NCBI GenBank assembly: GCA_946497695.1
Contig: CAMMLJ010000007.1
Coordinates: forward strand, 3,043-67,042
Source: an uncultured Clostridium sp.
GTDB lineage: Bacteria; Bacillota; Clostridia; TANB77; CAG-508
Length of the DNA stretch: 64,000 nt
Direction of reading: 5' to 3'
Numbering within the stretch: the first letter of the stretch is position 1; each line of letters begins with the position of its first letter. Below are positions 1-64,000 of this stretch, one piece after another. Below the pieces are notes generated by a model. The model saw nothing but the letters and a program-made list of their open reading frames with translations, searched no databases and was not told where the DNA came from. Position numbers and translations under genes: made by a program.

Positions 1-421
1 TATTATCACTAGCAATTTTATTTAACATTCTCATATATGTTTTTTGTGATGAAGAAGAATTCATTGTATTATGCTTATTTTTCATTTCAATATATATTTT
101 AGTTCCATCATTTTTTGTATAAATGACATCGAATCCTTCTTTTGGGACTTCACAATTTTTTATATATTTAAACATGTTTTGATGAAAATATCCAATAGCA
201 TTTGAATTTGTTTTATCTCTTTGTCTTACTAATTCATCTTTTATTACTTCCTCGAAATTTTTCCTATATACTTTACTATCGAATACCATTTTAATAGGAT
301 CTACTATATTATAATTAAATTTACTTAAGTCAATTCCATCTAATGTTTTTTCATATGTAGAAATTGTATTTTTTATATGTTGTTTCAAATTTTCTCTTGT
401 TATAAAATTAAGATTCCACAT
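1..421 (-). CDS. Type II restriction endonuclease, Eco47II/Sau96I-like (5' part only; ORF leaves the window at nt 1)
   Basis: Not in the supplied track because no stop lies in the window. Own translation from ATG at 421..419 (minus): MWNLNFITRENLKQHIKNTISTYEKTLDGIDLSKFNYNIVDPIKMVFDSKVYRKNFEEVIKDELVRQRDKTNSNAIGYFHQNMFKYIKNCEVPKEGFDVIYTKNDGTKIYIEMKNKHNTMNSSSSQKTYMRMLNKIASDN, open to nt 1. GFDV-x13-EMK followed by NKHNTMNS looks like a D..ExK nuclease core and recalls Eco47II-family enzymes (family call from memory). The start overlaps the methyltransferase stop by 14 nt. Confidence 0.5.
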   Translation of the reverse strand, partial: MWNLNFITRENLKQHIKNTISTYEKTLDGIDLSKFNYNIVDPIKMVFDSKVYRKNFEEVIKDELVRQRDKTNSNAIGYFHQNMFKYIKNCEVPKEGFDVIYTKNDGTKIYIEMKNKHNTMNSSSSQKTYMRMLNKIASDN

Positions 422-1436
422 TTGTATCAACTCCTTTATTTAGTGCATCCATAATTGATATTCCGACTTCTTTTGCTAGCTCTACAGGTACAGCATTTCC
501 TATTTGTTTATATATATCATTCATTTTACCTGCAAATTGCCATTCATCAGGAAATGATTGAATTCTTGCATATTCTCTAGTAGTAAAAGGTCTACTTTCA
601 TCAGGATGGCATCTATCAGTTTGTTTCATCATAGGTGAACATGTTAATGTTAGCGATGGCTCATCCCATGAAATTCTTCTTGCAATTCCAGTTCTTCCTC
701 CTCCCATAAAATAGCATGATTTCATATAGTCTCTAGCTACATCATCCGGTAAATCTTTCCAATATCCTCCAGGTGGTACTAAATCAAATACTTTTTTCTT
801 TTTTTCTGGGTATTTTGCTCCAACTGATTCTGGTACATTTTGTAATACATCTCTTAAAACAGGCTTATAATCATGAGGTTTTGGATATTGAAATTTAACA
901 CTTTCTTTTAAATCATTTCTAGTTCCTATTATAACAACCCTTTGCCTCTTTTCAGCTACTCCATAATCCCATGCATTTAAAACCTTCCATTCAACTGTAT
1001 ATCCTAAATCTTCAAAAACATCTACCATTGTTTGAATTGTTCTACCACCATCATGAGTTGTCAAGCCTTTTACATTTTCAGCTAAAAACATTTTAGGTTG
1101 CAACTGTCTTAAAAATTCAGCATAATAGAAAAACATTGTTCCTCTAACATCTTCTAAACCCAATTTTTTTCCTGCATAACTAAATGATTGACAAGGATAT
1201 CCTCCTGATAATAAATCTAATTCTCCTTTTTTTAAATTAAATTCTCTTAATAAATCTTTTTGAGAAAATTTAACAATATCTTCTTCAATTACATTCCAAT
1301 TTGGTCTATTTAATCTTAATGTATCACATGCTGTTTTATCTATTTCTACTAACCCTATTTCTTCAAATCCTGCTTTTTCTAATCCTAATGCTAAGCCTCC
1401 TGCTCCTGCAAATAATTCTATACATTTTCTTTTCAT
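408..1436 (-). CDS. DNA (cytosine-5)-methyltransferase
   Basis: Canonical C5-MTase motifs in order: ELFAGAGGLALGLEKAGF (motif I), GGYPCQSFSYAGK (motif IV, catalytic PCQ), ENVKGL (VI), QRVVIIGTR (VIII), TREYARIQSFPD and GNAVPVELA (IX/X). Confidence 0.95.
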   Translation of the reverse strand: MKRKCIELFAGAGGLALGLEKAGFEEIGLVEIDKTACDTLRLNRPNWNVIEEDIVKFSQKDLLREFNLKKGELDLLSGGYPCQSFSYAGKKLGLEDVRGTMFFYYAEFLRQLQPKMFLAENVKGLTTHDGGRTIQTMVDVFEDLGYTVEWKVLNAWDYGVAEKRQRVVIIGTRNDLKESVKFQYPKPHDYKPVLRDVLQNVPESVGAKYPEKKKKVFDLVPPGGYWKDLPDDVARDYMKSCYFMGGGRTGIARRISWDEPSLTLTCSPMMKQTDRCHPDESRPFTTREYARIQSFPDEWQFAGKMNDIYKQIGNAVPVELAKEVGISIMDALNKGVDTNVES

Positions 1437-1450
1437 TAAAGTCCTCTCCT

Positions 1451-1861
1451 TTAGTACAATTTTGTAATTCCAATTTCATCTATATATTCTAATAATTCTT
1501 GATATTTTTCTCCATAAGCAAATGACTGTGGTGCAGTAAAATTGAATTTTTGCTTTAAAATATCTAATGTTATTGGTTTATTTATCTTATAAACACTTTC
1601 TATTGGATAAGCATATTTTTCCTTTTTTGTATTATTAAATTCTTTGTTTCCATATCCTTCTATAATAATCTTATTTGGACTAGCTATTGGTTGTTTTACT
1701 TTTAAAATATACTTAAGCTCTTTTACAGGTATTGGAACATATACTATTATATAATCAAAATCTTTTTTTGGTTTCTTAGTTCTAAATTCATGATTTTTTA
1801 TCTTACCTAAAATTCTATTTATATGTATTTCTTTTATACTCATAAATACTGCACTTCTCAT
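1451..1861 (-). CDS. ASCH/PUA-like small protein (hypothetical)
   Basis: 136 aa. N-terminus SIKEIHINRILGKIKNHEFR resembles the ASCH-domain opening (IK..x..I..G.K..E.R). GAGGA lies 8 nt upstream of the ATG at 1861. Weak, pattern-based call. Confidence 0.4.
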   Translation of the reverse strand: MRSAVFMSIKEIHINRILGKIKNHEFRTKKPKKDFDYIIVYVPIPVKELKYILKVKQPIASPNKIIIEGYGNKEFNNTKKEKYAYPIESVYKINKPITLDILKQKFNFTAPQSFAYGEKYQELLEYIDEIGITKLY

Positions 1862-1969
1862 ATTAGCAATCCTCGTTTTTTCTCAAATTATATACACTAT
1901 ATCATAAATTTCATTTTTTTTCTACAAACTAACAGTATTTCTCTCCAATTTTTCTATAATGTTATTTTT

Positions 1970-2632
1970 CTAACTACCACTAGTTATTCCATAGTATAAT
2001 GCAATTTCTTTTATTTCGACTAATAATTCTTTTTTTATTTTTTCATCATCATTGAATTTTTCTTTTAAATTATTTAATTTTATGATGTCTGCTTTATCTA
2101 CTATAAGTTGTTTTAAATCAGATGTATAATTTTTATCAAGCATTTCAATCCTATCAGCTATTTCTTTTAAATACTCGTAATCTAATATATTAATCTTTTG
2201 TATCTCTTCTAAGAGTTTATTAGTATTCCAAATAGTTATCATTTCATTATTGTTTGATAGACTATTTTTTCTCCATTCTTTATTTAATTCTTTTACTTCA
2301 CGTTCATCAAGTTGTTCCTGCTCCACATTAATTAAATAAACTTTGTCTTTAAATGAACCTTTTTTCTTATTTTTAAGTTCTCTAGCAATTTCTACATCAT
2401 TATGCGATATATTCTTTGTTTCCATAATTGTTTCAATTACTTCCATTAAATCTGCTAATTCTTCTACACTATGTTCTTCAATAAATTCATGAGCTTCTTC
2501 AAACAATTTTTTATCCAGTTCTTGTATATATTCATTATCTTCTAAGATTCTATAATTTGCTTTTCTTCCTTTTACATTATTTATTTCTTCAGGTATTTTA
2601 TCTCTTACTAATTTATTATAAGTATATATCAT
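1970..2632 (-). CDS. MazG/PRA-PH-like nucleoside triphosphate pyrophosphohydrolase with a C-terminal coiled extension
   Basis: MIYTYNKLVRDKIPEEI...EEAHEFIEE...EELADLMEVIETI is the typical YNKLVRDKIP-type MazG-like opening with EExxE acidic helices. I moved the start from the track's TTG (2680) to ATG 2632, which has GGAG 9 nt upstream. The TTG lies inside a promoter -35 box. Confidence 0.6.
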   Translation of the reverse strand: MIYTYNKLVRDKIPEEINNVKGRKANYRILEDNEYIQELDKKLFEEAHEFIEEHSVEELADLMEVIETIMETKNISHNDVEIARELKNKKKGSFKDKVYLINVEQEQLDEREVKELNKEWRKNSLSNNNEMITIWNTNKLLEEIQKINILDYEYLKEIADRIEMLDKNYTSDLKQLIVDKADIIKLNNLKEKFNDDEKIKKELLVEIKEIALYYGITSGS

Positions 2633-2651
2633 ATTTATCAACTCCAAAAGC

Positions 2652-2680
2652 ACTATAAAACAATTGTTTGTATTTGTCAA
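2652..2680 (-). promoter_or_regulatory. sigma-A-type promoter for the MazG-like/ASCH/R-M genes
   Basis: Minus strand reads TTGACA (2680..2675), a 17-nt spacer, then TATAGT (2657..2652), about 20 nt before the ATG at 2632. Confidence 0.45.
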
Positions 2681-2728
2681 TATAAATTTACTATTTTTTC
2701 ATTTTATTTTTAGTATATATTTTTTATC

Positions 2729-3211
2729 TTAATTCGCATACAAACTTTCTAAAAATTCTTTAGAATATTCTCTTTGGTTCTCATAATTTGACAAAAACTT
2801 TCTTTGCTCTTTATTATTAATTTTATTATTATTTCTTATATTATTATGTTCCACTTTTTGATGGATAGCCTGTCCATTTTTTGATTGATACTGGTATCCA
2901 TTATTTAATGGATACGGTACATCATTTATATAAATTCTTCTTTGAATTATTTGTTTATTTTCATTTCTAATCAACTCAACAATTACAAAATTTTTATCTC
3001 TTAAGTCTGAAATCCAACTTGAAATTGTTTTAGGATTTACATCTAATTTTTCTGCTAAGTATTTATTAGATGCAAAACAATATCCTTCTTTACAAGCTAA
3101 TGATGTTATTATTGCATATAGTAATTTTTCATTTGCTTTTAATTCTTTATTATATAAGACTGTTGCAGGAATTACAGAATAATATCCTATGGTTTCTTTA
3201 TTTTCTTTCAT
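2729..3211 (-). CDS. Helix-turn-helix protein (HTH_36 / replisome-organizer N-terminal-like), mobile-element type
   Basis: YYSVIPATVLYNKELKANEKLLYAIITSLACKEGYCFASNKYLAEKLDVNPKTISSWISDLRDKNFV matches the 'IPn.ll.d..Ls..aklLY..i......G.c.aSn..LA..l.vs.rTI...i..L' pattern of phage/plasmid HTH proteins. GGAG lies 6 nt upstream of the ATG. Confidence 0.65.
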   Translation of the reverse strand: MKENKETIGYYSVIPATVLYNKELKANEKLLYAIITSLACKEGYCFASNKYLAEKLDVNPKTISSWISDLRDKNFVIVELIRNENKQIIQRRIYINDVPYPLNNGYQYQSKNGQAIHQKVEHNNIRNNNKINNKEQRKFLSNYENQREYSKEFLESLYAN

Positions 3212-3350
3212 TTACCACTCCAATTCTAGCAGTAATATCATTTATTATTGTTGGCTGACTAGTAGATTACCTTATATTTTTACAATAAAAAATACAGAAT
3301 ACTTCAGTTAATCCGAAATACTCTGTAATATAGATGATTACTGCATTTTA

Positions 3351-3861
3351 TTGATTTTTATATTTGGTTGGTATATTTTAAAATTCACAGGTGTGGATTT
3401 AAACTCTCAATTTCCTGCTAATTGGGAACTAGGGAAAAAAATCAAATCTAACCTTGGATTTAATAAGCCTGCTCCAAGAGATTTTGCAGGAGAAACTCCT
3501 CTTTCAGAGCCAGAGTCACAAGCCATGTATAATTTTGCTTTATTAAAAAACTTTTCTTTATGTTTGTGTTTTCATTCTCAAGGAGAAGTAATCTATTGGA
3601 AATACACCGATTTTTTACCAGCAAACTCTTTAGAACTTGCAAAAGAATTTGCCCATGTAAGTGGATATGAATTAGAAGACACTCCTTATACCTCCTCTTT
3701 TGGTGGTTTTAGAGATTGGTTCATTAAAAATTTTAACAAGCCTGGCTTTACAATAGAGGTTCGGAAAAGGTGAAAATCCATTACCTTTAGAACAATTTAA
3801 TAAAATTTATCATGATAACTTAGGCATTTTAATAACGGGATTTGGGGACGTTCCTTCGTGA
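3351..3861 (+). pseudogene. Relic of an M14 zinc carboxypeptidase / gamma-D-glutamyl-L-diamino acid endopeptidase gene (5' truncated, frameshifted)
   Basis: GVDLNSQFPANWE, GETPLSEPESQAM, HSQGEVIYW and GGFRDWFIKNFNKPGFTIEV are central and C-terminal M14 motifs. The N-terminal Zn-binding HxxE region is missing. After ..FTIEV the frame hits TGA at 3771..3773, while the expected continuation G(K)GENPLPLEQFNKIYHDNLGILITG lies in the +1-shifted frame (3769..3861). Confidence 0.7.
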
Positions 3862-3906
3862 TTTGGAGACATTCCTTCGGGATTCGGGGACGTTCCTTAA
3901 ATCCCG
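3837..3906. repeat. Three tandem units of the dispersed GGGATTT-GGGACGTTCC palindromic repeat
   Basis: gggatttggggacgttcctt / cgtgatttggagacattcctt / cgggattcggggacgttccttaaatcccg. Confidence 0.85.
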
Positions 3907-4031
3907 ATTTATTGTGTCAAAAAAATAACCATTGAGTTTATTTTTGAATTGATAAAATAAAAGTAGACTTTCGTGCTGACTTTTTATTAACAAGTTCAAT
4001 TTATATCTCTATGGTTATTTTTGATTAAATT

Positions 4032-4715
4032 TTAATTTCCCTTATTTCTAAAAATTTTATACGAAATACGATATGAAATATAATACATTAGTATAAGTAA
4101 ACAAACTACTATTAATATTCCAAATCGTTGAAAAAATGAATTAATAGCTTCTTCATTTATATTTATTCCTAAATTAGTTACTATATATGCAATACCTAAT
4201 GCTAATAGTATAATTATGAAAAATAGTATAAACATCTGTATTCTTCCTTTTTCTGCACCCCATTTATAGATACTTGGAATTTGTATTGCAAGTATTAAAG
4301 AAATTCCAAATATTCCTCCCATTGTTGTGAATATTAAGGAATTATAGTCTATATGAATATTATTCTCTGGTCTTACATTATTTAAAATGTTAGTAAATAT
4401 TGGAGTTATTATAAAACCTATTATTCCACCAATTAGTGCCATAGAAATTACTAAAATATATTTTTCTAAGACAATTTCTTTTTTATTAACGGGTAAAGAT
4501 AAAACATACTCGTCTGATTTTGCAAGTTCGTCATAACTAAATGTTGATAAAGCTATCATTCCAAGCATAGTTGTCATAACTATTGGGATATATCTCCACA
4601 TTTCTTCCCCTGCACTTCCTATTGCAAATACACATACAAGCATTACTAATAGCGAAATCTTATAGCTACTTAAATTTAATAAATCCTTTTTTATTAAGCC
4701 ACAAATTTCTTTCAC
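4032..4715 (-). CDS. ABC-2 type exporter permease
   Basis: 227 aa with about six hydrophobic spans. Its start abuts the stop of the upstream ABC ATPase gene. Confidence 0.6.
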   Translation of the reverse strand: MKEICGLIKKDLLNLSSYKISLLVMLVCVFAIGSAGEEMWRYIPIVMTTMLGMIALSTFSYDELAKSDEYVLSLPVNKKEIVLEKYILVISMALIGGIIGFIITPIFTNILNNVRPENNIHIDYNSLIFTTMGGIFGISLILAIQIPSIYKWGAEKGRIQMFILFFIIILLALGIAYIVTNLGININEEAINSFFQRFGILIVVCLLILMYYISYRISYKIFRNKGN

Positions 4716-5573
4716 TTATTTTTCCCCCTTTATATAAAATAACATTATATCCTCGATTGATGCTTTATCTATCGTAGAAATTCCATATTTATTTTTTATT
4801 GAGTTTTTATTATTCACCAAGACTTCATATTGATATTTTTCCTTTCTATAATACTCATAATCTTCTTTAGAGATTTTGCTAAAATCTTTTTCGTCACATT
4901 TAACAATACCATAATTTTCTAATATTTCTGATGTAGGTAGATTAAGTGTTATTTCTCCATTTTTTATAAACATAATATAATCAGAAATATGTTCCAAATC
5001 TGTTGTTATATGTGTAGAAATAAGAATTGATCTTTTTTCATCTTCTGCTATAAACTGCCTAAAAATATCTAAAATCTCATTTCTTACAATTGGATCTAAG
5101 CCACTGGTTGGCTCATCTAATATTAATATTTGAGGTTTGTGTGAGATTGCAGTAGCGATTTTTAATTTCATTTTCATTCCACTAGAAAAATCCTTAATCA
5201 TTTTATTCTCTGGAAGCTTAAATAGTTTTATATAGTTTTCGAAAAGCTCTTTATCCCAAATATTATAAAAATTCTTCATTATTGAATTTATTTTTTTAGG
5301 AGTTAAATATTCTGATAAAAAACTGTCATCAAGAACTACACCAAGTTTACTTTTTATCTCCTTTTCATTTTGCCTTATATCTTTTCCAAAAACTTGTATT
5401 TCACCATCTGACTTTATAATATTTAGGATTGACTTTATTGTTGTTGTTTTTCCTGCTCCATTTTCCCCTATTAATCCAACAATACTACCTTCTGGAATTT
5501 CAAAACTAATATTTTTTAATTCAAAGCCTTCATATTTCTTATTTAAATTTTTAACTTTTATAGTTGCTTCCAT
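4716..5573 (-). CDS. ABC transporter ATP-binding protein
   Basis: Walker A GENGAGKTTT, signature FSSGMKMKL, Walker B ILILDEPTSGLD. Confidence 0.9.
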   Translation of the reverse strand: MEATIKVKNLNKKYEGFELKNISFEIPEGSIVGLIGENGAGKTTTIKSILNIIKSDGEIQVFGKDIRQNEKEIKSKLGVVLDDSFLSEYLTPKKINSIMKNFYNIWDKELFENYIKLFKLPENKMIKDFSSGMKMKLKIATAISHKPQILILDEPTSGLDPIVRNEILDIFRQFIAEDEKRSILISTHITTDLEHISDYIMFIKNGEITLNLPTSEILENYGIVKCDEKDFSKISKEDYEYYRKEKYQYEVLVNNKNSIKNKYGISTIDKASIEDIMLFYIKGEK

Positions 5574-5951
5574 TTATAAATCCTCCTCAAACATAATCTT
5601 TATTAAATTAACTACCTCTTCTTCGGTAATTCCATAAATTTTTGACAACTTAACAACTGTACTTATATTTTTTTCTATCTCTTTTAACTTTTCTTCTCTT
5701 AATAGTTCCAAATTTTTAGGCAATACGTAACTGCCTTTACCTTGAACAGTTTTTATAAATCCCTCTGCTTCCAATTCGTCATAAGCTTTTTTTACAGTTA
5801 AAAAACTTATTTTTAAATCATTTGCCAATGCTCTTACAGAAGGTAAATTCTCCTCTTCTTTTAATTCATTTGAATATATTGCTTGTTTAATTGCTTTTTT
5901 TATTTGTTCATAAATAGGTTCACTACTACTATTACTAATAATAATATTCAT
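5574..5951 (-). CDS. GntR-family (YtrA-like) transcriptional regulator
   Basis: 125 aa. LPSVRALANDLKISFLTVKKAYDELEAEGFI is the GntR winged-HTH signature. The short C-terminus and the downstream ABC pair are typical of the YtrA subfamily. Confidence 0.9.
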   Translation of the reverse strand: MNIIISNSSSEPIYEQIKKAIKQAIYSNELKEEENLPSVRALANDLKISFLTVKKAYDELEAEGFIKTVQGKGSYVLPKNLELLREEKLKEIEKNISTVVKLSKIYGITEEEVVNLIKIMFEEDL

Positions 5952-5969
5952 TTTCTCCTCCTTTCCGAG

Positions 5970-6002
5970 CTGTTATATGTAATATATAACAGTATATAAC
6001 AG
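5970..6002. promoter_or_regulatory. Candidate GntR/YtrA operator (9-bp inverted repeat plus an extra half-site)
   Basis: CTGTTATAT-gtaat-ATATAACAG (5970..5992), followed directly by a second TATATAACAG (5993..6002). It lies 19 nt upstream of the gntR start. Confidence 0.45.
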
Positions 6003-6102
6003 TTGTCAATATATTTTTTAATTTTTGAAATGCCATTGATATTAATAGCAATAAAAAAAGCCTACCTTATCCAAAAATAAAGTAAGCTTTTTAGTTTATA
6101 AT

Positions 6103-6172
6103 CGGGATTTAAAGAACGTCCCAAAATCCCTACTGGGAAAAAAAGAACGTCCCAAAATCCCTAAAATCCCTA
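6103..6172. repeat. Two units of the dispersed palindromic repeat (GAACGTCCC orientation)
   Basis: cgggatttaaagaacgtcccaaaatcccta / ctgggaaaaaaagaacgtcccaaaatccctaaaatcccta. It abuts the stop codon (6173..6175) of the permease gene. Confidence 0.85.
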
Positions 6173-7324
6173 TTATTCTTTTGAGAATAATATTTTCTCT
6201 GATTTATATTGTTTTATGATATATGTTAATACAATAGATATATATATAATTGTTGAGACTACCATTAAAGCTATATTTAACCAATCTACATTCCCTGCAC
6301 TTGTATCTGTAAATACTACTGTATAATTTATAAATGGTATTATAGAAAGTAGTGGTGTTCCTGTTACACCTATCATAAATGCAATCATTCCTGGAAATAG
6401 TGATATAAATGTTAATGGTGTTAATGCACTTTGTGCTTCTTTAAATGTTTTTGAACTACTTGCAATAGCAATACATAATCCACTTATAAAGAATGAATAT
6501 GCAATTATAATTATTACTGATAACACTATACTTATTGGACTAAACATTATATTTAACCCTTCATATATCGAAAATGCATTTTGTGCAATCGCAACAGATA
6601 TGATTGCTAAAATTAAACTTATAATTCCTGTAAGAATTGATGCAATTGTTACTGCTAAAAATTTTCCAACTATTATATCTCTACTTTTTATTGGAAATGT
6701 AAGTAATGTTTCTAATGTACCTCTTTCCCTTTCCCCTGCTGTTGTATCTGTTGCAGGATATGTTGCAGATACTGTTATTGCCATTATTATAAATACAAAT
6801 GCATAATTTCTTATATAACTTACAAACATATTCTCTTCTTCTGTTATATTTTCTTCTACAGTTATAATATTTAGTACATCATTTGGATTTACGTTATTTT
6901 CTTGTAAATATCCACTTTGTAAGTATTCTTTATATACATTAAAATAAGATTCCATTAAAGTTTTTGCATATGTGGTTACCTCTGAATCATTACCATTTAT
7001 TATATATTTATTACCATCTTTAGTTATGTACAAATCTATCTCATCATTTTCATATCTTGTTTTTAATTCATCAGTATTACCTTCGATAACTTCAATATCT
7101 AATTCTTTAGCAATATTTTTTTCCTCTTCGCTAAGTTCATATTCAAAACCTATCTTATTATATTCTTCTATATCTTTGTTGGCCTGTACATCGAATAATG
7201 CAGACATTCCTAAAACTATTAAAGGTACAAATATAGGTATTACTAACATCATAGATAATGACTTTTTATCTCTAAACATTTCTCTTAATTCTTTTTTTAG
7301 GATATTCCATAAATTATTCTTCAT
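6173..7324 (-). CDS. ABC-2 exporter permease (NatB-like)
   Basis: N-terminal TM helix, a large extracytoplasmic loop, then a C-terminal multi-TM block, paired with a NatA-like ATPase. Start moved to ATG 7324 (GGAGG 8 nt upstream), which overlaps the ATPase stop. Confidence 0.7.
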   Translation of the reverse strand: MKNNLWNILKKELREMFRDKKSLSMMLVIPIFVPLIVLGMSALFDVQANKDIEEYNKIGFEYELSEEEKNIAKELDIEVIEGNTDELKTRYENDEIDLYITKDGNKYIINGNDSEVTTYAKTLMESYFNVYKEYLQSGYLQENNVNPNDVLNIITVEENITEEENMFVSYIRNYAFVFIIMAITVSATYPATDTTAGERERGTLETLLTFPIKSRDIIVGKFLAVTIASILTGIISLILAIISVAIAQNAFSIYEGLNIMFSPISIVLSVIIIIAYSFFISGLCIAIASSSKTFKEAQSALTPLTFISLFPGMIAFMIGVTGTPLLSIIPFINYTVVFTDTSAGNVDWLNIALMVVSTIIYISIVLTYIIKQYKSEKILFSKE

Positions 7325-8072
7325 CAGAACCACCTCCAATCATTGTAAAAAACGCATCTCTTAAATTAGTGGTTCCTGTTTCTTCTTTAATTTGTTTTGG
7401 TGTTCCTTGTTTTATTACAATACCTTTATTTATCATTATTACTCTATCACAAATATTTTCTGCTTCTTCCATATAATGAGTTGAATACAATATGGTTTTT
7501 CCTTTAGCTTTTTCTTGTTTCATGAAGTCCAATATAATTTGACTAGATATTATATCAAGTCCTGTTGTAGCTTCATCCAATATATAATATTTTGGATTAT
7601 GTACTAAACATCTTGCAATATTTACTTTTTGTGTTTGCCCTGTTGATAAATTTCCTATCTTATTGTACAAAAAATTTTCCATCTTTAAAATTTTTGTAAT
7701 TTCTTGTATCCTTTTTTCTGCCTCTTCTTTTTGAACTCCATATATGTCACTACACATCTTTAACAACTCATATGCTGATAATGTATCATATAATTTTGTA
7801 TTTCCTGATAAATATGCGATATTTTGCTTTATTTCTATTTCATTATTCTTATAATTTAAATTATCAAATTTAATACTTCCTTCTGTTGGTTCTAAAATTC
7901 CTGCAATCATTCGAAGTAATGTTGTTTTTCCAGCACCATTTGGACCTAAAATTCCAATAATTTCACCATCATTTGCTTCAAAAGTTATTCCATTATCTGC
8001 ATAAAATTCTTTTTTGATTTTCTTATTTTCATATCTTATAAATTTCTTTTTTAAATTCTCAACCTTAATCAT
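7314..8072 (-). CDS. ABC transporter ATP-binding protein (NatA-like)
   Basis: GPNGAGKTTLL (Walker A), LSTGQTQKV (signature), YYILDEATTGLD (Walker B). Confidence 0.9.
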   Translation of the reverse strand: MIKVENLKKKFIRYENKKIKKEFYADNGITFEANDGEIIGILGPNGAGKTTLLRMIAGILEPTEGSIKFDNLNYKNNEIEIKQNIAYLSGNTKLYDTLSAYELLKMCSDIYGVQKEEAEKRIQEITKILKMENFLYNKIGNLSTGQTQKVNIARCLVHNPKYYILDEATTGLDIISSQIILDFMKQEKAKGKTILYSTHYMEEAENICDRVIMINKGIVIKQGTPKQIKEETGTTNLRDAFFTMIGGGSDEE

Positions 8073-8088
8073 ACACTTCCCCTTTTAT

Positions 8089-8604
8089 CTAAATATTTCT
8101 AAATTTTATATATCTTTGTATTAAATCTTTATCCATTAAGTTTTGTGGTAAATTGTTTATATCAAAAAATTTTAATTTTTTTGATTCTTTTTGCATTACA
8201 AAATTTGAATTATTGTTATCAGTAATTTCTGCATAATCACAATTCAATGTGCCTGCATAATTAGATACACAATATAATACTGTATTATTATATACTTCAT
8301 CACCATTAGGATAACTATTTTTTCTACTTTCGCCAGATATTACATCTATCAATACTAAATCTTCTTTATTAGCTTTTAAGCCTGTTTCTTCAAATAGTTC
8401 CCTTATTGCTACTTCTTCAAAAGTTTCGCCTAATTCCTGAAGACCTCCTGGCAAACACCAAATTTCTCTATCCACTTTTTCTTCTAGTAAAATTTCTTTT
8501 TCCTTATTTTCAACAATTATTGCGCTTCCATTTTGAAACAAAGGCATATGTCTTAACTCTGGCTTTAATGCATTTCTTAATTTTAGAATATAACTTAATT
8601 CCAT
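8089..8604 (-). CDS. NUDIX hydrolase
   Basis: Nudix box GGLQELGETFEEVAIRELFEETGL (GX5EX7REUXEEXGU). Confidence 0.85.
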   Translation of the reverse strand: MELSYILKLRNALKPELRHMPLFQNGSAIIVENKEKEILLEEKVDREIWCLPGGLQELGETFEEVAIRELFEETGLKANKEDLVLIDVISGESRKNSYPNGDEVYNNTVLYCVSNYAGTLNCDYAEITDNNNSNFVMQKESKKLKFFDINNLPQNLMDKDLIQRYIKFRNI

Positions 8605-8605
8605 T

Positions 8606-9127
8606 TTATTCTCCTTCTAGCACTGCTTTAATTTCTTCTCTTTCTCTACATTCTATTGGTATAAATATTGATGCTTTTTTATTTTGTGTTAATGCTGCAA
8701 TTATAATATCATTATCTCGTAACAATCTTTCACTTGCATATTTTACTATTATTCCCTTATTCTTTACTGCTTCTAGTACTACCTCTTTATCATCTCTAAG
8801 TTCTTTACTTGCATAATACAATACTTGACCATCTATTTTACAGCCTTCTAAAATTACTTCTTTGTCTGCTTTTAATTCTTCTGACGCGTAACATACAACC
8901 CAACCAACTTCCTTTACTGCTGTAAGTACAACGTCTTTATCATCTTTTAATCTATCACTTGCAAATTCTAGAACTTCACCATTTCTTTTAATAGCCTCAA
9001 GCATTACTTCTTTATTATCTCTTAGTTCGTCACTTGCAAATTCAATTAAGGTTGGTGTTTCCTCTATCGCTTTTAACACAAACTCTCTATCATTAGAATT
9101 TTCTATCACATCATCTTTGCTAATCAT
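8606..9127 (-). CDS. DUF4116 repeat protein
   Basis: Four or five repeats of about 30 aa of the type EFASDELRDNKEVMLEAIKRNGEVL / YASKELRDDKEVVLEAVKNKG. Confidence 0.7.
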   Translation of the reverse strand: MISKDDVIENSNDREFVLKAIEETPTLIEFASDELRDNKEVMLEAIKRNGEVLEFASDRLKDDKDVVLTAVKEVGWVVCYASEELKADKEVILEGCKIDGQVLYYASKELRDDKEVVLEAVKNKGIIVKYASERLLRDNDIIIAALTQNKKASIFIPIECREREEIKAVLEGE

Positions 9128-11465
9128 TTTGTAACCTCTTTTCTATTACTTTAAAAATTCTATTAGCTATAAAATTATAAATTACACCTACAAATATTGA
9201 TGTTATCCCTAAAATAATTATTGGAACTATATTACTTGCGTCTAATCTTATAGAGAATAAATCTCTAAATAAACTTATACCTAATGTAAATATTGTAACA
9301 ACTCCTATAAATAATATAGCTCTACTAAAATTAAATGGTCTAGATATTTTAAATAGTAAAATGAATCCAGTTATTGCTGTTACTACAACACATACACTTG
9401 AATAATTTAATTCGTCTAAATTATATATACTACTAATTATCCCTATAATAACTATATTTGTAACTACTGTCAATGCTGTAGGTAATGCTCTTTTAATAAC
9501 ATTTATTATAAATTTTCCTTTTATTCTTTCTTTATTAGGCTCTAATGCTAAAACTACTGAAGGAATTCCCGTTACAACTAAATTTATTAAAGTTAATTGA
9601 ATTGGAATAAATGGATATGGCATATTTATAAATACAAATAAGACTGCAAGTATGGTTGCATATATTGTTTTTACTAAAAATAATGTGGCAGATCTTTGTA
9701 TATTATTTATTGTCCTTCGTCCTTCATCTACAATATTAGGCATAGATTTAAAATCTGAATCCATTAATACTAATTGTGATACATTTCTTGCTGCATCACT
9801 TCCGTTTGCAACAGATATACTACAATCCGCATTTTTTAATGCTAATACGTCATTTACTCCATCACCTGTCATTGCAACTGTATGTTTTTCTGCTTTTAAG
9901 GCAAGTATAATTTCTTTCTTTTGCTCTGGTGTAACTCTTCCAAAGATAGTATATCTAGTAGCTGCTTCTCTTAATTCTTCTATTGTTTTAAAAGTCCTTG
10001 CATCTATATAATTTTCATAATCTTTTACTCCTGCTTTTTTAGCTATATTAGAAACTGTTATTGGATTATCTCCAGAAATTAATTTTATAGCTACTCCTTG
10101 TTTATCAAAATATTCTAATATCTCTTTAGAATTTTTACGAATAACATCTGATATTAATATATAACCAACAATTTCTATATTAGATGGTAATTTATCTTCT
10201 ATTTTTTCTTTACTTCTGCCTATAGCTACAACCCTATATTCTGAAATATATTTTTCTATATCTTTAGGAGTATTTCCTATTACCTCTGGTGCACCTAATA
10301 TATATGTTATATCTTCAAAACTAATACCAGACCATTTATTAGCTGATTTAAATGGCTTTCTTGCTATAACTTTTAATTCTTTATTAGATGTAAATTTTTC
10401 TCTTACTGCTTCTATTGTAGAGTTTTTATCTTCTGAATACTTTCCTAAAATTCCAAGGATTTCTTTTAATTCATTTTCTGTGCAATCATTATATGGAATT
10501 ATCTTATCAACAGTCATTCTTCCTTCTGTAATAGTTCCTGTTTTATCAAGACATAACACATCTACTCTAGCTAATGTTTCTATACAATATAGTTCTTGAA
10601 CTAAGACTTTTTTCTTTGCAAGTCTAGTTACACTTACTGCTAGCACTGTACTTGTTAATAACACCAATCCCTCTGGTATCATACCTATTAAAGCTGCAAC
10701 TGTACTTACAATTGCTTGTTTAAAATCATTTCCTTGTAAATCTAACTGATTAAAGAATAATAATATTCCAACTGGAATTATTACTAAAGAAATTATTTTT
10801 ATTATTTTATTTAAAGAATTCATTATTTCAGAATTTACTTTTCGTTTTTGCTTTGCTTCATGAGATATCTGAGCTACATAGTTTTCCTTTCCAATATGTT
10901 CTACTTTTGCAAAACATTTTCCACTAACTAAGTAACTTCCAGATAATAATTTGTCGCCTTCTTTTTTTTCTATATTATCTGGTTCCCCTGTTAAAAGTGA
11001 CTCATTTACTTCTATTTCTCCATTTAGAATAACACTATCTGTTGGTATCTGATTTCCGGCATTTAATTCTATAACATCATCTAATACAAGTTCAAAATTA
11101 CTTATTTCTTCTGTTTTTCCTTCTCTTATTACTTTTGTTTTTGTTTGAGCCAAAAAAGATAGTTTATCAATTGTTCTTTTTGAATATATTTCTTGAATTG
11201 TACTTATTAATGTATTTAAAATTACAATTATTATAAATAATAAATTTTTATATGCACCTACAAGGAATATTAATAATGCTAAAACAAAATTCATTATATT
11301 AAATAACGTAAAAAAATTTGATATAATAATTGATCTTATACTTTTTGTTTTTACTGTTGTATCGACATTAATTAATTTTTCTTCTTTTCTTTTATTTACC
11401 TGTTCATGATTTAAACCTGTTTTATAATCTGGATTATATCTTTGCACTTTTTTCACTCTTTTCAA
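9120..11465 (-). CDS. Cation-transporting P-type ATPase (HAD-IC family)
   Basis: LTGEPD (actuator TGE), MIPEGL, CLDKTGTITEG (phosphorylation site DKTGT), MTGDGVNDVLALKNAD. Confidence 0.92.
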   Translation of the reverse strand: MKRVKKVQRYNPDYKTGLNHEQVNKRKEEKLINVDTTVKTKSIRSIIISNFFTLFNIMNFVLALLIFLVGAYKNLLFIIIVILNTLISTIQEIYSKRTIDKLSFLAQTKTKVIREGKTEEISNFELVLDDVIELNAGNQIPTDSVILNGEIEVNESLLTGEPDNIEKKEGDKLLSGSYLVSGKCFAKVEHIGKENYVAQISHEAKQKRKVNSEIMNSLNKIIKIISLVIIPVGILLFFNQLDLQGNDFKQAIVSTVAALIGMIPEGLVLLTSTVLAVSVTRLAKKKVLVQELYCIETLARVDVLCLDKTGTITEGRMTVDKIIPYNDCTENELKEILGILGKYSEDKNSTIEAVREKFTSNKELKVIARKPFKSANKWSGISFEDITYILGAPEVIGNTPKDIEKYISEYRVVAIGRSKEKIEDKLPSNIEIVGYILISDVIRKNSKEILEYFDKQGVAIKLISGDNPITVSNIAKKAGVKDYENYIDARTFKTIEELREAATRYTIFGRVTPEQKKEIILALKAEKHTVAMTGDGVNDVLALKNADCSISVANGSDAARNVSQLVLMDSDFKSMPNIVDEGRRTINNIQRSATLFLVKTIYATILAVLFVFINMPYPFIPIQLTLINLVVTGIPSVVLALEPNKERIKGKFIINVIKRALPTALTVVTNIVIIGIISSIYNLDELNYSSVCVVVTAITGFILLFKISRPFNFSRAILFIGVVTIFTLGISLFRDLFSIRLDASNIVPIIILGITSIFVGVIYNFIANRIFKVIEKRLQND

Positions 11466-11602
11466 TTTTTTTACAAATTATATCATGTCATTATATCTAT
11501 ATCAATTTAGATTTTCTTAATTTTTATATAATATTTTTATAATATTAAACTGAGGTCGAAAAATTCGATTTTGTGTCCACAGTTATAATTGGTCAAAGCC
11601 AA

Positions 11603-11646
11603 TGAAAAGACCTCAGATATTACTTTCGCAACATCTGAGGCTTTTT
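11603..11646 (-). terminator. Rho-independent terminator after the 152-aa ORF
   Basis: Minus strand: CCTCAGAT-gttgcgaaagtaat-ATCTGAGG followed by TCTTTTC. A third copy of the arm (ctgaggtc, 11551..11558) allows an alternative pairing. Confidence 0.5.
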
Positions 11647-12105
11647 CTAACTTTCTTTCGGATAATTTACCATTATGACAGCGGTTATCGGATCTCCTAA
11701 TATAATTGCATCACAAACATAGACATTGCCATAATTGAATATTTTATCATCCAAAATGTACAGTCTTAATGGACATTCTTCTGGATTTTTTCCGTCTTGC
11801 ATTTCATAATCCAGTTTTCCAGCTTCAAAGCCCTGGATATACATTGGCTGTGCCGGAACAGGTGGCGTCTTACTCCACCCCATAATAACTTTCTTATCTC
11901 TATCTCTTGTTTTATTATAAATCTTATACGAGATATAGTAAGTTCCTCCTTCATCTTCCAACAAATTTAAATTCTCTGTCAGATGGAGTGTTTTAATCGT
12001 AGAAATCATATGTTGTTCCCGTTGACTATTAATCCCAATGATTGTTATTAACATCTGATTTCCAAGCTCTTCGTCGGTGTAGCACATTTGTGCTTTTGTT
12101 GTCAT
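11647..12105 (-). CDS. Hypothetical protein (no recognisable family)
   Basis: 152-aa ORF with a non-repetitive, balanced composition and a terminator downstream. It lies in a locally G+C-richer segment. Confidence 0.5.
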   Translation of the reverse strand: MTTKAQMCYTDEELGNQMLITIIGINSQREQHMISTIKTLHLTENLNLLEDEGGTYYISYKIYNKTRDRDKKVIMGWSKTPPVPAQPMYIQGFEAGKLDYEMQDGKNPEECPLRLYILDDKIFNYGNVYVCDAIILGDPITAVIMVNYPKES

Positions 12106-12258
12106 AAACTTGTACCTCCTTGGTTTTTATATGCTTTTATTATATCACAATTTTTATTCTTAGTAAACTATTATTCTATATTATGTTTACCTTTTTTCAT
12201 TTTTGTAGTATAATTAAAGTATGCCATTGGGTAAAGTTGAAGAAAGGGAGGTAAAAAA

Positions 12259-13014
12259 ATGGCTAAAACAATAGATAAAATTCGGATAGGAGTATCTGAA
12301 AATGATTGTGATGTGAACAATGCAATCTGCGATACATTAAACTGCTTAGCAGATCCAAGTTCCCTGAACGGTTTCAAATTTAATATAAAGGAGGAATGTC
12401 TTACTATTTCAGTTTATAGATGTCGAAACAGTTTTTCCTCTTTTGAGGTAGCTTTTAAAACGACATCATTGGAAGAAGAAAAAATCCTGGCTATGAATGC
12501 ACTATTCAGACAGTGTATTCCTTATTTTAAATATGAACCAGATGAAAATGAAATATCAATTTTGTTGGTAAAGGAATATAATATTCCAGATATTCCTCTC
12601 CATAAAACATCAAATCTTTCTCGGGAACGTACAAGTTATATAATGGCTTTAAGAAAGCCTTTCCCGATGTTAAAGTCAATTGTTCATTTGCTGAACTTAT
12701 TAAAAATCAAAAAAATTTTGACAATTAACAAACATTTATTGTCAATTTCAGCAATAGGACACAACATTGCAATCAATGTAAAGTTTCATGTTCTCCATTC
12801 AAGTGGAAACATGAATCTTCCTGCATTTTGTAGTAAGTTTAACTATTTATCTGCTTTGGGCTTAGCAGACTTTGATTTTGAAGTATTAAAACTAGATTCT
12901 CAATCAGCAGAATTATTGCAGATAACGATTTATGTGCCTGAGGATGAAGAACACAAAAAGAAATATAATGAAACAGTTGAACTTTTAGATTCGATTTCGA
13001 GTTTTATTGAATAA
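12259..13014 (+). CDS. Hypothetical protein (no recognisable family)
   Basis: 251-aa ORF with GGGAGG 9 nt upstream of the ATG (aagggaggtaaaaaaATG) and a strong terminator downstream. Confidence 0.55.
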   Translation: MAKTIDKIRIGVSENDCDVNNAICDTLNCLADPSSLNGFKFNIKEECLTISVYRCRNSFSSFEVAFKTTSLEEEKILAMNALFRQCIPYFKYEPDENEISILLVKEYNIPDIPLHKTSNLSRERTSYIMALRKPFPMLKSIVHLLNLLKIKKILTINKHLLSISAIGHNIAINVKFHVLHSSGNMNLPAFCSKFNYLSALGLADFDFEVLKLDSQSAELLQITIYVPEDEEHKKKYNETVELLDSISSFIE

Positions 13015-13026
13015 TTTCACCTCTAA

Positions 13027-13069
13027 AAACCCTTTCACACATTCAAGTGTGAAAGGGTTTCTTCTTTTT
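13027..13069 (+). terminator. Rho-independent terminator
   Basis: AAACCCTTTCACAC-attcaa-GTGTGAAAGGGTTT followed by CTTCTTTTT. Confidence 0.8.
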
Positions 13070-13149
13070 ATACCAAATATGCTAAAATTATATTATTCAA
13101 ATATTAGTGTGTCAAATTTATAGTTACTTACTTTGAACAATTACTTCTT

Positions 13150-14970
13150 TTATTCAAGTTCAAAGTTTAAAGATATATTATCAATTTTCTCTTTATATGT
13201 ATATCCATTCAGTTCAATCAAATATTTGTCCAAAATCCCAATATATGCTTTATCTGCAATATATCTCTCTTTTTGAAACCATATAGACATTGGATTTCTG
13301 ATGTAATCCATGAAATCTTCTATATTTAACTCTATTTTTTCTTTGTTAAAATATGGATATTTCTTCAAATTATATCCTTTTAATACATATATCTTTTTAT
13401 CTCTTCTTATATCTACACATAATTCTGTTTTTTCAAAAAAATTCGTAATATTTCTATAATTACTAATTATTAAATTGTCTTTTACTATCGTCTCACCTAG
13501 ATAATTTGAATATAATAATACTTTATATACTTTTTTTGGTTTCCATTTATTGGATTTATCTAATTTTTTTAATATATAACCTAAATTTTGAACATAAAAA
13601 TCATATATTTTATTAAGCTGTAAAATATGTTCATCCATTTTTTTATAAAATCTATACCATTCTAAATATGATAATGGTTGGAATTCATTCTTTAGCTCAC
13701 AAATAAATAAACAATCATCAAAAATAAATGACATATCACATTCTTTTTGCACTATTTTACATGAACATTTTTTTATTCCAATTTCTTCAAATTCCTTTCT
13801 AACTTTACTTTCGAAGTACGAACCCTTAAAATTCAACTGATAATTATTTGCATTAAATATATGTATTAAAACTTCATGTATATCTATAGTTGCAACAAAA
13901 CTTGGAATTGTTATATATAAATTACCATATTTTATTATTGGATGTTCCCTTATATCTTTATCTTCACTTTTGAAAGTAAGTTCTTCTATAATTTTCCTTG
14001 ATTTTTCCTCTCTGAACCCATGATTTTTAAATAATTCTATCCATTCATTCAAAGTTTTTACCATAAGTGTATATCTATTATTTTGCCAATATATTAAATT
14101 AACTTTAACAAGTATAATAAATATCTTTATCCATTCATCTATTGTAAAATATTTTCCCATTAATATAGACAAATCATCTGTCATAAAAAAATTTTTCATT
14201 TTTTCTCTATAAACTTTTTCATCTTTATATAAAATTGAACCTTCGTCCTCTTTATCATCAAATTCGTCTGTAAGAAATAAATTATTAACATTATGTTTAT
14301 CATAAAAATCCTGACATGCAATTACTCTACTAAGCACAGTATGTTCTTCATTGAAATTTAATTTTATTAACTTTCCTTCTTTTTTCAGATCTACAAAATT
14401 ATATTTGTACATGTCTAATATTTCTATTACTTTTTCATAAGCAGAAAAAGCATCTAATCTCTTATATAAAGATTCTAATAAAACAACATCTATATTTAAT
14501 CTTTTAATTCTATTAGCTAAATTAATGTTCTTTCTTGCATTTATAAAATATTTTATTGCCTTATTAAAATATTCTATAATTAACTCTCTTACATTTGCAA
14601 AGTTTTCATTATTGTCTAAGCAATATTCTGAAAATATAAAATGTAAATGTAACATTAATATAATTCCGCCTAATGCATCACTTCTCTTTATTTCATTAAC
14701 AAAAAAACTTTCTCTTTTTATAATTCTATTAATGTCATTATATAATTCATTTGATATTTTATAATTATTAAACATTTTAACATTTTCTTGATTTACTTTT
14801 TCTTTAATAATTAAGTAAAGTTTTTTATACTTTTTATCATTTAAATCTATACCGTTAAATTTAATCAGTTCTATAATTTCTTCCAATTGAAGTTCTTCTA
14901 ATTTTTTTACCTCTTTTTGATTTTCACCATTTAATATTTTACTATATCTTATAATATCTTTGTATTTCAT
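13150..14970 (-). CDS. Hypothetical 606-aa protein with a possible C-terminal PD-(D/E)xK nuclease core
   Basis: GSYFESKVRKEFEEIGIKK..ECDMSFIFDDCLFICELKNEF fits E...D-x(n)-E-x-K spacing (NERD/restriction-endonuclease-like). The rest is unrecognisable. Confidence 0.45.
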   Translation of the reverse strand: MKYKDIIRYSKILNGENQKEVKKLEELQLEEIIELIKFNGIDLNDKKYKKLYLIIKEKVNQENVKMFNNYKISNELYNDINRIIKRESFFVNEIKRSDALGGIILMLHLHFIFSEYCLDNNENFANVRELIIEYFNKAIKYFINARKNINLANRIKRLNIDVVLLESLYKRLDAFSAYEKVIEILDMYKYNFVDLKKEGKLIKLNFNEEHTVLSRVIACQDFYDKHNVNNLFLTDEFDDKEDEGSILYKDEKVYREKMKNFFMTDDLSILMGKYFTIDEWIKIFIILVKVNLIYWQNNRYTLMVKTLNEWIELFKNHGFREEKSRKIIEELTFKSEDKDIREHPIIKYGNLYITIPSFVATIDIHEVLIHIFNANNYQLNFKGSYFESKVRKEFEEIGIKKCSCKIVQKECDMSFIFDDCLFICELKNEFQPLSYLEWYRFYKKMDEHILQLNKIYDFYVQNLGYILKKLDKSNKWKPKKVYKVLLYSNYLGETIVKDNLIISNYRNITNFFEKTELCVDIRRDKKIYVLKGYNLKKYPYFNKEKIELNIEDFMDYIRNPMSIWFQKERYIADKAYIGILDKYLIELNGYTYKEKIDNISLNFELE

Positions 14971-14979
14971 ATAACTCCT

Positions 14980-15591
14980 TTAATATCTTCCAATTTTTAT
15001 TATTGTTCCATTCTTACATTTTTTTACAATACCATATTTTATTATCGTTTTTTGTATAGCATTTAATTGCTTCAACAATTCTTCATATGTTATTTTTAAT
15101 TCTTCAGCTACAATTTTCATTCCTTCTTTCCTATCTATTTCGATAAATTCTATATTTTTCCATATGCATTTTACTATAATAGATTGCATCTTTATCTGTT
15201 CAAAATTACTTTCAAATTTTTCTTCTTTGGTTTCTAGTACAAAATTATTCATATTATTGATTATATATTTGGTAATATTACATTTTTCTCTTATGAGCTT
15301 TTTACATTCATTTAATATGATATATTTACATCTTACTTTTATAAGTGAAAATAACAGTTTTTCATCAAATAAGAAATTCTTTTCAATTATTCCACATGTT
15401 GTAATTATTTTTTCTAATGCTGTATCAACAAATTCTTCTTCCATAAATCCAAAATTATATAAAGTTGTATATTTTTTTGTACAACATCTACATATCTTCA
15501 GGATTGTATGAAAGTATTTGTTTATAAAGTTATAACTTAATGGATGCTCCTCACCTATATATAATTTTCCAATAGTATTTAAAGCTTGCAA
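14980..15591 (-). CDS. Hypothetical 203-aa protein, weakly sigma-70/HTH-like at the C-terminus
   Basis: EGMKIVAEELKITYEELLKQLNAIQKTI resembles a region-4.2-type HTH. The size and K/I/N-rich composition recall TcdR/UviA-type small sigma factors. Low confidence. Confidence 0.35.
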   Translation of the reverse strand: MQALNTIGKLYIGEEHPLSYNFINKYFHTILKICRCCTKKYTTLYNFGFMEEEFVDTALEKIITTCGIIEKNFLFDEKLLFSLIKVRCKYIILNECKKLIREKCNITKYIINNMNNFVLETKEEKFESNFEQIKMQSIIVKCIWKNIEFIEIDRKEGMKIVAEELKITYEELLKQLNAIQKTIIKYGIVKKCKNGTIIKIGRY

Positions 15592-15645
15592 ATCAAATTT
15601 ATATCTTTTTTCACTACTCGAAATATTTTTTAATAATTCTTCTAT

Positions 15646-16290
15646 TTATATCTCAAAATATTTACTCTTTAACATTAATTGTTTTTTTGTATAAAATTTA
15701 TCTAATTCATAATATTTAAAATCCATTTTTAATAAAAATATTTTTCTTATAGTTTCATTTACAACAATTCTTGTCTTTTTAATTTTGTTATTACATAAAT
15801 TTGAAAAGTTCCTATTGCTTATTGTTAATGTGTCTTTAATAATTTGAGTATTAATTCCTTCTATTAAATTTATTTTTTCTAATTGCTCTTTAGTAAGATA
15901 ATCATAATTCTTTATTAGGTTAATAATTTGTTTCTGTAAATTTAAAGTATTTTCTTTTTCTTTAATATTATTCTTTATCTTTAAAAATTCCTGATACTCT
16001 ATATACCAATTTTGTTCGATACTATCTTTATTAATTTTATTATTTACTAAATAATATATATTAATTAATTCCCTATCTGTATATATTTTTACTTTAAATC
16101 TTTTTTTATTAAAAAAACTTTTAATATTAATATATTCTTTTATTGGAACTATTCCTAAAATTTTTATTAAATCTTTTATATTTAAACTATGTCTTTGTGC
16201 TATATTTTTTAAAAATTGATGATTTATTATTGTTCCATGTTTTATATTATGTTCTTGTACTATTACTTTTAACAACTTAGATTTTAACAT
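15646..16290 (-). CDS. Hypothetical 214-aa protein (possible HTH segments)
   Basis: First gene of the three-gene minus-strand unit. NIAQRHSLNIKDLIKILG is HTH-like. No family recognised. Confidence 0.35.
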   Translation of the reverse strand: MLKSKLLKVIVQEHNIKHGTIINHQFLKNIAQRHSLNIKDLIKILGIVPIKEYINIKSFFNKKRFKVKIYTDRELINIYYLVNNKINKDSIEQNWYIEYQEFLKIKNNIKEKENTLNLQKQIINLIKNYDYLTKEQLEKINLIEGINTQIIKDTLTISNRNFSNLCNNKIKKTRIVVNETIRKIFLLKMDFKYYELDKFYTKKQLMLKSKYFEI

Positions 16291-16525
16291 TTTACTTCTC
16301 CATATTTTTAAATATATAATTATTAACTAATATTTCATTTCTTTTGTATGAAGTATAATATTTTTAATATTATAGTAAACATTTATCTATTTGTCTAATG
16401 TTATTTATTTCAAGATAGATTAACAATAAAAAGCTTAAATTTTTTATTTACATAGTCTATTTTTCATAACTTATGACATTTTATTTTGTATGTGTTCTTC
16501 CAAAATTATATACAACAAATTTTAA

Positions 16526-16578
16526 ATAAAAAAAGCTCCTATTTATTGAATCTTAATCTAACAAAATTCAATAAATAG
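16526..16578 (-). terminator. Rho-independent terminator downstream of spo0A
   Basis: Minus strand: CTATTTATTGAAT-14-nt loop-ATTCAATAAATAG followed by GAGCTTTTTTTATTT. Confidence 0.65.
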
Positions 16579-16695
16579 AAGATAATTTTTCACTATTATA
16601 TAATTAACAAATTCCAAAATTAGTTTATCTACTTGAAATAACGCTCTTATTATAAAATATATACCGAATAATATTTCATACATCTATGTGATATA

Positions 16696-17511
16696 TTAAG
16701 CAGATTTTAATTCTAGTCTTAACTTATCTGCAATCATTGCAATAAATTCACTATTTGTTGGTTTGCCTTTTGTAGCAGATACAGTATATCCAAATATATT
16801 TTCTACTTCATCTGCTTTTCCTCTACTCCATGCGACTTCTATTGCATGACGAATTGCACGTTCTACTCTACTTGGTGTTGTGTGAAATTTTTTAGCTATG
16901 TCAGGATATAATTGTTTTGTTATTTGATTTATTACTTCTATATCGTTTACTACCATCATAATTGCTTCTCTTAAATATTGATATCCTTTTATATGTGCTG
17001 GAACGCCTACTTCATGTATTAGGTTAGTTACTAATGCTTCTAAATTTCTTTCATCTTTCTTATTCTCTGGAGATATATCTATGTATTGTGGTTTGCTTTC
17101 TCTGGCAATAAAATTATTATTTTGACTCGGTTGATAATATTTTAAATCTCTTATTCTTTTTATTAAAAGTTCTATGTCAAATGGTTTTACAACATAATAT
17201 TGTGCACCTAATGATATAGCCTTTTGCGTAATTTTATCTTGACCTACTGCAGATAACATTATACTTATTGGTTTTTTTGTCATTGTTGTTTCATTAAGCT
17301 TTTCTAAAACTCCTATCCCATCTAAATGTGGCATTATTACATCTAATAATAAAATATCTGGATGAGTTCCTTTAATAATTTCAAAAGCTTCATTACCATC
17401 CTTTGCAATACCTACAACTTCAATATCTTCCATTTTCTCTAAATATGCTGATAAAGTCCTTGTAAAATCAATATTATCATCAGCAATTAATATAGTAATT
17501 TTTTCTTTCAA
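16696..17511 (-). CDS. spo0A: Stage 0 sporulation master regulator Spo0A
   Basis: Receiver domain ILIADDN...[19 protein letters not shown], plus the Spo0A-specific C-terminal effector domain [19 protein letters not shown]....[24 protein letters not shown] start with GGGGGAAG upstream. Confidence 0.97.
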
Positions 17512-17658
17512 TTTTCTTCCCCCTACTGTTAAATTTTGTAAATTATTTACAATTCAAATTATATCCTCTTTTTCCAATTTTTGCAAGTACTTTTTGGAAA
17601 TTTTTTCAAGTTAAGTTGGAAGATTTTGTATTTTTCTAGAAAAAATCACTATTTCGTA

Positions 17659-18276
17659 TTATATAAATTTTTCTTGTATAATCTTATAATTTAAATAATC
17701 AAAATTTAATTTTTCTTTGTTCTCAAATATCTCTTTTTCTCCTTTTTTAAACTCTATTTTAACACTTACATTTTCCAAATAATCTATGTTTATAATTTTT
17801 ATCTCTTTTTTCTTACAAAAATATCTTAACTTTTCTAACTCTTTATATTCTACCTCTATTATTGCAACATAACCTTCTTTTTTTAATATTATATTGCTTT
17901 TTTCTATTACATCTTGCATACTTTGTGAATATGCTCTTACCAATCCACCCGTTCCTAGCAATATTCCTCCAAAATATCTTGTTACTATAACTAATATATT
18001 ACATAAATTCTCTTTCTTTAATATATTAAGCATTGGCGCTCCTGCTGTACCAGATGGTTCTCCATCATCACTGCTTCTATCTATTACATTTTCTCCACTT
18101 AATACTCTATAAGCATAACAATTATGTCTTGCATCATGATATTTTTTTCTAATCTGTTCTAGTATATCTTCTGCTTCCTCTATTGTGCTAACATAAAATA
18201 TATTTGCTATAAATTTTGATTTTTTCACTATTAATTCACTTGTTGCTTGTTTTTCTATAGTATTAAATTCTTTCAT
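17659..18276 (-). CDS. yigZ: YigZ/IMPACT-family protein (UPF0029)
   Basis: SKFIANI..V.T.EEA..IL..IRKKYHDARHNCYAYR....DDGEPSGTAGAPML is the family signature. Confidence 0.85.
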   Translation of the reverse strand: MKEFNTIEKQATSELIVKKSKFIANIFYVSTIEEAEDILEQIRKKYHDARHNCYAYRVLSGENVIDRSSDDGEPSGTAGAPMLNILKKENLCNILVIVTRYFGGILLGTGGLVRAYSQSMQDVIEKSNIILKKEGYVAIIEVEYKELEKLRYFCKKKEIKIINIDYLENVSVKIEFKKGEKEIFENKEKLNFDYLNYKIIQEKFI

Positions 18277-19559
18277 TTTTTCACCCTTAAATTACTATTT
18301 AAACCTGCTGTATATCCTGTTGAATAAGCTATCTGTAAGTTAAATCCGCCAGTGTATGCATCTACATCTATAATTTCCCCTGCAAAATATAAACCTTTTA
18401 CAAGTTTTGACTCCATTGTTTTTGGATTTATTTCTTTTATATTAATTCCTCCTCTTGTAATTATTGCCTCATCTATTGGTCTAAATCCACTAATTGTAAT
18501 TTCAAAACATTTTATTACATGAACTAAATCTTCTCTTTCTTTTTTAGTTATTTCATTTATCCTTTTTTCGTTCTTTATTTTTGCCTTTCGAATAACAGGC
18601 TCAATTATTTTTCTAGGTAGCAATTCATATAAACTATTTATAATTTGCTTGTTCTTAAATTTTTCAAAATCTAAAAGTAATCTTAAATTTAATTTTTCTT
18701 CATTTAGTGCTGGTTTTAAGTCTATCTGTAATTTTATCTTTCCTTTTTGTAATAATTCTTCTACATTTTTATATCGTAATATATGTGCAGAACTACTTAA
18801 TACGGTTGGTCCAGATACTCCAAAATGTGTAAATAGCAATTCTCCAAAATCTTCATATATTTTCTTATTCTTCTCTGTGTCTACAATTTTCATAGAAATA
18901 TTTCTTAAAGATAGACCTTGCATTTCTTGACATAATTGTAAATCTGCATTTTTTGAAATTAGTGGAACTAATGAACCATTTATTTTTGTTACATTATGTC
19001 CAAGTTTTTTAGCTATTTTATATCCATCACCTGTGGAACCAGTAAGAGGATAACTTTTTCCACCTGTAGCTAATATTACTTTATCAGCAGATATCTCTTC
19101 TTTATGACTGTTTTTATTTATATAAATTACTTTACATACACTACCATTTTCTGTTTGAATTTCTTCTACCTCAGTCTCTGTATATATTTTTACATTATTT
19201 TTTTTCATTTCATTTTCAAATGCTTTTAATACATCCATTGATTTATCAGAAACAGGAAAAATTCTATTACCTCTTTCTTCTTTTACTAATACGTTATTAT
19301 TTTTTAACATCATTATAATATCTTGATTTGTAAAATTTTTAAAAGCACTATATAAAAATTTACCGTTCTCTGGAATATTTTCTATAAATTTATCCATAGG
19401 CAAACTACTTGTTATATTACATCTACCTTTTCCTGTAATTAATAACTTTCTTCCGCAAGTTTTCATTTTTTCTAATAAAATAACATTATTACCTTGTTTG
19501 GCTGAGGTTATAGCTGCCATCATTCCAGCTGGTCCTCCACCTATTACTACTACTTTCAT
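18273..19559 (-). CDS. BaiN/RdsA (HI0933-like) NAD(P)/FAD-dependent oxidoreductase
   Basis: VVVIGGGPAGMMAA dinucleotide fold, LATGGKSYPLTGSTGDGY, C-terminal GLYFAGEIIDVDAYTGGFNLQIAYSTGYTAG. Confidence 0.85.
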   Translation of the reverse strand: MKVVVIGGGPAGMMAAITSAKQGNNVILLEKMKTCGRKLLITGKGRCNITSSLPMDKFIENIPENGKFLYSAFKNFTNQDIIMMLKNNNVLVKEERGNRIFPVSDKSMDVLKAFENEMKKNNVKIYTETEVEEIQTENGSVCKVIYINKNSHKEEISADKVILATGGKSYPLTGSTGDGYKIAKKLGHNVTKINGSLVPLISKNADLQLCQEMQGLSLRNISMKIVDTEKNKKIYEDFGELLFTHFGVSGPTVLSSSAHILRYKNVEELLQKGKIKLQIDLKPALNEEKLNLRLLLDFEKFKNKQIINSLYELLPRKIIEPVIRKAKIKNEKRINEITKKEREDLVHVIKCFEITISGFRPIDEAIITRGGINIKEINPKTMESKLVKGLYFAGEIIDVDAYTGGFNLQIAYSTGYTAGLNSNLRVKK

Positions 19560-19574
19560 AATCCTTCATCTTTC

Positions 19575-20828
19575 CTATTTATTTTTTAATAAATTATCTA
19601 CAGCTTTTAAAACTCCTAATTTTCCATATTGATATGTTAACGATCCTTGTTGAAAAGCTATATATGGAGGTCTTATTGGACCATCACAAGATAATTCTAT
19701 TGAAGAACCTTGTGTGAAAGCTCCTGCTGCCATAATTACCTTATCTGCATATCCAGGCATGTCCCATGGCTCTGCTACAGAATCAGAATCTATTGGTGAT
19801 CCCATTTGGATTCCTTGACAATATTTTATAAGATCTTCTGGATTTCCAAATTCAATATTTTGTACAATATCTGCTCTTTCCTCATTATACATAGGTTCTG
19901 TTTTATAACCCAGATTATCCATTATCTTGCTAGTTAATATAGCTGTTTTTAAACTACTAGCTACAACATTTGGTGCAAAAAATAATCCTTCTAAAAATTG
20001 TTTGTTTACTCCTAATGTTGGACCTACCTCTTTTCCTTCTCCAGGAGATGTTAATCTTTCTGCAACTAAATTTATTAATTTGGCTTTTCCTACTACATAT
20101 GCACCATTTGGAGCTATTCCTGCACCTAGATTCTTTATTAATGAACCTACTGCAATATCTGCTCCTACTTCTATTGGCTCTTTTTCTGTAACAAATTCAC
20201 AATAACAATTATCAACCATAATTATTACTTTAGAATCTACTTCTCTTATTTTCTTTATTACTTTTTCTAGTTTTTCTATACTAATTGTTTTTCTTGTAGA
20301 ATAGCCTTTTGACCTTTGAATTTCTATTACTTTTATTTTATTATTTTTTAAAGTATCTTGTATCTTTTCATAATTAAAATCATTATCGATTAAATCAATT
20401 TGTGCATAATTTATTCCAAACGATTTTAATGAGCTGTTATTTTCCTTTATCCCTATAACTTCATGCAAAGTGTCATATGGCTCACCAGTAATACTTAACA
20501 TAGTATCTCCTGGTCTTAATAATCCAAATAATGTTACAGTTAAAGCATGTGTACCAGAAATAAATTGATTTCTTACTAAACTATCTTCTGCTTTAAAAAT
20601 TTGTGAATATATTTTTTCTATAGTTTCTCTACCTATATCACTATATCCATATCCTGTAGTTGTTCCAAAATGTACTTCTGATAAATGATTATCTTGGAAT
20701 GCTTTTAATACTTTTAAACTATTAATTTCACATATTCTATCTATTCTACTAAATTCTTCTTTTAATTCATTTTCTGTATTTTGTGCTAATTCTTCTACTT
20801 TATTTGATATTCCTAATTCTTGATACAT
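19575..20828 (-). CDS. Methionine gamma-lyase-family PLP enzyme (YnbB / 'aluminium resistance' family)
   Basis: HFGTTTGYGYSDIGRE, SGTHAL, QRSKGYS (PLP lysine context). Start moved to ATG 20828 (AAGAGG 8 nt upstream). Confidence 0.8.
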   Translation of the reverse strand: MYQELGISNKVEELAQNTENELKEEFSRIDRICEINSLKVLKAFQDNHLSEVHFGTTTGYGYSDIGRETIEKIYSQIFKAEDSLVRNQFISGTHALTVTLFGLLRPGDTMLSITGEPYDTLHEVIGIKENNSSLKSFGINYAQIDLIDNDFNYEKIQDTLKNNKIKVIEIQRSKGYSTRKTISIEKLEKVIKKIREVDSKVIIMVDNCYCEFVTEKEPIEVGADIAVGSLIKNLGAGIAPNGAYVVGKAKLINLVAERLTSPGEGKEVGPTLGVNKQFLEGLFFAPNVVASSLKTAILTSKIMDNLGYKTEPMYNEERADIVQNIEFGNPEDLIKYCQGIQMGSPIDSDSVAEPWDMPGYADKVIMAAGAFTQGSSIELSCDGPIRPPYIAFQQGSLTYQYGKLGVLKAVDNLLKNK

Positions 20829-20902
20829 TTTATTACCTCTTTCTAATTTTCTAATTAAATTATCAGCCATTTATAATTATAACTTGCAAATCATAATAGG
20901 GC

Positions 20903-20935
20903 GCCTTTACGCCCTATTATCTTTTGTTAGTTCTT
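20903..20935. terminator. Hairpin terminator after the WG-repeat gene
   Basis: ATAATAGGGCG-ccttta-CGCCCTATTAT, followed by cttttgtt on the plus strand. It lies 19 nt past the minus-strand stop. Confidence 0.55.
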
Positions 20936-20953
20936 TAATTATATTATTAGTAA

Positions 20954-22738
20954 CTATTCATTTATATTATCAGTAAAATATTCTTCTTCATATCCTGAAA
21001 TAACTTTATAATATTTTCCTATAAAATATGGTTCTCCATTTTGTTCTGCGATTTCGTAAGTAGGTTCAAGAATTACATTACCATTTTTATCTATAACTCC
21101 CCACTTACCATCTTTCTTTATTCCTGCAAAACCTAATTCATTTAGCTCTGTAACTTTTTCATATTGATAATTAACTTTTATATTATTGTTTTTATCTACA
21201 AATCCCCACATTCCATCTTTTTCTGAAGCAAAAAGTGTATTATCTGGGAATATATCAAAATCACTTTTTAAAGATCCATCTAGACCAACATATTCTGTTT
21301 GTGTGGTTGAATATACTTTTATATAGTTATTATTTATATCTAATTTTCCATTTTCCATTGATACAATTTTACTTATTTGTTTATTATATAATTCTAATGT
21401 ATTGCCAGTCATGGCTTGGATAATATCACTATTATCTATTTTTTGAATCACCTCATAATTTATTGGAAGTAATTCTTCTCCTTTATCGTTTATTATTCCT
21501 GATTTACCAGAATCTCCTCCGACAATAAAGTAATTGTCAAATAAATACTGTATATAATTATATTTATTCTCTATAATTGTAGTACCATCTTTTGAAATAA
21601 CACCATATTTATCATTGGTATCTATAGATATATTGTAATTTTCATTATTAGTCATCATGATATTTGTAAATTGAAGATTTTCTTGTTTAGTACCTGATAA
21701 ATCAAATGTTTCTGAATTTCCATTTTTAATAGCTATAATATAATTTCCTGGTATTTGAATTTGGTCATACTCTATATTTAAAATTTGTTTTCCATTTAAG
21801 TCTGTTACACCATATTTATTATCTTTTTGTAATATTAATAATTTACTGTCTTCATTATAATTTATGGCTTGATAATTATTATCTAATAAAATTTTATCAT
21901 TTCTATATAACTGTATATTTCCATCTTTTTCTGTAACAAGATAAACGTTTTCGTCATCTTTAACATTATTCATTCTATATACTCTGTCAAAAGATGTTTC
22001 TAACAACTGATTTCTATTACTATTTAGATAACCATATTGCATTTTTCCATCTCCATTATTTACTCCAACTATATATCCATCTAATGTATATTCTTTTTCT
22101 GTACTGTAATAACTATCTCCTGTTATATAATCATACTTAAAATCTAATAACTTTCCACCATTTATGTTTATAACACCATATTTATCATCTTTTTTAGCAA
22201 TCAATTCTCCTTCTCTATATGGCATATTTCTTATTTCATCATATTGTGGCTTTATTATACTTTTTCCACTAAAATCTATTATTCCATATTTACCATCTTT
22301 TTGATATTGTAAAACTGTTTTTTCATATGGTATGCTACTTACAATTTCTTTTATGTCTATAGTATTTATATTTTCAAAATTTGTTAATATTTCTTCATTT
22401 TTTTCATTTAATACTTTAGTTTTATATTCTCCTGATGCAGCATTATAATCATATATACATATAAATATAGGTTCTTTTGGATTTGGAATTTTTATTGTAT
22501 TATATTCTGGTTCAATAATTATATTTCCTGATTTGTCTATAACTCCTGATTTTCCATTACTAATAATCTTGTAATAATTTATATCTGCATTTTCTATTTT
22601 TTCTACAGTATAATTTTCTTTACTTCTATTTATAGCAATAATTATCCCACTTATTATTGCTATTATTAAAATTACTATTAATACAATTATACTTATTCTC
22701 TTTAGTTTTCTATTATCTTTTCTTTCTTGAAATTTCAT
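20954..22738 (-). CDS. WG-repeat (KWG) protein with an N-terminal membrane anchor
   Basis: Many repeats of the type DGKYGIIDFSGKSIIKPQYDEI / DGKWGVIDKNGNVILEPTYE. N-terminal TM segment ISIIVLIVILIIAIISGIIIAI. Confidence 0.85.
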   Translation of the reverse strand: MKFQERKDNRKLKRISIIVLIVILIIAIISGIIIAINRSKENYTVEKIENADINYYKIISNGKSGVIDKSGNIIIEPEYNTIKIPNPKEPIFICIYDYNAASGEYKTKVLNEKNEEILTNFENINTIDIKEIVSSIPYEKTVLQYQKDGKYGIIDFSGKSIIKPQYDEIRNMPYREGELIAKKDDKYGVININGGKLLDFKYDYITGDSYYSTEKEYTLDGYIVGVNNGDGKMQYGYLNSNRNQLLETSFDRVYRMNNVKDDENVYLVTEKDGNIQLYRNDKILLDNNYQAINYNEDSKLLILQKDNKYGVTDLNGKQILNIEYDQIQIPGNYIIAIKNGNSETFDLSGTKQENLQFTNIMMTNNENYNISIDTNDKYGVISKDGTTIIENKYNYIQYLFDNYFIVGGDSGKSGIINDKGEELLPINYEVIQKIDNSDIIQAMTGNTLELYNKQISKIVSMENGKLDINNNYIKVYSTTQTEYVGLDGSLKSDFDIFPDNTLFASEKDGMWGFVDKNNNIKVNYQYEKVTELNELGFAGIKKDGKWGVIDKNGNVILEPTYEIAEQNGEPYFIGKYYKVISGYEEEYFTDNINE

Positions 22739-22854
22739 TTCAAATATTCCTCCTATTTGAATATTCCCATTTTTCGTTAGTTATAGTCAACTTATACATA
22801 ATTATATATTTTTGTAAAATATCTGTCAATGAAATTTCTTTATCTATTTAATTT

Positions 22855-24108
22855 TTACATTCCGGTTTTAGGAAGCTTTTTTACTTCATTTTTCACACCT
22901 AAACTATTTCTAAAAACATCCACTTCCGGTCTTTCCTCTTTTGCATTCTTTATTGTTATAGTTAATTCCTCATTAAATTCCGGTCTTATCTCTATAAAAC
23001 CATTATATAAAATATATCCAGCTGGTGATTGAATTTCTTTTATATAATATGTTCCCGGAATTATGTTTTCAATTGTTGCTTCTCCATTTTTATCTGTTCT
23101 GATTTCTGAAATTATTATTTCTTTGTTTTTATCTAGTAACTGAAATACAGCATTTTCTAGACTTTTCTCCCCAGTTTCATCCTTTTTTACTATTTTTATT
23201 TTAGTTTCATTTTTATTATAATAAATTTCTTTTTCTCCTGTTCCATTTTCATATGATACACCTGTTATTGCATAATCTTGATTAGTCGAATTTGATGCTC
23301 TTCCTATAAAAATAGGTTTTGTTTCTACATTTGCTAAAGCCTTTAATTTTATACTTCCTCCATTACTTAATTCACTTATTGGAATAGATACTCTAAATTT
23401 TTCATTTGAATTAAATTCTTGTCTAGGCTCATTATTTAAGTCTGTTATTATTGCACTATTTGTTGCATCTTCTTTAATTATTGTATAAGTATTCATTGGT
23501 CCTTCTGAATTAATATAAAAATCTTTACTTATACAACCAGGCATTTGTTTATTTTCTTCCCAGTTTTTAGTTTCTTCTATTATATTTAAGTTTGAAGATA
23601 TTTGATTATTATTTCCATCATTAACTTTTAATAGAATATTATTTAAAGCATTCCATGTTCTTTGGCCTGCTTCACCTATTGGTGAAAAGTCATTAATTGT
23701 ATAATTATATAATACTGAATATACAGCCATTTTAGTTGCCATAAAAGCTTCTCCTATTGTGTTACACCCCATCTCTTCTGGTGTTTTATATGGATATCCA
23801 TTTGTAATAGCTTTCCATATATACACATTTTTTATAACTCCATCTAAATTTACACTATAGCTTAAATTATCATCTACTCCTGCTTTATTTTTATCTAAAC
23901 AGTATGCTGGATATTCTTTTCCATTTTCGTTGTATACAACTATATATGTTTTGACTACAATATCTCCTTTTTTTAATAATCTTCCACAATCTCCTTTAGA
24001 ATATAAATTTTTACTATTTATATTTGCAAATGTCGTTATTGTTATAGCATTTAATACACATACCACTATACAAAAAAGTATAATAAATTTTTTCATCACT
24101 CTTTTCAT
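22855..24108 (-). CDS. Surface protein: TQXA/thioester-type domain plus a CnaB/SpaA-type domain, ending in LPKTG
   Basis: Signal peptide KKFIILFCIVVCVLNAITITTFA. EYPAYCLDKNKAG (thioester Cys context). TDKNGEATIENIIPGTYYIKEIQSPAGY (CnaB/SpaA fold). C-terminal KKLPKTGM-stop. Start moved to ATG 24108 (AAGGAG 7 nt upstream), giving a TAATG overlap with the sortase stop. Confidence 0.75.
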   Translation of the reverse strand: MKRVMKKFIILFCIVVCVLNAITITTFANINSKNLYSKGDCGRLLKKGDIVVKTYIVVYNENGKEYPAYCLDKNKAGVDDNLSYSVNLDGVIKNVYIWKAITNGYPYKTPEEMGCNTIGEAFMATKMAVYSVLYNYTINDFSPIGEAGQRTWNALNNILLKVNDGNNNQISSNLNIIEETKNWEENKQMPGCISKDFYINSEGPMNTYTIIKEDATNSAIITDLNNEPRQEFNSNEKFRVSIPISELSNGGSIKLKALANVETKPIFIGRASNSTNQDYAITGVSYENGTGEKEIYYNKNETKIKIVKKDETGEKSLENAVFQLLDKNKEIIISEIRTDKNGEATIENIIPGTYYIKEIQSPAGYILYNGFIEIRPEFNEELTITIKNAKEERPEVDVFRNSLGVKNEVKKLPKTGM

Positions 24109-24737
24109 TAATTTTCTCCTTTCCATTTTATAGCCTGTACATATCTACGATATTCAGGTTCATTTTCTACACATGTTATTAGTGTTATTTTATCTTGGCT
24201 ACTATTTTCTAATTTACTCCAATCTGTATCTTTTATAATTCCAGTTTCACTTACACTATACTTAGATATGTTTCCATTATATGTATAAATAATTAAATCT
24301 CCTTTTTGTAATAATTTTAAATCTTGAAAATAGTTAACAGGATATCCTCTATTATGTGCTGCAAGACCTATGTTTCCTTTATCTTTCGGAGTTTCTTCAA
24401 AATGGCCTACATATTTATTCATAATATTAGTACTAGTACCATCTGATATAGGCGCTATAAGATTAATTTTTGGTATTTCTATCTGCCAAATATTATGAAT
24501 ACTATTTAATTCATCTTCTACTATATTCTGAATTTTATCGGGCTCGATAACATTATTATTAGGAATTTTTAATTCTATTTCTATATTATCTGGAATAATT
24601 TTTTCTAAAGAATTTTCAAAAATTTGGTTTTGATTTATAAAAAATGTTTGATTAAAAAAAATAAAAATTATTATAGAAATCATAAGAGTAATTAAAATTA
24701 TATTTTTATGACTAAAATTACATATGGATACCACCAC
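24108..24737 (-). CDS. Sortase (class not assigned)
   Basis: N-terminal TM helix, GLAAHNRG (catalytic His region), ITLITCV (TLxTC catalytic Cys), ..RRYVQA (Arg). Confidence 0.85.
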   Translation of the reverse strand: MVVSICNFSHKNIILITLMISIIIFIFFNQTFFINQNQIFENSLEKIIPDNIEIELKIPNNNVIEPDKIQNIVEDELNSIHNIWQIEIPKINLIAPISDGTSTNIMNKYVGHFEETPKDKGNIGLAAHNRGYPVNYFQDLKLLQKGDLIIYTYNGNISKYSVSETGIIKDTDWSKLENSSQDKITLITCVENEPEYRRYVQAIKWKGEN

Positions 24738-24898
24738 CTATTTTGAAAAAAATAACTGAATAAAATTGCAATTTCCATTATATTACATTATTCTTATTAT
24801 TTTGTAAAGCTTTTTCGTAAGACATTATTCGACATTTTATCTTACTCATAATTTAAAGCATACATATTTATCATTAAATATCTAATGATAAAAGAAAA

Positions 24899-24929
24899 TA
24901 GGGATTCAAGGAACGTCCCCAAATCCCTA
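24899..24929. repeat. Single unit of the dispersed palindromic repeat
   Basis: tagggattcaaggaacgtccccaaatcccta, 21 nt downstream of the histidine-kinase stop. Confidence 0.85.
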
Positions 24930-24949
24930 TTTTCCTATTTTTTATTTTT

Positions 24950-26443
24950 CTATTTTTCTATATCTAAATCAAAATAGAATTCTACTCCTGTATCTTTATT
25001 TTCTACACCAAAGTCATTATTGTAATTATTCATTATTGCTTTTACTAAAGATAAGCCTATACCTGTACCTCCATTAGCTCTATTTCTTGAAGAATCTACT
25101 TTATAAAAACGTCTCCATATTCTTTGCAAATCTTCTTCTTGGATATTTTCACCAGTATTAAATACATATACTCTAACTTTATTTGTCTTTTTTCTTATTT
25201 CTACTTTTATTTTTATGTATTTTTCATTAAATACTTCTTTTGCATGTTTTATAGCATTTGTAAAATAATTTGTTACAACTTGCTCAATATAAAATTCATC
25301 TGCATATACCATAACCTCTTCTGGCATATCCATTCTAACTTCTATATTATTTTCTTCAAGCATAACTTTAGATTTTCTAATAACTTCTTGTATTAACTCT
25401 ACAACATTAAAATTAGCATTTTGGAATTCTCTTTTTCCATATTCTAATTTCATAAGCTCTAATAATTGTTTTACCAATTTATCCATTTTATTAGCTTCAT
25501 CAAGTATTACATCTGCATAAAATTGTCTATTTTCTTCATCTGTATTAACATTTTCTACTAGTCCTTCTGCATATCCTTGTATTAAAGCTATTGGTGTTTT
25601 AAGTTCATGAGAAACATCTGATATAAATTGAGTTCTCATTTCTTCTATTTTTGATTTTTCTTCTATATCTTTCTCTAACTCTACATTAGAATTTCTAAGT
25701 TGTTGTATTGTTGCTTCAAGTTTGTCAGACATAATATTAATGCTTTTTCCTAATGTATTTATTTCATCATCTACATCTTTTGGATGAAATTTTTTACTAA
25801 AATCAAGTCTTGCCATTTTCTCTGCTATTTCATTTAATTCTTGAATAGGCTCTGTAAATCTTTTTGAAATAAATGTTATTAAAATAGCTGCAATTACTAG
25901 TGTTATACCTCCAATTAAATATAAAAACGTATTAGAAATCTTAACACTTTCTTGTATTGAAGATATTGGCATTCTTATATACAGATTGTAATTATTATCT
26001 AATATACCTGATAATAATATATATGTAATATTGTCTGATGGATCTTTAACTTTTTTAATATTAACATCTTTATTTGCATATATTATATTTCTATTAGAGT
26101 CACTTCTTAAGGCATTCATTTCATTTATAGTTTGAATAAAATTTTCATTTGATGTATACAAATTTATACCATCTTGTGTTTCTAGTATAATATCATAATT
26201 ATTTCTTGCTGCATAATTAGATAATATATTAGTTATTACTTTTTCTGATTGATTTGTATTATAAGCTTTATTTATTTCATCAAAAATATCAACAAGTGCT
26301 CCTTGTTTTGTATATAAATAAAATGATTCTAAGACTATATTGTTCAAAATAATTAAAAATAAGATTATTACTACAACAGATACTGCAAGTGTTGCAAATA
26401 ATTTAAAACGTATGGAACTATATTTCTTATTTATTTTTCTCAC
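24950..26443 (-). CDS. Sensor histidine kinase (2 TM, HAMP, HisKA, HATPase_c)
   Basis: SHELKTPIALIQGYAEGL (H box), FNTGENI (N/G1 region), GGTGIGLSLVKAI (G2). Confidence 0.9.
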   Translation of the reverse strand: MRKINKKYSSIRFKLFATLAVSVVVIILFLIILNNIVLESFYLYTKQGALVDIFDEINKAYNTNQSEKVITNILSNYAARNNYDIILETQDGINLYTSNENFIQTINEMNALRSDSNRNIIYANKDVNIKKVKDPSDNITYILLSGILDNNYNLYIRMPISSIQESVKISNTFLYLIGGITLVIAAILITFISKRFTEPIQELNEIAEKMARLDFSKKFHPKDVDDEINTLGKSINIMSDKLEATIQQLRNSNVELEKDIEEKSKIEEMRTQFISDVSHELKTPIALIQGYAEGLVENVNTDEENRQFYADVILDEANKMDKLVKQLLELMKLEYGKREFQNANFNVVELIQEVIRKSKVMLEENNIEVRMDMPEEVMVYADEFYIEQVVTNYFTNAIKHAKEVFNEKYIKIKVEIRKKTNKVRVYVFNTGENIQEEDLQRIWRRFYKVDSSRNRANGGTGIGLSLVKAIMNNYNNDFGVENKDTGVEFYFDLDIEK

Positions 26444-27120
26444 TGTTTTACCTCAAACTTATATCCAACACCACGCATAGTTTCGATATATTTTCCTTTT
26501 TTACCTAGTTTATGTCTAATTTTCTTAATATGACTATCTATCGTTCTTGAATCACCATAATAATCATAATTCCATACATTATTTAAAATCTTATCTCTAG
26601 ATAGAGCAATATTTTCATTATCTACTAAATATTTTAATAATTCATATTCCCTTAAACTAAGTTCAATTTGTTTTCCATCAACCTTTACTGTTCTACCTTC
26701 TGGATCTATAGTTATACCGCCATAATCTTTAACTTTATCTGTTTCTTTCCTAGTTCTTTTTAATATTGCCTCAACTCTTGCTACTAATATTTTTGGACTA
26801 AATGGTTTAGAAATGTATTCATCTACTCCCAATTCAAAGCCAAATAATTCATCTTGTTCTTCTCCCCTTGCTGTAAGCATTATTATTGGTACTTGTGATA
26901 TTTGTCTAATTTGTCTTAAAACAGACCAACCATCTAATTTTGGCATCATTACATCTAACAATATTAAATTTATTTTATTTTGATTTTCTTCAAATATTTG
27001 TAAAGCCTCTTCACCATCTGCTGCTTCCAAAATACTATACCCTTTTTGAGCTAAAAAATCCTTTATTAATTTTCTCATTCGTGATTCGTCATCTACTACT
27101 AATATGTTTTCACTAACCAT
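26440..27120 (-). CDS. OmpR-family response regulator
   Basis: ILVVDDE..LILLDVMMPKLDG receiver domain, plus a winged-helix C-terminus LSLREYELLKYL...IETMRGVGYKF. 4-nt overlap with the kinase gene. Confidence 0.93.
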   Translation of the reverse strand: MVSENILVVDDESRMRKLIKDFLAQKGYSILEAADGEEALQIFEENQNKINLILLDVMMPKLDGWSVLRQIRQISQVPIIMLTARGEEQDELFGFELGVDEYISKPFSPKILVARVEAILKRTRKETDKVKDYGGITIDPEGRTVKVDGKQIELSLREYELLKYLVDNENIALSRDKILNNVWNYDYYGDSRTIDSHIKKIRHKLGKKGKYIETMRGVGYKFEVKQ

Positions 27121-27146
27121 AAATTTCCGCTCCTTTTACATAATTA

Positions 27147-27803
27147 TTATATATTATAACCACTTTTTTTGTCCAGTTTGTGAAAACATTTAAAATATTT
27201 ATTTATTTCTTTATATTTTTTGTTCTCTTTTATGATTATATGCCACATAAAAATAATTATAAAAACAATAGCTATATTTTTAAGATATAATATCCCGATA
27301 CTAGCTAATGCTGTAATAATGCTCATTATCGTATTATTAATTACATTAGTAATTCTATATGCCTCCATATTACCATAAATAATTCTTAATACTCTATTTA
27401 AGATTTGTCCTCCATCTAATGGATATATTGGTAATAAATTAAAAATCGCAATTAGCACATTTATATATACTGGTTCTGCCATATTATAAATCATAAAGAA
27501 AAATGCAATAACTATATTTGATATTGGTCCCATCAATAAAATAATTATTTTTTTTAAATTATTAAAATTTGATTTTTTAATCTTAGTATTATATTCTTCT
27601 TCTATTTCTTTAAAACATATAGATAATCCTAATGGCATAATTTTTATACTTTTAACTTTATATCCCAAAATTATACCTGTTAAAAGATGAAAACATTCAT
27701 GTATAATAGCAAATAGCATAAATAATATGTACATATCTATTTGATTTACTAGTAAAAAAATTATTGCTAGTAAAAATATTTTTATATCTACTTTAAATTC
27801 CAT
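27147..27803 (-). CDS. spoIVFB: M50 site-2 metalloprotease, SpoIVFB-like (short form)
   Basis: HExxH in a TM helix (AIIHECFHLLTG) and NLLPIYPLDGGQIL (NxxPxxxLDG). It sits directly downstream of an M23/LytM protein, as in clostridial spoIVFA-spoIVFB pairs. At 218 aa there is no room for a CBS domain. Confidence 0.55.
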   Translation of the reverse strand: MEFKVDIKIFLLAIIFLLVNQIDMYILFMLFAIIHECFHLLTGIILGYKVKSIKIMPLGLSICFKEIEEEYNTKIKKSNFNNLKKIIILLMGPISNIVIAFFFMIYNMAEPVYINVLIAIFNLLPIYPLDGGQILNRVLRIIYGNMEAYRITNVINNTIMSIITALASIGILYLKNIAIVFIIIFMWHIIIKENKKYKEINKYFKCFHKLDKKSGYNI

Positions 27804-27815
27804 TGCTCACTCTTT

Positions 27816-28676
27816 CTAAAAATCTAAAATCATATCAGGATCCACATACCTCTCTTCCTTTCTAATTTCAAAATGTAAATGAGGTCCTGTAACATTCCCT
27901 GTTGCACCAACTTCAGCTATTGGTTGATTCTGTGTTACATAATCACCTTCCTTTACATATAATTTATTACAGTGTGCATAATAAATCGCTACATCATCTT
28001 TTTCTATTCTTAAATGATTCCCATAGTCTCCTTCACTTGATGCTATTTTTACCACACCATCTAATGCTGCATATATAACTGTCCCAGTATTGGCTGCAAT
28101 ATCTATTCCAGTATGATTTTTAGGTACTGTAGCTGTAGTTGGCTCTCTATAACCATATCTTGATGTAATAGTTCCTACAAGTGGTTTTATTAAATTATAT
28201 TTACTTTTTATTTCATTTGTATCTATTTCCATTTGCGACAAATTTGTCTCTTCTACTTCTCCTGTCGCTCCACCAATGCTAGCAGTATTATCTAAAACTT
28301 CATTTAAATTAATCTCATTGGTAAGTTCATTGGTCATAGTATTTGTAATTTGATTTTCTGATTTATTTACAAATAAATTATTTGAATTTAACCAATTCAT
28401 GAAATTTTTATATAATTCATCAAAATTAATATCATATGCTATTATCTCTTTAGCTTTAGTCATCATATCTTCAGAAAATAAATTTTCTGTATGACCTAAA
28501 AAATAAAATACCGAATATATACTTAAACATACAACAATTTGAATTAACATCTTTTTTATTAATCTATTCTTATTTTTTGGTATATTTTTTACACTTTCTT
28601 GTCTTACATTTCCTTTATTTTTATATACTTCTTCTGCTCTTCTTATTCTTTCTTCTGTGGATAATACTCTTTCCAT
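27816..28676 (-). CDS. M23/LytM-family peptidase with a membrane anchor (SpoIVFA-like position)
   Basis: HTGIDIAANTGTVIYAALDGVV, GNHLRIE, GATGNVTGPHLHFEI. Start moved to ATG 28676. Confidence 0.85.
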   Translation of the reverse strand: MERVLSTEERIRRAEEVYKNKGNVRQESVKNIPKNKNRLIKKMLIQIVVCLSIYSVFYFLGHTENLFSEDMMTKAKEIIAYDINFDELYKNFMNWLNSNNLFVNKSENQITNTMTNELTNEINLNEVLDNTASIGGATGEVEETNLSQMEIDTNEIKSKYNLIKPLVGTITSRYGYREPTTATVPKNHTGIDIAANTGTVIYAALDGVVKIASSEGDYGNHLRIEKDDVAIYYAHCNKLYVKEGDYVTQNQPIAEVGATGNVTGPHLHFEIRKEERYVDPDMILDF

Positions 28677-28742
28677 AAAAAAAAACACCTCTTCCTTGGT
28701 AATATATTTGTACAATATATTCACAAAGTGAGGTTTTTATGT

Positions 28743-29069
28743 TTAAAATATTAAAGTTAATATAATCATAATTAGGTATATGGCTAATAGAAAAAAAGTT
28801 AATTTTTTTAATTTATTATATTTCTTTATTATACTATTATATTTTTTCTTATCTTCATAACTATTCATATTCTTTAAATAATCATAAATTACAGTTTCTG
28901 CTTCTTTTAATACATATCCATTTTCTGCTTTAGTATTTATTTTACTATTTTTCATTCTTTTTATAAGTTCTTTTTCTTTATTTTTTACTTCTGGTTTAAT
29001 TACAACCCATGCTTCTTCCACTATGTTTGAAGGTAAATTTTTTATAACAATCATATCTTTCATTTCCAT
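28743..29069 (-). CDS. Hypothetical tail-anchored small protein
   Basis: 108 aa from ATG 29069 (GAGGTGG upstream). Charged body with a C-terminal TM helix LTFFLLAIYLIMIILTLIF. Confidence 0.4.
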   Translation of the reverse strand: MEMKDMIVIKNLPSNIVEEAWVVIKPEVKNKEKELIKRMKNSKINTKAENGYVLKEAETVIYDYLKNMNSYEDKKKYNSIIKKYNKLKKLTFFLLAIYLIMIILTLIF

Positions 29070-29186
29070 ATGTACCACCTCTAAATTTATTTTATAGAGA
29101 AAATTTATTTTCCACATATTGCGCAAATTAGACTAGGCTAATATATTTGGCAGAAAAATATGGAAATTTTCCTCTACAATAATAAT

Positions 29187-29720
29187 TTACAAATTTAGAA
29201 ATTTTATACTCTGTAATATGATTTTTGAAATATTTTTTGAAAATTTTAATATTAATTTATAATCTGCATTTTTTAGATTATAATAATTTTTTATTAAATT
29301 TTTTTCATCTTTAGCAACAATACCTTTAATTGCTATATTTCCAATTGCTGTTGCCTTTTTATTTAATGCACTTCCTGGCACTAAGCCCTTTTTTATTATA
29401 AATACATTTCCTGGTTCTATAGTATTTGATAAAGCAGAATCTATACTAATTACATAAGGATTATCACAATTATATTTTATGTTTTTTATATTTTTCGAGT
29501 TTATATTATTAGTTAAATCTCCAATTACTTTTATTCTTCCATCTCTTACATTGCGTTTTAAAATTTCTCCAACTATTGGTCCAAAGCTATCTCCAACTAT
29601 TTTATTTGTTCCAATACAAATAAAAATCAAATCAGAATATCTTTTTTCATTTACTTTTTTTATAACTTTATTAAATTCAAAATTAAAATTAGCATATACG
29701 CAATTATCAAAAGACATCAT
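29187..29720 (-). CDS. yyaC: Sporulation protein YyaC (GPR/HybD-like putative spore protease)
   Basis: LIFICIGTNKIVGDSFGPIVGEIL matches the YyaC signature CIGTDRstGDslGPlvG. Confidence 0.8.
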   Translation of the reverse strand: MMSFDNCVYANFNFEFNKVIKKVNEKRYSDLIFICIGTNKIVGDSFGPIVGEILKRNVRDGRIKVIGDLTNNINSKNIKNIKYNCDNPYVISIDSALSNTIEPGNVFIIKKGLVPGSALNKKATAIGNIAIKGIVAKDEKNLIKNYYNLKNADYKLILKFSKNISKIILQSIKFLNL

Positions 29721-29786
29721 ATCCCTCCATAATCACAGTATATGCTTTTTTAACTAGTATATTCACTTAGTGTTTTAGTTACATAA

Positions 29787-30032
29787 CTAATTTTTTGTTT
29801 TGGCAATTATTATATTTATATCTTTAGAGTTATAATATTTTTTAAATAAATCTTGTGAATAACCAGCAACTTCATTTGTTATAAAAAATGTTTTATAATC
29901 ATCTTTGATTAAATTTTCCAAGACTTTATCCACATTTTCTAAGTCTTGTAACTCTATGCCATCCATACCAATATTCTTAAAGAATTTAAAACTAGTATTA
30001 TCATGAATTGACTTTATATAAGATATTTTCAT
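29787..30032 (-). CDS. Small protein resembling V-type ATPase subunit F (orphan)
   Basis: Pattern KISYI......F..F...G......D.E.....L..L...DY..FFITNEVA......F.KY......NIIIA parallels the ATP-synt_F fold signature. No other V-ATPase genes are nearby. Start ATG 30032 (AGGTGA upstream). Confidence 0.35.
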   Translation of the reverse strand: MKISYIKSIHDNTSFKFFKNIGMDGIELQDLENVDKVLENLIKDDYKTFFITNEVAGYSQDLFKKYYNSKDINIIIAKTKN

Positions 30033-30064
30033 AATAATCACCTAATTATATTATATCCAATATA

Positions 30065-30943
30065 TTAATTTTTATTTACTAAATTTATTAAATCTTCTTT
30101 AGAAAATAGATACTTTTTATTACAAAAATGACATATAATCTCTGCTTTACCATCTTCTTCTATTATTTTATTTATCTCATTTTTATCTAAAGCTTGTAAT
30201 GCCCTTTCAATCTTTTCTTTACTACAGTCACATTCATATATTGGATGCATATCTGTTTGAATAACTTTTACATTTTTATCTCCCGTTACTTTTTTAGCAA
30301 TTTCTAACAATGATAAATTATCATCCAACATTTTTGACATTGCACCTTCTTCAAATATACTTTTTTCTATATTTGTTATATCATTATCAGTTGCATCTGG
30401 CATAGCTGTTAATAAATACCCACCAGCTTTTTTTACTCCATTTTTATCTACAAGCACTCCTAAAGCAACCGCTGATCTTGTTTGCTCAGATTCAGTAAAA
30501 TATCTAGCAAAATCTTCTGCAATTTCTCCAGATGAAATTGGAATTACACCTATATATGGTTCTTTTAATCCTATATCTTTAATTACGTTTACATAGCCAT
30601 TATATCCTACAACCCCACCTACATCTAATTTTCCAAATTCATTTAATGGAGCATCTACTTGAGGATTATCTACCATTCCTTTTATTTTTAAATTACTATT
30701 TACTACTGCAACCATTTTACCTATTGGTCCGTCACCTTTAATTTGTAAAGTGATATTATCCTTTTCTGATTTTAAATCACTACCCATGATAACACCCATT
30801 GTTAATAATCTACCTAATGCTGCTGTTGCTACAGGGCTTAAATCATGTGTTTTCCTTGCTTCTTCTACTAAACTTGTTGTTTCTGCACAAGTAATAGCAA
30901 TTCTTCCATTATATGCTAAAAATTTTACTATATTATCTTTCAT
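30065..30943 (-). CDS. hslO: Hsp33 redox-regulated chaperone
   Basis: 292 aa. C-terminal zinc centre YECDCSKEK...ICHFCNKKY (CxC...CxxC) and conserved GGYLLTAMPDA. Confidence 0.93.
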   Translation of the reverse strand: MKDNIVKFLAYNGRIAITCAETTSLVEEARKTHDLSPVATAALGRLLTMGVIMGSDLKSEKDNITLQIKGDGPIGKMVAVVNSNLKIKGMVDNPQVDAPLNEFGKLDVGGVVGYNGYVNVIKDIGLKEPYIGVIPISSGEIAEDFARYFTESEQTRSAVALGVLVDKNGVKKAGGYLLTAMPDATDNDITNIEKSIFEEGAMSKMLDDNLSLLEIAKKVTGDKNVKVIQTDMHPIYECDCSKEKIERALQALDKNEINKIIEEDGKAEIICHFCNKKYLFSKEDLINLVNKN

Positions 30944-31032
30944 TCTTAATTTCCTTTCTAAAATTAGCTTATTAATATATAAAAAATCTGTTGAAAACAG
31001 CTTTTAATGTCTTTCAACAGATTATATTTACT

Positions 31033-31185
31033 CTATTGTTTTTCAAACATATCTTTTCCTACTCCACAAATTGGGCAAACCCAATCATCTGGTATATCTT
31101 CAAAAGCTGTTCCTGGAGCTATTCCTGAATCTGGATCTCCTTTTTCTGGATCATATACATATCCACATGCTAAGCAAACGTACAT
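31033..31185 (-). CDS. rd: Rubredoxin (50 aa; below the ORF-track size cutoff)
   Basis: Own translation: [50 protein letters not shown]-stop. Contains CxxCG...CPxCG plus the DWxCP motif. AAAGAGGTGA lies 5 nt upstream of the ATG at 31185. The track's plus-strand ORF 31007..31237 is its antisense shadow. Confidence 0.88.
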
Positions 31186-31249
31186 ATTTATCACCTCTTT
31201 AATTTTTTCTAATTATATTATGAATATCTTAATTTAGCAATATATAAAT

Positions 31250-32506
31250 TTATTTTTCCTCATATGGAGTAAACATATCCTTTCTTTCTCCACAAACTGG
31301 ACATTTCCAATCTTCTGGCAAATCGTAAAACTCTGTGTTTGGCCCTATTCCTGCTGTTTCATTTCCAACTTTTGGATTATAAATATATTTGCAGTTTGAA
31401 CATTCATACATACTGCCCTCTTCTCCTCGTAAACTCGAAAAACTCCTATAGCCTAAAGCAATTACTGCAATTACCATAAACGCAAAAGATATTGCCTTTA
31501 TTATACCACTTTCAAATAATATTACTGCAAACATTCCAAATGTCGCACTAATTCCATATAAAATATAAACTGCTTGTTTTTGTGAAAATCCTTTTCTTAC
31601 TATTCTGTGATGTAAATGTCCTTTATCAGCCTGAAAAATAGCTTTTAAAGATTTTCCTTTGTGGATTCTTCTTAATATTGCACATACTGTATCAAAAATA
31701 GGTAATCCAAGAACTATAACTGGTAAAATAATTACTACTGCTGTATATGTTTTAGCTACACCTAAAATTGAAACTACTGATAATGTAAAACCTAGAAAAT
31801 TTGATCCAGTATCTCCTATGAATGTCTTTGCTGGATTAAAGTTAAATGGTAAAAATCCACATAAAGCTCCAGCTAAAGCTGTTATCATTATAATTGCAAT
31901 TAATGGTGAATTATTTAAAGAAAATATTATTAATAATGATATGCATGAAATCATTGTTATTCCAGATGATAACCCATCTAATCCATCCATTAAATTAATT
32001 GCATTAGTAATTACTATTATCCAAATAACTGTTAAAATCATAGAAACAGCTTCATTTAGTACTGCTGATTCAAAGAATGGGATTACTTCTATAATTCTTA
32101 TACCAGAAACTACAACTGCAATGGCAGCTAAAAGTTGACCTGAAAGTTTTGCTAAAGGTTTTATAGTTTTTACATCATCTATAAAACAAGTGATTCCTAA
32201 TATTAGCACACCTACAAAAAAGCCTAATATTTTTTTGCCATATTCTTCTATTCCAAATAAATTAAGTCTTGATGAATCCTCTATTGATAGTGTTATTACT
32301 AAATATATAAAAGAAACTACAAAACCTGCAATAACAGCAACCCCACCCAGTTTTGGAATCGGTTTATGATGCATTCTTCTATTATCTTTTGGTACATCAA
32401 CTGCACCTACTTTTTTGGCTAATTTTATAGAATATGGTGTCATCATAAAAGCTGTTATAAAGGCTAGTAGAAAGGCTATTGCTATATCACCCCACATATT
32501 TAACAC
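31250..32506 (-). CDS. Glycosyltransferase family 4 (WecA/TagO/MraY-like polyprenyl-phosphate HexNAc-1-P transferase) fused in frame to a C-terminal rubredoxin domain
   Basis: NAINLMDGLDGL and FIGDTGSNFLGF (GT4/MraY-family motifs) with about 10 TM helices. After the last TM comes ..LRGEEGS-MYECSNCKYIYNPKVGNETAGIGPNTEFYDLPEDWKCPVCGERKDMF (rubredoxin CxxC...CPxC). Confidence 0.8.
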   Translation of the reverse strand: MLNMWGDIAIAFLLAFITAFMMTPYSIKLAKKVGAVDVPKDNRRMHHKPIPKLGGVAVIAGFVVSFIYLVITLSIEDSSRLNLFGIEEYGKKILGFFVGVLILGITCFIDDVKTIKPLAKLSGQLLAAIAVVVSGIRIIEVIPFFESAVLNEAVSMILTVIWIIVITNAINLMDGLDGLSSGITMISCISLLIIFSLNNSPLIAIIMITALAGALCGFLPFNFNPAKTFIGDTGSNFLGFTLSVVSILGVAKTYTAVVIILPVIVLGLPIFDTVCAILRRIHKGKSLKAIFQADKGHLHHRIVRKGFSQKQAVYILYGISATFGMFAVILFESGIIKAISFAFMVIAVIALGYRSFSSLRGEEGSMYECSNCKYIYNPKVGNETAGIGPNTEFYDLPEDWKCPVCGERKDMFTPYEEK

Positions 32507-32508
32507 CT

Positions 32509-32955
32509 CTATTTCATATTTTCATTTTCTATTTTTTCTAGCATGTCTAATCTTTCTTTATATCTTCCACCTTTAAATTCTGTTTCTAACCATGCATTTA
32601 TCATTTCTATTGCTTCTTTTATTGTTGTATTGTCACCAGATAATGTTAATAAATTTATATCATCATCTGCTTTTGCAGCTTTTGCATAAGCAACACTAGT
32701 TACACTTGCTGCTCTTACTCCTTTAAATTTATTAGCAACAACAGTCATACCATAACCTGACCTACATATTAGAATTCCTTTATCTGCACTTCCATTAACC
32801 ATTGCTTCTGCTACTTTTTTAGCATAAATTGGATAATCTGTTCTTTCTTCTGAATATGTTCCATAATCTTCATACTCTATACTATTTTCTTCAAAATATT
32901 TCTTTATTTCTTCTTTTAATCTATAGCCTCCGTGATCTGCTCCAATAGCTATCAT
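32509..32955 (-). CDS. rpiB: Ribose-5-phosphate isomerase B (RpiB/LacAB family)
   Basis: IAIGADHGGYRLKEEI, GILICRSGYGMTVVANK. Start moved to ATG 32955 (AAAGGAGG upstream). Confidence 0.9.
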   Translation of the reverse strand: MIAIGADHGGYRLKEEIKKYFEENSIEYEDYGTYSEERTDYPIYAKKVAEAMVNGSADKGILICRSGYGMTVVANKFKGVRAASVTSVAYAKAAKADDDINLLTLSGDNTTIKEAIEMINAWLETEFKGGRYKERLDMLEKIENENMK

Positions 32956-33086
32956 ACCAAGACCTCCTTTGTTATTCTTTTTTAATATAACACATGATTT
33001 TTTAGAATACAATAATTTGTCCTAAAAAGTCTATTTTTCATTGTATAAATTATCGAAATGCGATATAATTGTTTCAGGTGATATTT

Positions 33087-34340
33087 ATGAAAAAATTATG
33101 TATTATTTTATTTTTAATATTGATCGGAATAGCTTTGCTTGTAGGCTTATTTGTATTTTCATATAAAAGTGTAAACATCTCACAAAATGTAATACTAGGA
33201 GATGAGATTATTCTACCTGATAGAATTGTCTATAAAAATTCTAATAATCAATATTTTGAATTTTTACAAGATTCTGAACACTATGATGAAATTATAGAAT
33301 TAGTTGGTGGAACTTTAAATAATTTTAGTGAAAACGGTGAAATTGTATCTCAAGACATCATAGACACAATTCACGATAATGAATCATTTTTAGAATTTGA
33401 TTACGAAACTGCAAGCAAAAATTATATTATACCATTTGATGATACTTACAAAAATTCTATGATAAAACTTGCTACCACTGGTGGAAAAGTTTGTTCTACT
33501 AACTTAAAAAATATTAATAGATTAAATAATGAGCTTGATAAACTTAGTTCTAGCTGTAAACCTTATTCTTTAAAATATACAGAATTAGTATCCAAAAATC
33601 CATTTTCTTTAGAATATAAATATTCACAGCAATTTAAAGAAATAAACTATAAAATATATCAAGTAAAAATAACTGATTTAAAAACTTATGAAAGATATGA
33701 AGCTATGTGTAATCTAAGCTTTGAAGAACCTATTACAGAAGATACCTTTACAGATAATGACCTTATCCTAACTGTAACTATGGTTCCTAAAATCACTGTA
33801 AAAGTAAGCATTGGTAATATTCGTTATACATATGAGAACCTTCCTAATTCATATGGTTCCCCATATACCACACATTTATTAGTCGTAAGTAAAATTGTAA
33901 ACACCGATTGTGTTTATAACACTGATTTATCAACTGTTGATACACAAGCAAATTTAGATCAATTAGAAACAAGTTATGACGAAAAAATAGATAATTTAGA
34001 TGAAAACTTATTTGTAAAAGATTTTGATCAATTCTATAATGACTATACAAATTCAGCCTCTACACTTACAGAAGAACAAGCACAAACTGTTGTTACAACA
34101 GCTTGTGATGAAGCTTCACGTATTGCTGGTAAATATAATGAAAGTTCACAGACTTGTGAACTAAAATCAGTACATCCTAATAATTTCTTCACAAGGAAGA
34201 CTAATGAATCTGATAATGTTGCATCATATGAAGTAACAGCTTATTGTTTTAGAAGAACTGATGAAATTGGAAATGGTGTTGAAATTTATATAGATAATAA
34301 ATTAGGAAAAATTATAGGAGGTCGAGCTTTTGGTGATTAA
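33087..34340 (+). CDS. Hypothetical membrane-anchored/secreted protein
   Basis: ATG 33087 with AGGTGA upstream. N-terminal hydrophobic segment KLCIILFLILIGIALLVGLFVF. No family recognised. Confidence 0.5.
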   Translation: MKKLCIILFLILIGIALLVGLFVFSYKSVNISQNVILGDEIILPDRIVYKNSNNQYFEFLQDSEHYDEIIELVGGTLNNFSENGEIVSQDIIDTIHDNESFLEFDYETASKNYIIPFDDTYKNSMIKLATTGGKVCSTNLKNINRLNNELDKLSSSCKPYSLKYTELVSKNPFSLEYKYSQQFKEINYKIYQVKITDLKTYERYEAMCNLSFEEPITEDTFTDNDLILTVTMVPKITVKVSIGNIRYTYENLPNSYGSPYTTHLLVVSKIVNTDCVYNTDLSTVDTQANLDQLETSYDEKIDNLDENLFVKDFDQFYNDYTNSASTLTEEQAQTVVTTACDEASRIAGKYNESSQTCELKSVHPNNFFTRKTNESDNVASYEVTAYCFRRTDEIGNGVEIYIDNKLGKIIGGRAFGD

Positions 34341-35703
34341 AAATTTTATAAAAAAACATATTAAAGGAATGATATATATATTATCATGCTTAATTTTAGG
34401 AATACTATTTTACTATTATATTGCTACTTCAGTTCTTTCATCTTTCATAATTTTAGGGATGGGACTATTTAGTATAGAATCAATTGTTGCAACACTGTTA
34501 TATCCTTTTTCTTTGTTAATATTATTTTTTGCAGCAAGTTACATTTTATATAAATATTTAATGTACATAATTACATTGTTTACTAATAAAAAATTGCTAA
34601 AACCAATACTTTTACTCCTTGTACTTGTTATATTAATAACTATATGTGCCATTTTTAATTTTGTTTTATCCTCATCACTAAAACATCTATTTTTAATGGT
34701 AGTATACATATTAGGAACTATTTTTATTCCATTAATCCTATTAGCAATAATACTATTAAACAAAAATTCTTCTAAAAAGAATAAAATAAAAAAATCTATT
34801 TTAATTGTTATTGTTGCTTTAATAATCTATGTAATAAATGTTCCAACATTACTAGTAAGTAGTACATATATAACAACTTATATATCAAATCATCTAGACC
34901 AAAGTACACAAGTTCCAAATTTAGAATATTTAAATAATTACGAACAACGAATGGCAACAAAAGGATTTTTATATAAATCTGATGTAGAATATATTTTAAA
35001 TATAGCTGAACGCAGAAGTGAAAAAGTTATTGTTACTTATAAATTTGATGACGAAACTATAACAATTTCAAATAAGGATGAAAATTTTAAAGATACAATT
35101 ACAACTAACTTAAAATGGGATTACTATAAATTTAATTATACTTATACAAATAACATTGTTACAGTAAATATTGAAAAATATGCTACTACACAAGAAAATG
35201 AAGAAAAAAATAGTGATATTATTTTAGCAGGAAATATGAGAAACGACTTAATACAAAACGTAGAATCAGAAAATGTAGAGCTTACTGCTACAAATTTTGT
35301 AATAGAAAATAATTTTGTACTAACACCTGGATATAGACCTGATATTAGTAACTTACGACTTTTATTAGTATATGATAAAAATTCTAATAACTTTATCCCT
35401 GTGGTAGATAATGAGTCTTGTGTAAATATGATAGCATCATATGAAGTTACTTCAACTAGTCTAAATATTACTCTAACTAACGATACAAATTTAAATGTTT
35501 TAGACTATACATTAAGAATAAATAGATATAATGATGATTTAACTATACCTGAAGATAAGAATTATAATTATTATTATCATTATGAACCTGTTGTTACAAC
35601 TTCTACAAACAACACTGGTAATACTGTATTAACATTTGAATTTGATAACATCTTATCGTTAGAAAAATTAAATAACATAGAAATAATATTTAGTAATAAT
35701 TAA
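34330..35703 (+). CDS. Hypothetical polytopic membrane protein with a C-terminal soluble domain
   Basis: TTG start 8 nt after AGGAGG, overlapping the upstream stop. About five N-terminal TM helices. No family recognised. Confidence 0.5.
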   Translation: MVIKNFIKKHIKGMIYILSCLILGILFYYYIATSVLSSFIILGMGLFSIESIVATLLYPFSLLILFFAASYILYKYLMYIITLFTNKKLLKPILLLLVLVILITICAIFNFVLSSSLKHLFLMVVYILGTIFIPLILLAIILLNKNSSKKNKIKKSILIVIVALIIYVINVPTLLVSSTYITTYISNHLDQSTQVPNLEYLNNYEQRMATKGFLYKSDVEYILNIAERRSEKVIVTYKFDDETITISNKDENFKDTITTNLKWDYYKFNYTYTNNIVTVNIEKYATTQENEEKNSDIILAGNMRNDLIQNVESENVELTATNFVIENNFVLTPGYRPDISNLRLLLVYDKNSNNFIPVVDNESCVNMIASYEVTSTSLNITLTNDTNLNVLDYTLRINRYNDDLTIPEDKNYNYYYHYEPVVTTSTNNTGNTVLTFEFDNILSLEKLNNIEIIFSNN

Positions 35704-35709
35704 TTTTAT

Positions 35710-35742
35710 AAAATCCTTAAGATTTAATCTTAAGGATTTTTA
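35710..35742 (+). terminator. Rho-independent terminator
   Basis: ATCCTTAAGA-tttaa-TCTTAAGGAT followed by TTTT. Confidence 0.8.
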
Positions 35743-35762
35743 TTGAAATATTAAGAAAATAC

Positions 35763-35791
35763 TTGCTAATTTTAGTATTTCATGGTAAAAT
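35763..35791 (+). promoter_or_regulatory. sigma-A-type promoter of rpsT
   Basis: TTGCTA (35763..35768), 17-nt spacer, TAAAAT (35786..35791). Confidence 0.45.
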
Positions 35792-35871
35792 ATTAAGCGC
35801 GTACATTAAGGCTAAGTTTATGCTTATGCTTTAATATAGATTTATTTTAAACAACAAGGAGGTGTTTTGGA

Positions 35872-36138
35872 ATGCCAAATATAAAATCAGCTAAAAAGAG
35901 AGTTGAAGTTATCAAGAAAAAAACTATGAGAAATAATAGTATAAAATCAGGATACAAAACAGCTATAAAGAAAGCAGAAGCTGCTATAGAAGCTAAAAAT
36001 ATGGAAGAAGCTAAAAAATTAACTTCTTTTGCAACAAAGAAAATAGATCAAGCTTGTGCTAAAGGTGTTATCGTAAAAAACACAGCAGCTAGAAAAAAAT
36101 CTCAACTTTCTAAAAAATTAAATGCAGTAAACGCTTAA
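35872..36138 (+). CDS. rpsT: 30S ribosomal protein S20
   Basis: MPNIKSAKKRVEVIKKKTMRNNSIKSGYKTAIKK is the canonical S20 N-terminus. AAGGAGG RBS. Confidence 0.96.
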   Translation: MPNIKSAKKRVEVIKKKTMRNNSIKSGYKTAIKKAEAAIEAKNMEEAKKLTSFATKKIDQACAKGVIVKNTAARKKSQLSKKLNAVNA

Positions 36139-36223
36139 TTACTTATAATTTATAATAAAAATTATGCATAGTTTTTATTTAGAAGACCCTATTTATATAG
36201 GCGTTTTCTTTTTTTATTAAAAA

Positions 36224-36478
36224 CTATGCTTCTGCTTTTATATATTTTTCTAAAGCTATAGCTAACTGATCAGGACATGATGTTCCTTTAAACCCACAAT
36301 TTATTCCCTTTAGTTTCTCTATAACTTCCTCTACTTTCATACCTACAACTAGCTTTGATATTCCTTTAGTGTTTCCATCACATCCACCTACTATTTTTAA
36401 TGATTTTATAATTCCATTTTCTATTTCTAAAATCATTTCTCTAGAGCAAACTCCCTCTGGTTTATATCTATATTCCAT
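36224..36478 (-). CDS. TSCPD-domain protein (TIGR03905 family)
   Basis: 84 aa. C-S-R...GGCDGN...GTSCPDQLA signature. Confidence 0.8.
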   Translation of the reverse strand: MEYRYKPEGVCSREMILEIENGIIKSLKIVGGCDGNTKGISKLVVGMKVEEVIEKLKGINCGFKGTSCPDQLAIALEKYIKAEA

Positions 36479-36610
36479 ACTATTACCTCCTATTATTTAT
36501 TGGCTATATTTTATTAAACTTTAATTGTTTTTTCAATCTATACTGGTAATTATTTCATTTGTTTTTGCACTTATTTTATGTTATCCTTTAATTATTGAAG
36601 GTGATGTATT

Positions 36611-36835
36611 ATGAAATTAGATATTTCAACTCAAAAAGTTGTAAACTATGGTATTATATTTTCTTCTTTTATTTTACTAGCATCAATCCTAACCTTGGTA
36701 TATTATAATTTCTTTTATTTACATCCTCTTATTTATAATATAGGTATATTACTATTCCAAGCTGGAACTACATATTTCTTTTGTTTTTTATTCGGAGGAT
36801 TTGCTTTTAACAAAATAAAGGAAGATTTAAACTAA
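36611..36835 (+). CDS. Hypothetical small membrane protein (2 TM)
   Basis: 74-aa ORF with two hydrophobic spans and GAAGGTGA upstream. Confidence 0.4.
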   Translation: MKLDISTQKVVNYGIIFSSFILLASILTLVYYNFFYLHPLIYNIGILLFQAGTTYFFCFLFGGFAFNKIKEDLN

Positions 36836-36838
36836 ACT

Positions 36839-36904
36839 TAGAGATTTGGAGACGTTCCTTTTTTCCCTATTCAGGGATTTAGGGACGTTCCTTTTTTCCC
36901 TATT
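36839..36904. repeat. Two direct units of the dispersed palindromic repeat
   Basis: tagagatttggagacgttccttttttccctattc / agggatttagggacgttccttttttccctatt. A degenerate third copy lies at 36957..36980 (gggaaacaagcaccgtcccctttt). Confidence 0.85.
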
Positions 36905-36916
36905 CTAAAAATTTCA

Positions 36917-36944
36917 AATGCGATAACTAAAAAGTTATCGCATT
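36917..36944. terminator. Bidirectional hairpin terminator between convergent genes
   Basis: AATGCGATAACT-aaaa-AGTTATCGCATT (12-bp perfect stem), T-rich on both flanks (tgaaattttt on the minus strand). Confidence 0.6.
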
Positions 36945-36982
36945 TATTTACTTAATGGGAAACAAGCACCGTCCCCTTTTCA

Positions 36983-38425
36983 CTATTTACTTAATTCTTC
37001 TTTTAACATTTTATTTAACATTTGTGGATTTGCTTTTCCCTTTGTCGCTTTCATTGCTTGTCCTACTAAGAATCCAATTGCTCTATCTTTTCCAGCTTTA
37101 TAATCTGCTACAGAATTTGGATTTTCTTCTAAAACTTTAAGCACAACTTCTCTTATTGCACCTTCGTCAGAAATTTGTATCCAACCTTTTTCTTTAATAA
37201 TTTCTTCTGGTTCTTTTGGATTTTCGAATAATTCTTCTATTACTTTTTTACCAATACTTGAACTGATAGTTCCTTTATCAATTAATTGTACTAGATGACC
37301 TAAATGTTCTGCTGTAAATGGAATTTGATCTGCTTCTAATTCTTTTTCATTTAAGATTCTAGAAATATCAGAAATTATCCAGTTATTAACTGCTTTCCTA
37401 TTTCCACAAACTTCACTCGCATTTTCAAATAAATCTGATAAATGTTTTGAACTTGTTATAATATTTGCATCTTTTTCTGATAGTTGATATTCATTAATAT
37501 ATCTTTCTTTTCTACTCTCTGGAAGTTCTGGTAAAGTATTTTTTAGATTTTCTATATATTCATCTGATAAATTAATTGCTACTAAATCAGGATCTGGAAA
37601 ATATCTATAGTCTTGTGCATCCTCTTTATCTCTCATAGGAAATGTTTTTCCAGATACTTCATCCCATCTTAAAGATTCCTGCTCTACTTTTCCTCCCTCT
37701 TCTAATACATCAATTTGTCTTGTTACTTCATAGTCTATAGCTCTTGTAATTGATTTAAAAGAGTTCATATTTTTCATTTCTGTTCTTGTTCCAAGTTTTG
37801 TATCGCCTACTTTTCTTACAGATACGTTTACATCAGCTCTTAAAGAACCTTCTTCCATTTTACAGTCTGAAACTTCTATATATTGTAATATTGATTTTAA
37901 TTTCTTTAAATATCTATCTGCTTCTCCGCTTGAACGTAAATCTGGCTCTGATACTATTTCAATTAGAGGAACACCTGCTCTATTTAAATCAACTAAACTT
38001 CCACCTGTATACTCATCATGATTTAATTTTCCTGCATCTTCTTCTATATGTATTCTTAAAAGTCTTACTTTCTTTTTATTTCCTTCATCATCTTCTATTT
38101 CTATATATCCATGATTACATAAAGGTTTATCATATTGAGATATTTGATATGCTTTTGGTAAATCTGGATAAAAATAATTTTTTCTATCATTTTTACTATT
38201 TCTTTCTATCTCACAATTTGTTGCAAGACCTGCTTTTACTGCATATTCTACAACCTTTTCATTTAGTACAGGAAGTGTTCCTGGCATTCCCATACAAATT
38301 GGACATGTATGTGTATTTGGCTCTGCACCAAATGTTGTAGGACATGAACAAAAGATTTTTGTTTTTGTAGACAGTTCTGCATGAACTTCTAGTCCTATTA
38401 TTACTTCGTAACCATCTCTTACCAT
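36983..38425 (-). CDS. gatB: Asp-tRNA(Asn)/Glu-tRNA(Gln) amidotransferase subunit B
   Basis: YEVIIGLEVHAEL.T.TKIFC, NRAGVPLIEIVSEPD, C-terminal YqeY-like tail. Full-length 480 aa. Confidence 0.97.
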   Translation of the reverse strand: MVRDGYEVIIGLEVHAELSTKTKIFCSCPTTFGAEPNTHTCPICMGMPGTLPVLNEKVVEYAVKAGLATNCEIERNSKNDRKNYFYPDLPKAYQISQYDKPLCNHGYIEIEDDEGNKKKVRLLRIHIEEDAGKLNHDEYTGGSLVDLNRAGVPLIEIVSEPDLRSSGEADRYLKKLKSILQYIEVSDCKMEEGSLRADVNVSVRKVGDTKLGTRTEMKNMNSFKSITRAIDYEVTRQIDVLEEGGKVEQESLRWDEVSGKTFPMRDKEDAQDYRYFPDPDLVAINLSDEYIENLKNTLPELPESRKERYINEYQLSEKDANIITSSKHLSDLFENASEVCGNRKAVNNWIISDISRILNEKELEADQIPFTAEHLGHLVQLIDKGTISSSIGKKVIEELFENPKEPEEIIKEKGWIQISDEGAIREVVLKVLEENPNSVADYKAGKDRAIGFLVGQAMKATKGKANPQMLNKMLKEELSK

Positions 38426-38440
38426 TACTTTTCCTCCTTA

Positions 38441-39910
38441 CTATTTTTTGAATTCTGGTTTGTATTTTTCACTAAATTTAACTTTTTGCTCAAAAGTATA
38501 TGCAGCATTTAATAATGTTTCTTCTTCAAATCTATTTCCTATTAGTTGCATTCCTACTGGCATTCCTTCTTTATCTACACCACATGGGATAGATATTCCT
38601 GGAAGTCCTGCAATATTTACAGATACTGTACAAATATCTGCTAAATACATTGCAAGTGGATCATTAATTTTTGAACCAATGTCAAATGCTACTGTTGGTG
38701 ATGTTGGTATTAAAATAACATCATAATTATCAAACACTTTTTTGAACTCATTCATTACTAATGTACGAACTTGTTGTGCTTTTTTATAATATGCATCATA
38801 ATATCCTGAACTTAATACATATGTTCCTAATATTATTCTTCTTTTTACTTCTGGTCCGAAACCTTCGGTTCTTGAATTTGTAATTAATTCTTTTACATTA
38901 CTATATTCTTTTGCTCTATGACCATATCTAACTCCATCAAATCTACCTAAATTTGAGCTAGCTTCTGCACAGGCGATTATATAGTATGAAGCTAAAGCAT
39001 ATTCTGCTATATCTAAAGATACTTCTGAAACTTCTGCTCCTAGTTCTTTATATGTTTCTATAGCTTTTTCTAAATTTTCCTTAACTTCTGCATTTATTCC
39101 TTCTCCAAAGAATTCTTTTGGAACTGCTATTTTTAATCCTTTAACATCATTTTTTAGAGCTTGCACATAATCTACTTTTGGTCTTTCTACAGATGTTGTA
39201 TCCATATTGTCTTTTCCTGCAATTATATTTAAAAGCATTGCTGAATCTGTTACATCTTTTGTTATAGGTCCAACTTGATCTAGTGATGAAGCGAATGCTA
39301 CAACACCATATCTTGAAACTAATCCATATGTTGGTTTTAATCCAACAACACCACAAAAAGCTGCAGGTTCTCTTATAGAACCACCTGTATCTGTTCCTAA
39401 TGCCCATGGAACCATTCCTGCTGCTACTGCTGCAGCTGATCCTCCAGAAGATCCACCAGGTACTTTATTTAAATTCCATGGATTTCTTGTAACATGAAAA
39501 TATGAATGTTCTGTTGAACCACCCATTGCAAACTCATCCATATTTAATTTTCCTAAATTTACAAGTTCTTTATCATTTATTTTTTCCATAACTGTTGCAT
39601 CATATGGTGCAATAAAATCTTCTAACATTTTTGAAGAACATGTTGTTTTTACACCTTTTGTACAAATATTATCTTTTATTCCTATTGGAATACCTGATAA
39701 TTCTGATTTTGCTTCTCCGCTCTCAATTTTTTTATCCATTTCTTTTGCTTTTTCTAACGCATCAGCTTCTAATGTCGTAACAAAAGCTTGTACATCTTTT
39801 TCTTTTTCTGCAATTCTATCTGTATATGCTTTTGTAATTTCATAACTTGTAAGCTCTTTTTTCTCTAATTTTTCTTTAAGCTCATGTACTGTTAATTCTG
39901 TAATATTCAT
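38441..39910 (-). CDS. gatA: Asp-tRNA(Asn)/Glu-tRNA(Gln) amidotransferase subunit A
   Basis: Amidase signature [14 protein letters not shown]...[16 protein letters not shown]. Confidence 0.97.
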
Positions 39911-39941
39911 GTTTGCCTCCTTTATTATATTTTTGTATCTT

Positions 39942-40514
39942 CTAGATAAGCTCTCTTTCTATATCCTTCCAAGAAAACACTCTCTTTATCTTTTCATCAT
40001 TTAAATTTTTGTTTAGCCTAGAATCCATAAGTAGTGTTCTTACTCCTAAGTTTGAAGCTTCTCTACAATTTTTAAAATTGTCATCAATAAAAATATCTAC
40101 ATTATTTTCTTGTATAATTCTTTTTTTATCTAAATGCCCCATATAGATTTTATGATAATGTATATCGTTTTCTTTTAACCAATCTAATGTTAGTTCTCTA
40201 ATTTTCTGGTTATCAGCCCTAGCTGTTATAATTATAATTTTATTGTTTTTATATAATTTATTTATAACTTTACTTGCTCCATCTTTCATAGTTATATTTT
40301 CCATTGTTAGTTCATAGTTATCTTCCCAAAACTTTGCATCTTCTTCTATGCTCCAACCATATAAATATTTTGCCCACATTGGATCTAATACATTATCTAC
40401 ATTATTTATTTTAAAAGTTTTTTTTAATATTTTTTCTGTATACTCTTTAGCAAATGTATCTATTGAAATATTTGTATTTGCTATTGTATCATCTATATCT
40501 ATTCCTATATTCAT
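39942..40514 (-). CDS. HAD-superfamily 5'(3')-deoxyribonucleotidase-like (NT5C/YorS-like) hydrolase
   Basis: N-terminal DxDxT motif (IGIDIDDTI), IIIITAR, FIDDN. Located between gatC and gatA. Confidence 0.55.
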
Positions 40515-40524
40515 AGCTCTTCCT

Positions 40525-40821
40525 TTAATTTATAACCTTTGGAATTTTAAACATATTTTGTTCTTTTTCAGGCGCGTTTTGAAGTAGCACATCTAAATTT
40601 CCAAATTCTTTTACTTCATCTTTTCTAAATACATTTTTATTTTCATAAGCACCTATTGTAATATCTAAATTACTTACATCTGCATTATTTATTACCTCCG
40701 CAAAATTTAAAATTTCTTGTAAATTTTCTAAATACTTTTCTGTTTCGTCTTCTTTAAGATTTAAATCTGCTAATTTTGCAATGTGTAATAATTCTTCTTT
40801 ACTTACCTTGTTTTCGCTCAT
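40525..40821 (-). CDS. gatC: Asp-tRNA(Asn)/Glu-tRNA(Gln) amidotransferase subunit C
   Basis: VSKEELLHIAKLADLNLKEDE...FRKDEV. Start moved to ATG 40821 (GAGGAG 8 nt upstream). Confidence 0.9.
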   Translation of the reverse strand: MSENKVSKEELLHIAKLADLNLKEDETEKYLENLQEILNFAEVINNADVSNLDITIGAYENKNVFRKDEVKEFGNLDVLLQNAPEKEQNMFKIPKVIN

Positions 40822-40853
40822 AAACTCATCTCCTCGCGTTTTATATGCCATTT

Positions 40854-40883
40854 ATTATATATTCATTTATTTTCAAAAGTCAA
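40854..40883 (-). promoter_or_regulatory. Candidate sigma-A promoter of gatC-HAD-gatA-gatB
   Basis: Minus strand: TTGACT (40883..40878), 18-nt spacer, TATAAT (40859..40854). Confidence 0.4.
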
Positions 40884-40913
40884 GTTTACCATAATATTTT
40901 TTACGTATAAATA

Positions 40914-40942
40914 TTGACAAATTAACAAATACTATGTAAAAT
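40914..40942 (+). promoter_or_regulatory. Candidate sigma-A promoter of the aspS T-box leader
   Basis: TTGACA (40914..40919), 17-nt spacer, TAAAAT (40937..40942). Confidence 0.5.
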
Positions 40943-40949
40943 ATTTTTA

Positions 40950-40980
40950 TAGGGATTTAGGGACGTTCCTAAAATCCCTA
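40950..40980. repeat. Archetypal single unit of the dispersed palindromic repeat
   Basis: TAGGGATTT-AGGGACGTTCCT-AAAATCCCTA. It sits between the putative aspS promoter and T-box Stem I. Confidence 0.85.
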
Positions 40981-40987
40981 TTTTATT

Positions 40988-41206
40988 ATCGAACAATGAC
41001 GAGCTTTTGCAAGTTACTAATAGAGAGTAAGGGTCGATAGGCTGGAAGCCCTTTTAGAAAAACGCAATTGAATAACACATTGTTTTTATTATACAAGTTA
41101 ATAAATTGAGTGGAAAACTATTATAAACCAAGTTTTCAATATAGGGTGGCACCGCGGAAAGTTATTTCGTCCCTATCATATTAAAAAATATGATAGGGAT
41201 TTTTTG
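40988..41206 (+). promoter_or_regulatory. T-box riboswitch leader (tRNA-sensing transcription attenuator) of aspS
   Basis: Stem I base AACAATG (40992..40998) pairs with CATTGTT (41078..41084). AG-bay TAGAGAGTAA. T-box sequence GGGTGGCACCGCG (41144..41156). Terminator CCCTATCATAT-taaaaa-ATATGATAGGG plus ATTTTTT (41171..41205). Confidence 0.85.
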
Positions 41207-41237
41207 ATGCCTATCATTAAGATTTAGGAGGTTTATT

Positions 41238-43004
41238 ATGGAAAAGTACAGAACACACACATGTGGAGACATCACTTTAGAAGATGTTGGAAAAAAAGTT
41301 AAAATTGCAGGATTTGTGCAAACAATTCGTGATTTAGGAGGTCTTGTATTCTTAGATATTCGTGATATGTATGGAATTACACAAGTTGTAACTTCTGCTG
41401 AATCTAATATTGTAGATTTTGCATCACATATCCCTATCGAATCTTCTGTATCTGTGGAAGGTGTAGTTAGAAAAAGAAGTGAAGACACAATAAACGAAAA
41501 AATTAAAACAGGTCTTGTAGAAATTTATATTGATGATATTCAAATTTTAGGAAAAAGAACTGCAGATTTACCATTTGAGGTAAATACAGACCAAGAAGTT
41601 AGAGAAGATTTAAGATTAAAATATCGTTATTTAGATTTAAGAAATGATAAATTAAAATCAAATATTATTTTACGTAGTAAAGTTATCCAATTTTTGAGAG
41701 AAGAAATGATAAAACAAGGATTTTTAGAAGTTCAAACACCAATACTTACAAGTTCTTCTCCAGAAGGTGCACGTGATTATTTAGTACCAAGTAGATTACA
41801 TGAAGGAAGATTTTATGCTCTTCCACAAGCACCACAACAATTTAAACAATTATTAATGGTTTCTGGTTTTGATAAATATTTCCAAATCGCACCTTGTTTT
41901 AGAGATGAAGATGCAAGAGCTGACCGTGCTCCTGGTGAATTTTATCAACTAGATATGGAAATGAGCTATGCTACCCAAGAAGATGTATTTTCTGTTATTG
42001 AACCAGTAATTTATAATACATTTACTAAATTTTCTGATAAGAAAGTAGCAGAATATCCTTTCCCAAGAATAACATATAAAGAAGCTATGCTTAAATATGG
42101 TTCTGATAAACCAGATTTAAGAAACCCATTAGTAATAGTTGATGTTACAGATATTTTTGAAGATGAAAGTGTAACATTAAATGCTTTTAAAGGAAAATTA
42201 GTTAGAACAATAGCTGCACATGATGTAGCAGATCAACCAAGAAGCTTTTTCGAAGGAATGACAGATTATGCAATGAAAGAATGTAAAGCTAAAGGTCTTG
42301 CTTGGCTTCGTGTTTTAGAAGATGGTACATTCCAAGGACCTATTGCTAAATTTATACCAGATAATGCAAGAGAAGAAATGTTAAAAAGAACAGGTTCAAA
42401 ACCTGGTGATTGCCTATTCTTTATTGCAGAAACTCCAAAAATTGTTAATACTTTATCTGGTGAAATTAGAGCAGAGCTTGGAAAACGTTTAGGTTTAATA
42501 GATGAAAATATTTTCAAATTCTGTTGGATTGTTGATTTCCCAATGTATGAATTAGATGAACGTGGAAATATTACATTTAGTCATAACCCATTTTCTATGC
42601 CACAAGGTGGATTAGAAGCTTTAAATACTCAAGATCCATTAGATGTAGTTGCATACCAATATGATATTATTTGTAATGGTATAGAACTTTCTTCTGGAGC
42701 AGTTAGAAATCATGATATTGATATTATGCTTAAAGCTTTTGAAATTGCTGGATATACTAAAGACCAAGTACAGGAAAGATTTGGTGCTTTATATACTGCA
42801 TTCCAATATGGTGCTCCCCCACATGCTGGTGTAGCTCCTGGAATTGATAGAATGATTATGCTTCTTACAGGTGCAGAAAATATTCGTGAAGTTATAGCTT
42901 TCCCATTAAATAGTAAAGCTCAAGATTTAATGATGGGTGCTCCTAGTTATGTTTCTAGAGATCAATTAAGAGATATTCATATTAGAATTGAGAAAAGTAA
43001 ATAA
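41238..43004 (+). CDS. aspS: Aspartyl-tRNA synthetase (bacterial type)
   Basis: 588 aa. Class II motifs FYALPQAPQQFKQLLM, QIAPCFRDEDARADR, GIDRMIMLLTGAENIREVIAFP. AGGAGG RBS. Confidence 0.97.
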   Translation: MEKYRTHTCGDITLEDVGKKVKIAGFVQTIRDLGGLVFLDIRDMYGITQVVTSAESNIVDFASHIPIESSVSVEGVVRKRSEDTINEKIKTGLVEIYIDDIQILGKRTADLPFEVNTDQEVREDLRLKYRYLDLRNDKLKSNIILRSKVIQFLREEMIKQGFLEVQTPILTSSSPEGARDYLVPSRLHEGRFYALPQAPQQFKQLLMVSGFDKYFQIAPCFRDEDARADRAPGEFYQLDMEMSYATQEDVFSVIEPVIYNTFTKFSDKKVAEYPFPRITYKEAMLKYGSDKPDLRNPLVIVDVTDIFEDESVTLNAFKGKLVRTIAAHDVADQPRSFFEGMTDYAMKECKAKGLAWLRVLEDGTFQGPIAKFIPDNAREEMLKRTGSKPGDCLFFIAETPKIVNTLSGEIRAELGKRLGLIDENIFKFCWIVDFPMYELDERGNITFSHNPFSMPQGGLEALNTQDPLDVVAYQYDIICNGIELSSGAVRNHDIDIMLKAFEIAGYTKDQVQERFGALYTAFQYGAPPHAGVAPGIDRMIMLLTGAENIREVIAFPLNSKAQDLMMGAPSYVSRDQLRDIHIRIEKSK

Positions 43005-43022
43005 ACTCTTTTGTACACGTCA

Positions 43023-43066
43023 AAAGCCTAGCAATTCAACACATTGTTAGGCTTTTTCTTTTTTAT
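43023..43066 (+). terminator. Rho-independent terminator of aspS
   Basis: AGCCTAGCAAT-tcaacac-ATTGTTAGGCT followed by TTTTCTTTTTT. Confidence 0.85.
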
Positions 43067-43084
43067 TACATTCTTGAATTAATA

Positions 43085-43115
43085 TAGGGATTTAAGGAAC
43101 GTCCCCATTTCCCTA
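43085..43115. repeat. Single unit of the dispersed palindromic repeat, overlapping the adhE stop codon
   Basis: tagggatttaaggaacgtccccatttcccta. The last three nt (43113..43115, cta) are the adhE TAG stop on the minus strand. Confidence 0.85.
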
Positions 43116-45710
43116 TTTTCCATAATAGCTGTCTAATAGGATTTGTTTTATTTCTTTTACTAATGGTAGTCTTGGATTTGCTGGTGTACATTGATCTTCA
43201 AATGCTCGGTCTGCTAATTCGTCTACACTGTCTAAGAATTCTTTTTCGTCTACTCCTGCTTCTTTAAACGATGCTGGAATATTTATATATTTGTTCATCT
43301 TTCTAATAGCTTCTGCTAATGAATGTACTCCTTCTTCTACTGTATCTGCTTTTAATCCAACCATTTTAGCTATTTGTGCATATTTTTCATCTGCTTTGTA
43401 ATATTCATATTTAGGGAATGATGTAAATTTAGTTGGTTTACTTCCATTATATTCTACAACATATGGTAATAAAATTGCATTAATTCTACCATGTGGTAAA
43501 TGGAATTTTGCTCCTAATTTATGTGCCATAGAGTGACATATTCCTAAAAATGCATTTGAAAATGCCATACCTGCCATTGTACTTGCATTATGCATTCTTT
43601 CTCTTGCATATTTATTATCTCCATGTTTATATGCCTCTTCTAAGTTTTCAAATACTAGTTTTGTTGCTTTTTCAGCTAATGCATCTGTATAATCTGTTGC
43701 CATATTAGATACATATGCTTCTAATGCATGTGTTAAAACATCCATTCCTGTATCTGCTGTTAAAGATTTTGGAAGTGTTGATACAAAATCTGGATCTACT
43801 ATTGCAACATTTGGTGTTAATTCATATGCTGTTAATGGATATTTTTTACCTTGTTCTTTATCTGTTATAACTGCAAATGATGTAACTTCTGAACCTGTTC
43901 CAGATGTTGTAGGAATTGCTACCATTTGGCATTTCTTTCCTAGTTCTGGAATCTCGTATGTACGTTTTCTTATATCCATGAATTTTAATTTTAATCCTTC
44001 TAAGTCTACATCTGGATCTTCATATAATAACCACATTCCTTTTGCAGCATCTATTGCAGAACCTCCACCTAATGCAATAATTACATCTGGTTCAAATTTT
44101 TTCATTGCTTCTACACCTTTTTTAACTGTATCAAATGATGGATCTGGTTCTACATCAAAGAATATTTCAGAATGTACATAATCTTGTCTTTTTCTTAAGT
44201 GATATAATACTTTATCTACATAACCAAATTTAACCATTGATTCATCTGTTACTATAAAGGCTCTAGAAATATCTCTCATATCTTCAAGATATTTTATTGA
44301 TCCTGCTTCAAAATATATTTTCTTTGGAACTTTAAACCATTGCATATTAACTCTCCTTCTTCCCATCTTTTTAACATTTATTAAATTCTTCGCAGATACA
44401 TTATCTGTTGTAGAGTTTCCTCCAAATGTACCACAACCAAGTGTAAGTGATGGTGTAAATGAATTATATATATCACCAATTCCACCTTGTGAAGATGGTT
44501 GATTTACAATGATTCTACTTGCTTTTACTCTTTTTCCATATTCTTTTATTGTTTCTTCGTCTTCTGAATGTATAACTGCAGAATGTCCAAGTCCACCATT
44601 TTCTAATAGTTTTTCTGCTCTTTCTATTCCTTCTTTGTTATTTTTTACAATATAATATGCAAGTACTGGACTTAGTTTTTCTTTAGAGAATGGATATTCT
44701 GGTCCTATTCCTTCTTCGTATACAACTAATACTTTTGTATCTTCTGGTACCTCAAAACCAGCTTGTTTTGCAATACTATATGGACTTTGGCCTGGTATTT
44801 TTGATTGTAATGCATATCCTTTTTCTTTATTAAACATTACTTCTTTTAATTTTTCTTTTTCTTCTGGAGAAACAAAATAACATCCAGCTTTTTTCATTAA
44901 ATCTTCAAATTCTTTGTAAATTGCTTCATCTACTAATACAGATTGTTCTGAAGCACAAATCATTCCATTATCAAAAGATTTAGATAATACTAAATCATTT
45001 ACAGATGTTTTTAATTTTGCTGTTTTATCTATATAACATGGAACATTTCCAGGTCCTACACCTAATGCTGGCTTTCCAGATGAATAAGCAGCTTTAACCA
45101 TTCCTGTTCCACCTGTTGCTAGTATTAAATTAACATCTGGATGATTCATTAATCTATTTGTTGCTTCTACAGATGGTTCTTCTATCCATAAAATACAATC
45201 TTTTGGTGCTCCAGCTTTAATAGCTGCATCTCTTAAATATTCTGCTGATTTTTTACTACATTTTTGTGCTGAAGGATGAAATCCAAATATAATTACATTT
45301 CTTGTTTTTGCAGAAATTATTGATTTAAACATAACTGTTGATGTTGGGTTTGTTACTGGTGTTACCCCAGCAATTATACCAATTGGTTCTGCAATTTTTA
45401 TATAATCATCTTCTTCATTTTCTTCTATTATACCAACTGTTTTTTCATTTTTTATATTATTATATATATAATCTGTTGCAAACATGTTTTTTATAATTTT
45501 ATCTTCGTAAATACCTCTTCCTGTTTCTTCTACTGCAAGTTTTGCAAGTTCCATATGATGTTCTAGTCCTGCCATAGACATAGCTTTTACAATCTTATCT
45601 ACTTGCTCTTGATTTAGTTTCATATACTCTTTTGAAGCTTTTTTAGCTCTTTCAACTAAATCATTAATCATTTTCTCTACTTTATTGCTATCATTTTTTG
45701 TTTCAGCCAT
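43113..45710 (-). CDS. adhE: Bifunctional acetaldehyde-CoA/alcohol dehydrogenase
   Basis: 865 aa. N-terminal ALDH domain (..FDNGMICASEQS..) plus a C-terminal Fe-ADH domain (ALGGGSAIDAAK, GICHSMAHKLGAKFHLPHG). Confidence 0.97.
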   Translation of the reverse strand: MAETKNDSNKVEKMINDLVERAKKASKEYMKLNQEQVDKIVKAMSMAGLEHHMELAKLAVEETGRGIYEDKIIKNMFATDYIYNNIKNEKTVGIIEENEEDDYIKIAEPIGIIAGVTPVTNPTSTVMFKSIISAKTRNVIIFGFHPSAQKCSKKSAEYLRDAAIKAGAPKDCILWIEEPSVEATNRLMNHPDVNLILATGGTGMVKAAYSSGKPALGVGPGNVPCYIDKTAKLKTSVNDLVLSKSFDNGMICASEQSVLVDEAIYKEFEDLMKKAGCYFVSPEEKEKLKEVMFNKEKGYALQSKIPGQSPYSIAKQAGFEVPEDTKVLVVYEEGIGPEYPFSKEKLSPVLAYYIVKNNKEGIERAEKLLENGGLGHSAVIHSEDEETIKEYGKRVKASRIIVNQPSSQGGIGDIYNSFTPSLTLGCGTFGGNSTTDNVSAKNLINVKKMGRRRVNMQWFKVPKKIYFEAGSIKYLEDMRDISRAFIVTDESMVKFGYVDKVLYHLRKRQDYVHSEIFFDVEPDPSFDTVKKGVEAMKKFEPDVIIALGGGSAIDAAKGMWLLYEDPDVDLEGLKLKFMDIRKRTYEIPELGKKCQMVAIPTTSGTGSEVTSFAVITDKEQGKKYPLTAYELTPNVAIVDPDFVSTLPKSLTADTGMDVLTHALEAYVSNMATDYTDALAEKATKLVFENLEEAYKHGDNKYARERMHNASTMAGMAFSNAFLGICHSMAHKLGAKFHLPHGRINAILLPYVVEYNGSKPTKFTSFPKYEYYKADEKYAQIAKMVGLKADTVEEGVHSLAEAIRKMNKYINIPASFKEAGVDEKEFLDSVDELADRAFEDQCTPANPRLPLVKEIKQILLDSYYGK

Positions 45711-45836
45711 AAATATGCCTCCTTAAAATATATTCATACAATTTTAATAATATCCTATTCATATTTTAAAGTCAATAGAAATTATTGTAATTTACTATAT
45801 ATCTTTCTACTTTTTTCGCAACATTTACATAATATT

Positions 45837-45874
45837 AAAAGACAAAAAGAAGCTAGTTTAAAAACTAACTTCTT
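45837..45874 (-). terminator. Rho-independent terminator overlapping the stop of the 314-aa ORF
   Basis: Minus strand: AAGAAGTTAGTT-tttta-AACTAGCTTCTT (one mismatch) followed by TTTGTCTTTT. Confidence 0.6.
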
Positions 45875-46809
45875 GCATCATTATCAGTTTTGGCTTTATA
45901 TTCTGCTATTTTTTTAGCTGCATCCTTACCTGAATCTCTTTGTATCTTTTTTACTTCTCCTTCTCTATATCTTTCTTCTTCTTTTGCTAACAAGTCACCT
46001 ATAATGCTTTTTGCACCTTTTAAACCTATTTTATCCCCTTCTACTGCAACTGCTTCTAAAAACATATCTTTCATTTCTTTTGAAGCTTTACCTGTAGGAG
46101 TTGATGCTTTTATAAACTCCCTTATTCTCATACTATATCCTATATTCTTATAATTGCAAACAACTTTTTTAGCTGCCAATTTTATAAGTTTTAATTGTGT
46201 CTGTTTAACTTGTTTTTTTGTTGAGTCTGGAATATCTCCACTTTTCTTAAAACTAGCAATTCTATCTTGGACAGTTCCAATATATTTAAGTAAAGTAAAA
46301 TCATTAGCATCATTAACTAAACAATATATTTTATCTACAGCATCTGATACATCAGCTATTGAAACTTTATCAGTCTTTACTTTTTGATTTGATATAATAC
46401 GTTCCACAATGTCTACCTCTTGTTTTTTGTCTAATCCTTTAATTATATATATACCATTATCATCTAATAAGGCTGATGTTGAGTCTATTGATTCGATAAT
46501 TTGTCCTTTATCTCTTTTAGTTAATTCATCACTTATTTGAGCTGTAACTTCTAACTGTTTTTCTGGTTCTCCCATAGATTGTATTGCTGTTACTACTGCT
46601 GTTTTCAATTCTTTCTTATTTTCTTTACTACCCTTTTGTATTTTTTTTATTTGAAGCATAATATATTCTTCTAGTTCATCATCACTCATATATTTTAATT
46701 TAGATGCCAAACGTTTTTTGACAGCTTGTTCTTTTTTTTCTTTTAGTTTATAAAATTGTTCATGTATTTTTGCTTTTAAATTATTTCGTATATCTAATAT
46801 TTTTCCCAT
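45865..46809 (-). CDS. Hypothetical K/E-rich protein
   Basis: 314-aa ORF immediately downstream of (and probably co-transcribed with) the M23 peptidase gene. No family recognised. Confidence 0.5.
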   Translation of the reverse strand: MGKILDIRNNLKAKIHEQFYKLKEKKEQAVKKRLASKLKYMSDDELEEYIMLQIKKIQKGSKENKKELKTAVVTAIQSMGEPEKQLEVTAQISDELTKRDKGQIIESIDSTSALLDDNGIYIIKGLDKKQEVDIVERIISNQKVKTDKVSIADVSDAVDKIYCLVNDANDFTLLKYIGTVQDRIASFKKSGDIPDSTKKQVKQTQLKLIKLAAKKVVCNYKNIGYSMRIREFIKASTPTGKASKEMKDMFLEAVAVEGDKIGLKGAKSIIGDLLAKEEERYREGEVKKIQRDSGKDAAKKIAEYKAKTDNDARS

Positions 46810-46824
46810 AATTCACCCCGTATT

Positions 46825-47571
46825 TTAAATATAATTTTGAGGATTTAAAGCTTTCCCATTTTTTCTAATTTCAAAATGTAAATGTGAACCTGTAGAATTA
46901 CCAGTAGAACCAACAGCCGCAATTTTATCTCCTGCAGATACTCTTACACCTGCATTTACATAAAGCTTACTACAATGAGCATACCACATCTCGTAACCAT
47001 TATCACATTCAATTTTTATCATATAACCATATGAGCCCTTATATCCAGAAAATGTAACTTTTCCAGAAGCTGCAGCCTTAATTGCTGTTCCTGTTGGAGC
47101 TGCTAAATCTAAACCTGTATGTGCACTAGAACGTACACTACTTCTTTCTCCAAATCTTGATGTTATCTTTCCGCCAGAAATTGGTCTTACTGCAACAACT
47201 ACTTTATTATTAGTTGTTTTTTGACTACTTGATTTTTCTGTCTTCTTAGATTCCTCAGCTTTTTTGGTTTCTTCCTCAATTTGTGCTACTTTTACGTCTA
47301 TATTTTCAGTTTTTAATTTTGAAACAGCTACAGTTTCTTCTACTGTATCTATTTTTTCTTTCCCAAATATCTGTTTTACTCCAATATTAAGTACTAGTTT
47401 GTCTTTATATTCATTTTGCAAATCTGATACAATCTTATCTGCCTCTTCTTCTGTTCCAACATATGTTTTTATGTCATCATCTATAGTTATTCCATATGCA
47501 GTGTATGTTGTAGAAATATTTTCTTTAATTTTTTCTAGTACTTCTTCATCGTTTGAAGTTTTATTACTCAT
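46825..47571 (-). CDS. M23/LytM-family peptidase (coordinates from the first ATG; the reading frame stays open upstream to 47838)
   Basis: HTGLDLAAPTGTAIKAAASGKV, GYMIKIE, GSTGNSTGSHLHFEI. The 87 in-frame codons upstream encode a TM helix (ITQILTIILLVLFIVIFI) but contain no ATG, GTG or TTG. See findings. Confidence 0.85.
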   Translation of the reverse strand: MSNKTSNDEEVLEKIKENISTTYTAYGITIDDDIKTYVGTEEEADKIVSDLQNEYKDKLVLNIGVKQIFGKEKIDTVEETVAVSKLKTENIDVKVAQIEEETKKAEESKKTEKSSSQKTTNNKVVVAVRPISGGKITSRFGERSSVRSSAHTGLDLAAPTGTAIKAAASGKVTFSGYKGSYGYMIKIECDNGYEMWYAHCSKLYVNAGVRVSAGDKIAAVGSTGNSTGSHLHFEIRKNGKALNPQNYI

Positions 47572-48263
47572 AATTGCAGGTGTATATTCTGTTTTTACCT
47601 CTAAATTTCTAAAAGCAACCCCTTCTTCTTTGCTTTCTATATATTCATTTATTTTTGTTTCTAATTCATTCTTATTCTTTACATATCCAATTACTTCACC
47701 ATTTATAGATACTTGAAATAAAGAATCATACTTTATAAAAATAACTATAAATAAAACTAGTAATATTATTGTAAGAATTTGTGTAATTCTTATTAGCTCT
47801 TTTGTGTGAATTTGTTTATTTTCGTTAAAAATATTCGTTCACTCTCCTTTAATTTCTACACACAAGCATCAATTATTATACTATATATTTTATGTTTTTT
47901 CAATTTATGTATACATTATTTTCATACTTTTTCAATTTTTTTATATTTTTTTCCTTTATCTGACTATAAATAACTATATTTATCTCTTTTTTACTCTTTT
48001 TTTCGCCTATTTTTGGCGTTTTTCAACTTTTAAAACTGAATTTATAACAGAACAAAACAGATGTAAAAGCATTTTATACAACTCTTACATCTGTTATACC
48101 TATTTTTAATTTACATACTACATATGGCAGTTCTTCGCCATTAATTTTAGTTTCCATACAGAATCCCCACTTTATTTTTATTCATTCTAACATACTTATT
48201 TTTTACAAACAATATATTCATTTATAAATAATTTAGTCATCATACAAGTCTAAAATAAGCATC

Positions 48264-48296
48264 AAAAAACTAGAGTATCCCTACTCTAGTTTTTTA
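48264..48296. terminator. Bidirectional hairpin terminator downstream of spoVG
   Basis: AAAAAACTAGAGTA-tccc-TACTCTAGTTTTTT. Confidence 0.75.
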
Positions 48297-48305
48297 TAAT
48301 TTATA

Positions 48306-48605
48306 TTATTCTGCTGATTCTTCAGATTCTTCGCTTTTTACTTCTTCTTCTACATCAGGAGTTTCGTTATATTTTTCAAGTATAGCACTTTGAATTTTCT
48401 CCCTTGTTTCAGCATTAATTGGATGAGCTACATCTCTAAACTCACCATTTTGAGTTTTTTTACTTGGCATAGCTATAAATAATCCATCTTTTTCGATAAC
48501 TTTTATGTCATGTACAACAAATTCATTATCGAATGTTACAGAAGCTACTGCTTTCATTTTGTTTCCTGAATTTACTTTCTTTAAACGTACATTTGTGATT
48601 TGCAT
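48306..48605 (-). CDS. spoVG: Septation/sporulation regulator SpoVG
   Basis: [69 protein letters not shown] is the canonical SpoVG sequence. Start moved to ATG 48605; the track start is a TTG inside the RBS region. Confidence 0.94.
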
Positions 48606-48820
48606 TTGAGCACCGCCTTCCAAAGTTTTAAATAATATTATTGTACATTTATATGTACAACTATATTATTCTTCAAAAAAAACTTTTTTCCTTCTATTTT
48701 TTCAAAATTATTTATTTTTTAACATTTTTGAAATATTTATCATAAAATAGTAATAATTATATTGAAAAAAAAACATAATAATTATATAATCTTACATGTT
48801 AAATATGGGAGGGGAATTTA

Positions 48821-50206
48821 ATGCCTAATCTTAACTTAATAAAAAAATATAATAGAGTACATATGATTGGAATCGGTGGTGTTAGTATGAGCGGAATCGC
48901 TGAAATTCTTAATAATTTTGGCGTTATTGTTACAGGTTCTGACTTAGCTGATTCAGAAATAGTAAAAAAATTACAAAGCAATGGTATTTCAGTTACAATA
49001 GGTCATGATTTTGAAAATTTAGCTAAGGCAGACATTGTTGTTTATTCTGCTGCAATAAATCCAAACGACCCTGAAATGCAAAAAGCAAAAGAGTTAAATA
49101 TTCCAACTTGTGAAAGATGTGACTTTTTAGGTATGCTTACAAAAGCATTTAATGACACTATTGGTATTTCTGGTACACATGGTAAAACCACAACTACATC
49201 ACTTGTTTCATTATGCTTTTTAGAAGCAGGCTTAGATCCAAGTATTCAAGTTGGCGCAATATTAAAAGCTATAGATGGAAATTATAAAGTTGGTTCAAGT
49301 GAACATTTTATAATAGAAGCATGTGAATATGTAGAAAGTTTCTTAAAGTTTTTCCCTAAAGCTGAAATTATCTTAAATATAGATAATGACCATTTAGATT
49401 ATTTTAAGACTTTCGAAAATATAAAAAATGCTTTCATAAAATATGTAAAAATAATTCCAGATAATGGTTTACTTGTGGTTAATGGCGATGACCATAATTG
49501 TTTGGACTTATTGCAATATACAAACGCGACTAAATTAACATATGGAATTACTAATAAAAATACTGACTTTTTTGCAGTTAATATTGTATTTGATAACAAT
49601 GGTTTTCCAGCTTTTGATATTTATAAAAAGGATAAATTTTTCGAAAGAATTCAATTAAAAATTCCAGGAATGCATAATGTACTAAATGCATTGGCATGTA
49701 CTGCCCTTTGTGATTATTATGGAATTGATAAAAAATATATAAAATCTGCTTTAGAAAAATTTACAGGTGCTCATAGAAGATTTGAATATAAAGGAACAAT
49801 TAATAATGCAACTGTTTTTGATGACTATGGTCATCATCCAACAGAGATAATAGCTACTGCAAAAGCTTTAATGAATAAAAAATATAATAAATCATGGGTT
49901 GTTTTCCAACCACATACTTATAGTAGAACTAAAACTTTATTAAATGATTTTGCAAAAGCATTATTAAATTTTGACAATATCATAGTTACAGACATATATG
50001 CAGCAAGAGAAACAAATAGATTTGGAGTTTCTTCTCAAGATTTAGTTGATAAAATTAACTCATTAGGAAAAAATGCAATTTATATGAAAGATTTTGATGA
50101 TATTACTAAATATTTAAAAGAAAATGTTAAAGAAAATGATATTATTTTAACATTAGGTGCTGGAACTGTAACACAAATTTCAGATGAAGTAGTAGAAGAG
50201 AATTAG
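48821..50206 (+). CDS. murC: UDP-N-acetylmuramate--L-alanine ligase
   Basis: VHMIGIGGVSMSGIAEIL, GISGTHGKTTTTS, DDYGHHPTEI. Confidence 0.96.
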   Translation: MPNLNLIKKYNRVHMIGIGGVSMSGIAEILNNFGVIVTGSDLADSEIVKKLQSNGISVTIGHDFENLAKADIVVYSAAINPNDPEMQKAKELNIPTCERCDFLGMLTKAFNDTIGISGTHGKTTTTSLVSLCFLEAGLDPSIQVGAILKAIDGNYKVGSSEHFIIEACEYVESFLKFFPKAEIILNIDNDHLDYFKTFENIKNAFIKYVKIIPDNGLLVVNGDDHNCLDLLQYTNATKLTYGITNKNTDFFAVNIVFDNNGFPAFDIYKKDKFFERIQLKIPGMHNVLNALACTALCDYYGIDKKYIKSALEKFTGAHRRFEYKGTINNATVFDDYGHHPTEIIATAKALMNKKYNKSWVVFQPHTYSRTKTLLNDFAKALLNFDNIIVTDIYAARETNRFGVSSQDLVDKINSLGKNAIYMKDFDDITKYLKENVKENDIILTLGAGTVTQISDEVVEEN

Positions 50207-50227
50207 ATAACTCTAATTCTCTTCTAC
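50192..50227. terminator. 15-bp perfect inverted repeat spanning the convergent murC and spoIVB stop codons
   Basis: GTAGAAGAGAATTAG-ataact-CTAATTCTCTTCTAC. Both arms are coding (..VEEN-stop on each strand). Confidence 0.5.
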
Positions 50228-51445
50228 TTCTTTCATCTGTTTTAACATTGTATCTGCAAATATTCCATATCCCTTCTCTGGATTATTGACCATTACATGT
50301 GTAACAGCCCCTACAAATTTTCCATTTTGTATAATTGGTGATCCACTCATTCCTTGTATTATTCCACCTGTTTTTTCTAAAAGTCTTGAATCTGTAACTC
50401 TAATAATCATATTTTTATTTGTTCTATTTGTTGAAGTATATATTTTTTCAATTTCAATTTCATATTCTTCTTGTTTATTATCGTCTAAGGTGCATAATAT
50501 AGTTGCTTTTCCTTCTTTAACTTCATCTCTTGGCATTACTTCCATTACTTTATCACTATCATTTTCTATTTGTTCAACATTATTTAATTTTCCATATATT
50601 CCAAAATTCGTGTTTTTATATACTTCTCCTATTATTTTTCCATTATCTATACTGCCTTGTAATTCTCCAGGTTTTCCTTTTTCACCTTTAACAATAGAAA
50701 CAATTTTACTTGTCACAATATCACCTCTTGCTATATCTATCAATTCTTCTGTATCTACATCTAATATTCCATGACCCAATGCTCCAAATTCACCTGTATT
50801 AGGATCATAAAAGCTTATAGTTCCAACACCAGATGCTGCGTCTCTTACCCATAAACCTAATTTGTACTCATCATCACTTGTTTTAGTTGGTAATATTTCT
50901 GTGTCATAATTGCTGCCATTTCTAACATATGTTATTTTTACAGCTTTTCCATCTGATTCATTTACTTTTGTAATTAAATCAGATGTACAAGTAACTGTTT
51001 CATTATCTACTTTTGTAATCATATCTCCTTCTTTTATTCCTGAGTTTTTATATGGAGTATAATTATTATTATCTTCTCCTTGTATTTCAGACATTCCTAC
51101 TACTAAAACTCCACTTGTGTATAATCTAAGTCCAATCGTTTCTCCACTTGGTATTACAACAGTATTTGGAATTACATTAACAGTTAAATCCTTTACAGAA
51201 AAACCTGCCAAATTTAAAGATAAATCTACCTTTCCTATTTTATTACTTATTTTTGTATCATCTGAATTAACAGCTTCTACAGTTTCACCATTTAAACTAG
51301 AAATATTTAATCCTAACAATGTTTTTAAATTTAAGTCTTCACCTTGTATTAATATTAAATTATTCGGAATAGAGCTTATATTAGTTACATATAATAATAT
51401 AATAAATAAGATTAAAATTAATAAAATTTTTTTAAAATTTTTCAT
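50213..51445 (-). CDS. spoIVB: SpoIVB peptidase (S55 signalling serine protease)
   Basis: N-terminal TM helix, PDZ region (GIKEGDMITKVDNETV), GTISFYDPNTGEFGALGHGI, catalytic GMSGSPIIQNGKFVGAVTHV. Confidence 0.94.
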   Translation of the reverse strand: MKNFKKILLILILFIILLYVTNISSIPNNLILIQGEDLNLKTLLGLNISSLNGETVEAVNSDDTKISNKIGKVDLSLNLAGFSVKDLTVNVIPNTVVIPSGETIGLRLYTSGVLVVGMSEIQGEDNNNYTPYKNSGIKEGDMITKVDNETVTCTSDLITKVNESDGKAVKITYVRNGSNYDTEILPTKTSDDEYKLGLWVRDAASGVGTISFYDPNTGEFGALGHGILDVDTEELIDIARGDIVTSKIVSIVKGEKGKPGELQGSIDNGKIIGEVYKNTNFGIYGKLNNVEQIENDSDKVMEVMPRDEVKEGKATILCTLDDNKQEEYEIEIEKIYTSTNRTNKNMIIRVTDSRLLEKTGGIIQGMSGSPIIQNGKFVGAVTHVMVNNPEKGYGIFADTMLKQMKEVEEN

Positions 51446-51510
51446 AGTAAAAACCTCTTATAATATATATTTTGCCCTATTTGCAAACTTTAATACTAGA
51501 AAGGTTTTAC

Positions 51511-51546
51511 TAAAAAAAATATAGATACTTTTTATAGTACCTATAT
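51511..51546 (-). terminator. Rho-independent terminator at the end of the Tad-like operon
   Basis: Minus strand: ATATAGGTACT-ataaaa-AGTATCTATAT followed by eight T. Confidence 0.8.
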
Positions 51547-51554
51547 TTAAAATT

Positions 51555-53201
51555 TTATATTGAATTTAAAGATAAACTCTTATAAGAATTGCATCGTTCT
51601 CTAAATAAAGCTGTATAATACGCTTTTCTTATATTATTTGGTGCAGAATCTAAAATAGTGTCCAAATCAGTTATATTATTTCCTAAAGCATTGTCCATTT
51701 CATTACTTCCATTTGATGTAGTAATATCAGTTGATGTTACAATACATGCATAATCAGCGGTTGCATTACCATGAGGGAAATAATTCTTTGTTGTACTATC
51801 ATTTGAAACAAAACTTTGTGCATCAAAATCTGTATTTCTATATCCAATAATCTCTCCAGTAGGCGAAAAATCTATATGTCTAACATCATGATACTGATTA
51901 GCACTTCCTTGATCTAATATATATATTAATTTTGGATCTACAAATTCTCTATTTTTATTATTTGTTACTATGCTATAGCCCATGTAATATCCATTTCCTA
52001 TATTTTGACCTTGCATAAATGAAATCAAACAAGTATTGCTTAATATCAGACTCCATTCATTTTCTGTTAATGTTGGCATTTTTGCAGGATGAGTAGAATT
52101 TTCATTAAATTTCGCAATTGTTGTTCTTAAATTAGTTGTTATGGAATTTCTGATAACTTGTAATTTATGTGCATTAAAGTTATCAAGCATTGTTCCATCT
52201 GTTGCACTAAAATTTATTAAATTTTGTTCTCCTACATTACCTGTAATTCCTAAATCTTCTTGGTTTACATCAACAATATCTTTTAATTGAATATCTTGTA
52301 AAATATTTTTTATTTGATTTGTAAAAGAATACGCATCTTGTAAGTATTTCTGTGCACTTGTATCTCTTTGGTAAGAGGTACCTAATTGATTTAACATATT
52401 TTCATCAACTTCATTAGTAGTTCCATCAACATTATATTTATACCATCTACTGCCATTCCAATATGCTTTTTCTCTTCTTCCATTTGCATTAGTAAAATAT
52501 GTATAATTTACTTTTTGTGGAGAAATTTGATTAGCTTCAAAACTTGTACGGTTTACTTCAGCTAATGCTTCATTATCTATAGAAATCCCATCATATGTAG
52601 TTCCTGATTCATTAGTTTTTGAAGTATCTATTAAAAAACCTGAATATGTTTGATAATTACCTGAACTATCTTTATAAAACACAGTTATATAATTATCTAA
52701 TGTATAATTTATTACTATATCTCTGTTTCCTTTTTTATATCTAGCTGAATAATATATATATGGTTTTAATCCTGTAGTTGAATCTGCAGAATTTAAATTA
52801 ACAGTAATATCACCTTCTGAATCTCTTCCTGTTACAACATTATTATATTTTGTATATATATAATAACCATCATACAATGTATATACCAATGCTGGTATAT
52901 AACTTTGTAATTCTTCTTCTGAATATCCACTTTGTCCAAAATTTGTAGCTAAAGAGTTATAAAATGTTGTTACAGAAGCCTCAACATCTCTTATTTTTTC
53001 TTGGGCTATATTTTGTGTTGTACTATTTAATTCGTTAATTTGAAATGCTTTTATTGCATCATAAGTTGCATTATTTAAAATAGTATCATAATTTCCCTGT
53101 AAATTAACGTAATTTATTTGCACTTGAATATATAAAGACATTACTAATACTATCGGTATAACAATAATAGAAAATATTACTATCCAGCTTTGTAATTTCA
53201 T
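51555..53201 (-). CDS. Hypothetical 548-aa N-terminally anchored extracytoplasmic protein (last gene of the Tad-like locus)
   Basis: Single N-terminal TM helix (WIVIFSIIVIPIVLVMSLY), then a T/N/S/Y-rich body. No family recognised. Confidence 0.5.
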   Translation of the reverse strand: MKLQSWIVIFSIIVIPIVLVMSLYIQVQINYVNLQGNYDTILNNATYDAIKAFQINELNSTTQNIAQEKIRDVEASVTTFYNSLATNFGQSGYSEEELQSYIPALVYTLYDGYYIYTKYNNVVTGRDSEGDITVNLNSADSTTGLKPYIYYSARYKKGNRDIVINYTLDNYITVFYKDSSGNYQTYSGFLIDTSKTNESGTTYDGISIDNEALAEVNRTSFEANQISPQKVNYTYFTNANGRREKAYWNGSRWYKYNVDGTTNEVDENMLNQLGTSYQRDTSAQKYLQDAYSFTNQIKNILQDIQLKDIVDVNQEDLGITGNVGEQNLINFSATDGTMLDNFNAHKLQVIRNSITTNLRTTIAKFNENSTHPAKMPTLTENEWSLILSNTCLISFMQGQNIGNGYYMGYSIVTNNKNREFVDPKLIYILDQGSANQYHDVRHIDFSPTGEIIGYRNTDFDAQSFVSNDSTTKNYFPHGNATADYACIVTSTDITTSNGSNEMDNALGNNITDLDTILDSAPNNIRKAYYTALFRERCNSYKSLSLNSI

Positions 53202-53241
53202 CTTAATTCCTTTCTTTACTTTTGTAACTCTTTAATCTCTT

Positions 53242-53283
53242 TTATTATACAAGAAAAATTGTTAAATTTTTCTTGTATAATAA
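53242..53283. repeat. Perfect 19-bp inverted repeat with a 4-nt loop, intergenic within the Tad-like locus
   Basis: TTATTATACAAGAAAAATT-gtta-AATTTTTCTTGTATAATAA. Confidence 0.9.
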
Positions 53284-53328
53284 AAGAAAAAGGTGTTTTT
53301 TACAAGACACCCCTTATTTCTTTTTATT

Positions 53329-53862
53329 TTAATTTCTTCCATTAACAGTAACAATTCCTCCATTTGAAGTCCCTATTGTTGAAGAGTCATTTCCTGTTAC
53401 TCTATAGAAGAAGTTTCTTAATAATTGAGAAATTGTTGTGTTTGTATTTTTTACACTAACAGATACAAAATCTCCTTCTTTTAAGTATTTAGTATTATTA
53501 TTACTTGCATCATTTAAGTCTTCCATAATTTGTGTAGTATATTCTGTATAATAAACATTCTCACCTATTTTTTCATAGGCTGTTTGTGCTGTTTTCTTTC
53601 CTGGGTTTTCATCTAATACTTTTACTTCAATTTCTACATCATATGTATTTCCTGTAGCATTTATCTCTTGCACAAACCTATTATATTCTGCTAATGTTAT
53701 TCTTCCTGTAGAACGAATATTGTCTACAAATGTAGTTGTACTATTTTGAACAGATAATTGTGAAACATCATCACTACGATCAGCAACTGACATTAAGGGA
53801 AAAATAAACATTAATACAGCTGCTAATACTATAGCTAAAATTGTTACTACTGTATCTCCCAT
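53329..53862 (-). CDS. Hypothetical N-terminally anchored protein (minor pilin-like/accessory, Tad-like locus)
   Basis: MGDTVVTILAIVLAAVLMFIFPLMSV hydrophobic N-terminus, AGGAGG RBS, position in the locus. Confidence 0.45.
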   Translation of the reverse strand: MGDTVVTILAIVLAAVLMFIFPLMSVADRSDDVSQLSVQNSTTTFVDNIRSTGRITLAEYNRFVQEINATGNTYDVEIEVKVLDENPGKKTAQTAYEKIGENVYYTEYTTQIMEDLNDASNNNTKYLKEGDFVSVSVKNTNTTISQLLRNFFYRVTGNDSSTIGTSNGGIVTVNGRN

Positions 53863-53891
53863 TTTTATTACCTCCTATTTCCCTTCTTTTA

Positions 53892-54479
53892 TTATTTTAA
53901 CGTATATGTTATTACTCTTTTATATTGTTTATTTATATCTGGAACTAATTCATTTGTATCTTGATCTTCTTCATAATCTTCTATTGTACCTAGTTTTTCT
54001 TCGAATTGTCTATCTTTGTATGATGGTTGCAATAAAAATTCAACCACATCATCTACATGTTGCTTTATCTTTGTAGTATTTCCTCTCCATTCTTCATATT
54101 TAGTTACACCATTTTCTTCCCAATGTTCTGTGTCTAAATCCAAATCATTTTTCTTAACATGGATTCCATTTTGCATTTGACCACTTTCGTATACATTTAA
54201 TGGTGAACCGTCTGAATTATAGAATTGAACTGCATAATCTTCTTGAGCATATCTATATAATGTTGGAATTATATCTGATAATGTAACTGTTCGAGAAAAT
54301 GCTTTTGTTTCACCTTCTGCAAGTTCTACATATTGGTAAGTTTCTTGTCTATCTTGGTTCTTTACTAAACTATCAGCAGTTGTTTTTGCTTGTGTTAGAG
54401 TAACCATGGTAATTGATAGTGCAATTATAAATAATAGCATAAATCCTGCCATTTTTAATGCTTCTACTGCATTCTCCAT
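53892..54479 (-). CDS. Pilin-like protein, MENA-family paralog 5 (divergent)
   Basis: MENAVEALKMAGFMLLFIIALSITMVTL: shared N-terminal motif plus a hydrophobic helix. 195 aa. Confidence 0.5.
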   Translation of the reverse strand: MENAVEALKMAGFMLLFIIALSITMVTLTQAKTTADSLVKNQDRQETYQYVELAEGETKAFSRTVTLSDIIPTLYRYAQEDYAVQFYNSDGSPLNVYESGQMQNGIHVKKNDLDLDTEHWEENGVTKYEEWRGNTTKIKQHVDDVVEFLLQPSYKDRQFEEKLGTIEDYEEDQDTNELVPDINKQYKRVITYTLK

Positions 54480-54501
54480 GATTACTCCTCCTTAATTTAA
54501 A

Positions 54502-54906
54502 TTATTTTGCTTCAACTGTCATTGCTGTTACATAACCTTTATATTGTCCGTCTTGTGTTTGATATCCTGTAATTTTTACTTCGTATTGACTTGTTGGTTG
54601 ATAACTATTTTTCTCTGTTGCTAATGATGCATTATCACTTTTTCCATTAACCGAGATTTGTCCTAATGCTGGCATTCTTTGATTATTATTTCTTACTGCA
54701 TCTATTAATGCTTTTGCTTGTGTTCCATTTATTGTTCCCTCATAATTTTGGAATGTAGAATTATGTGCCTCTACTTGTTGGTTTGATAAGTCATCCATAT
54801 TTGTTGCACTTCTTGCTTGGTTAAAAATATACACTCCTAATGCTATAATCAAAATTGCAAGTAATATTGCTCCTGCTATAATTAATGCTTTTGATGCATT
54901 CTCCAT
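54502..54906 (-). CDS. Pilin-like protein, MENA-family paralog 4 (candidate major subunit, tandem duplicate)
   Basis: MENASKALIIAGAILLAILIIALGVYIF... 134 aa. The first 116 coding nt plus the RBS are identical to the upstream paralog. Confidence 0.55.
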   Translation of the reverse strand: MENASKALIIAGAILLAILIIALGVYIFNQARSATNMDDLSNQQVEAHNSTFQNYEGTINGTQAKALIDAVRNNNQRMPALGQISVNGKSDNASLATEKNSYQPTSQYEVKITGYQTQDGQYKGYVTAMTVEAK

Positions 54907-54923
54907 AATTTATTCCTCCTCTG

Positions 54924-55346
54924 TTAATTTTTCTTTGTTACCTTCATTTTTGTAACATAGCCTTTATATTGTCCATCTTGTGTTTGATATTCTGTAATAG
55001 ATACTTCGTATTGACTTGTTGGTTGATAAGTATTTTTTTCTGTTGCTAGTTTTGCATTATCTTTTAAACCTGTACCACTAACACCATCAACTGTTATTTG
55101 TCCTAATGTTGGCATTCTTTGATTATTATTTCTTATTGCATCTATTAATGCTTTTGCCTGTGTTCCATTTATTGTTCCCTCATAATTTTGGAATGTTGCA
55201 TTATGTGCTTCTACTTGTTGATTTGATAAATCATCCATATTTGTTGCACTTCTTGCTTGGTTAAAAATATACACTCCTAATGCTATAATCAAAATTGCAA
55301 GTAATATTGCTCCTGCTATAATTAATGCTTTTGATGCATTCTCCAT
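54924..55346 (-). CDS. Pilin-like protein, MENA-family paralog 3 (candidate major subunit, tandem duplicate)
   Basis: MENASKALIIAGAILLAILIIALGVYIF... 140 aa. Strong GGAGGAATAAATT-ATG RBS. Confidence 0.55.
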   Translation of the reverse strand: MENASKALIIAGAILLAILIIALGVYIFNQARSATNMDDLSNQQVEAHNATFQNYEGTINGTQAKALIDAIRNNNQRMPTLGQITVDGVSGTGLKDNAKLATEKNTYQPTSQYEVSITEYQTQDGQYKGYVTKMKVTKKN

Positions 55347-55403
55347 AATTTATTCCTCCTTTGTTCTTCAAAAATATATATTAAAGAACCTTATTAACTA
55401 AAT

Positions 55404-55835
55404 TTAAGATATTTGTTCAATATATAAATAACTTATCCTTTTGTTGTTTTTATGATATTCAACTTTTGTACATTTAAATTGTATATTACTATAATTATTT
55501 ACTAAATTAGGAATCTCTCCCGCATTTAATGTTTCCATACTGTATGTCTTTTGTGTATCTGTCATATATACATCTACTCTTACAGAATATAAATCATCTG
55601 GAACATACTTTCCCGACTCATCTTTAGCAATATCATACTTTTCATTATTATCTATTGCCAAATTAATAATTGTTGCAAGTTCTGTTCCAAAAAATTCTTG
55701 ATTTATATATTGTGAAAACTGATTATTAAATTTCTGAACTTGATTTATATCATTTTTATACATTGAATATGCATATGTAATTGATATAACTATACAAATT
55801 GCTATAACACAAATTATTATTATTGTCCTTTTCAT
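55404..55835 (-). CDS. Hypothetical N-terminally anchored small protein (Tad-like locus)
   Basis: ATG 55835. MKRTIIIICVIAICIVISITYAY TM helix. No MENA motif. Confidence 0.45.
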   Translation of the reverse strand: MKRTIIIICVIAICIVISITYAYSMYKNDINQVQKFNNQFSQYINQEFFGTELATIINLAIDNNEKYDIAKDESGKYVPDDLYSVRVDVYMTDTQKTYSMETLNAGEIPNLVNNYSNIQFKCTKVEYHKNNKRISYLYIEQIS

Positions 55836-55913
55836 ATGCACCCTTTCTAATATTATACCATTATTCTACAAGTTTTGTAAATATTTTTAAAACAATAAAA
55901 CTGTTAATTTTTG

Positions 55914-56348
55914 TCAAACTTTTGTAAAGATAACTGTACTTATTACACCTTCTGTTTCTGATACGTTACATTTAAACATGGTACCTGCTTTTGCATGTAT
56001 CTGTAATAGATTAGTAATTTCATTATTATCTAAATTTTGCAAGTTTGAATTTTCTCCTAAAATTGATACTCTTATATACCCTTTATCACCAGGATTTAAA
56101 TTTAATGATTTATTATTATCTTTTGCTTTATTTATAACGGAAACAACATCATAAATTGTATTTTCATCAGATCCTTCATATCTTGTATATTCATTATTAG
56201 CTTCTGCTAGTTGTCTTTCATTTATCCTATCATACATATCTTCTGCATAACTACCATAAGAAGTAAAAAGATATACAAATAAAGAGGCAACCATAATTGC
56301 TATTAGCATTCCACCAGCTATTATAAGTGCTTTTGACGCATTATCCAT
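55914..56348 (-). CDS. Pilin-like protein, MENA-family paralog 2
   Basis: MDNASKALIIAGGMLIAIMVASLFVYLF... followed by ..QLAEANNEYTRYEG, which parallels ..QVEAHNSTFQNYEG of paralogs 3 and 4. Confidence 0.5.
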   Translation of the reverse strand: MDNASKALIIAGGMLIAIMVASLFVYLFTSYGSYAEDMYDRINERQLAEANNEYTRYEGSDENTIYDVVSVINKAKDNNKSLNLNPGDKGYIRVSILGENSNLQNLDNNEITNLLQIHAKAGTMFKCNVSETEGVISTVIFTKV

Positions 56349-56377
56349 AATTTAGTTGCCCTCCTTTTTTACAAAAT

Positions 56378-57025
56378 CTATTTAGTTTCTTCAAAAGACA
56401 TACTTGATACCCTACCATTATCAAAAAATGTTGTCTCTGCATGCTTAAATTTCATTCTCTTAAATTGTACATATTGGTAATATATTTTTGCAGCTTCTTG
56501 TAAGTCAGTCCAATTTACAGATGTATTAACATTTAATTCTGTACACAACTTTTGAAAAGACTCTGAACTATTACTACTTGCTTTTGCTAAATATTCCCAC
56601 TGCGAATCAGAAATTTTCCCATTATATTTAGTTGAATTTGTTGTTTGATTCATTACACTCTCAATTCTTGAATTTATTGTAGATAAATTATATGTTCCTT
56701 TAACAAATAAATTGTCTGTAGAACCTGATAACTCTTGAATTTTTACTGTTAAATTCATAGTTCCATAATTACTATATTTTACATCATCACTAATATTATA
56801 ATCGCTCATCTTATTTACAAGACCTAATAATTCACTACCATATAAAACTTTTTCATAAGATAAATAACTTTTATTAAAATCTTCTACTTTTTGAACTTCG
56901 ACCTCTTCTTGTTGCATTCTTTGACTATCGCCCCAATGAGTAAAGACATAATATACTAATACTGCAAGCATAACTGCAATTAAAACTCCACCAGCAATAG
57001 TTAATGCTTTTGATGCGTTCTCCAT
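56378..57025 (-). CDS. Pilin-like protein, MENA-family paralog 1
   Basis: MENASKALTIAGGVLIAVMLAVLVYYVF... 215 aa. ..KVEDFNKSYLSYEK parallels the post-helix motif of the other paralogs. Confidence 0.5.
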   Translation of the reverse strand: MENASKALTIAGGVLIAVMLAVLVYYVFTHWGDSQRMQQEEVEVQKVEDFNKSYLSYEKVLYGSELLGLVNKMSDYNISDDVKYSNYGTMNLTVKIQELSGSTDNLFVKGTYNLSTINSRIESVMNQTTNSTKYNGKISDSQWEYLAKASSNSSESFQKLCTELNVNTSVNWTDLQEAAKIYYQYVQFKRMKFKHAETTFFDNGRVSSMSFEETK

Positions 57026-57043
57026 ATTTTTTCTCCTTTACTT

Positions 57044-59116
57044 TTACATGTTTGACATTGTAGTAAATGAACTTGACATACTTGTTAAACCTATAAATAC
57101 TAATGGTGCAATTAAATATCCAACAAACATACATACCATAGGAGCGAAACCAATTCCTTTTCCAATTAAGCCTTTGTTAGAAATTAATCTGTCATTAGAT
57201 TCTTTTCTCTTAGCTTGGTAGTAGTCTCTTTCTGTATCTAATTCATCAAATGCTTCTACAATAGGTATCTTTTCTACTGCAGCTTGAAGACTTTCTACAA
57301 TTCTTATCATATCTTGATATGATATATCTTCTTTTAATTGTTCTAGAGCTTCCCATGCTCCAGCTTCATAGTTATTAACACACTTACTAATTGGCTCTTT
57401 GAATATATTAGCATATCTTTCTAGCCATTCTAAAATCATTTCAACATTTACTCTTTCAATTCTCATAAGCATTAATATAATTGTTTGGAACTGCATTACT
57501 TCGTTTTCCATTTCCATTTGTCTCATTTTCTTTTGGAATATTAAAAGTAATATTGGAAAAGCATATCCAATTAATCCAAATACCAATCCTATCAATATTT
57601 CAAACCATTTTAAATATTCTCCATTAATTGTTTGCAGCTTTTCATATATTCTTTCTGAATCAGTAGCTAATGTATCTTCTGTAGCCCCTTCGTAATATTC
57701 TGATCTCTGCATTGCTCTTAATATATCATCTTGTGTCGCTGTTAAATTTCCTCTAAACATGTCCAAGAAAATATTATCTATCCTAGTCGTCTCAATAGCT
57801 TCCTGTTCATCTGCCTCACCCATTGCCCCCATTAGATCATAATCAGTAGTCGGTTCGGTATATATATAATTAACTTGCAATTTATGTAAATATATCATTA
57901 TTATTATTGATGCTATAAAAACTACTATAAACAAAACTATTCTATTTACATACACCCAAGAGAGTTTAAGTGGTGATGCTGCATCTTTTAATAATTCTTT
58001 TTGTTTTCTATAATCTGTTGATCCTTCTTTTGGAATAAATAGGTCAACAAATTTCTTAATTGGTTTCTTTTTATATAATTTTTCCTGCCATGGGTTCTCT
58101 GTATTTTGTGTTTTTGTATTAACTGAACCATTATCTTTTAATTTTCTAGTAAGTGTATAACAAATGAATGTTAATACAATTACTAATATTTGTACAATCA
58201 TCCCTTGTTTTCCCATGTAGAAACTCTTTGTAAATGAGAATTGGCTTACAGACCAATTCTTTATCATTTCTAAGAATAGCATCGGTACAATAGAAATTAC
58301 AGATAAACTTTGGAAAACATAATCTAGTTTATCTCTTTTTAAAATTTCTAGTTGCATTTCCTGTGTTATATTATTTAAGTTCTTTAAATATAAAGAAGCT
58401 CCATCTTTCTTTCTGTCACCATATTCTTTTGTTAAGTAAGAAATTCCTGCAAATTCCTTTAAATAACTATTTGGTGCCACATCATAATACTTTTCCAATT
58501 CCATTTCTGGATCATCAGAAATTAATATTTCATAAATTTTTTCTGCTTGTCTTGAAACTTCTAATTCATTATCCTGTGCTGTTTGATATATTGCTTCCTC
58601 TACCATGTTAAATTCATGGTATGCGTGTCTTATTTCTCCAAAGAAGTTAATTTGTTGTTTTAACAAATTATTATCAATTTTATCTACCATTCCATCTATC
58701 ATACTATCCATTATGAAGATTTCAAAAATTATTAAAATTCCTAGTAACAAAAAATTAGTGTAAGTAAGCCATATAATAACAATAGTAAAAGGTATAACAA
58801 TTACTAAACCTTTTGTTAATATTTGTGAAGCTTGTTTTCTTGTCAAATATTCATCATCTATATTTAATATTTCCAATCTTCTACGTAATTTTAATAAATA
58901 ACGTTTTATAAGTGGAATTTTTCTATATTTTAAATATAGTCTTTGAAATATAATATCTGCAGAAAATGTTGACTTCTGTGTCCCTCTTCTTAATTGCTGT
59001 ATTTGTTTGTATTGGGAACTTTGCATTTTTTTCCTAATTTGCAAATAAGCGATAACAATTATTAGAAAAACAACACCTATTGCTATAAGAAAATATAATA
59101 ATACTTGATTTGACAT
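57044..59116 (-). CDS. Polytopic platform protein, apparent TadB-TadC (two T2SS-F-like modules) fusion
   Basis: 690 aa. It has two cytoplasmic helical modules, each followed by TM helices. The second (NEVMQFQTIILMLMRIERVNVEMILEWLERYANIF...GAWEALEQLKEDISYQDMIRIVESLQAAVEKIPIVEAFDELDTERDYYQAKRKE) follows the TadC/GspF-domain pattern. It sits directly after the ATPase gene. Confidence 0.6.
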   Translation of the reverse strand: MSNQVLLYFLIAIGVVFLIIVIAYLQIRKKMQSSQYKQIQQLRRGTQKSTFSADIIFQRLYLKYRKIPLIKRYLLKLRRRLEILNIDDEYLTRKQASQILTKGLVIVIPFTIVIIWLTYTNFLLLGILIIFEIFIMDSMIDGMVDKIDNNLLKQQINFFGEIRHAYHEFNMVEEAIYQTAQDNELEVSRQAEKIYEILISDDPEMELEKYYDVAPNSYLKEFAGISYLTKEYGDRKKDGASLYLKNLNNITQEMQLEILKRDKLDYVFQSLSVISIVPMLFLEMIKNWSVSQFSFTKSFYMGKQGMIVQILVIVLTFICYTLTRKLKDNGSVNTKTQNTENPWQEKLYKKKPIKKFVDLFIPKEGSTDYRKQKELLKDAASPLKLSWVYVNRIVLFIVVFIASIIIMIYLHKLQVNYIYTEPTTDYDLMGAMGEADEQEAIETTRIDNIFLDMFRGNLTATQDDILRAMQRSEYYEGATEDTLATDSERIYEKLQTINGEYLKWFEILIGLVFGLIGYAFPILLLIFQKKMRQMEMENEVMQFQTIILMLMRIERVNVEMILEWLERYANIFKEPISKCVNNYEAGAWEALEQLKEDISYQDMIRIVESLQAAVEKIPIVEAFDELDTERDYYQAKRKESNDRLISNKGLIGKGIGFAPMVCMFVGYLIAPLVFIGLTSMSSSFTTMSNM

Positions 59117-59141
59117 TTAAGGTTTGTACACCCCTTTCTTA

Positions 59142-61094
59142 TTACTCTTTTGTCTTTCTTGGTCTTCCTGCTCTTCTAACAGTTTTAGCTTCTTCTGCAT
59201 TTTTTGAAGTTACTTTTGAAGTGCCCCAATGATCTTCTATAAATTTATCAAATTCTGCTAAATCTTTATCATCCATATTTAGTCTCATTTCTTGTATGTT
59301 ATGATCTGTAATTTTATTTGTTATAACATATTCTCCGTCATGATATTCCATAATGTTTCTATATGTATATAATTGTTTATTTGTTATCTTTGTAAAATAA
59401 TGTGTTGCATTATCAAAGAATTTTTCAAACTTACCTTCTAATGTTTTTTCATTTCTAAAATCGAATGTATATTCATTTTTTTCTTCTACAGGTATACATT
59501 CTGTAACTCTTTCTATATATCTTCTACCTCTAAAGTCTTTTACTAAGTGAATATCAAAATTTAATACTTGTACAACTTGTTCTTCTGCTGTTTTTTCATT
59601 TGTGAACACACCAGTTCTGAGCATTGAGTTTCTTAATGCTGTAACCAAATCTGGGAATGTTTTAGCATGGTGTGTAAATAATGTAAACTTAGAAGCAACC
59701 TGAGCTGCTTGAATCATCCAAGAAGCAACAGGGTCAGTTGCAACCTCACCTATGATATTAACAGAACCATCAGTCTTTTTCTGAACGTCCAATCCCTCTT
59801 GTCCAGAAATTGTTTCTGTTTCTCTAAATGTTAAAATATTTCTTGTAGGATAAATTTTTCTTAAGTGAAGCTCAAATGCAGTTTCCTGAACCCTTATGTT
59901 CATTGTTTCATAAATATTTTCTATCATACCCATAAGCATTGTTGTTTTACCACAACCTTGCTCACCAGTAAGTGAAACTATACGTGCACCTTTTACTAAA
60001 TATTTTAATAATGAAATTGCATCTTCTTTTCCTGGTATTGTAATTAATTGTTCAAGTGTAGCACGTTTTACATCGAATTTTCTTACGAAGAAAGCCCATG
60101 TTTCAGAAAAACTTGGTCTAACAACAACAACACGAGAACCATCTTTCATTTCATTAATCTTATAACCATTTGTATCTGACAATTGTCCTGGGTTATTGTA
60201 TTTATAAATATTTTGACAAACTCTTTTTAGTTCTGCTTCTGAACCAAAAGAAAGAAAAGCTAAACGTATAGATTTACCTTGGAAGAATATCCAAATACTA
60301 TCACAAGCACGTGGTACTTTATGTTCCATAACTTCGTTTAAATAGTCACCATCTGTTTGTGCAACTTGGCTTAAAAAACTTTCTGGAAGTCCAGATACAC
60401 CACCAGATACACCATCTATATTCATATCTCTTATTTCATCTATAGAACTATATCCTTTATAATGTTGATAAATTCTTTGTACTACTACATTTAATTTATC
60501 TGAGAATGTAAGTACAAAACCTTCTCTTTCATATATATCATTTATTTCTTCCTCTGTTATTACATAACAAGGTTTAGCATCTCCTGCTACATATTTTAAT
60601 GTATCTAATTCATATTTCTTTATTAATTCTGTTAATGCTTCATATCCAAATTCTTTTTTATACATATATATAATAATATCGAACTTGTCTTGTGGTGTAA
60701 GTAATGAAGGAATATCAAAAGGAATTGACTTTGAAATATTTGTTTCATCTACTCCATACTCTTTTGAAAGTATGTCATAAATTAATTCTTTTACATATTT
60801 CTTATCATTAACATCTCCATATGTACAGCCTTTTAAAGCCTTTTTCAATTCATATTTTTTGTTTTTTCTTCTTTTTAATTCTTCTTCTGTTAGCCCTAAA
60901 TCATATAAATTTATTTTTGTTATTTCATCAAGTCTTTTCTTGATATATTCAGTCATCTTTTGTAAAGTATATGTTTGATCATCAACATCTACTAGTTTTT
61001 CTACTTCTGCATTCTTTTTCTTCTGTATATTTCTATATACTAAATACACAAATACTAAGGCAACAGCTAGTATTAATACAATATTAAGAATCAT
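59142..61094 (-). CDS. CpaF/TadA-type secretion ATPase with an N-terminal TM helix and a C-terminal AT-hook-like tail
   Basis: Walker A LTGEQGCGKTTML. DGSVNIIGEVATDPVASWMIQAAQVASKFTLFTHHAKT matches the CpaF pattern D.I.IGE.R..E......QA...G....T.HA. N-terminus MILNIVLILAVALVFVYLVY. C-terminus ..KTVRRAGRPRKTKE. Confidence 0.85.
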   Translation of the reverse strand: MILNIVLILAVALVFVYLVYRNIQKKKNAEVEKLVDVDDQTYTLQKMTEYIKKRLDEITKINLYDLGLTEEELKRRKNKKYELKKALKGCTYGDVNDKKYVKELIYDILSKEYGVDETNISKSIPFDIPSLLTPQDKFDIIIYMYKKEFGYEALTELIKKYELDTLKYVAGDAKPCYVITEEEINDIYEREGFVLTFSDKLNVVVQRIYQHYKGYSSIDEIRDMNIDGVSGGVSGLPESFLSQVAQTDGDYLNEVMEHKVPRACDSIWIFFQGKSIRLAFLSFGSEAELKRVCQNIYKYNNPGQLSDTNGYKINEMKDGSRVVVVRPSFSETWAFFVRKFDVKRATLEQLITIPGKEDAISLLKYLVKGARIVSLTGEQGCGKTTMLMGMIENIYETMNIRVQETAFELHLRKIYPTRNILTFRETETISGQEGLDVQKKTDGSVNIIGEVATDPVASWMIQAAQVASKFTLFTHHAKTFPDLVTALRNSMLRTGVFTNEKTAEEQVVQVLNFDIHLVKDFRGRRYIERVTECIPVEEKNEYTFDFRNEKTLEGKFEKFFDNATHYFTKITNKQLYTYRNIMEYHDGEYVITNKITDHNIQEMRLNMDDKDLAEFDKFIEDHWGTSKVTSKNAEEAKTVRRAGRPRKTKE

Positions 61095-61115
61095 TTTTGA
61101 AACTCCTTCCTAAAC

Positions 61116-61949
61116 TTATCTCATCATTTGCATTTCATCTATTTTATATAAAATTCCTTGGATTAACTCTTTTACATCAAGTAAAAATTTTGCATTTCTA
61201 TCTTTATCTGATATTGTCTGCATTTTTAAGAAATAATCCACAACTAATCCTTCATCACATGCATCAGAAAATAAAGTATTGTATACTATTGGGAATAATG
61301 AATCCTTAGTTTTTATTGTTCTTATAATATTTTTTTGAGTATATTTAGAAAATTTGTCATATCTTCCAATATATCCAACAATATTATTCATTTTTGAAGT
61401 ATAGCCTTCTTTTCTAGATTTAGCATAATTCTCTATAGAATGACGTTTTTGTGTCATTCCATAAACAAGTACATCAGAAATCGTTAAAATATCTTGCGCT
61501 AGTTCATTTATTCCTTTTTTTAAATCCACAAGTACTATATCATACACCATACTAGCTTTTTTGATTAGAGATACATAAAAAGCATCAATTGTAGGTGTTT
61601 CTACTCCATCATATCCTGATAATACTTCTAGTCTATCTTTAAAAATTATCCCTGTATAATCTTTTATTAATTCTGGAGACAATTTATTGCTTCCTTCTAT
61701 TTTCATTAAACCTGTAACTCCAGATTCAATTCCTACCGATTTTTTAGTTAAATTTAATAAAGATAATAAATTAGTTTTTTGTGCTTTTGGTTTTAAATAT
61801 GCAGCCTCAAATTCTTTATTATTTTCATATGTGGAAATTAACAACACTTTTTTATTGTGTTGTATAGCCATTTGTGTAGCCACAGCAATCGCTGTTGAAG
61901 TTTGTCCTGTTTCTTTATCATCCTCTGTCCAAAAAGATACTATAGCCAT
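61116..61949 (-). CDS. ParA/MinD-fold protein with a degenerate P-loop (TadZ/CpaE-like)
   Basis: IVSFWTEDDKETGQTSTAIAVATQMA..KKVLLIST aligns with IAV.S.KGGVGKTT.A.NLA......KVLLID, with the P-loop Lys replaced (GQTS). YDIVLVDLKKG resembles Walker B. Confidence 0.5.
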   Translation of the reverse strand: MAIVSFWTEDDKETGQTSTAIAVATQMAIQHNKKVLLISTYENNKEFEAAYLKPKAQKTNLLSLLNLTKKSVGIESGVTGLMKIEGSNKLSPELIKDYTGIIFKDRLEVLSGYDGVETPTIDAFYVSLIKKASMVYDIVLVDLKKGINELAQDILTISDVLVYGMTQKRHSIENYAKSRKEGYTSKMNNIVGYIGRYDKFSKYTQKNIIRTIKTKDSLFPIVYNTLFSDACDEGLVVDYFLKMQTISDKDRNAKFLLDVKELIQGILYKIDEMQMMR

Positions 61950-61968
61950 TTTACTCTCCTTTTCAAGA

Positions 61969-62652
61969 TTAAATTTCTTTCATTATTTTCCTTACCATAA
62001 GGCCTTGAAGTTTAGGATCTATCTTGGCAACTACAAATTCCATTCCATCTTTATACATACTTGTCAAATTCTCAAATCTAACTTTTGCTACTTTTTGGTT
62101 ATTTATAATCGCTGTTTTATCTCCCATTTCCAAAGGAAAATATATTCTGTCATCTTCCCACATAACTTTTGAGCCTAATGATAAATAATTTAAATAGTCA
62201 TCATCTTCTTTTGTAACTTCTTTTGCAAATAATACTTTTGTCATTTTTATTGGATTTGGAAAGCCATTTAAAATTTCTAGTCCTCTTCTAACATCATATG
62301 TATCAAAAGATGTTACAAAAAAGTTTTGTACTGCTTTATCTATTTTAAAATTCATTGCACTTTCAGCATTATCTATATCAACCAAAACATAATCATATTC
62401 TAATGTTTCTATACTTCTATTCGTATAATCTGCTATTCCTTCTATATTTTTAAATCCAACTGCAATATCTATTTCTTCAAATTCTGTTATATAAGACAAA
62501 GTAGGATTTAGTGCAGGCACAACATATTTTGCTTTTTGAGTAATTGTTGTATCTGCAATTAATACTTTTTGGCCTAATACAGTTAGAATTTTAGCAATAT
62601 ATATAATTAAATCCGTTTTATCAAAAGCTCCTATAAATCCTACTTCTTTCAT
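61969..62652 (-). CDS. Second ParA/MinD-fold-like protein, P-loop more degenerate
   Basis: VGFIGAFDKTDLIIYIAKILTVLGQKVLIADTT and YDYVLVDIDN keep the fold pattern but not KGGxGK[ST]. Confidence 0.4.
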   Translation of the reverse strand: MKEVGFIGAFDKTDLIIYIAKILTVLGQKVLIADTTITQKAKYVVPALNPTLSYITEFEEIDIAVGFKNIEGIADYTNRSIETLEYDYVLVDIDNAESAMNFKIDKAVQNFFVTSFDTYDVRRGLEILNGFPNPIKMTKVLFAKEVTKEDDDYLNYLSLGSKVMWEDDRIYFPLEMGDKTAIINNQKVAKVRFENLTSMYKDGMEFVVAKIDPKLQGLMVRKIMKEI

Positions 62653-62670
62653 ATTTCCTCCTAATTCAAA

Positions 62671-63696
62671 TTAATTTACTGTACTTGTATCTGTTGTAGT
62701 TGCTGTGTTTCCAGCGCTTGTAGTTGCACTTGCTGCAGCTGCATCTTCAAGCGATTGCAAATATTGTTGTCTTAATTCTTTTTGTTGTGTAATATGTTCT
62801 TCTACAGAAGTTTCTAAATTAGATTGTCTATCTTCTGCATCAACACTATTTATTTGTCCATTAATAAAGTTTTCTCTTAAAGTACGATTATATCTATTTG
62901 CTATAGCTGCTTTTGCTTCTTCTACTATATTTGGATTCGAATCCATTAAGTTAAGTGCTTCTGCATTTACTGGATATGTTGGTGTTGCTGCTACTTGCAT
63001 TCCTGGATCTGTGTATCTTGTTACATACATTTCAGCTGTTGATAACTGATATGTTTCTATGATTGCACTTGACATAGAAATTGTTTCATCTTCTGATAAA
63101 TTTATAGTAATTACTCCTTCTGCTGGCGCTCCTGCAATCTCTGGAATTGTTACTTGTTTCTTAGCCACAACTATGTAATCTTGTCCATTTCCAAAACGTA
63201 TACGAACATCTACAAAATCGCCATCTACTAAATCTGTAGGTAATGACAACATATTATACTCTTGTCTTCTCAAGTCATTTGTAACTTGTTCTGAACTTGT
63301 TGTTAACATATCTTTAGTTAAAATTGTTCCTGCTTTTAAATCTATTTTTGCAACTATATCTGATCTTGGTTGAGTTAAACCTTCGTCAGAATAGAAATCA
63401 GATGAAGTTGCTACATTCTCTGGCACTACAGCACCATCTGCTTCTTCTTGTTGTATATTAGGTATTCTAGATGTGTCTCCTTCTATCGCTGAAATCTGCA
63501 CTCCTGAACCTGAAGATATATCTTCAGATACAACATATACAACTCTTTTAGCTGCTTCTAGCGCATCTTGTTCCTTTTTTAAATTAATTAATTGCATAAA
63601 TAGTAAAGCAATTACTATTGCTGCTATAATTAACATTACTAACATTCCTAATAAAAATGATACTCTTTTTTGTCTTTGCATTGGATTTGAAGCCAT
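62671..63696 (-). CDS. cpaB: CpaB/RcpC-like Flp-pilus assembly protein
   Basis: N-terminal TM helix. VYVVSEDISSGSGV... and IDLKAGTILTKDMLT.....LSLPTDLVDGDFVDVRIRF...DYIVVAKKQVTI follow the SAF plus RcpC beta-clip pattern (..pGd.VDv...). Low-complexity A/T/S tail. AAGGAGG RBS. Confidence 0.72.
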   Translation of the reverse strand: MASNPMQRQKRVSFLLGMLVMLIIAAIVIALLFMQLINLKKEQDALEAAKRVVYVVSEDISSGSGVQISAIEGDTSRIPNIQQEEADGAVVPENVATSSDFYSDEGLTQPRSDIVAKIDLKAGTILTKDMLTTSSEQVTNDLRRQEYNMLSLPTDLVDGDFVDVRIRFGNGQDYIVVAKKQVTIPEIAGAPAEGVITINLSEDETISMSSAIIETYQLSTAEMYVTRYTDPGMQVAATPTYPVNAEALNLMDSNPNIVEEAKAAIANRYNRTLRENFINGQINSVDAEDRQSNLETSVEEHITQQKELRQQYLQSLEDAAAASATTSAGNTATTTDTSTVN

Positions 63697-63826
63697 TTAT
63701 TATTCCTCCTTAAATAATTAAAATTCAATATAATCTGATTTTATTTTACAACACTCTACCTTTTAAAACAATATATAGCATAATTTCGTAATCTAAATAT
63801 AATATTTTTGTAATAAAGTAGTAATA

Positions 63827-64000
63827 TTATATAACAATATTTTCTAACGCTTTTGCTACCCCATCTTCATCATTTGTTGTAGTTATAAAATCAGCAACTT
63901 GTTTAACTTGTTCATTGCTATGTCCCATGGCAATTCCCATACCAGCATTTTTTATCATAAGTATATCGTTATTATTATCTCCAAGTGAAATAACTTCTTC
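63827..64000 (-). CDS. Cof-type HAD-IIB phosphatase (3' end only; ORF enters from beyond nt 64000)
   Basis: Own translation: EEVISLGDNNNDILMIKNAGMGIAMGHSNEQVKQVADFITTTNDEDGVAKALENIVI-stop. GDxxNDxxM...G.AMgNa....K..A...T..N.edGVA is the Cof/YidA C-terminal signature. Confidence 0.8.
   Translation of the reverse strand, partial: EEVISLGDNNNDILMIKNAGMGIAMGHSNEQVKQVADFITTTNDEDGVAKALENIVI

Follow-up and report, generated by a model that had tools for sequence, protein, structure and literature searches.

The window (the whole 64-kb stretch of DNA that was analysed) carries a minus-strand set of 13 co-directional open reading frames, which spans 12 kb from 63696 to 51555. The gene order given in a preliminary description of this DNA is borne out, with the frames (g1–g13) and their flanking signals placed as follows:

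63697..63825, minus strand: spacer 5′ of g1, presumed operon promoter region (129-bp AT-rich gap)
62671..63696, minus strand: g1, 341 aa, bitopic CpaB/RcpC-like protein with a SAF domain (family-level SAF matches)
61969..62652, minus strand: g2, 227 aa, TadZ-like protein of ParA/MinD fold (family profile against MinD 4v02)
61116..61949, minus strand: g3, 277 aa, CpaE-like protein of ParA fold (Pfam AAA_31; family profile against 3ea0)
59142..61094, minus strand: g4, 650 aa, predicted hexameric motor ATPase of the CpaF/TadA lineage (Pfam T2SSE, PDB and family-profile matches)
57044..59116, minus strand: g5, 690 aa, predicted polytopic platform with fused TadB-like and TadC-like (T2SSF-type) modules (profile-profile comparison)
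56378..57025, minus strand: g6, 215 aa, pilin-like paralog 1 (MENASKALTIAGG...; N-terminal motif and one TM segment)
55914..56348, minus strand: g7, 144 aa, pilin-like paralog 2 (MDNASKALIIAGG...; N-terminal motif and one TM segment)
55404..55835, minus strand: g8, about 143 aa (145 aa as an open reading frame), small protein with a hydrophobic stretch near its N-terminus but no MENA motif
54924..55346, minus strand: g9, 140 aa, pilin-like paralog 3, candidate major subunit (tandem duplicate of g10)
54502..54906, minus strand: g10, 134 aa, pilin-like paralog 4, candidate major subunit (AF2 model)
53892..54479, minus strand: g11, 195 aa, pilin-like paralog 5 (MENAVEALKMAG...; variant motif)
53329..53862, minus strand: g12, 177 aa, N-terminally anchored candidate minor subunit or assembly factor (conservation)
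51555..53201, minus strand: g13, 548 aa, large variable anchored protein, candidate tip or minor subunit (position)
51511..51546, minus strand: probable intrinsic terminator (AT-rich hairpin followed by T8; direct sequence reading)

Neighbouring genes are separated by 17–127 bp, and a purine-rich ribosome binding site (RBS) precedes every start. Hydrophobic N-terminal segments are present on the ATPase (g4), the platform (g5), all pilin-like proteins, g12, and g13. The order of the genes is repeated in 80 species-level genomes, so the arrangement is not due to chance. Of the single operon with strong RBSs and a terminator proposed earlier, the RBSs are confirmed and the AT-rich terminator is probable (it went unreported by the scan tool because that tool requires three G-C pairs), while the single operon is an inference, to be weighed against a strong sigma-70-like element 5′ of g8 (TTTACA-18-TGgTATAAT, 55881–55852) and, between g12 and g13, a weak hairpin with a T-run followed by a TGTATAAT element. 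The start of g8 is most likely the ATG at 55835 rather than the GTG at 55841, because its orthologs begin MKKF... or MRKF.... The spacer upstream of g1 separates its RBS (AAGGAGG) from the stop of a same-strand gene, the 3′ end of which occupies 63826–64000; a promoter scan of the spacer returned only weak promoter-like matches, not above those in shuffled sequence. The downstream flank encodes SpoIVB (Pfam S55, E 1e-87), and a further downstream frame (48821–50206, plus strand) is read as a putative MurC.

Sequence comparisons place g4 in the CpaF/TadA lineage. It matches Pfam T2SSE at 25.6 bits (cutoff 24.9), its top PDB match is CpaF (E 2e-9), and its family profile scores CpaF at E 2.5e-16 (62 bits) against 2.7e-5 for archaeal GspE (26 bits), 2.9e-4 for FlaI (22 bits), 3.1e-4 for VirB11, and about 0.01 for PilT/PilB. 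A VirB11 identity, the alternative raised in the preliminary description, was rejected on these values. The Walker A, Asp box, Walker B, and His box are all intact. An N-terminal extension of roughly 240 aa and a single N-terminal TM anchor are present, as described before for the anchor, but the latter is not a trait of the family, being absent from four of six plasmid-borne homologs.

Searches of Pfam, NCBIfam, and PDB with the g5 sequence gave no match, and its AF2 model is poor (pLDDT 50). A 114-sequence family profile (the family comprises 1231 clusters at 50% identity) was compared by hhalign with an 8-sequence TadB/TadC profile, to which the N-terminal half aligned over 223 columns (Prob 96.7%, E 4e-10) and the C-terminal half over 140 columns (Prob 94.4%, E 9e-8); reversed-sequence controls for the half assignment gave E 0.01–0.04. 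The N-terminal half fits the TadB-position set and the C-terminal half the TadC-position set, in keeping with the single fused platform polypeptide claimed earlier. By profile, g5 is thus a TadB-TadC fusion in that order, which is new here (Table 1 of Kim et al. gives the reverse; PMC11680825), and the separate matches of the two halves point to a fusion that arose secondarily, not to an ancestral gene that was never split.

The database matches of the window proteins g1, g2, and g3 are individually weak, and their assignment draws on family-level comparison and on structural homologies reported for their counterparts (Kim et al., 2024; PMC11680825). g1 has a single N-terminal TM segment and matches Pfam SAF only at E 0.015, although 5 of 13 members of its family match SAF (best E 5e-7), plasmid orthologs are annotated by NCBI as ‘SAF domain-containing’, and its published counterpart is COG3745 with structural homology to CpaB. 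g2 has no match among curated families; its family profile aligns with MinD 4v02 (E 7.5e-4) within the N-terminal 36 residues only, and its Walker A is degenerate (GAFDKTD). g3 matches Pfam AAA_31 below cutoff (E 1.8e-3), its family profile matches the ParA-family ATPase 3ea0 (E 1e-5), and its P-loop reads G-x-T, without the lysine. The published counterparts of g2 and g3 are structurally homologous to TadZ and CpaE, respectively. By homology, g1 is the predicted counterpart of CpaB/RcpC, and g2 and g3 are predicted to be catalytically degenerate counterparts of TadZ/CpaE, consistent with the CpaB/RcpC-like first gene and the two degenerate ParA-fold proteins noted previously.

The five pilin-like paralogs share the N-terminal motif MENA[ST]KAL, in which seven polar residues (MENA[ST]KA) precede a hydrophobic helix of ~22 residues. 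Across 259 paralogs and orthologs, M1, N3, A4, and A7 are invariant, and E2, L8, A11, and L15 are 95–98% conserved; K-A-L-I-I-A starts at position 6 in 200 of 215 proteins of the g6, g7, g9, and g10 types (g9 included), whereas g11 has an acidic residue at this position. Loci carry one to six such paralogs, which diverge rapidly (orthologs of g6 and g7 are about 31% and 39% identical, respectively); g9 and g10 are tandem duplicates with 91% nucleotide identity and identical RBSs. The AF2 model of g10 (71-sequence alignment, pLDDT 84) comprises a 52-residue helix (residues 2–53) followed by a small alpha/beta head, a predicted architecture that is the ‘lollipop’ of pilins. It matched no PDB fold (best E 2.6), and none of 6977 g10 homologs carries a Pfam domain. 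The pilin-like proteins lack G/xxxxEY, Gly(-1)/Glu(+5), and the bacterial [GA]x4[ED] signature, and have no match by sequence to curated pilin families in Pfam and NCBIfam, which agrees with the earlier view that they fall outside known families. Nor was a TadE/TadF signature, likewise reported missing, found in the operon by family search or by profile comparison with a TadE-like set, to which neither the pilin-like subunits nor g12 show similarity. For the g8 equivalent, protein 934, a signal peptide is predicted (Kim et al., 2024; PMC11680825); g8 is kept in 75 of 80 loci.

g12 is better conserved (median identity 60% across species), with homologs in all six plasmid modules compared (E 3e-25 to 1e-7), and matches Pfam Arch_flagellin only at E 0.055. 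g13 has no match in Pfam or NCBIfam and varies from 548 to 876 aa between species; its plasmid homologs (311–366 aa) share the N-terminal ~180 aa and a segment around 340–420. It is the positional ortholog of ‘pilin 938’, the N-terminal 25% of which resembles TadE/PilV, and which as a recombinant protein activates dendritic cells via TLR4 (Kim et al., 2024; PMC11680825).

The entire 64-kb window contains neither a Flp-like small frame nor an A24-like polytopic frame, and the search for A24 peptidase motifs was negative for the window itself and, within 10–12 kb, for 80 orthologous and ten plasmid loci. The absence of a Flp pilin and of a linked peptidase, both claimed before, therefore stands. 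[quoted passage not shown]

As in canonical Tad/Flp systems (type IVc; Caulobacter Cpa, Aggregatibacter Tad, and the Rhizobium plasmid locus L083), the ATPase is of the CpaF lineage and its gene is followed by platform modules of TadB and TadC type; a ParA-fold protein resembling TadZ/CpaE is also encoded, and the 5′ end holds a SAF protein resembling CpaB/RcpC. In contrast to these systems, the locus has a one-polypeptide platform, two ParA-fold proteins with degenerate P-loops, an ATPase with a TM anchor and long N-terminal extension, and subunits of 134–215 aa with a globular head, and it lacks a 50–70-aa Flp with G/xxxxEY, TadE/F/G (by sequence), a linked TadV, and, as expected for a monoderm, a secretin. 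Archaeal type IV pili with class III signal peptides, Epd-like ones among them, resemble it in having a short leader, a globular subunit, and the class III [KR][GA]-hydrophobic pattern without Glu+5. Sub-threshold matches of g10-family members to DUF515 (17 of 71), which we take to be an archaeal family, and to DUF7288 provide a further link, and Tad has been inferred to descend from an Epd-like archaeal system. However, g4 is much nearer by bit score to bacterial CpaF than to archaeal GspE or FlaI, and of the two g5 halves the first matches TadB and the second TadC. Imam et al. (2011; PMC3244431) described Gram-positive, Flp-less loci of tad-like type in Clostridia, with no recognisable prepilin signal and with genes only distantly related to other tad genes; by that description they resemble the present locus, but were reported with tadV, which was not found here.

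Gene by gene and in identical order, the cluster corresponds to the pilus cluster that Kim et al. (2024; Nat Commun, PMC11680825) described as conserved in TANB77, an uncultured order of the gut, so the finding was already known. Comparison by order, lengths, and annotations with the reference locus (proteins 927–938, HRGM_Genome_2725) gives lengths of 358/231/280/640/693 aa and seven N-terminally anchored proteins ending with 178 and 621 aa, against 341/227/277/650/690 and finally 177/548 aa here. The assignments, made by Kim et al. from eggNOG, topology, and structure searches, are likewise the same (CpaB, TadZ, CpaE, one-TM TadA/CpaF, fused TadB/C), as is the host type (uncultured, low-GC, small-genome gut Clostridia); the species is a different one, and five MENA-type paralogs are present in the window. 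The preliminary description of a poorly described branch with unknown function does not hold, the cluster having been annotated component by component and the ortholog of its last gene tested experimentally. No filament has been observed to date, and the term ‘electron microscopy’ does not occur in the text of Kim et al. (PMC11680825). They found the cluster in 122 of 129 TANB77 species and, from a gut-genome search at ≥50% similarity, considered it exclusive to that order; the homologous module on 35 Bacillota megaplasmids shows that it is not, which is new here. Conjugation-type genes lie near plasmid modules, an observation that would fit a DNA-transfer role instead of the one favoured below. 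Also new is that the g4 ATPase (median identity 82% over 80 species) is more conserved than the putative MurC (69%), with the platform at 67%, SpoIVB at 55%, and the pilin-like proteins at 30–40%, a pattern that fits a conserved motor with surface-exposed, diversifying subunits.

These comparisons argue, in line with the earlier Tad/CpaF-type assignment based on the CpaF-like ATPase and TadB-TadC platform, that the locus probably encodes a type IV filament machine of a divergent Tad type (type IVc-related) in a monoderm member of the Clostridia, most likely from the GTDB order TANB77, with adhesion to host or particle surfaces in the gut as its likely role. The ATPase g4, membrane-tethered in this clade, would power the platform g5, which would pull on the long N-terminal helix of the bitopic pilin-like proteins to free them from the membrane and then stack them as a filament at the surface. 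The major subunits would be g9 and g10, with g6, g7, g11, and probably g12 as minor ones and g13, large and variable, at the tip or in an accessory position; g2 and g3 may act as scaffold or localisation factors and g1 as a conduit across the wall. If the subunits are processed at all, cleavage would follow K6-A7 and would be the work of an A24 peptidase with its gene outside the locus.

A role in DNA transfer or uptake instead of adhesion, with the machine building a short pseudopilus or a mating pilus (conjugation-associated or competence-like), appears unlikely. It would account for the megaplasmid-borne modules, for T4SS coupling-protein and replication-relaxation genes about 8 kb from the module on Thermobacillus pTHECO01, for its neighbours on Butyrivibrio pCY186 (NlpC/P60, cell-wall hydrolase, and SSB genes) and in C. 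argentinense (C40 peptidase and JAB-domain protein), and for the best NCBIfam match of g4, ‘TadA family conjugal transfer-associated ATPase’ (E 5.6e-8, far below cutoff). However, MOB-suite types all 35 plasmids as non-mobilizable, the flanks of four TANB77 loci contain housekeeping and sporulation genes with no relaxase, coupling protein, ComEA, or ComEC, and the plasmid modules are followed by genes for wall-anchored giant proteins and by GGDEF and HD genes, which suggests surface or biofilm biology. We also see only a slim chance that the pilin-like proteins are unpolymerised, uncleaved bitopic parts of an envelope-spanning secretion or assembly complex (T2SS piston-like or of PilN/PilO-type alignment): their lack of a canonical cleavage motif and of a linked peptidase, their very short cytoplasmic N-termini, and the absence of a fold match between the g10 model and any solved pilin agree with such a role, but the continuous 52-residue helix predicted for g10 is typical of pilins, the number and rapid divergence of the paralogs, with a recent tandem duplicate among them, look like those of exposed filament subunits, and the remaining machinery is that of an assembling Tad system.

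The genomic setting bears on a third reading, in which the T2SSE-family ATPase would serve a sporulation-associated channel or feeding-tube complex. SpoIIIAA is a T2SSE-family ATPase, and the conserved chromosomal neighbourhood in this spore-former includes spoIVB downstream and, upstream, a frame read by eye as a putative small acid-soluble spore protein. A SpoIIIA-like complex is nevertheless highly improbable: g4 is specifically CpaF-like, g5 is TadB/TadC-like, some TANB77 species do not carry the cluster (Kim et al., 2024; PMC11680825), and plasmids carry this module in a wide range of settings.

The 13 ORFs of the type IV filament locus (g1–g13, numbered 5′ to 3′) occupy minus-strand positions 63696–51555 and have the lengths assigned to them in the preliminary description, with gaps of 17–127 bp between them and a purine-rich ribosome binding site (RBS) ahead of every start. 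N-terminal hydrophobic segments are present in g1 (SAF/CpaB-like), the ATPase (g4), the platform protein (g5), the five pilin-like proteins (g6, g7, g9, g10, and g11), the small transmembrane (TM) protein g8, and the anchored proteins g12 and g13. The cluster had been presented as a poorly described branch of the type IV filament superfamily, but it is already known: it is the conserved pilus cluster of TANB77, an uncultured gut order, and matches proteins 927–938 of that cluster gene for gene, as judged by order, lengths, and topologies (Kim et al., 2024; PMC11680825). The published cluster has 10–14 genes, occurs in 122 of 129 TANB77 species, and is annotated as encoding CpaB, TadZ, CpaE, a TadA/CpaF with one TM helix, a 693-residue TadC/TadB-like protein, and seven “pilin-like” proteins (Kim et al., 2024). 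TANB77 has been linked to better checkpoint-blockade responses, and the product of the last gene, 938, which is the positional ortholog of g13, is reported as the active, TLR4-stimulating molecule: recombinant 938, produced in E. coli BL21, activates dendritic cells via TLR4 and, in mice, makes anti-PD-1 treatment more effective (Kim et al., 2024). The cluster is the signature trait of TANB77, and these links make the nature of its product of practical interest.

The features of the locus are as follows.

3′ end at about 63826, minus strand: upstream gene, followed by a 129-bp AT-rich spacer before g1
63696–51555, minus strand: g1–g13
59116–57044, minus strand: g5, platform protein
55881–55852: promoter-like element with a strong extended −10, preceding g8
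55346–54502, minus strand: g9/g10 tandem duplicate
53315–53240: weak hairpin with a T-run, then TGTATAAT element, between g12 and g13
Cluster end: AT-rich hairpin plus T8, read from the sequence, too G+C-poor for the terminator scan
Downstream of the cluster: SpoIVB (Pfam S55, E 1e-87)
Downstream of the cluster: putative MurC ORF, read by eye

The terminator of the proposed single operon corresponds to the AT-rich hairpin plus T8; a single transcript is an inference, because promoter-like and weak terminator-like elements precede g8 and occupy the g12–g13 gap. The subunit genes, and likewise g13, may therefore be transcribed as separate internal units, and the start of g8 is probably the ATG at 55835. 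The tandem genes g9 and g10 share 91% DNA identity, the same RBS, and the same first ~115 coding nucleotides, with one 15-nt indel, a pattern pointing to a recent duplication, or to gene conversion, of the candidate major subunit.

Close relatives of the ATPase number in the thousands in public metagenomes and come exclusively from gut Clostridia MAGs, on contigs of up to 1.8 Mb. A scan with one genome per GTDB species located a relative in at least 587 stretches, of which the best 80 loci were analyzed; these are 78%–99% identical, and all belong to gut Clostridia that are uncultured, among them Ca. Merdicola, which we take to be a member of TANB77. Each of the 13 genes is present in 69–80 of the 80 loci. 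In the four orthologous loci that were mapped, gene order is unchanged, with ribosome-hibernation-factor-like, SASP-like, and HAD-like genes on one flank and, across the operon, spoIVB and murC (names assigned by eye). Relative to the window proteins, median identity is 82% for the ATPase, 67% for the platform, 60% for g12, and 52% for g2, compared with 69% for the putative MurC and 55% for SpoIVB, implying that selection constrains the motor more tightly than a housekeeping enzyme. The pilin-like proteins and g13 have median identities of 31%–40%; the putative exposed subunits are fast-diverging.

Assignment of the motor to the CpaF/TadA clade relies on profile and sequence comparisons. The g4 protein scores barely above the Pfam T2SSE cutoff, with its Walker A (K383) and Walker B motifs and its Asp and His boxes all intact, and a phmmer search of the PDB gave CpaF as the best match (2e-9; VirB11, 0.14). 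An 11-sequence family profile ranked CpaF (2.5e-16, 62 bits) ahead of archaeal GspE (2.7e-5), FlaI (2.9e-4), VirB11 (3.1e-4, 22 bits), and PilT/PilB (about 0.01), and the NCBIfam VirB11 and TrbB models gave E values of 0.04 or worse on g4. A conjugative VirB11-type affiliation was rejected from the ranking of these scores. The N-terminal TM anchor remarked on previously holds for the TANB77, Butyrivibrio, and Lysinibacillus versions of the ATPase, but is absent from four other plasmid versions.

The 690-residue platform protein g5 matched nothing in Pfam (including the T2SSF model), NCBIfam, or the PDB by sequence, and its family profiles gave nothing significant against the PDB. An exhaustive profile search placed it in a large family that has no name and comprises 1231 clusters at 50% identity (595 of them at E ≤1e-30), most of the best 150 clusters being 630–700 residues long. 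When a 114-sequence profile of this family was compared using hhalign with an eight-sequence TadB/TadC profile, from Tad loci of Rhizobium, Thermoanaerobacterium, Clostridium, and Alicyclobacillus, the two halves aligned to TadB/TadC independently (N-terminal half, Prob 96.7%, E 4e-10; C-terminal half, Prob 94.4%, E 9e-8), the N-terminal half favoring the TadB-position set and the C-terminal half the TadC-position set; reversed-sequence controls gave E values of 0.01–0.04. By this comparison g5 joins TadB to TadC in one polypeptide, following the order of the canonical genes, in keeping with the earlier Tad-type reading of a fused platform beside a CpaF-like motor. The clear signal was obtained only with the eight-sequence profile; neither a TadB/TadC profile of two sequences (E 0.083 and 0.016) nor a test for an internal repeat (E 0.012–0.017) reached significance. 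The AF2 model of g5 (pLDDT 50), built on a shallow alignment of 51 sequences with a mean column identity of 88%, was left out of the fold search. In Table 1 of Kim et al. (2024) TadC is placed first and TadB second, the reverse of the order found here. The TadB-then-TadC order argues for a secondary fusion within Tad rather than an ancestral, archaeal unsplit platform (cf. Denise et al., 2019).

Of the accessory proteins, g2 and g3 appear from family-level matches to carry the ParA/MinD fold (g3 family, 3ea0 at 1e-5; g2 family, MinD at 7.5e-4), with degenerate P-loops, and structural homology to TadZ/CpaE has been described for the ParA-fold proteins (Kim et al., 2024). A SAF domain was found in 5 of 13 g1-family members (best E 5e-7; g1 alone, E 0.015), identifying g1 as a predicted RcpC/CpaB-type protein; the Pfam RcpC model did not match g1, nor did the g1 profile match the PDB.

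The putative subunits are less readily placed. The N-termini of the five paralogs read MENA[SV][KE]AL, and among 259 such ORFs in the 80 loci, at one to six copies per locus, positions M1, N3, A4, and A7 never vary, while conservation of E2, L8, A11, and L15 is 95%–98%. A longer leader is excluded, since each MENA-type ORF begins at the first start codon past an in-frame stop; the leader is non-canonical and at most seven residues long. The bacterial processing motif [GA]x4[ED], which is present in the canonical Tad loci fetched for comparison, occurs within the first 14 residues of only 2 of 286 pilin-like ORFs, both of the g6 group. The archaeal class III pattern of FlaFind, [KRDE][GA][ALIFQMVED][ILMVTAS]x3, is found at position 6 in 200 of 215 g6/g7/g9/g10-type proteins. 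The AF2 model of g10 (pLDDT 84) predicts a single helix (residues 2–53) followed by a small α/β head, for which a search of solved structures, pilins included, returned no match (best E 2.6). Sub-threshold Pfam matches among 71 g10 homologs were to DUF515 (17/71, best E 3.9e-5), an archaeal family, and DUF7288 (6/71); they could reflect distant relatedness to pilin-like proteins of archaea, or mere TM-helix similarity.

As first described, the cluster has no canonical Tad pilins: the window contains no small Flp ORF with G/xxxxEY, no cluster protein matches Pfam TadE, and hhalign of the g10, g12, and g13 families gave E values of 0.07 or worse against a TadE-like set and nothing significant against one another. 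Flp-less tad-like loci have already been noted in Clostridia (Imam et al., 2011; PMC3244431). The g12 and g13 proteins do not carry the MENA motif; the N-terminus of 938 partly resembles TadE/PilV in structure (Kim et al., 2024).

The reported absence of an A24 prepilin peptidase in or beside the cluster was reproduced. A scan for G.[GA]D[VIALFTM][KR] in ORFs of at least 120 codons with at least three TM segments, covering 1.8 Mb (the window plus 80 orthologous and 10 plasmid loci), recovered the positive control, Rhizobium TadV, alone; the window contains no polytopic A24 candidate, and no prepilin peptidase is annotated in the plasmid loci. Conserved upstream genes of the plasmid loci, considered as a hidden peptidase, were not identified as such by Pfam. 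Neither a peptidase nor electron microscopy is mentioned by Kim et al. (2024). An unlinked peptidase has a precedent in the MSH loci, every one of which is without a peptidase (Denise et al., 2019). On one C. botulinum plasmid (L087:21684–22172), lepB (signal peptidase I) closes the module, with no equivalent seen in other loci. Processing by signal peptidase I, which this gene brought into consideration, was rejected as a general explanation because the hydrophobic segment exceeds 20 residues and no AxA site is visible by eye in the window pilins.

To our knowledge, four components are universal among type IV filaments: a pilin, a peptidase, an ATPase, and a platform. That rule would be broken by a Bacillota-wide lineage with essentially leaderless pilins independent of a dedicated A24 peptidase, a proposal that we consider improbable. 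Its pilins would be made as M-E-N-A-S-K-A-L plus helix, with conserved N-terminal residues replacing the processed N-terminus and Glu5 of canonical pilins. The idea of Glu2 as a universal stand-in for Glu5 is weakened by plasmid homologs without Glu2 (MSTNASKAL, MDSVTKAI, and MGGSLSEGL). Although the machinery is a true Tad derivative, “pilin” remains an inference for these proteins, given their non-canonical character and the lack of a linked peptidase.

A tblastn search with the platform identified homologs on 35 Bacillota megaplasmids, with hosts in Paenibacillus, Thermobacillus, Cohnella, Alkalihalophilus, Sporosarcina, Cytobacillus, Lysinibacillus, Butyrivibrio, and Clostridium (C. argentinense, C. 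botulinum, and C. beijerinckii); the plasmid ATPases are 35%–58% identical. Six annotated plasmid loci share a core of a SAF protein, two ParA-like proteins, the ATPase, a ~680-residue platform, one or two pilin-like proteins (N-termini MSTNASKAL, MDSVTKAI, MGENARKAL, and others), and homologs of g12 and g13; in most cases genes for an SLH or cell-wall-binding protein and a giant DUF5704 protein come next, together with GGDEF and HD genes (e.g. L084:9326–24355 and L087:7975–22172, among the plasmid loci L081–L087). Conjugation-type genes lie near some modules; a phage origin was rejected, with one weak match (25% identity) among 50,697 phage records. In contrast, C. botulinum pOsaka2020-1 (L088:7938–13573), of another plasmid family, carries a more canonical Tad-like locus, in which genes of TadB and TadC size are separate and the small prepilins, unlike the MENA-type proteins, show a clear cleavage motif, KKGG/LSxLL. 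Literature searches on DUF5704 and on Tad of Paenibacillus megaplasmids turned up no account of these modules. Exclusivity of the cluster to TANB77 was tested only among gut genomes at ≥50% similarity (Kim et al., 2024), and the homologous plasmid modules qualify that claim. Among the module carriers are Bacillota that are cultured and in part tractable, namely Paenibacillus polymyxa, Lysinibacillus sphaericus, Alkalihalophilus pseudofirmus, Butyrivibrio proteoclasticus, and, with plasmid-borne modules, C. argentinense (pRSJ17_1) and C. botulinum, making the biology testable without growing TANB77.

Elsewhere in the window, putative sporulation-type ORFs were noted by eye around the locus (16696–17511, 48306–48623, and 27147–27803; a Spo0A-like response regulator, SpoVG-like, and HExxH polytopic protease-like). 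At 1–2680, an ORF resembling a C5-cytosine DNA methyltransferase (FAGAGG motif) adjoins small ORFs, and this region may be a restriction-modification or mobile island.

Follow-up and report, generated by a model that had tools for sequence, protein, structure and literature searches.

The 64,000-nucleotide stretch of uncultured Clostridium sp. DNA analysed here (the window) carries a 13-gene operon encoding a CpaB-like SAF protein, two TadZ/CpaE-like ATPases, a CpaF-like ATPase, a putative platform protein and then a set of pilin-like proteins. By gene order, protein sizes and transmembrane (TM) pattern against the published description, this operon is a member of the conserved pilus gene cluster of the order TANB77, proteins 927-938 (Kim et al. 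2024, Nat Commun 15:10726; PMC11680825), and those numbers are used below. The operon begins at a 341-aa gene, since what precedes it is the last part of a HAD hydrolase gene. Its bitopic, CpaB/RcpC-like product (927; 62671-63696 (-)) had no Pfam matches of its own and is homologous (E 9e-28) to its Thermobacillus plasmid ortholog, which has a Pfam SAF domain above threshold, at 30.4 bits. Next come a 227-aa ParA/TadZ-like protein (928; 61969-62652 (-)) without a Pfam match and a 277-aa ParA/CpaE-like P-loop protein (929; 61116-61949 (-)) with a weak match to AAA_31 (E 0.0018), each kept in 66 of 79 related loci. Structural homology of 927 to CpaB, 928 to TadZ and 929 to CpaE has been reported (PMC11680825).

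The fourth gene encodes a CpaF/TadA-like secretion ATPase of 650 aa (930; 59142-61094 (-)) that carries a TM helix at its N-terminus and an intact Walker A motif, GEQGCGKT. It matches Pfam T2SSE at 25.6 bits and TIGR03819 (TadA) at E 5.6e-8, against E 3e-4 for ComGA, and shares 37-57% identity with TadA-annotated plasmid genes. Residues 271-540 match the closest solved relative, CpaF (PDB 8rkd/9e24), at E 2e-9. Adjoining the ATPase gene is that of the 690-aa putative platform with eight TM helices (931; 57044-59116 (-)). This protein matched nothing in Pfam or among PDB sequences, none of 31 members of its family matched Pfam T2SSF, hhalign comparisons with TadB, TadC and HofC fell short of significance, and Foldseek of the platform model against the PDB returned nothing significant. 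UniRef labels some of its homologs GspF-domain proteins. The AF2 model (pLDDT 79) contains two units of a long TM helix, four short helices and a long TM helix, a predicted architecture compatible with TadB/TadC. Kim et al. reported Foldseek homology of the platform halves to TadC and TadB, i.e. a fused TadC+TadB-like protein (PMC11680825). Together, the ParA-like proteins and the platform are conserved in 66-70 of the 79 loci. By gene content, gene order and ATPase homology the machine is Tad-like, an assignment at which Kim et al. had also arrived with Foldseek (PMC11680825). The pilin candidates of the first-pass annotation are encoded immediately after this machine (CpaF-like ATPase, E 2e-9; CpaB-like SAF protein; two ParA-like proteins; 8-TM platform).

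Those candidates, five paralogs at 53892-57025, are all present on the minus strand. In gene order they are a 215-aa MENASKAL paralog (class 932; 56378-57025 (-); N-terminus MENASKALTIAGGVLIAVMLAVLVYYVF), a 144-aa MDNASKAL paralog (class 933; 55914-56348 (-); MDNASKALIIAGGMLIAIMVASLFVYLF), two MENASKAL proteins of 140 aa (54924-55346 (-)) and 134 aa (54502-54906 (-)) that both belong to class 935 and both start MENASKALIIAGAILLAILIIALGVYIF, and a 195-aa variant paralog beginning MENAVEALKM (class 936; 53892-54479 (-); MENAVEALKMAGFMLLFIIALSITMVTL). The 140- and 134-aa proteins are 90% identical overall and probably represent the major subunit in duplicate, with minor-subunit roles likely for the 215-, 144- and 195-aa proteins. 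All five share the expected M-[ED]-N-A-[SV]-[KE]-A-L start followed by a hydrophobic helix, here of 21-23 residues, and the motifs noted after the helix in three of them (QVEAHNSTFQNYEG, QLAEANNEYTRYEG and KVEDFNKSYLSYEK) were found and can be aligned with one another. ORF starts were taken as the first start codon downstream of an in-frame stop, so none of the five can be extended upstream. A ribosome-binding site, GGAGG or AAGGAG, lies 6-10 nt 5′ of each ATG, and the intergenic gaps that hold these sites are 17-29 nt.

The N-termini are conserved to a degree that the rest of these proteins is not. Positions 1-8 are nearly invariant (column entropy ∼0) in four paralog classes across 79 related species, against bodies that diverge to <30% identity, and an exact M-E/D-N-A start occurs in 265 of the 307 homologous ORFs from the 79 loci. 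Shared residues are encoded by differing synonymous codons among the paralogs (AAC/AAT, GCA/GCG, TTA/CTT); what is conserved is therefore the protein sequence, and gene conversion is ruled out as the source of the common N-termini. An exhaustive profile search reached ∼5,800 protein clusters at E≤0.001, with alignment from residue 1 in all 150 of the 150 matches listed. None of the 6,977 homologs of the 134-aa protein has a Pfam domain, and the identical 134-aa sequence was found in 60 blocks of metagenome assemblies. Class 935 is present in 1-4 tandem copies per related genome, with G12 and G24 95-97% conserved. Class 936 follows its own pattern, M-E-N-A-[VAT]-[DE]-A-L-K, with an acidic residue in place of the K6 of the other classes and Lys in place of their I/L9. 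Judged from sequence comparison, the common N-terminus is far beyond chance and the leaderless start is a conserved trait, described here for the first time. We tentatively read the five ORFs, with rather less than even confidence, as the subunit set of a Tad-like (type IVc-related) pilus with a mature-like N-terminus that would need no dedicated peptidase.

A sixth paralog, missed by the first-pass annotation, lies within the same interval. This 143-aa protein (class 934; 55404-55835 (-); ORF 55404-55841, probable ATG at 55835) has a Sec-type signal or anchor N-terminus, MKRTIIIICVIAICIV, and a pilin-like body motif, QVQKFNNQFSQY; gene callers in other assemblies also give 143 aa. The best promoter-like site of the region, 55881-55852, is just 5′ of it. 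A 177-aa protein (937; 53329-53862 (-); MGDTVVTILAIVLAAVLMFIFPL) is likewise leaderless and pseudopilin-like, with an invariant Pro22 in its alignment. Its family shows sub-threshold matches, far under the curated cut-offs in the case of Arch_flagellin, to DUF4320 (7 of 19 members) and Arch_flagellin (2 of 19). A terminator-like hairpin, GGTGTCTTGTAAAAAACACC followed by TTTTTCTTTT, lies 3′ of the 177-aa gene (53282-53311 (-)); the scan lists its palindromic stem on the plus strand, and the T-run comes after the stem on the minus strand. Beyond it is a 548-aa bitopic protein (938; 51555-53201 (-); MKLQSWIVIFSIIVIPIV) without a Pfam match, kept in 65 of 79 loci and homologous to plasmid proteins over its first 180 residues. 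Kim et al. tested protein 938 ('pilin 938') in mice and found partial structural homology to TadE/PilV (PMC11680825).

A signal peptide has been predicted for protein 934 (PMC11680825), and its classical form in the 143-aa paralog raises the question of whether all of these are ordinary Sec-dependent secreted or anchored proteins, the common N-terminus being a signal peptide or anchor cut by signal peptidase I. Small-x-small motifs after some of the helices (TQA/K in the 195-aa protein, SYA/E in the 144-aa protein) and a lepB gene near the Clostridium botulinum plasmid cluster would fit. We regard this as very improbable: the hydrophobic stretch of 21-23 residues is longer than a typical signal-peptide core, DeepTMHMM gives a TM helix rather than a signal peptide for 932, 933, 935 and 936 (PMC11680825), residues 1-12 are near-invariant over thousands of proteins, unlike Sec signal peptides, and the pilin-like genes are strictly linked to the CpaF-type ATPase and platform.

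The match to the TANB77 cluster holds gene by gene. The published sizes are 358/231/280/640/693/165/170/143/146/237/178/621 aa (PMC11680825), and the operon here reads, in the same order, 341/227/277/650/690/215/144/143/140+134/195/177/548 aa. The predicted TM pattern is common to both, down to the ATPase's TM helix and the signal peptide of the sixth small protein, the hosts are in both cases uncultured low-GC gut Clostridia, and no essential difference separates the two. All 79 of 79 genome matches are MAGs of gut Clostridia in which the synteny, including the adjacent spoIVB, is preserved. The earlier suggestion that no pilin class of this kind had been described is therefore right only in part: these proteins were published as 'pilin-like proteins 932-936', but their N-terminus is undiscussed in that paper, which makes no mention of a leader peptide, a prepilin peptidase or a conserved N-terminus (PMC11680825). 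Kim et al. drew the pilin-like label from context only (PMC11680825).

TANB77 is an uncultured order, and the cluster was stated to be exclusive to it (PMC11680825). On the homology found here, it is not: homologous operons with equally short pilin N-termini, new to this study, are carried on large plasmids of cultivable Bacilli and other Clostridia. Five plasmid-borne operons from different hosts have pre-helix segments of 6-9 residues, and homologs of the 177-aa protein occur in every plasmid operon. These operons then carry an SLH-domain protein and a 1,000-1,200-aa DUF5704 protein, and the plasmids also bear conjugation-type genes (T4SS coupling protein, relaxase-like protein, cell-wall hydrolases and SSB). 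Such neighbours would fit a short pseudopilus or wall-spanning piston, similar to type II secretion, in place of an external pilus. Its cargo would be the 548-aa protein here and the SLH and giant DUF5704 proteins on the plasmids; alternatively it would aid plasmid transfer. A set of distinct paralogs in fixed order does resemble a pseudopilin set, and a Lysinibacillus genome paper suggested a possible conjugal-transfer role for the pilus ATPase (PMC4363355). Yet the TANB77 operon is chromosomal and single-copy, lies beside spoIVB, is conserved in ∼95% of species and has no conjugation genes nearby, and tandem amplification of one class to as many as four copies suits an abundant major subunit. 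The piston is accordingly an improbable reading, though better placed than Sec-dependent secretion.

Structure prediction bears on the putative pilus subunits through topology. The AF2 model of the 134-aa protein (pLDDT 82.8) has a helix at residues 2-53 (52 residues) and a small alpha/beta head of three short strands and two helices; pLDDT falls to 53 at residues 31-40. Only this helix-plus-head topology would speak for the lollipop pilin fold that the first-pass annotation proposed to look for: Foldseek of this model against the PDB gave no match at E≤0.001 and no pilin in the best 50 matches listed. Kim et al. likewise found no pilin-like structure for proteins 932-937 (PMC11680825). Neither N_methyl (prepilin-type cleavage-methylation) nor any other pilin model in Pfam or NCBIfam matched the subunits. 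Their sub-threshold Pfam matches, far under the curated thresholds, were to the archaeal families DUF515 (10 of 26 members) and SoxE_N (8 of 26).

Three known systems invite comparison. The Tad/Flp (type IVc) systems of Caulobacter, Aggregatibacter, Bifidobacterium and other bacteria share the CpaF/TadA ATPase, the CpaB-like SAF protein, the TadZ/CpaE-like ParA proteins, the TadB/TadC-like platform (as assigned in the literature) and several pilin-like genes downstream. Tad/Flp pilins, however, are helical hairpins of 50-80 aa with a long leader and a G/xxxxEY site, whereas the subunits here are 134-215 aa long, have a predicted globular head, and carry neither a leader nor EY. In addition, the operon has no TadV/CpaA peptidase gene at the locus or in its surroundings, the N-terminus of the ATPase is TM-anchored, the platform is a single 690-aa fusion, and all components fall under or barely at Pfam thresholds. 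Archaeal type IV pilins and class III substrates (of PibD, FlaK and EppA) also have a short charged pre-helix segment, a small residue before the helix (here K6-A7/L8) and a head. The pre-helix segment here, in contrast, is acidic or neutral (MEN...) rather than basic, the hosts are bacterial, and no peptidase was found nearby. The Com pseudopilus and type IVa pilins (ComGC, PilA) resemble this system in the monoderm host, an N-terminal helix of ∼50 residues with a small head (predicted here), a major subunit plus several minor ones, and glycines that destabilise the helix (G12 and G24 here). T4a pilins have G14 and P22 in this helix-destabilising role. Unlike Com and type IVa subunits, those here have no N_methyl motif, and the ATPase is CpaF-like, not PilB/ComGA-like.

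To our knowledge, every characterised type IV pilin has a cleavable leader. The first-pass annotation had described these ORFs as lacking both a basic leader and a canonical G/F, G/A or KG/Q site, and this is so in all five. Instead of the charged class III leader with Gly at -1, they have a helix seven residues after the start, with Ala7 in that place. The reported lack of a peptidase gene stands for the neighbourhood, which is its scope: the operon and the rest of the 64-kb window contain no A24-type peptidase gene and no GxGD-bearing polytopic ORF, and none turned up within 10 kb on the 79 related loci. Peptidase annotation was equally absent from the regions fetched around the five plasmid operons (7-12 kb each side of the match). 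Filament entry without leader cleavage, as the first-pass annotation proposed, would fit the conserved leaderless start and the lack of a nearby peptidase, but the context of A7 resembles an archaeal-type site. Position 7 is always small (A, or G in a Butyrivibrio relative), with K/E/D before it and L/I after it, so the proteins may instead lose a seven-residue archaeal-type signal. If E2 is counted as +1, the residue at +5 is acidic (D/E) in the 195-aa class and Lys in the other four paralogs.

With such cleavage, the five proteins would be class III substrates with a very short leader, MENASKA/L (MENAVEA/L in the variant class), small at -1 and charged at -2. An A24, FlaK/PibD-like or EppA-like enzyme encoded elsewhere in the genome would cut it, and the mature protein would start at L8. 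The archaeal enzymes PibD and FlaK tolerate Ala at -1 and leaders only a few residues long, and on the prevailing view Tad systems evolved from archaeal pili. A7 (93-100%) and L8 (89-100%) are conserved across the five classes, and plasmid relatives hold [K/E]-[A/G]-[L/I] (MSTNASKA/L, MDSVTKA/I, MGENARKA/L, MGGSLSEG/L) while the preceding residues vary in sequence and number. The distance from Met1 to K-A-[LI] differs by one residue among them, which sits poorly with the idea that the free N-terminal amine plays a part. Prepilin peptidase genes, moreover, are often located off the pilus locus and shared among systems, and TadV can be encoded elsewhere (PMC6668835). On the other side, K6-A7/L8 fits a [KR]-[GA]/hydrophobic site in four paralogs, but at -2 the variant class carries D/E instead of K/R. 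E2-N3-A4 is invariant and acidic, whereas leaders are usually basic and more variable than any other part of a prepilin. The stretches surveyed in the 79 genomes and around the plasmid operons hold no candidate peptidase, the unrelated plasmid hosts own ComC/PilD enzymes that recognise G/F-type sites, and a mature LIIAGAILL N-terminus would be without any charged residue. On balance, cleavage by a distant peptidase seems unlikely, if the most serious of the alternatives.

We return to a Tad-like pilus built from uncleaved or nearly uncleaved subunits. Each subunit would insert N-in/C-out by its 21-23-residue helix, leaving only the seven residues MENASKA in the cytoplasm. The anchored CpaF-like ATPase and the 8-TM platform would then pull the subunit out and stack the filament by helix-helix packing. 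The invariant octapeptide may be an assembly determinant, the counterpart of the mature N-termini (FTLIE, xTAIEY) that A24 cleavage exposes elsewhere, with E2 and K6 as candidates for charge neutralisation between subunits. Under this proposal the N-terminus would be mature-like as translated, so that no dedicated prepilin peptidase, or at most minimal trimming, would be needed.

A broader and more doubtful suggestion is that these systems may form a peptidase-independent branch of type IV filaments, in which Tad-derived machines of Firmicutes use a ready-made MENASKAL-type N-terminus with no leader cleavage. Such a branch could span TANB77 chromosomes and plasmids of Paenibacillus, Lysinibacillus, Thermobacillus, Alkalihalophilus, Clostridium and Butyrivibrio. 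If true, it would break the rule that a prepilin peptidase is required for every type IV filament.

Five ORFs on the minus strand (53892-57025; 215, 144, 140, 134 and 195 aa) begin, in that order, with MENASKAL, MDNASKAL, MENASKAL, MENASKAL and MENAVEAL. In each, a hydrophobic stretch of 21-23 residues follows directly. The first-pass annotation had described these ORFs by their M-[ED]-N-A start and hydrophobic helix, and the ORFs, coordinates and ribosome-binding sites bear it out; the three post-helix motifs that it picked out are likewise present and alignable. Every ORF is listed from the first start codon after a stop and is the longest possible, so a longer N-terminus cannot be encoded. 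A GGAGG or AAGGAG ribosome-binding site lies 6-10 nt 5′ of every ATG, and the intergenic gaps are only 17-29 nt. Among 307 homologous ORFs in 79 species-level genomes obtained with the subunit profile, 265 start exactly M-E/D-N-A. Mis-called starts are ruled out by the longest-possible ORFs, the strong ribosome-binding sites and this shared start. The paralogs write their common N-terminal residues with differing synonymous codons, so selection acts on the protein; the same synonymous-site differences rule out gene conversion as the source of the common N-terminus.

These subunits form a large unnamed family whose N-terminus is almost frozen. A 90% identity collection contains 6,977 homologs of the 134-aa protein; of the 120 listed, none has a Pfam domain or is given a source name. 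An exhaustive profile search returned about 5,800 clusters at 50% identity, with the alignment running from the hit's own residue 1 in all 150 hits listed. In four paralog classes the column entropy of positions 1-8 is close to zero, and yet their bodies are only 20-30% identical. The fifth class (195 aa in the window) is consistently M-E-N-A-[VAT]-[DE]-A-L-K: position 6 is acidic and position 9 is Lys, in contrast to K6 and I/L9 of the other classes. Conservation of G12 and G24 reaches 95-97% in the putative major class. No subunit matched Pfam, NCBIfam or PDB sequences above threshold. The five-ORF feature is real and strongly conserved, and, set beside such N-termini, it is highly improbable that these are plain Sec proteins.

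The first-pass count of paralogs fell one short. A sixth, overlooked at 55404-55835 on the minus strand, has the body motif of the others (QVQKFNNQFSQY...) and an ordinary signal-peptide-like or anchor N-terminus, MKRTIIIICV, not MENASKAL. Of the 79 related loci, 74 retain it, and the region's best sigma-70-like site lies 5′ of it (TTTACA-18-TATAAT, extended -10; 55881-55852). The putative major subunit gene is itself tandemly duplicated (54502-55346, minus strand), the copies being 90% identical and diverging in the C-terminal half. Other species have up to four copies (e.g. the related locus L018:8193-10399), which suggests copy-number or antigenic variation.

All five subunit genes belong to a single minus-strand operon, which begins at 63696, just past the end of the HAD hydrolase gene on its 5′ side. 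Its first gene encodes a 341-aa bitopic protein whose Thermobacillus ortholog (E 9e-28) has a Pfam SAF domain, like CpaB/RcpC. Next come two ParA-like proteins (227 and 277 aa), which give only a weak AAA_31 match. The 650-aa ATPase (59142-61094) has an N-terminal TM helix and barely reaches Pfam T2SSE (25.6 bits); it matches TIGR03819 TadA at 5.6e-8, and CpaF is its closest solved relative (E 2e-9, residues 271-540). The 690-aa platform protein, which has 8 TM helices and matches no family, precedes the pilin-like genes. After these comes a 177-aa protein (MGDTVVTILAIVLAAVLMFIFPL), leaderless too and with an invariant Pro22; 7 of the 19 members of its family give sub-threshold DUF4320 matches. 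A terminator-like hairpin follows the 177-aa gene, and beyond it lie a 548-aa bitopic protein and then spoIVB. Between this hairpin and the start of the 548-aa gene sits a perfect AT-rich inverted repeat (53225-53262; TATACAAGAAAAATT-(TAAC)-AATTTTTCTTGTATA), which could be an operator or a second hairpin. The operon genes are conserved together in 65-75 of the 79 related loci; in 54, spoIVB adjoins. Far from the operon, at the left window end (408-3211, minus strand), a protein begins with a cytosine-5 DNA methyltransferase-like motif (FAGAGGLALG); with its several small unassigned ORFs, this part may be a restriction-modification or mobile segment.

The ATPase gene has a peculiarity in relatives. 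In about 32 of 60 related genomes it is split inside the Walker A motif (among the related loci, at L008:5150-5165, L034:~5150, L076:~5205, L018:~3460 and L055:~3820). The split genes read GGT TG[CT] CGG AAA [AG]AC AAC, against the intact GGT TGT GGT AAA ACA ACA of the window (~59950-59970, minus strand). Skipping one base (TGC-C-GGA-AAA-ACA) recovers GEQGC-GKTTMLM. Synonymous differences on either side and an A-run that is not constant speak against an error of assembly. These loci use CGG very rarely (0.37 per 1,000 codons), and the split site accounts for about half of its occurrences. The split has the look of a conserved programmed +1 frameshift at a hungry CGG codon.

A matching cluster has been published. 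Kim et al. (2024, Nat Commun 15:10726; PMC11680825) described 10-14 genes conserved in ∼95% of the species in TANB77, an uncultured gut order, with proteins 927-930 annotated as CpaB, TadZ, CpaE and a TadA/CpaF with one TM helix. By Foldseek, the halves of the 8-TM protein resembled TadC and TadB, and a 621-aa protein showed partial TadE/PilV similarity (PMC11680825). Of six small proteins, five were given '1 TMH' and one a signal peptide; structure and sequence searches on 932-937 found nothing, and 'pilin-like' was named from context, size and topology (PMC11680825). The window agrees with this cluster gene for gene in order, sizes and TM pattern, and every genome matched in our analysis is a MAG of uncultured, low-GC gut Clostridia; the window thus belongs to the TANB77 cluster. 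The identity of the subunits as the set of a Tad-like machine, and their 'pilin-like' label, are already known. As the words prepilin, peptidase, leader and N-terminal are absent from PMC11680825, the point on the missing leader and nearby peptidase is not raised there, in the single paper about this cluster.

An AlphaFold2 model of the 134-aa protein (26-sequence alignment, pLDDT 82.8) has a single helix at residues 2-53 and, beyond it, a small head with three short strands and two helices; the confidence falls to 53 at residues 31-40. The predicted fold is pilin-like in outline, but Foldseek against the PDB gave no significant match and no pilin. The platform model (pLDDT 79) has two alike units, residues 122-292 and 504-689, each with a long TM helix, four short helices and a second long TM helix, a predicted architecture that suits a fused TadC-TadB. 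Several platform homologs are named 'GspF domain-containing' in UniRef. The platform was not significant against the PDB (Foldseek of the model; profile search), against Pfam as a family of 31 members, or by hhalign against Rhizobium TadB and TadC, E. coli HofC or its own other half. The TadC/TadB assignment thus rests on the Foldseek result of PMC11680825.

A peptidase gene is absent from the locus and its vicinity. Besides the platform, the six polytopic ORFs of the 64-kb window have no GxGD motif: 27147-27803 encodes an M50 peptidase, 34330-35703 matches nothing significantly in Pfam, and 4032-4715, 6173-7339, 9120-11465 and 31250-32506 were rejected by the motif screen only. In the 79 related loci, taken with 10 kb to either side, only 15 clusters of polytopic ORFs fall outside the operon, none with GxGD. 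The only recurrent one is a 3-TM protein of ∼140-210 aa with a Cys/Asn-rich tail, directly 5′ of the CpaB-like gene in ∼25 related genomes (L008:763-1236, L048:847-1284, L076:877-1293 and ∼22 further loci), with no family match by inspection. It was rejected as a hidden peptidase: it lacks GxGD, has only ∼70 membrane residues and is absent from the window. The missing peptidase gene of the first-pass annotation thus stands for the locus and its surroundings (79 loci, GxGD screen), not for the whole genome, because TadV-type genes may lie away from the pilus locus (PMC6668835).

The cluster has been stated to be exclusive to TANB77 (PMC11680825), a statement that plasmid homologs contradict: the system is wider. 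Full-length homologs of the ATPase (37-58% identity) and platform (25-42%) occur on 35 large plasmids. Their hosts include, among Bacilli, Thermobacillus composti, Paenibacillus spp., Cohnella, Sporosarcina, Cytobacillus, Alkalihalophilus pseudofirmus OF4 and Lysinibacillus sphaericus (pBsph), and, among Clostridia, Clostridium botulinum, C. argentinense, C. beijerinckii and Butyrivibrio proteoclasticus. Paenibacillus chromosomes carry homologs too, and conjugation-type genes are found on some of the replicons. Five loci were read: T. composti pTHECO01 (L080), L. sphaericus pBsph (L081), A. pseudofirmus pBpOF4-01 (L084), C. botulinum pINGR16-02E1 (L085) and B. proteoclasticus pCY186 (L086). 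All keep the window's order of SAF protein, two ParA-like proteins, ATPase and platform, followed by small bitopic proteins and homologs of the 177-aa and 548-aa proteins; BLAST ties every operon component, subunit included, to plasmid counterparts. Their first subunits start MSTNASKALYFGASLLL, MESPVVKAIILAVTIF, MDSVTKAIIFGASLLM, MGENARKALYMAVGVFF and MGGSLSEGLRTVFAVVL, with 6-9 residues ahead of the helix. No annotated peptidase lies around these operons (7-12 kb each side of the match). After the Thermobacillus, Lysinibacillus and Alkalihalophilus operons come an SLH-domain protein and a DUF5704 giant of 1,000-1,200 aa, and unnamed proteins take their place in C. botulinum and Butyrivibrio. 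A GGDEF or diguanylate-cyclase protein is next in Thermobacillus, Alkalihalophilus and C. botulinum. A literature search on DUF5704 returned no papers.

Whether the subunits are cleaved can be weighed from these data. A short class III signal, cut after position 7, is somewhat unlikely. In favour of such a signal, position 7 is always Ala (Gly in Butyrivibrio), with a charged residue before and L/I after, and relatives retain this site although its distance from Met1 differs by one residue between them. Substrates with Ala at -1 and with very short leaders are, moreover, acceptable to the archaeal enzymes PibD and FlaK. No cleavage is favoured by conservation that starts at Met1 and is strongest there, with E2-N3-A4 invariant and not basic; by the five plasmid versions, in unrelated hosts, with no peptidase gene in the regions read; and by the 177-aa protein, which is likewise leaderless. 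On our own reading, which carries no statistics, the Flp mature N-terminus xTAIEYGLIA can be overlaid on ENA[SV][KE]ALIIA with E2 as +1, and the D/E of the variant class would then fall at +5. That the five ORFs encode leaderless filament subunits is a credible if tentative reading. A non-filament role, in a pseudopilus or in export, is improbable. A literature search found nothing relevant on leaderless or peptidase-independent pilins in the collection searched, and both a prepilin peptidase and a cleavable class III signal count as universal core features of type IV filaments (e.g. PMC6668835). In lacking a class III leader and a nearby peptidase, the system genuinely departs from every type IV filament system characterised so far.

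TANB77 is uncultured, but cultivable Bacilli, among them Lysinibacillus sphaericus C3-41, Paenibacillus polymyxa M1 and A. pseudofirmus OF4, carry the plasmid homologs, so the question of leader and peptidase is directly testable. TANB77 'pilin-like' proteins correlate with anti-PD-1 response and enhance it in mice (PMC11680825). For adjuvant or biomarker use, the true mature N-terminus and filament formation matter. All subunits escape current models and Pfam/NCBIfam profiles. If the leaderless reading is true, a family of ∼5,800 clusters (50% identity) without peptidase and class III signal would change the way type IV filaments are defined and detected.
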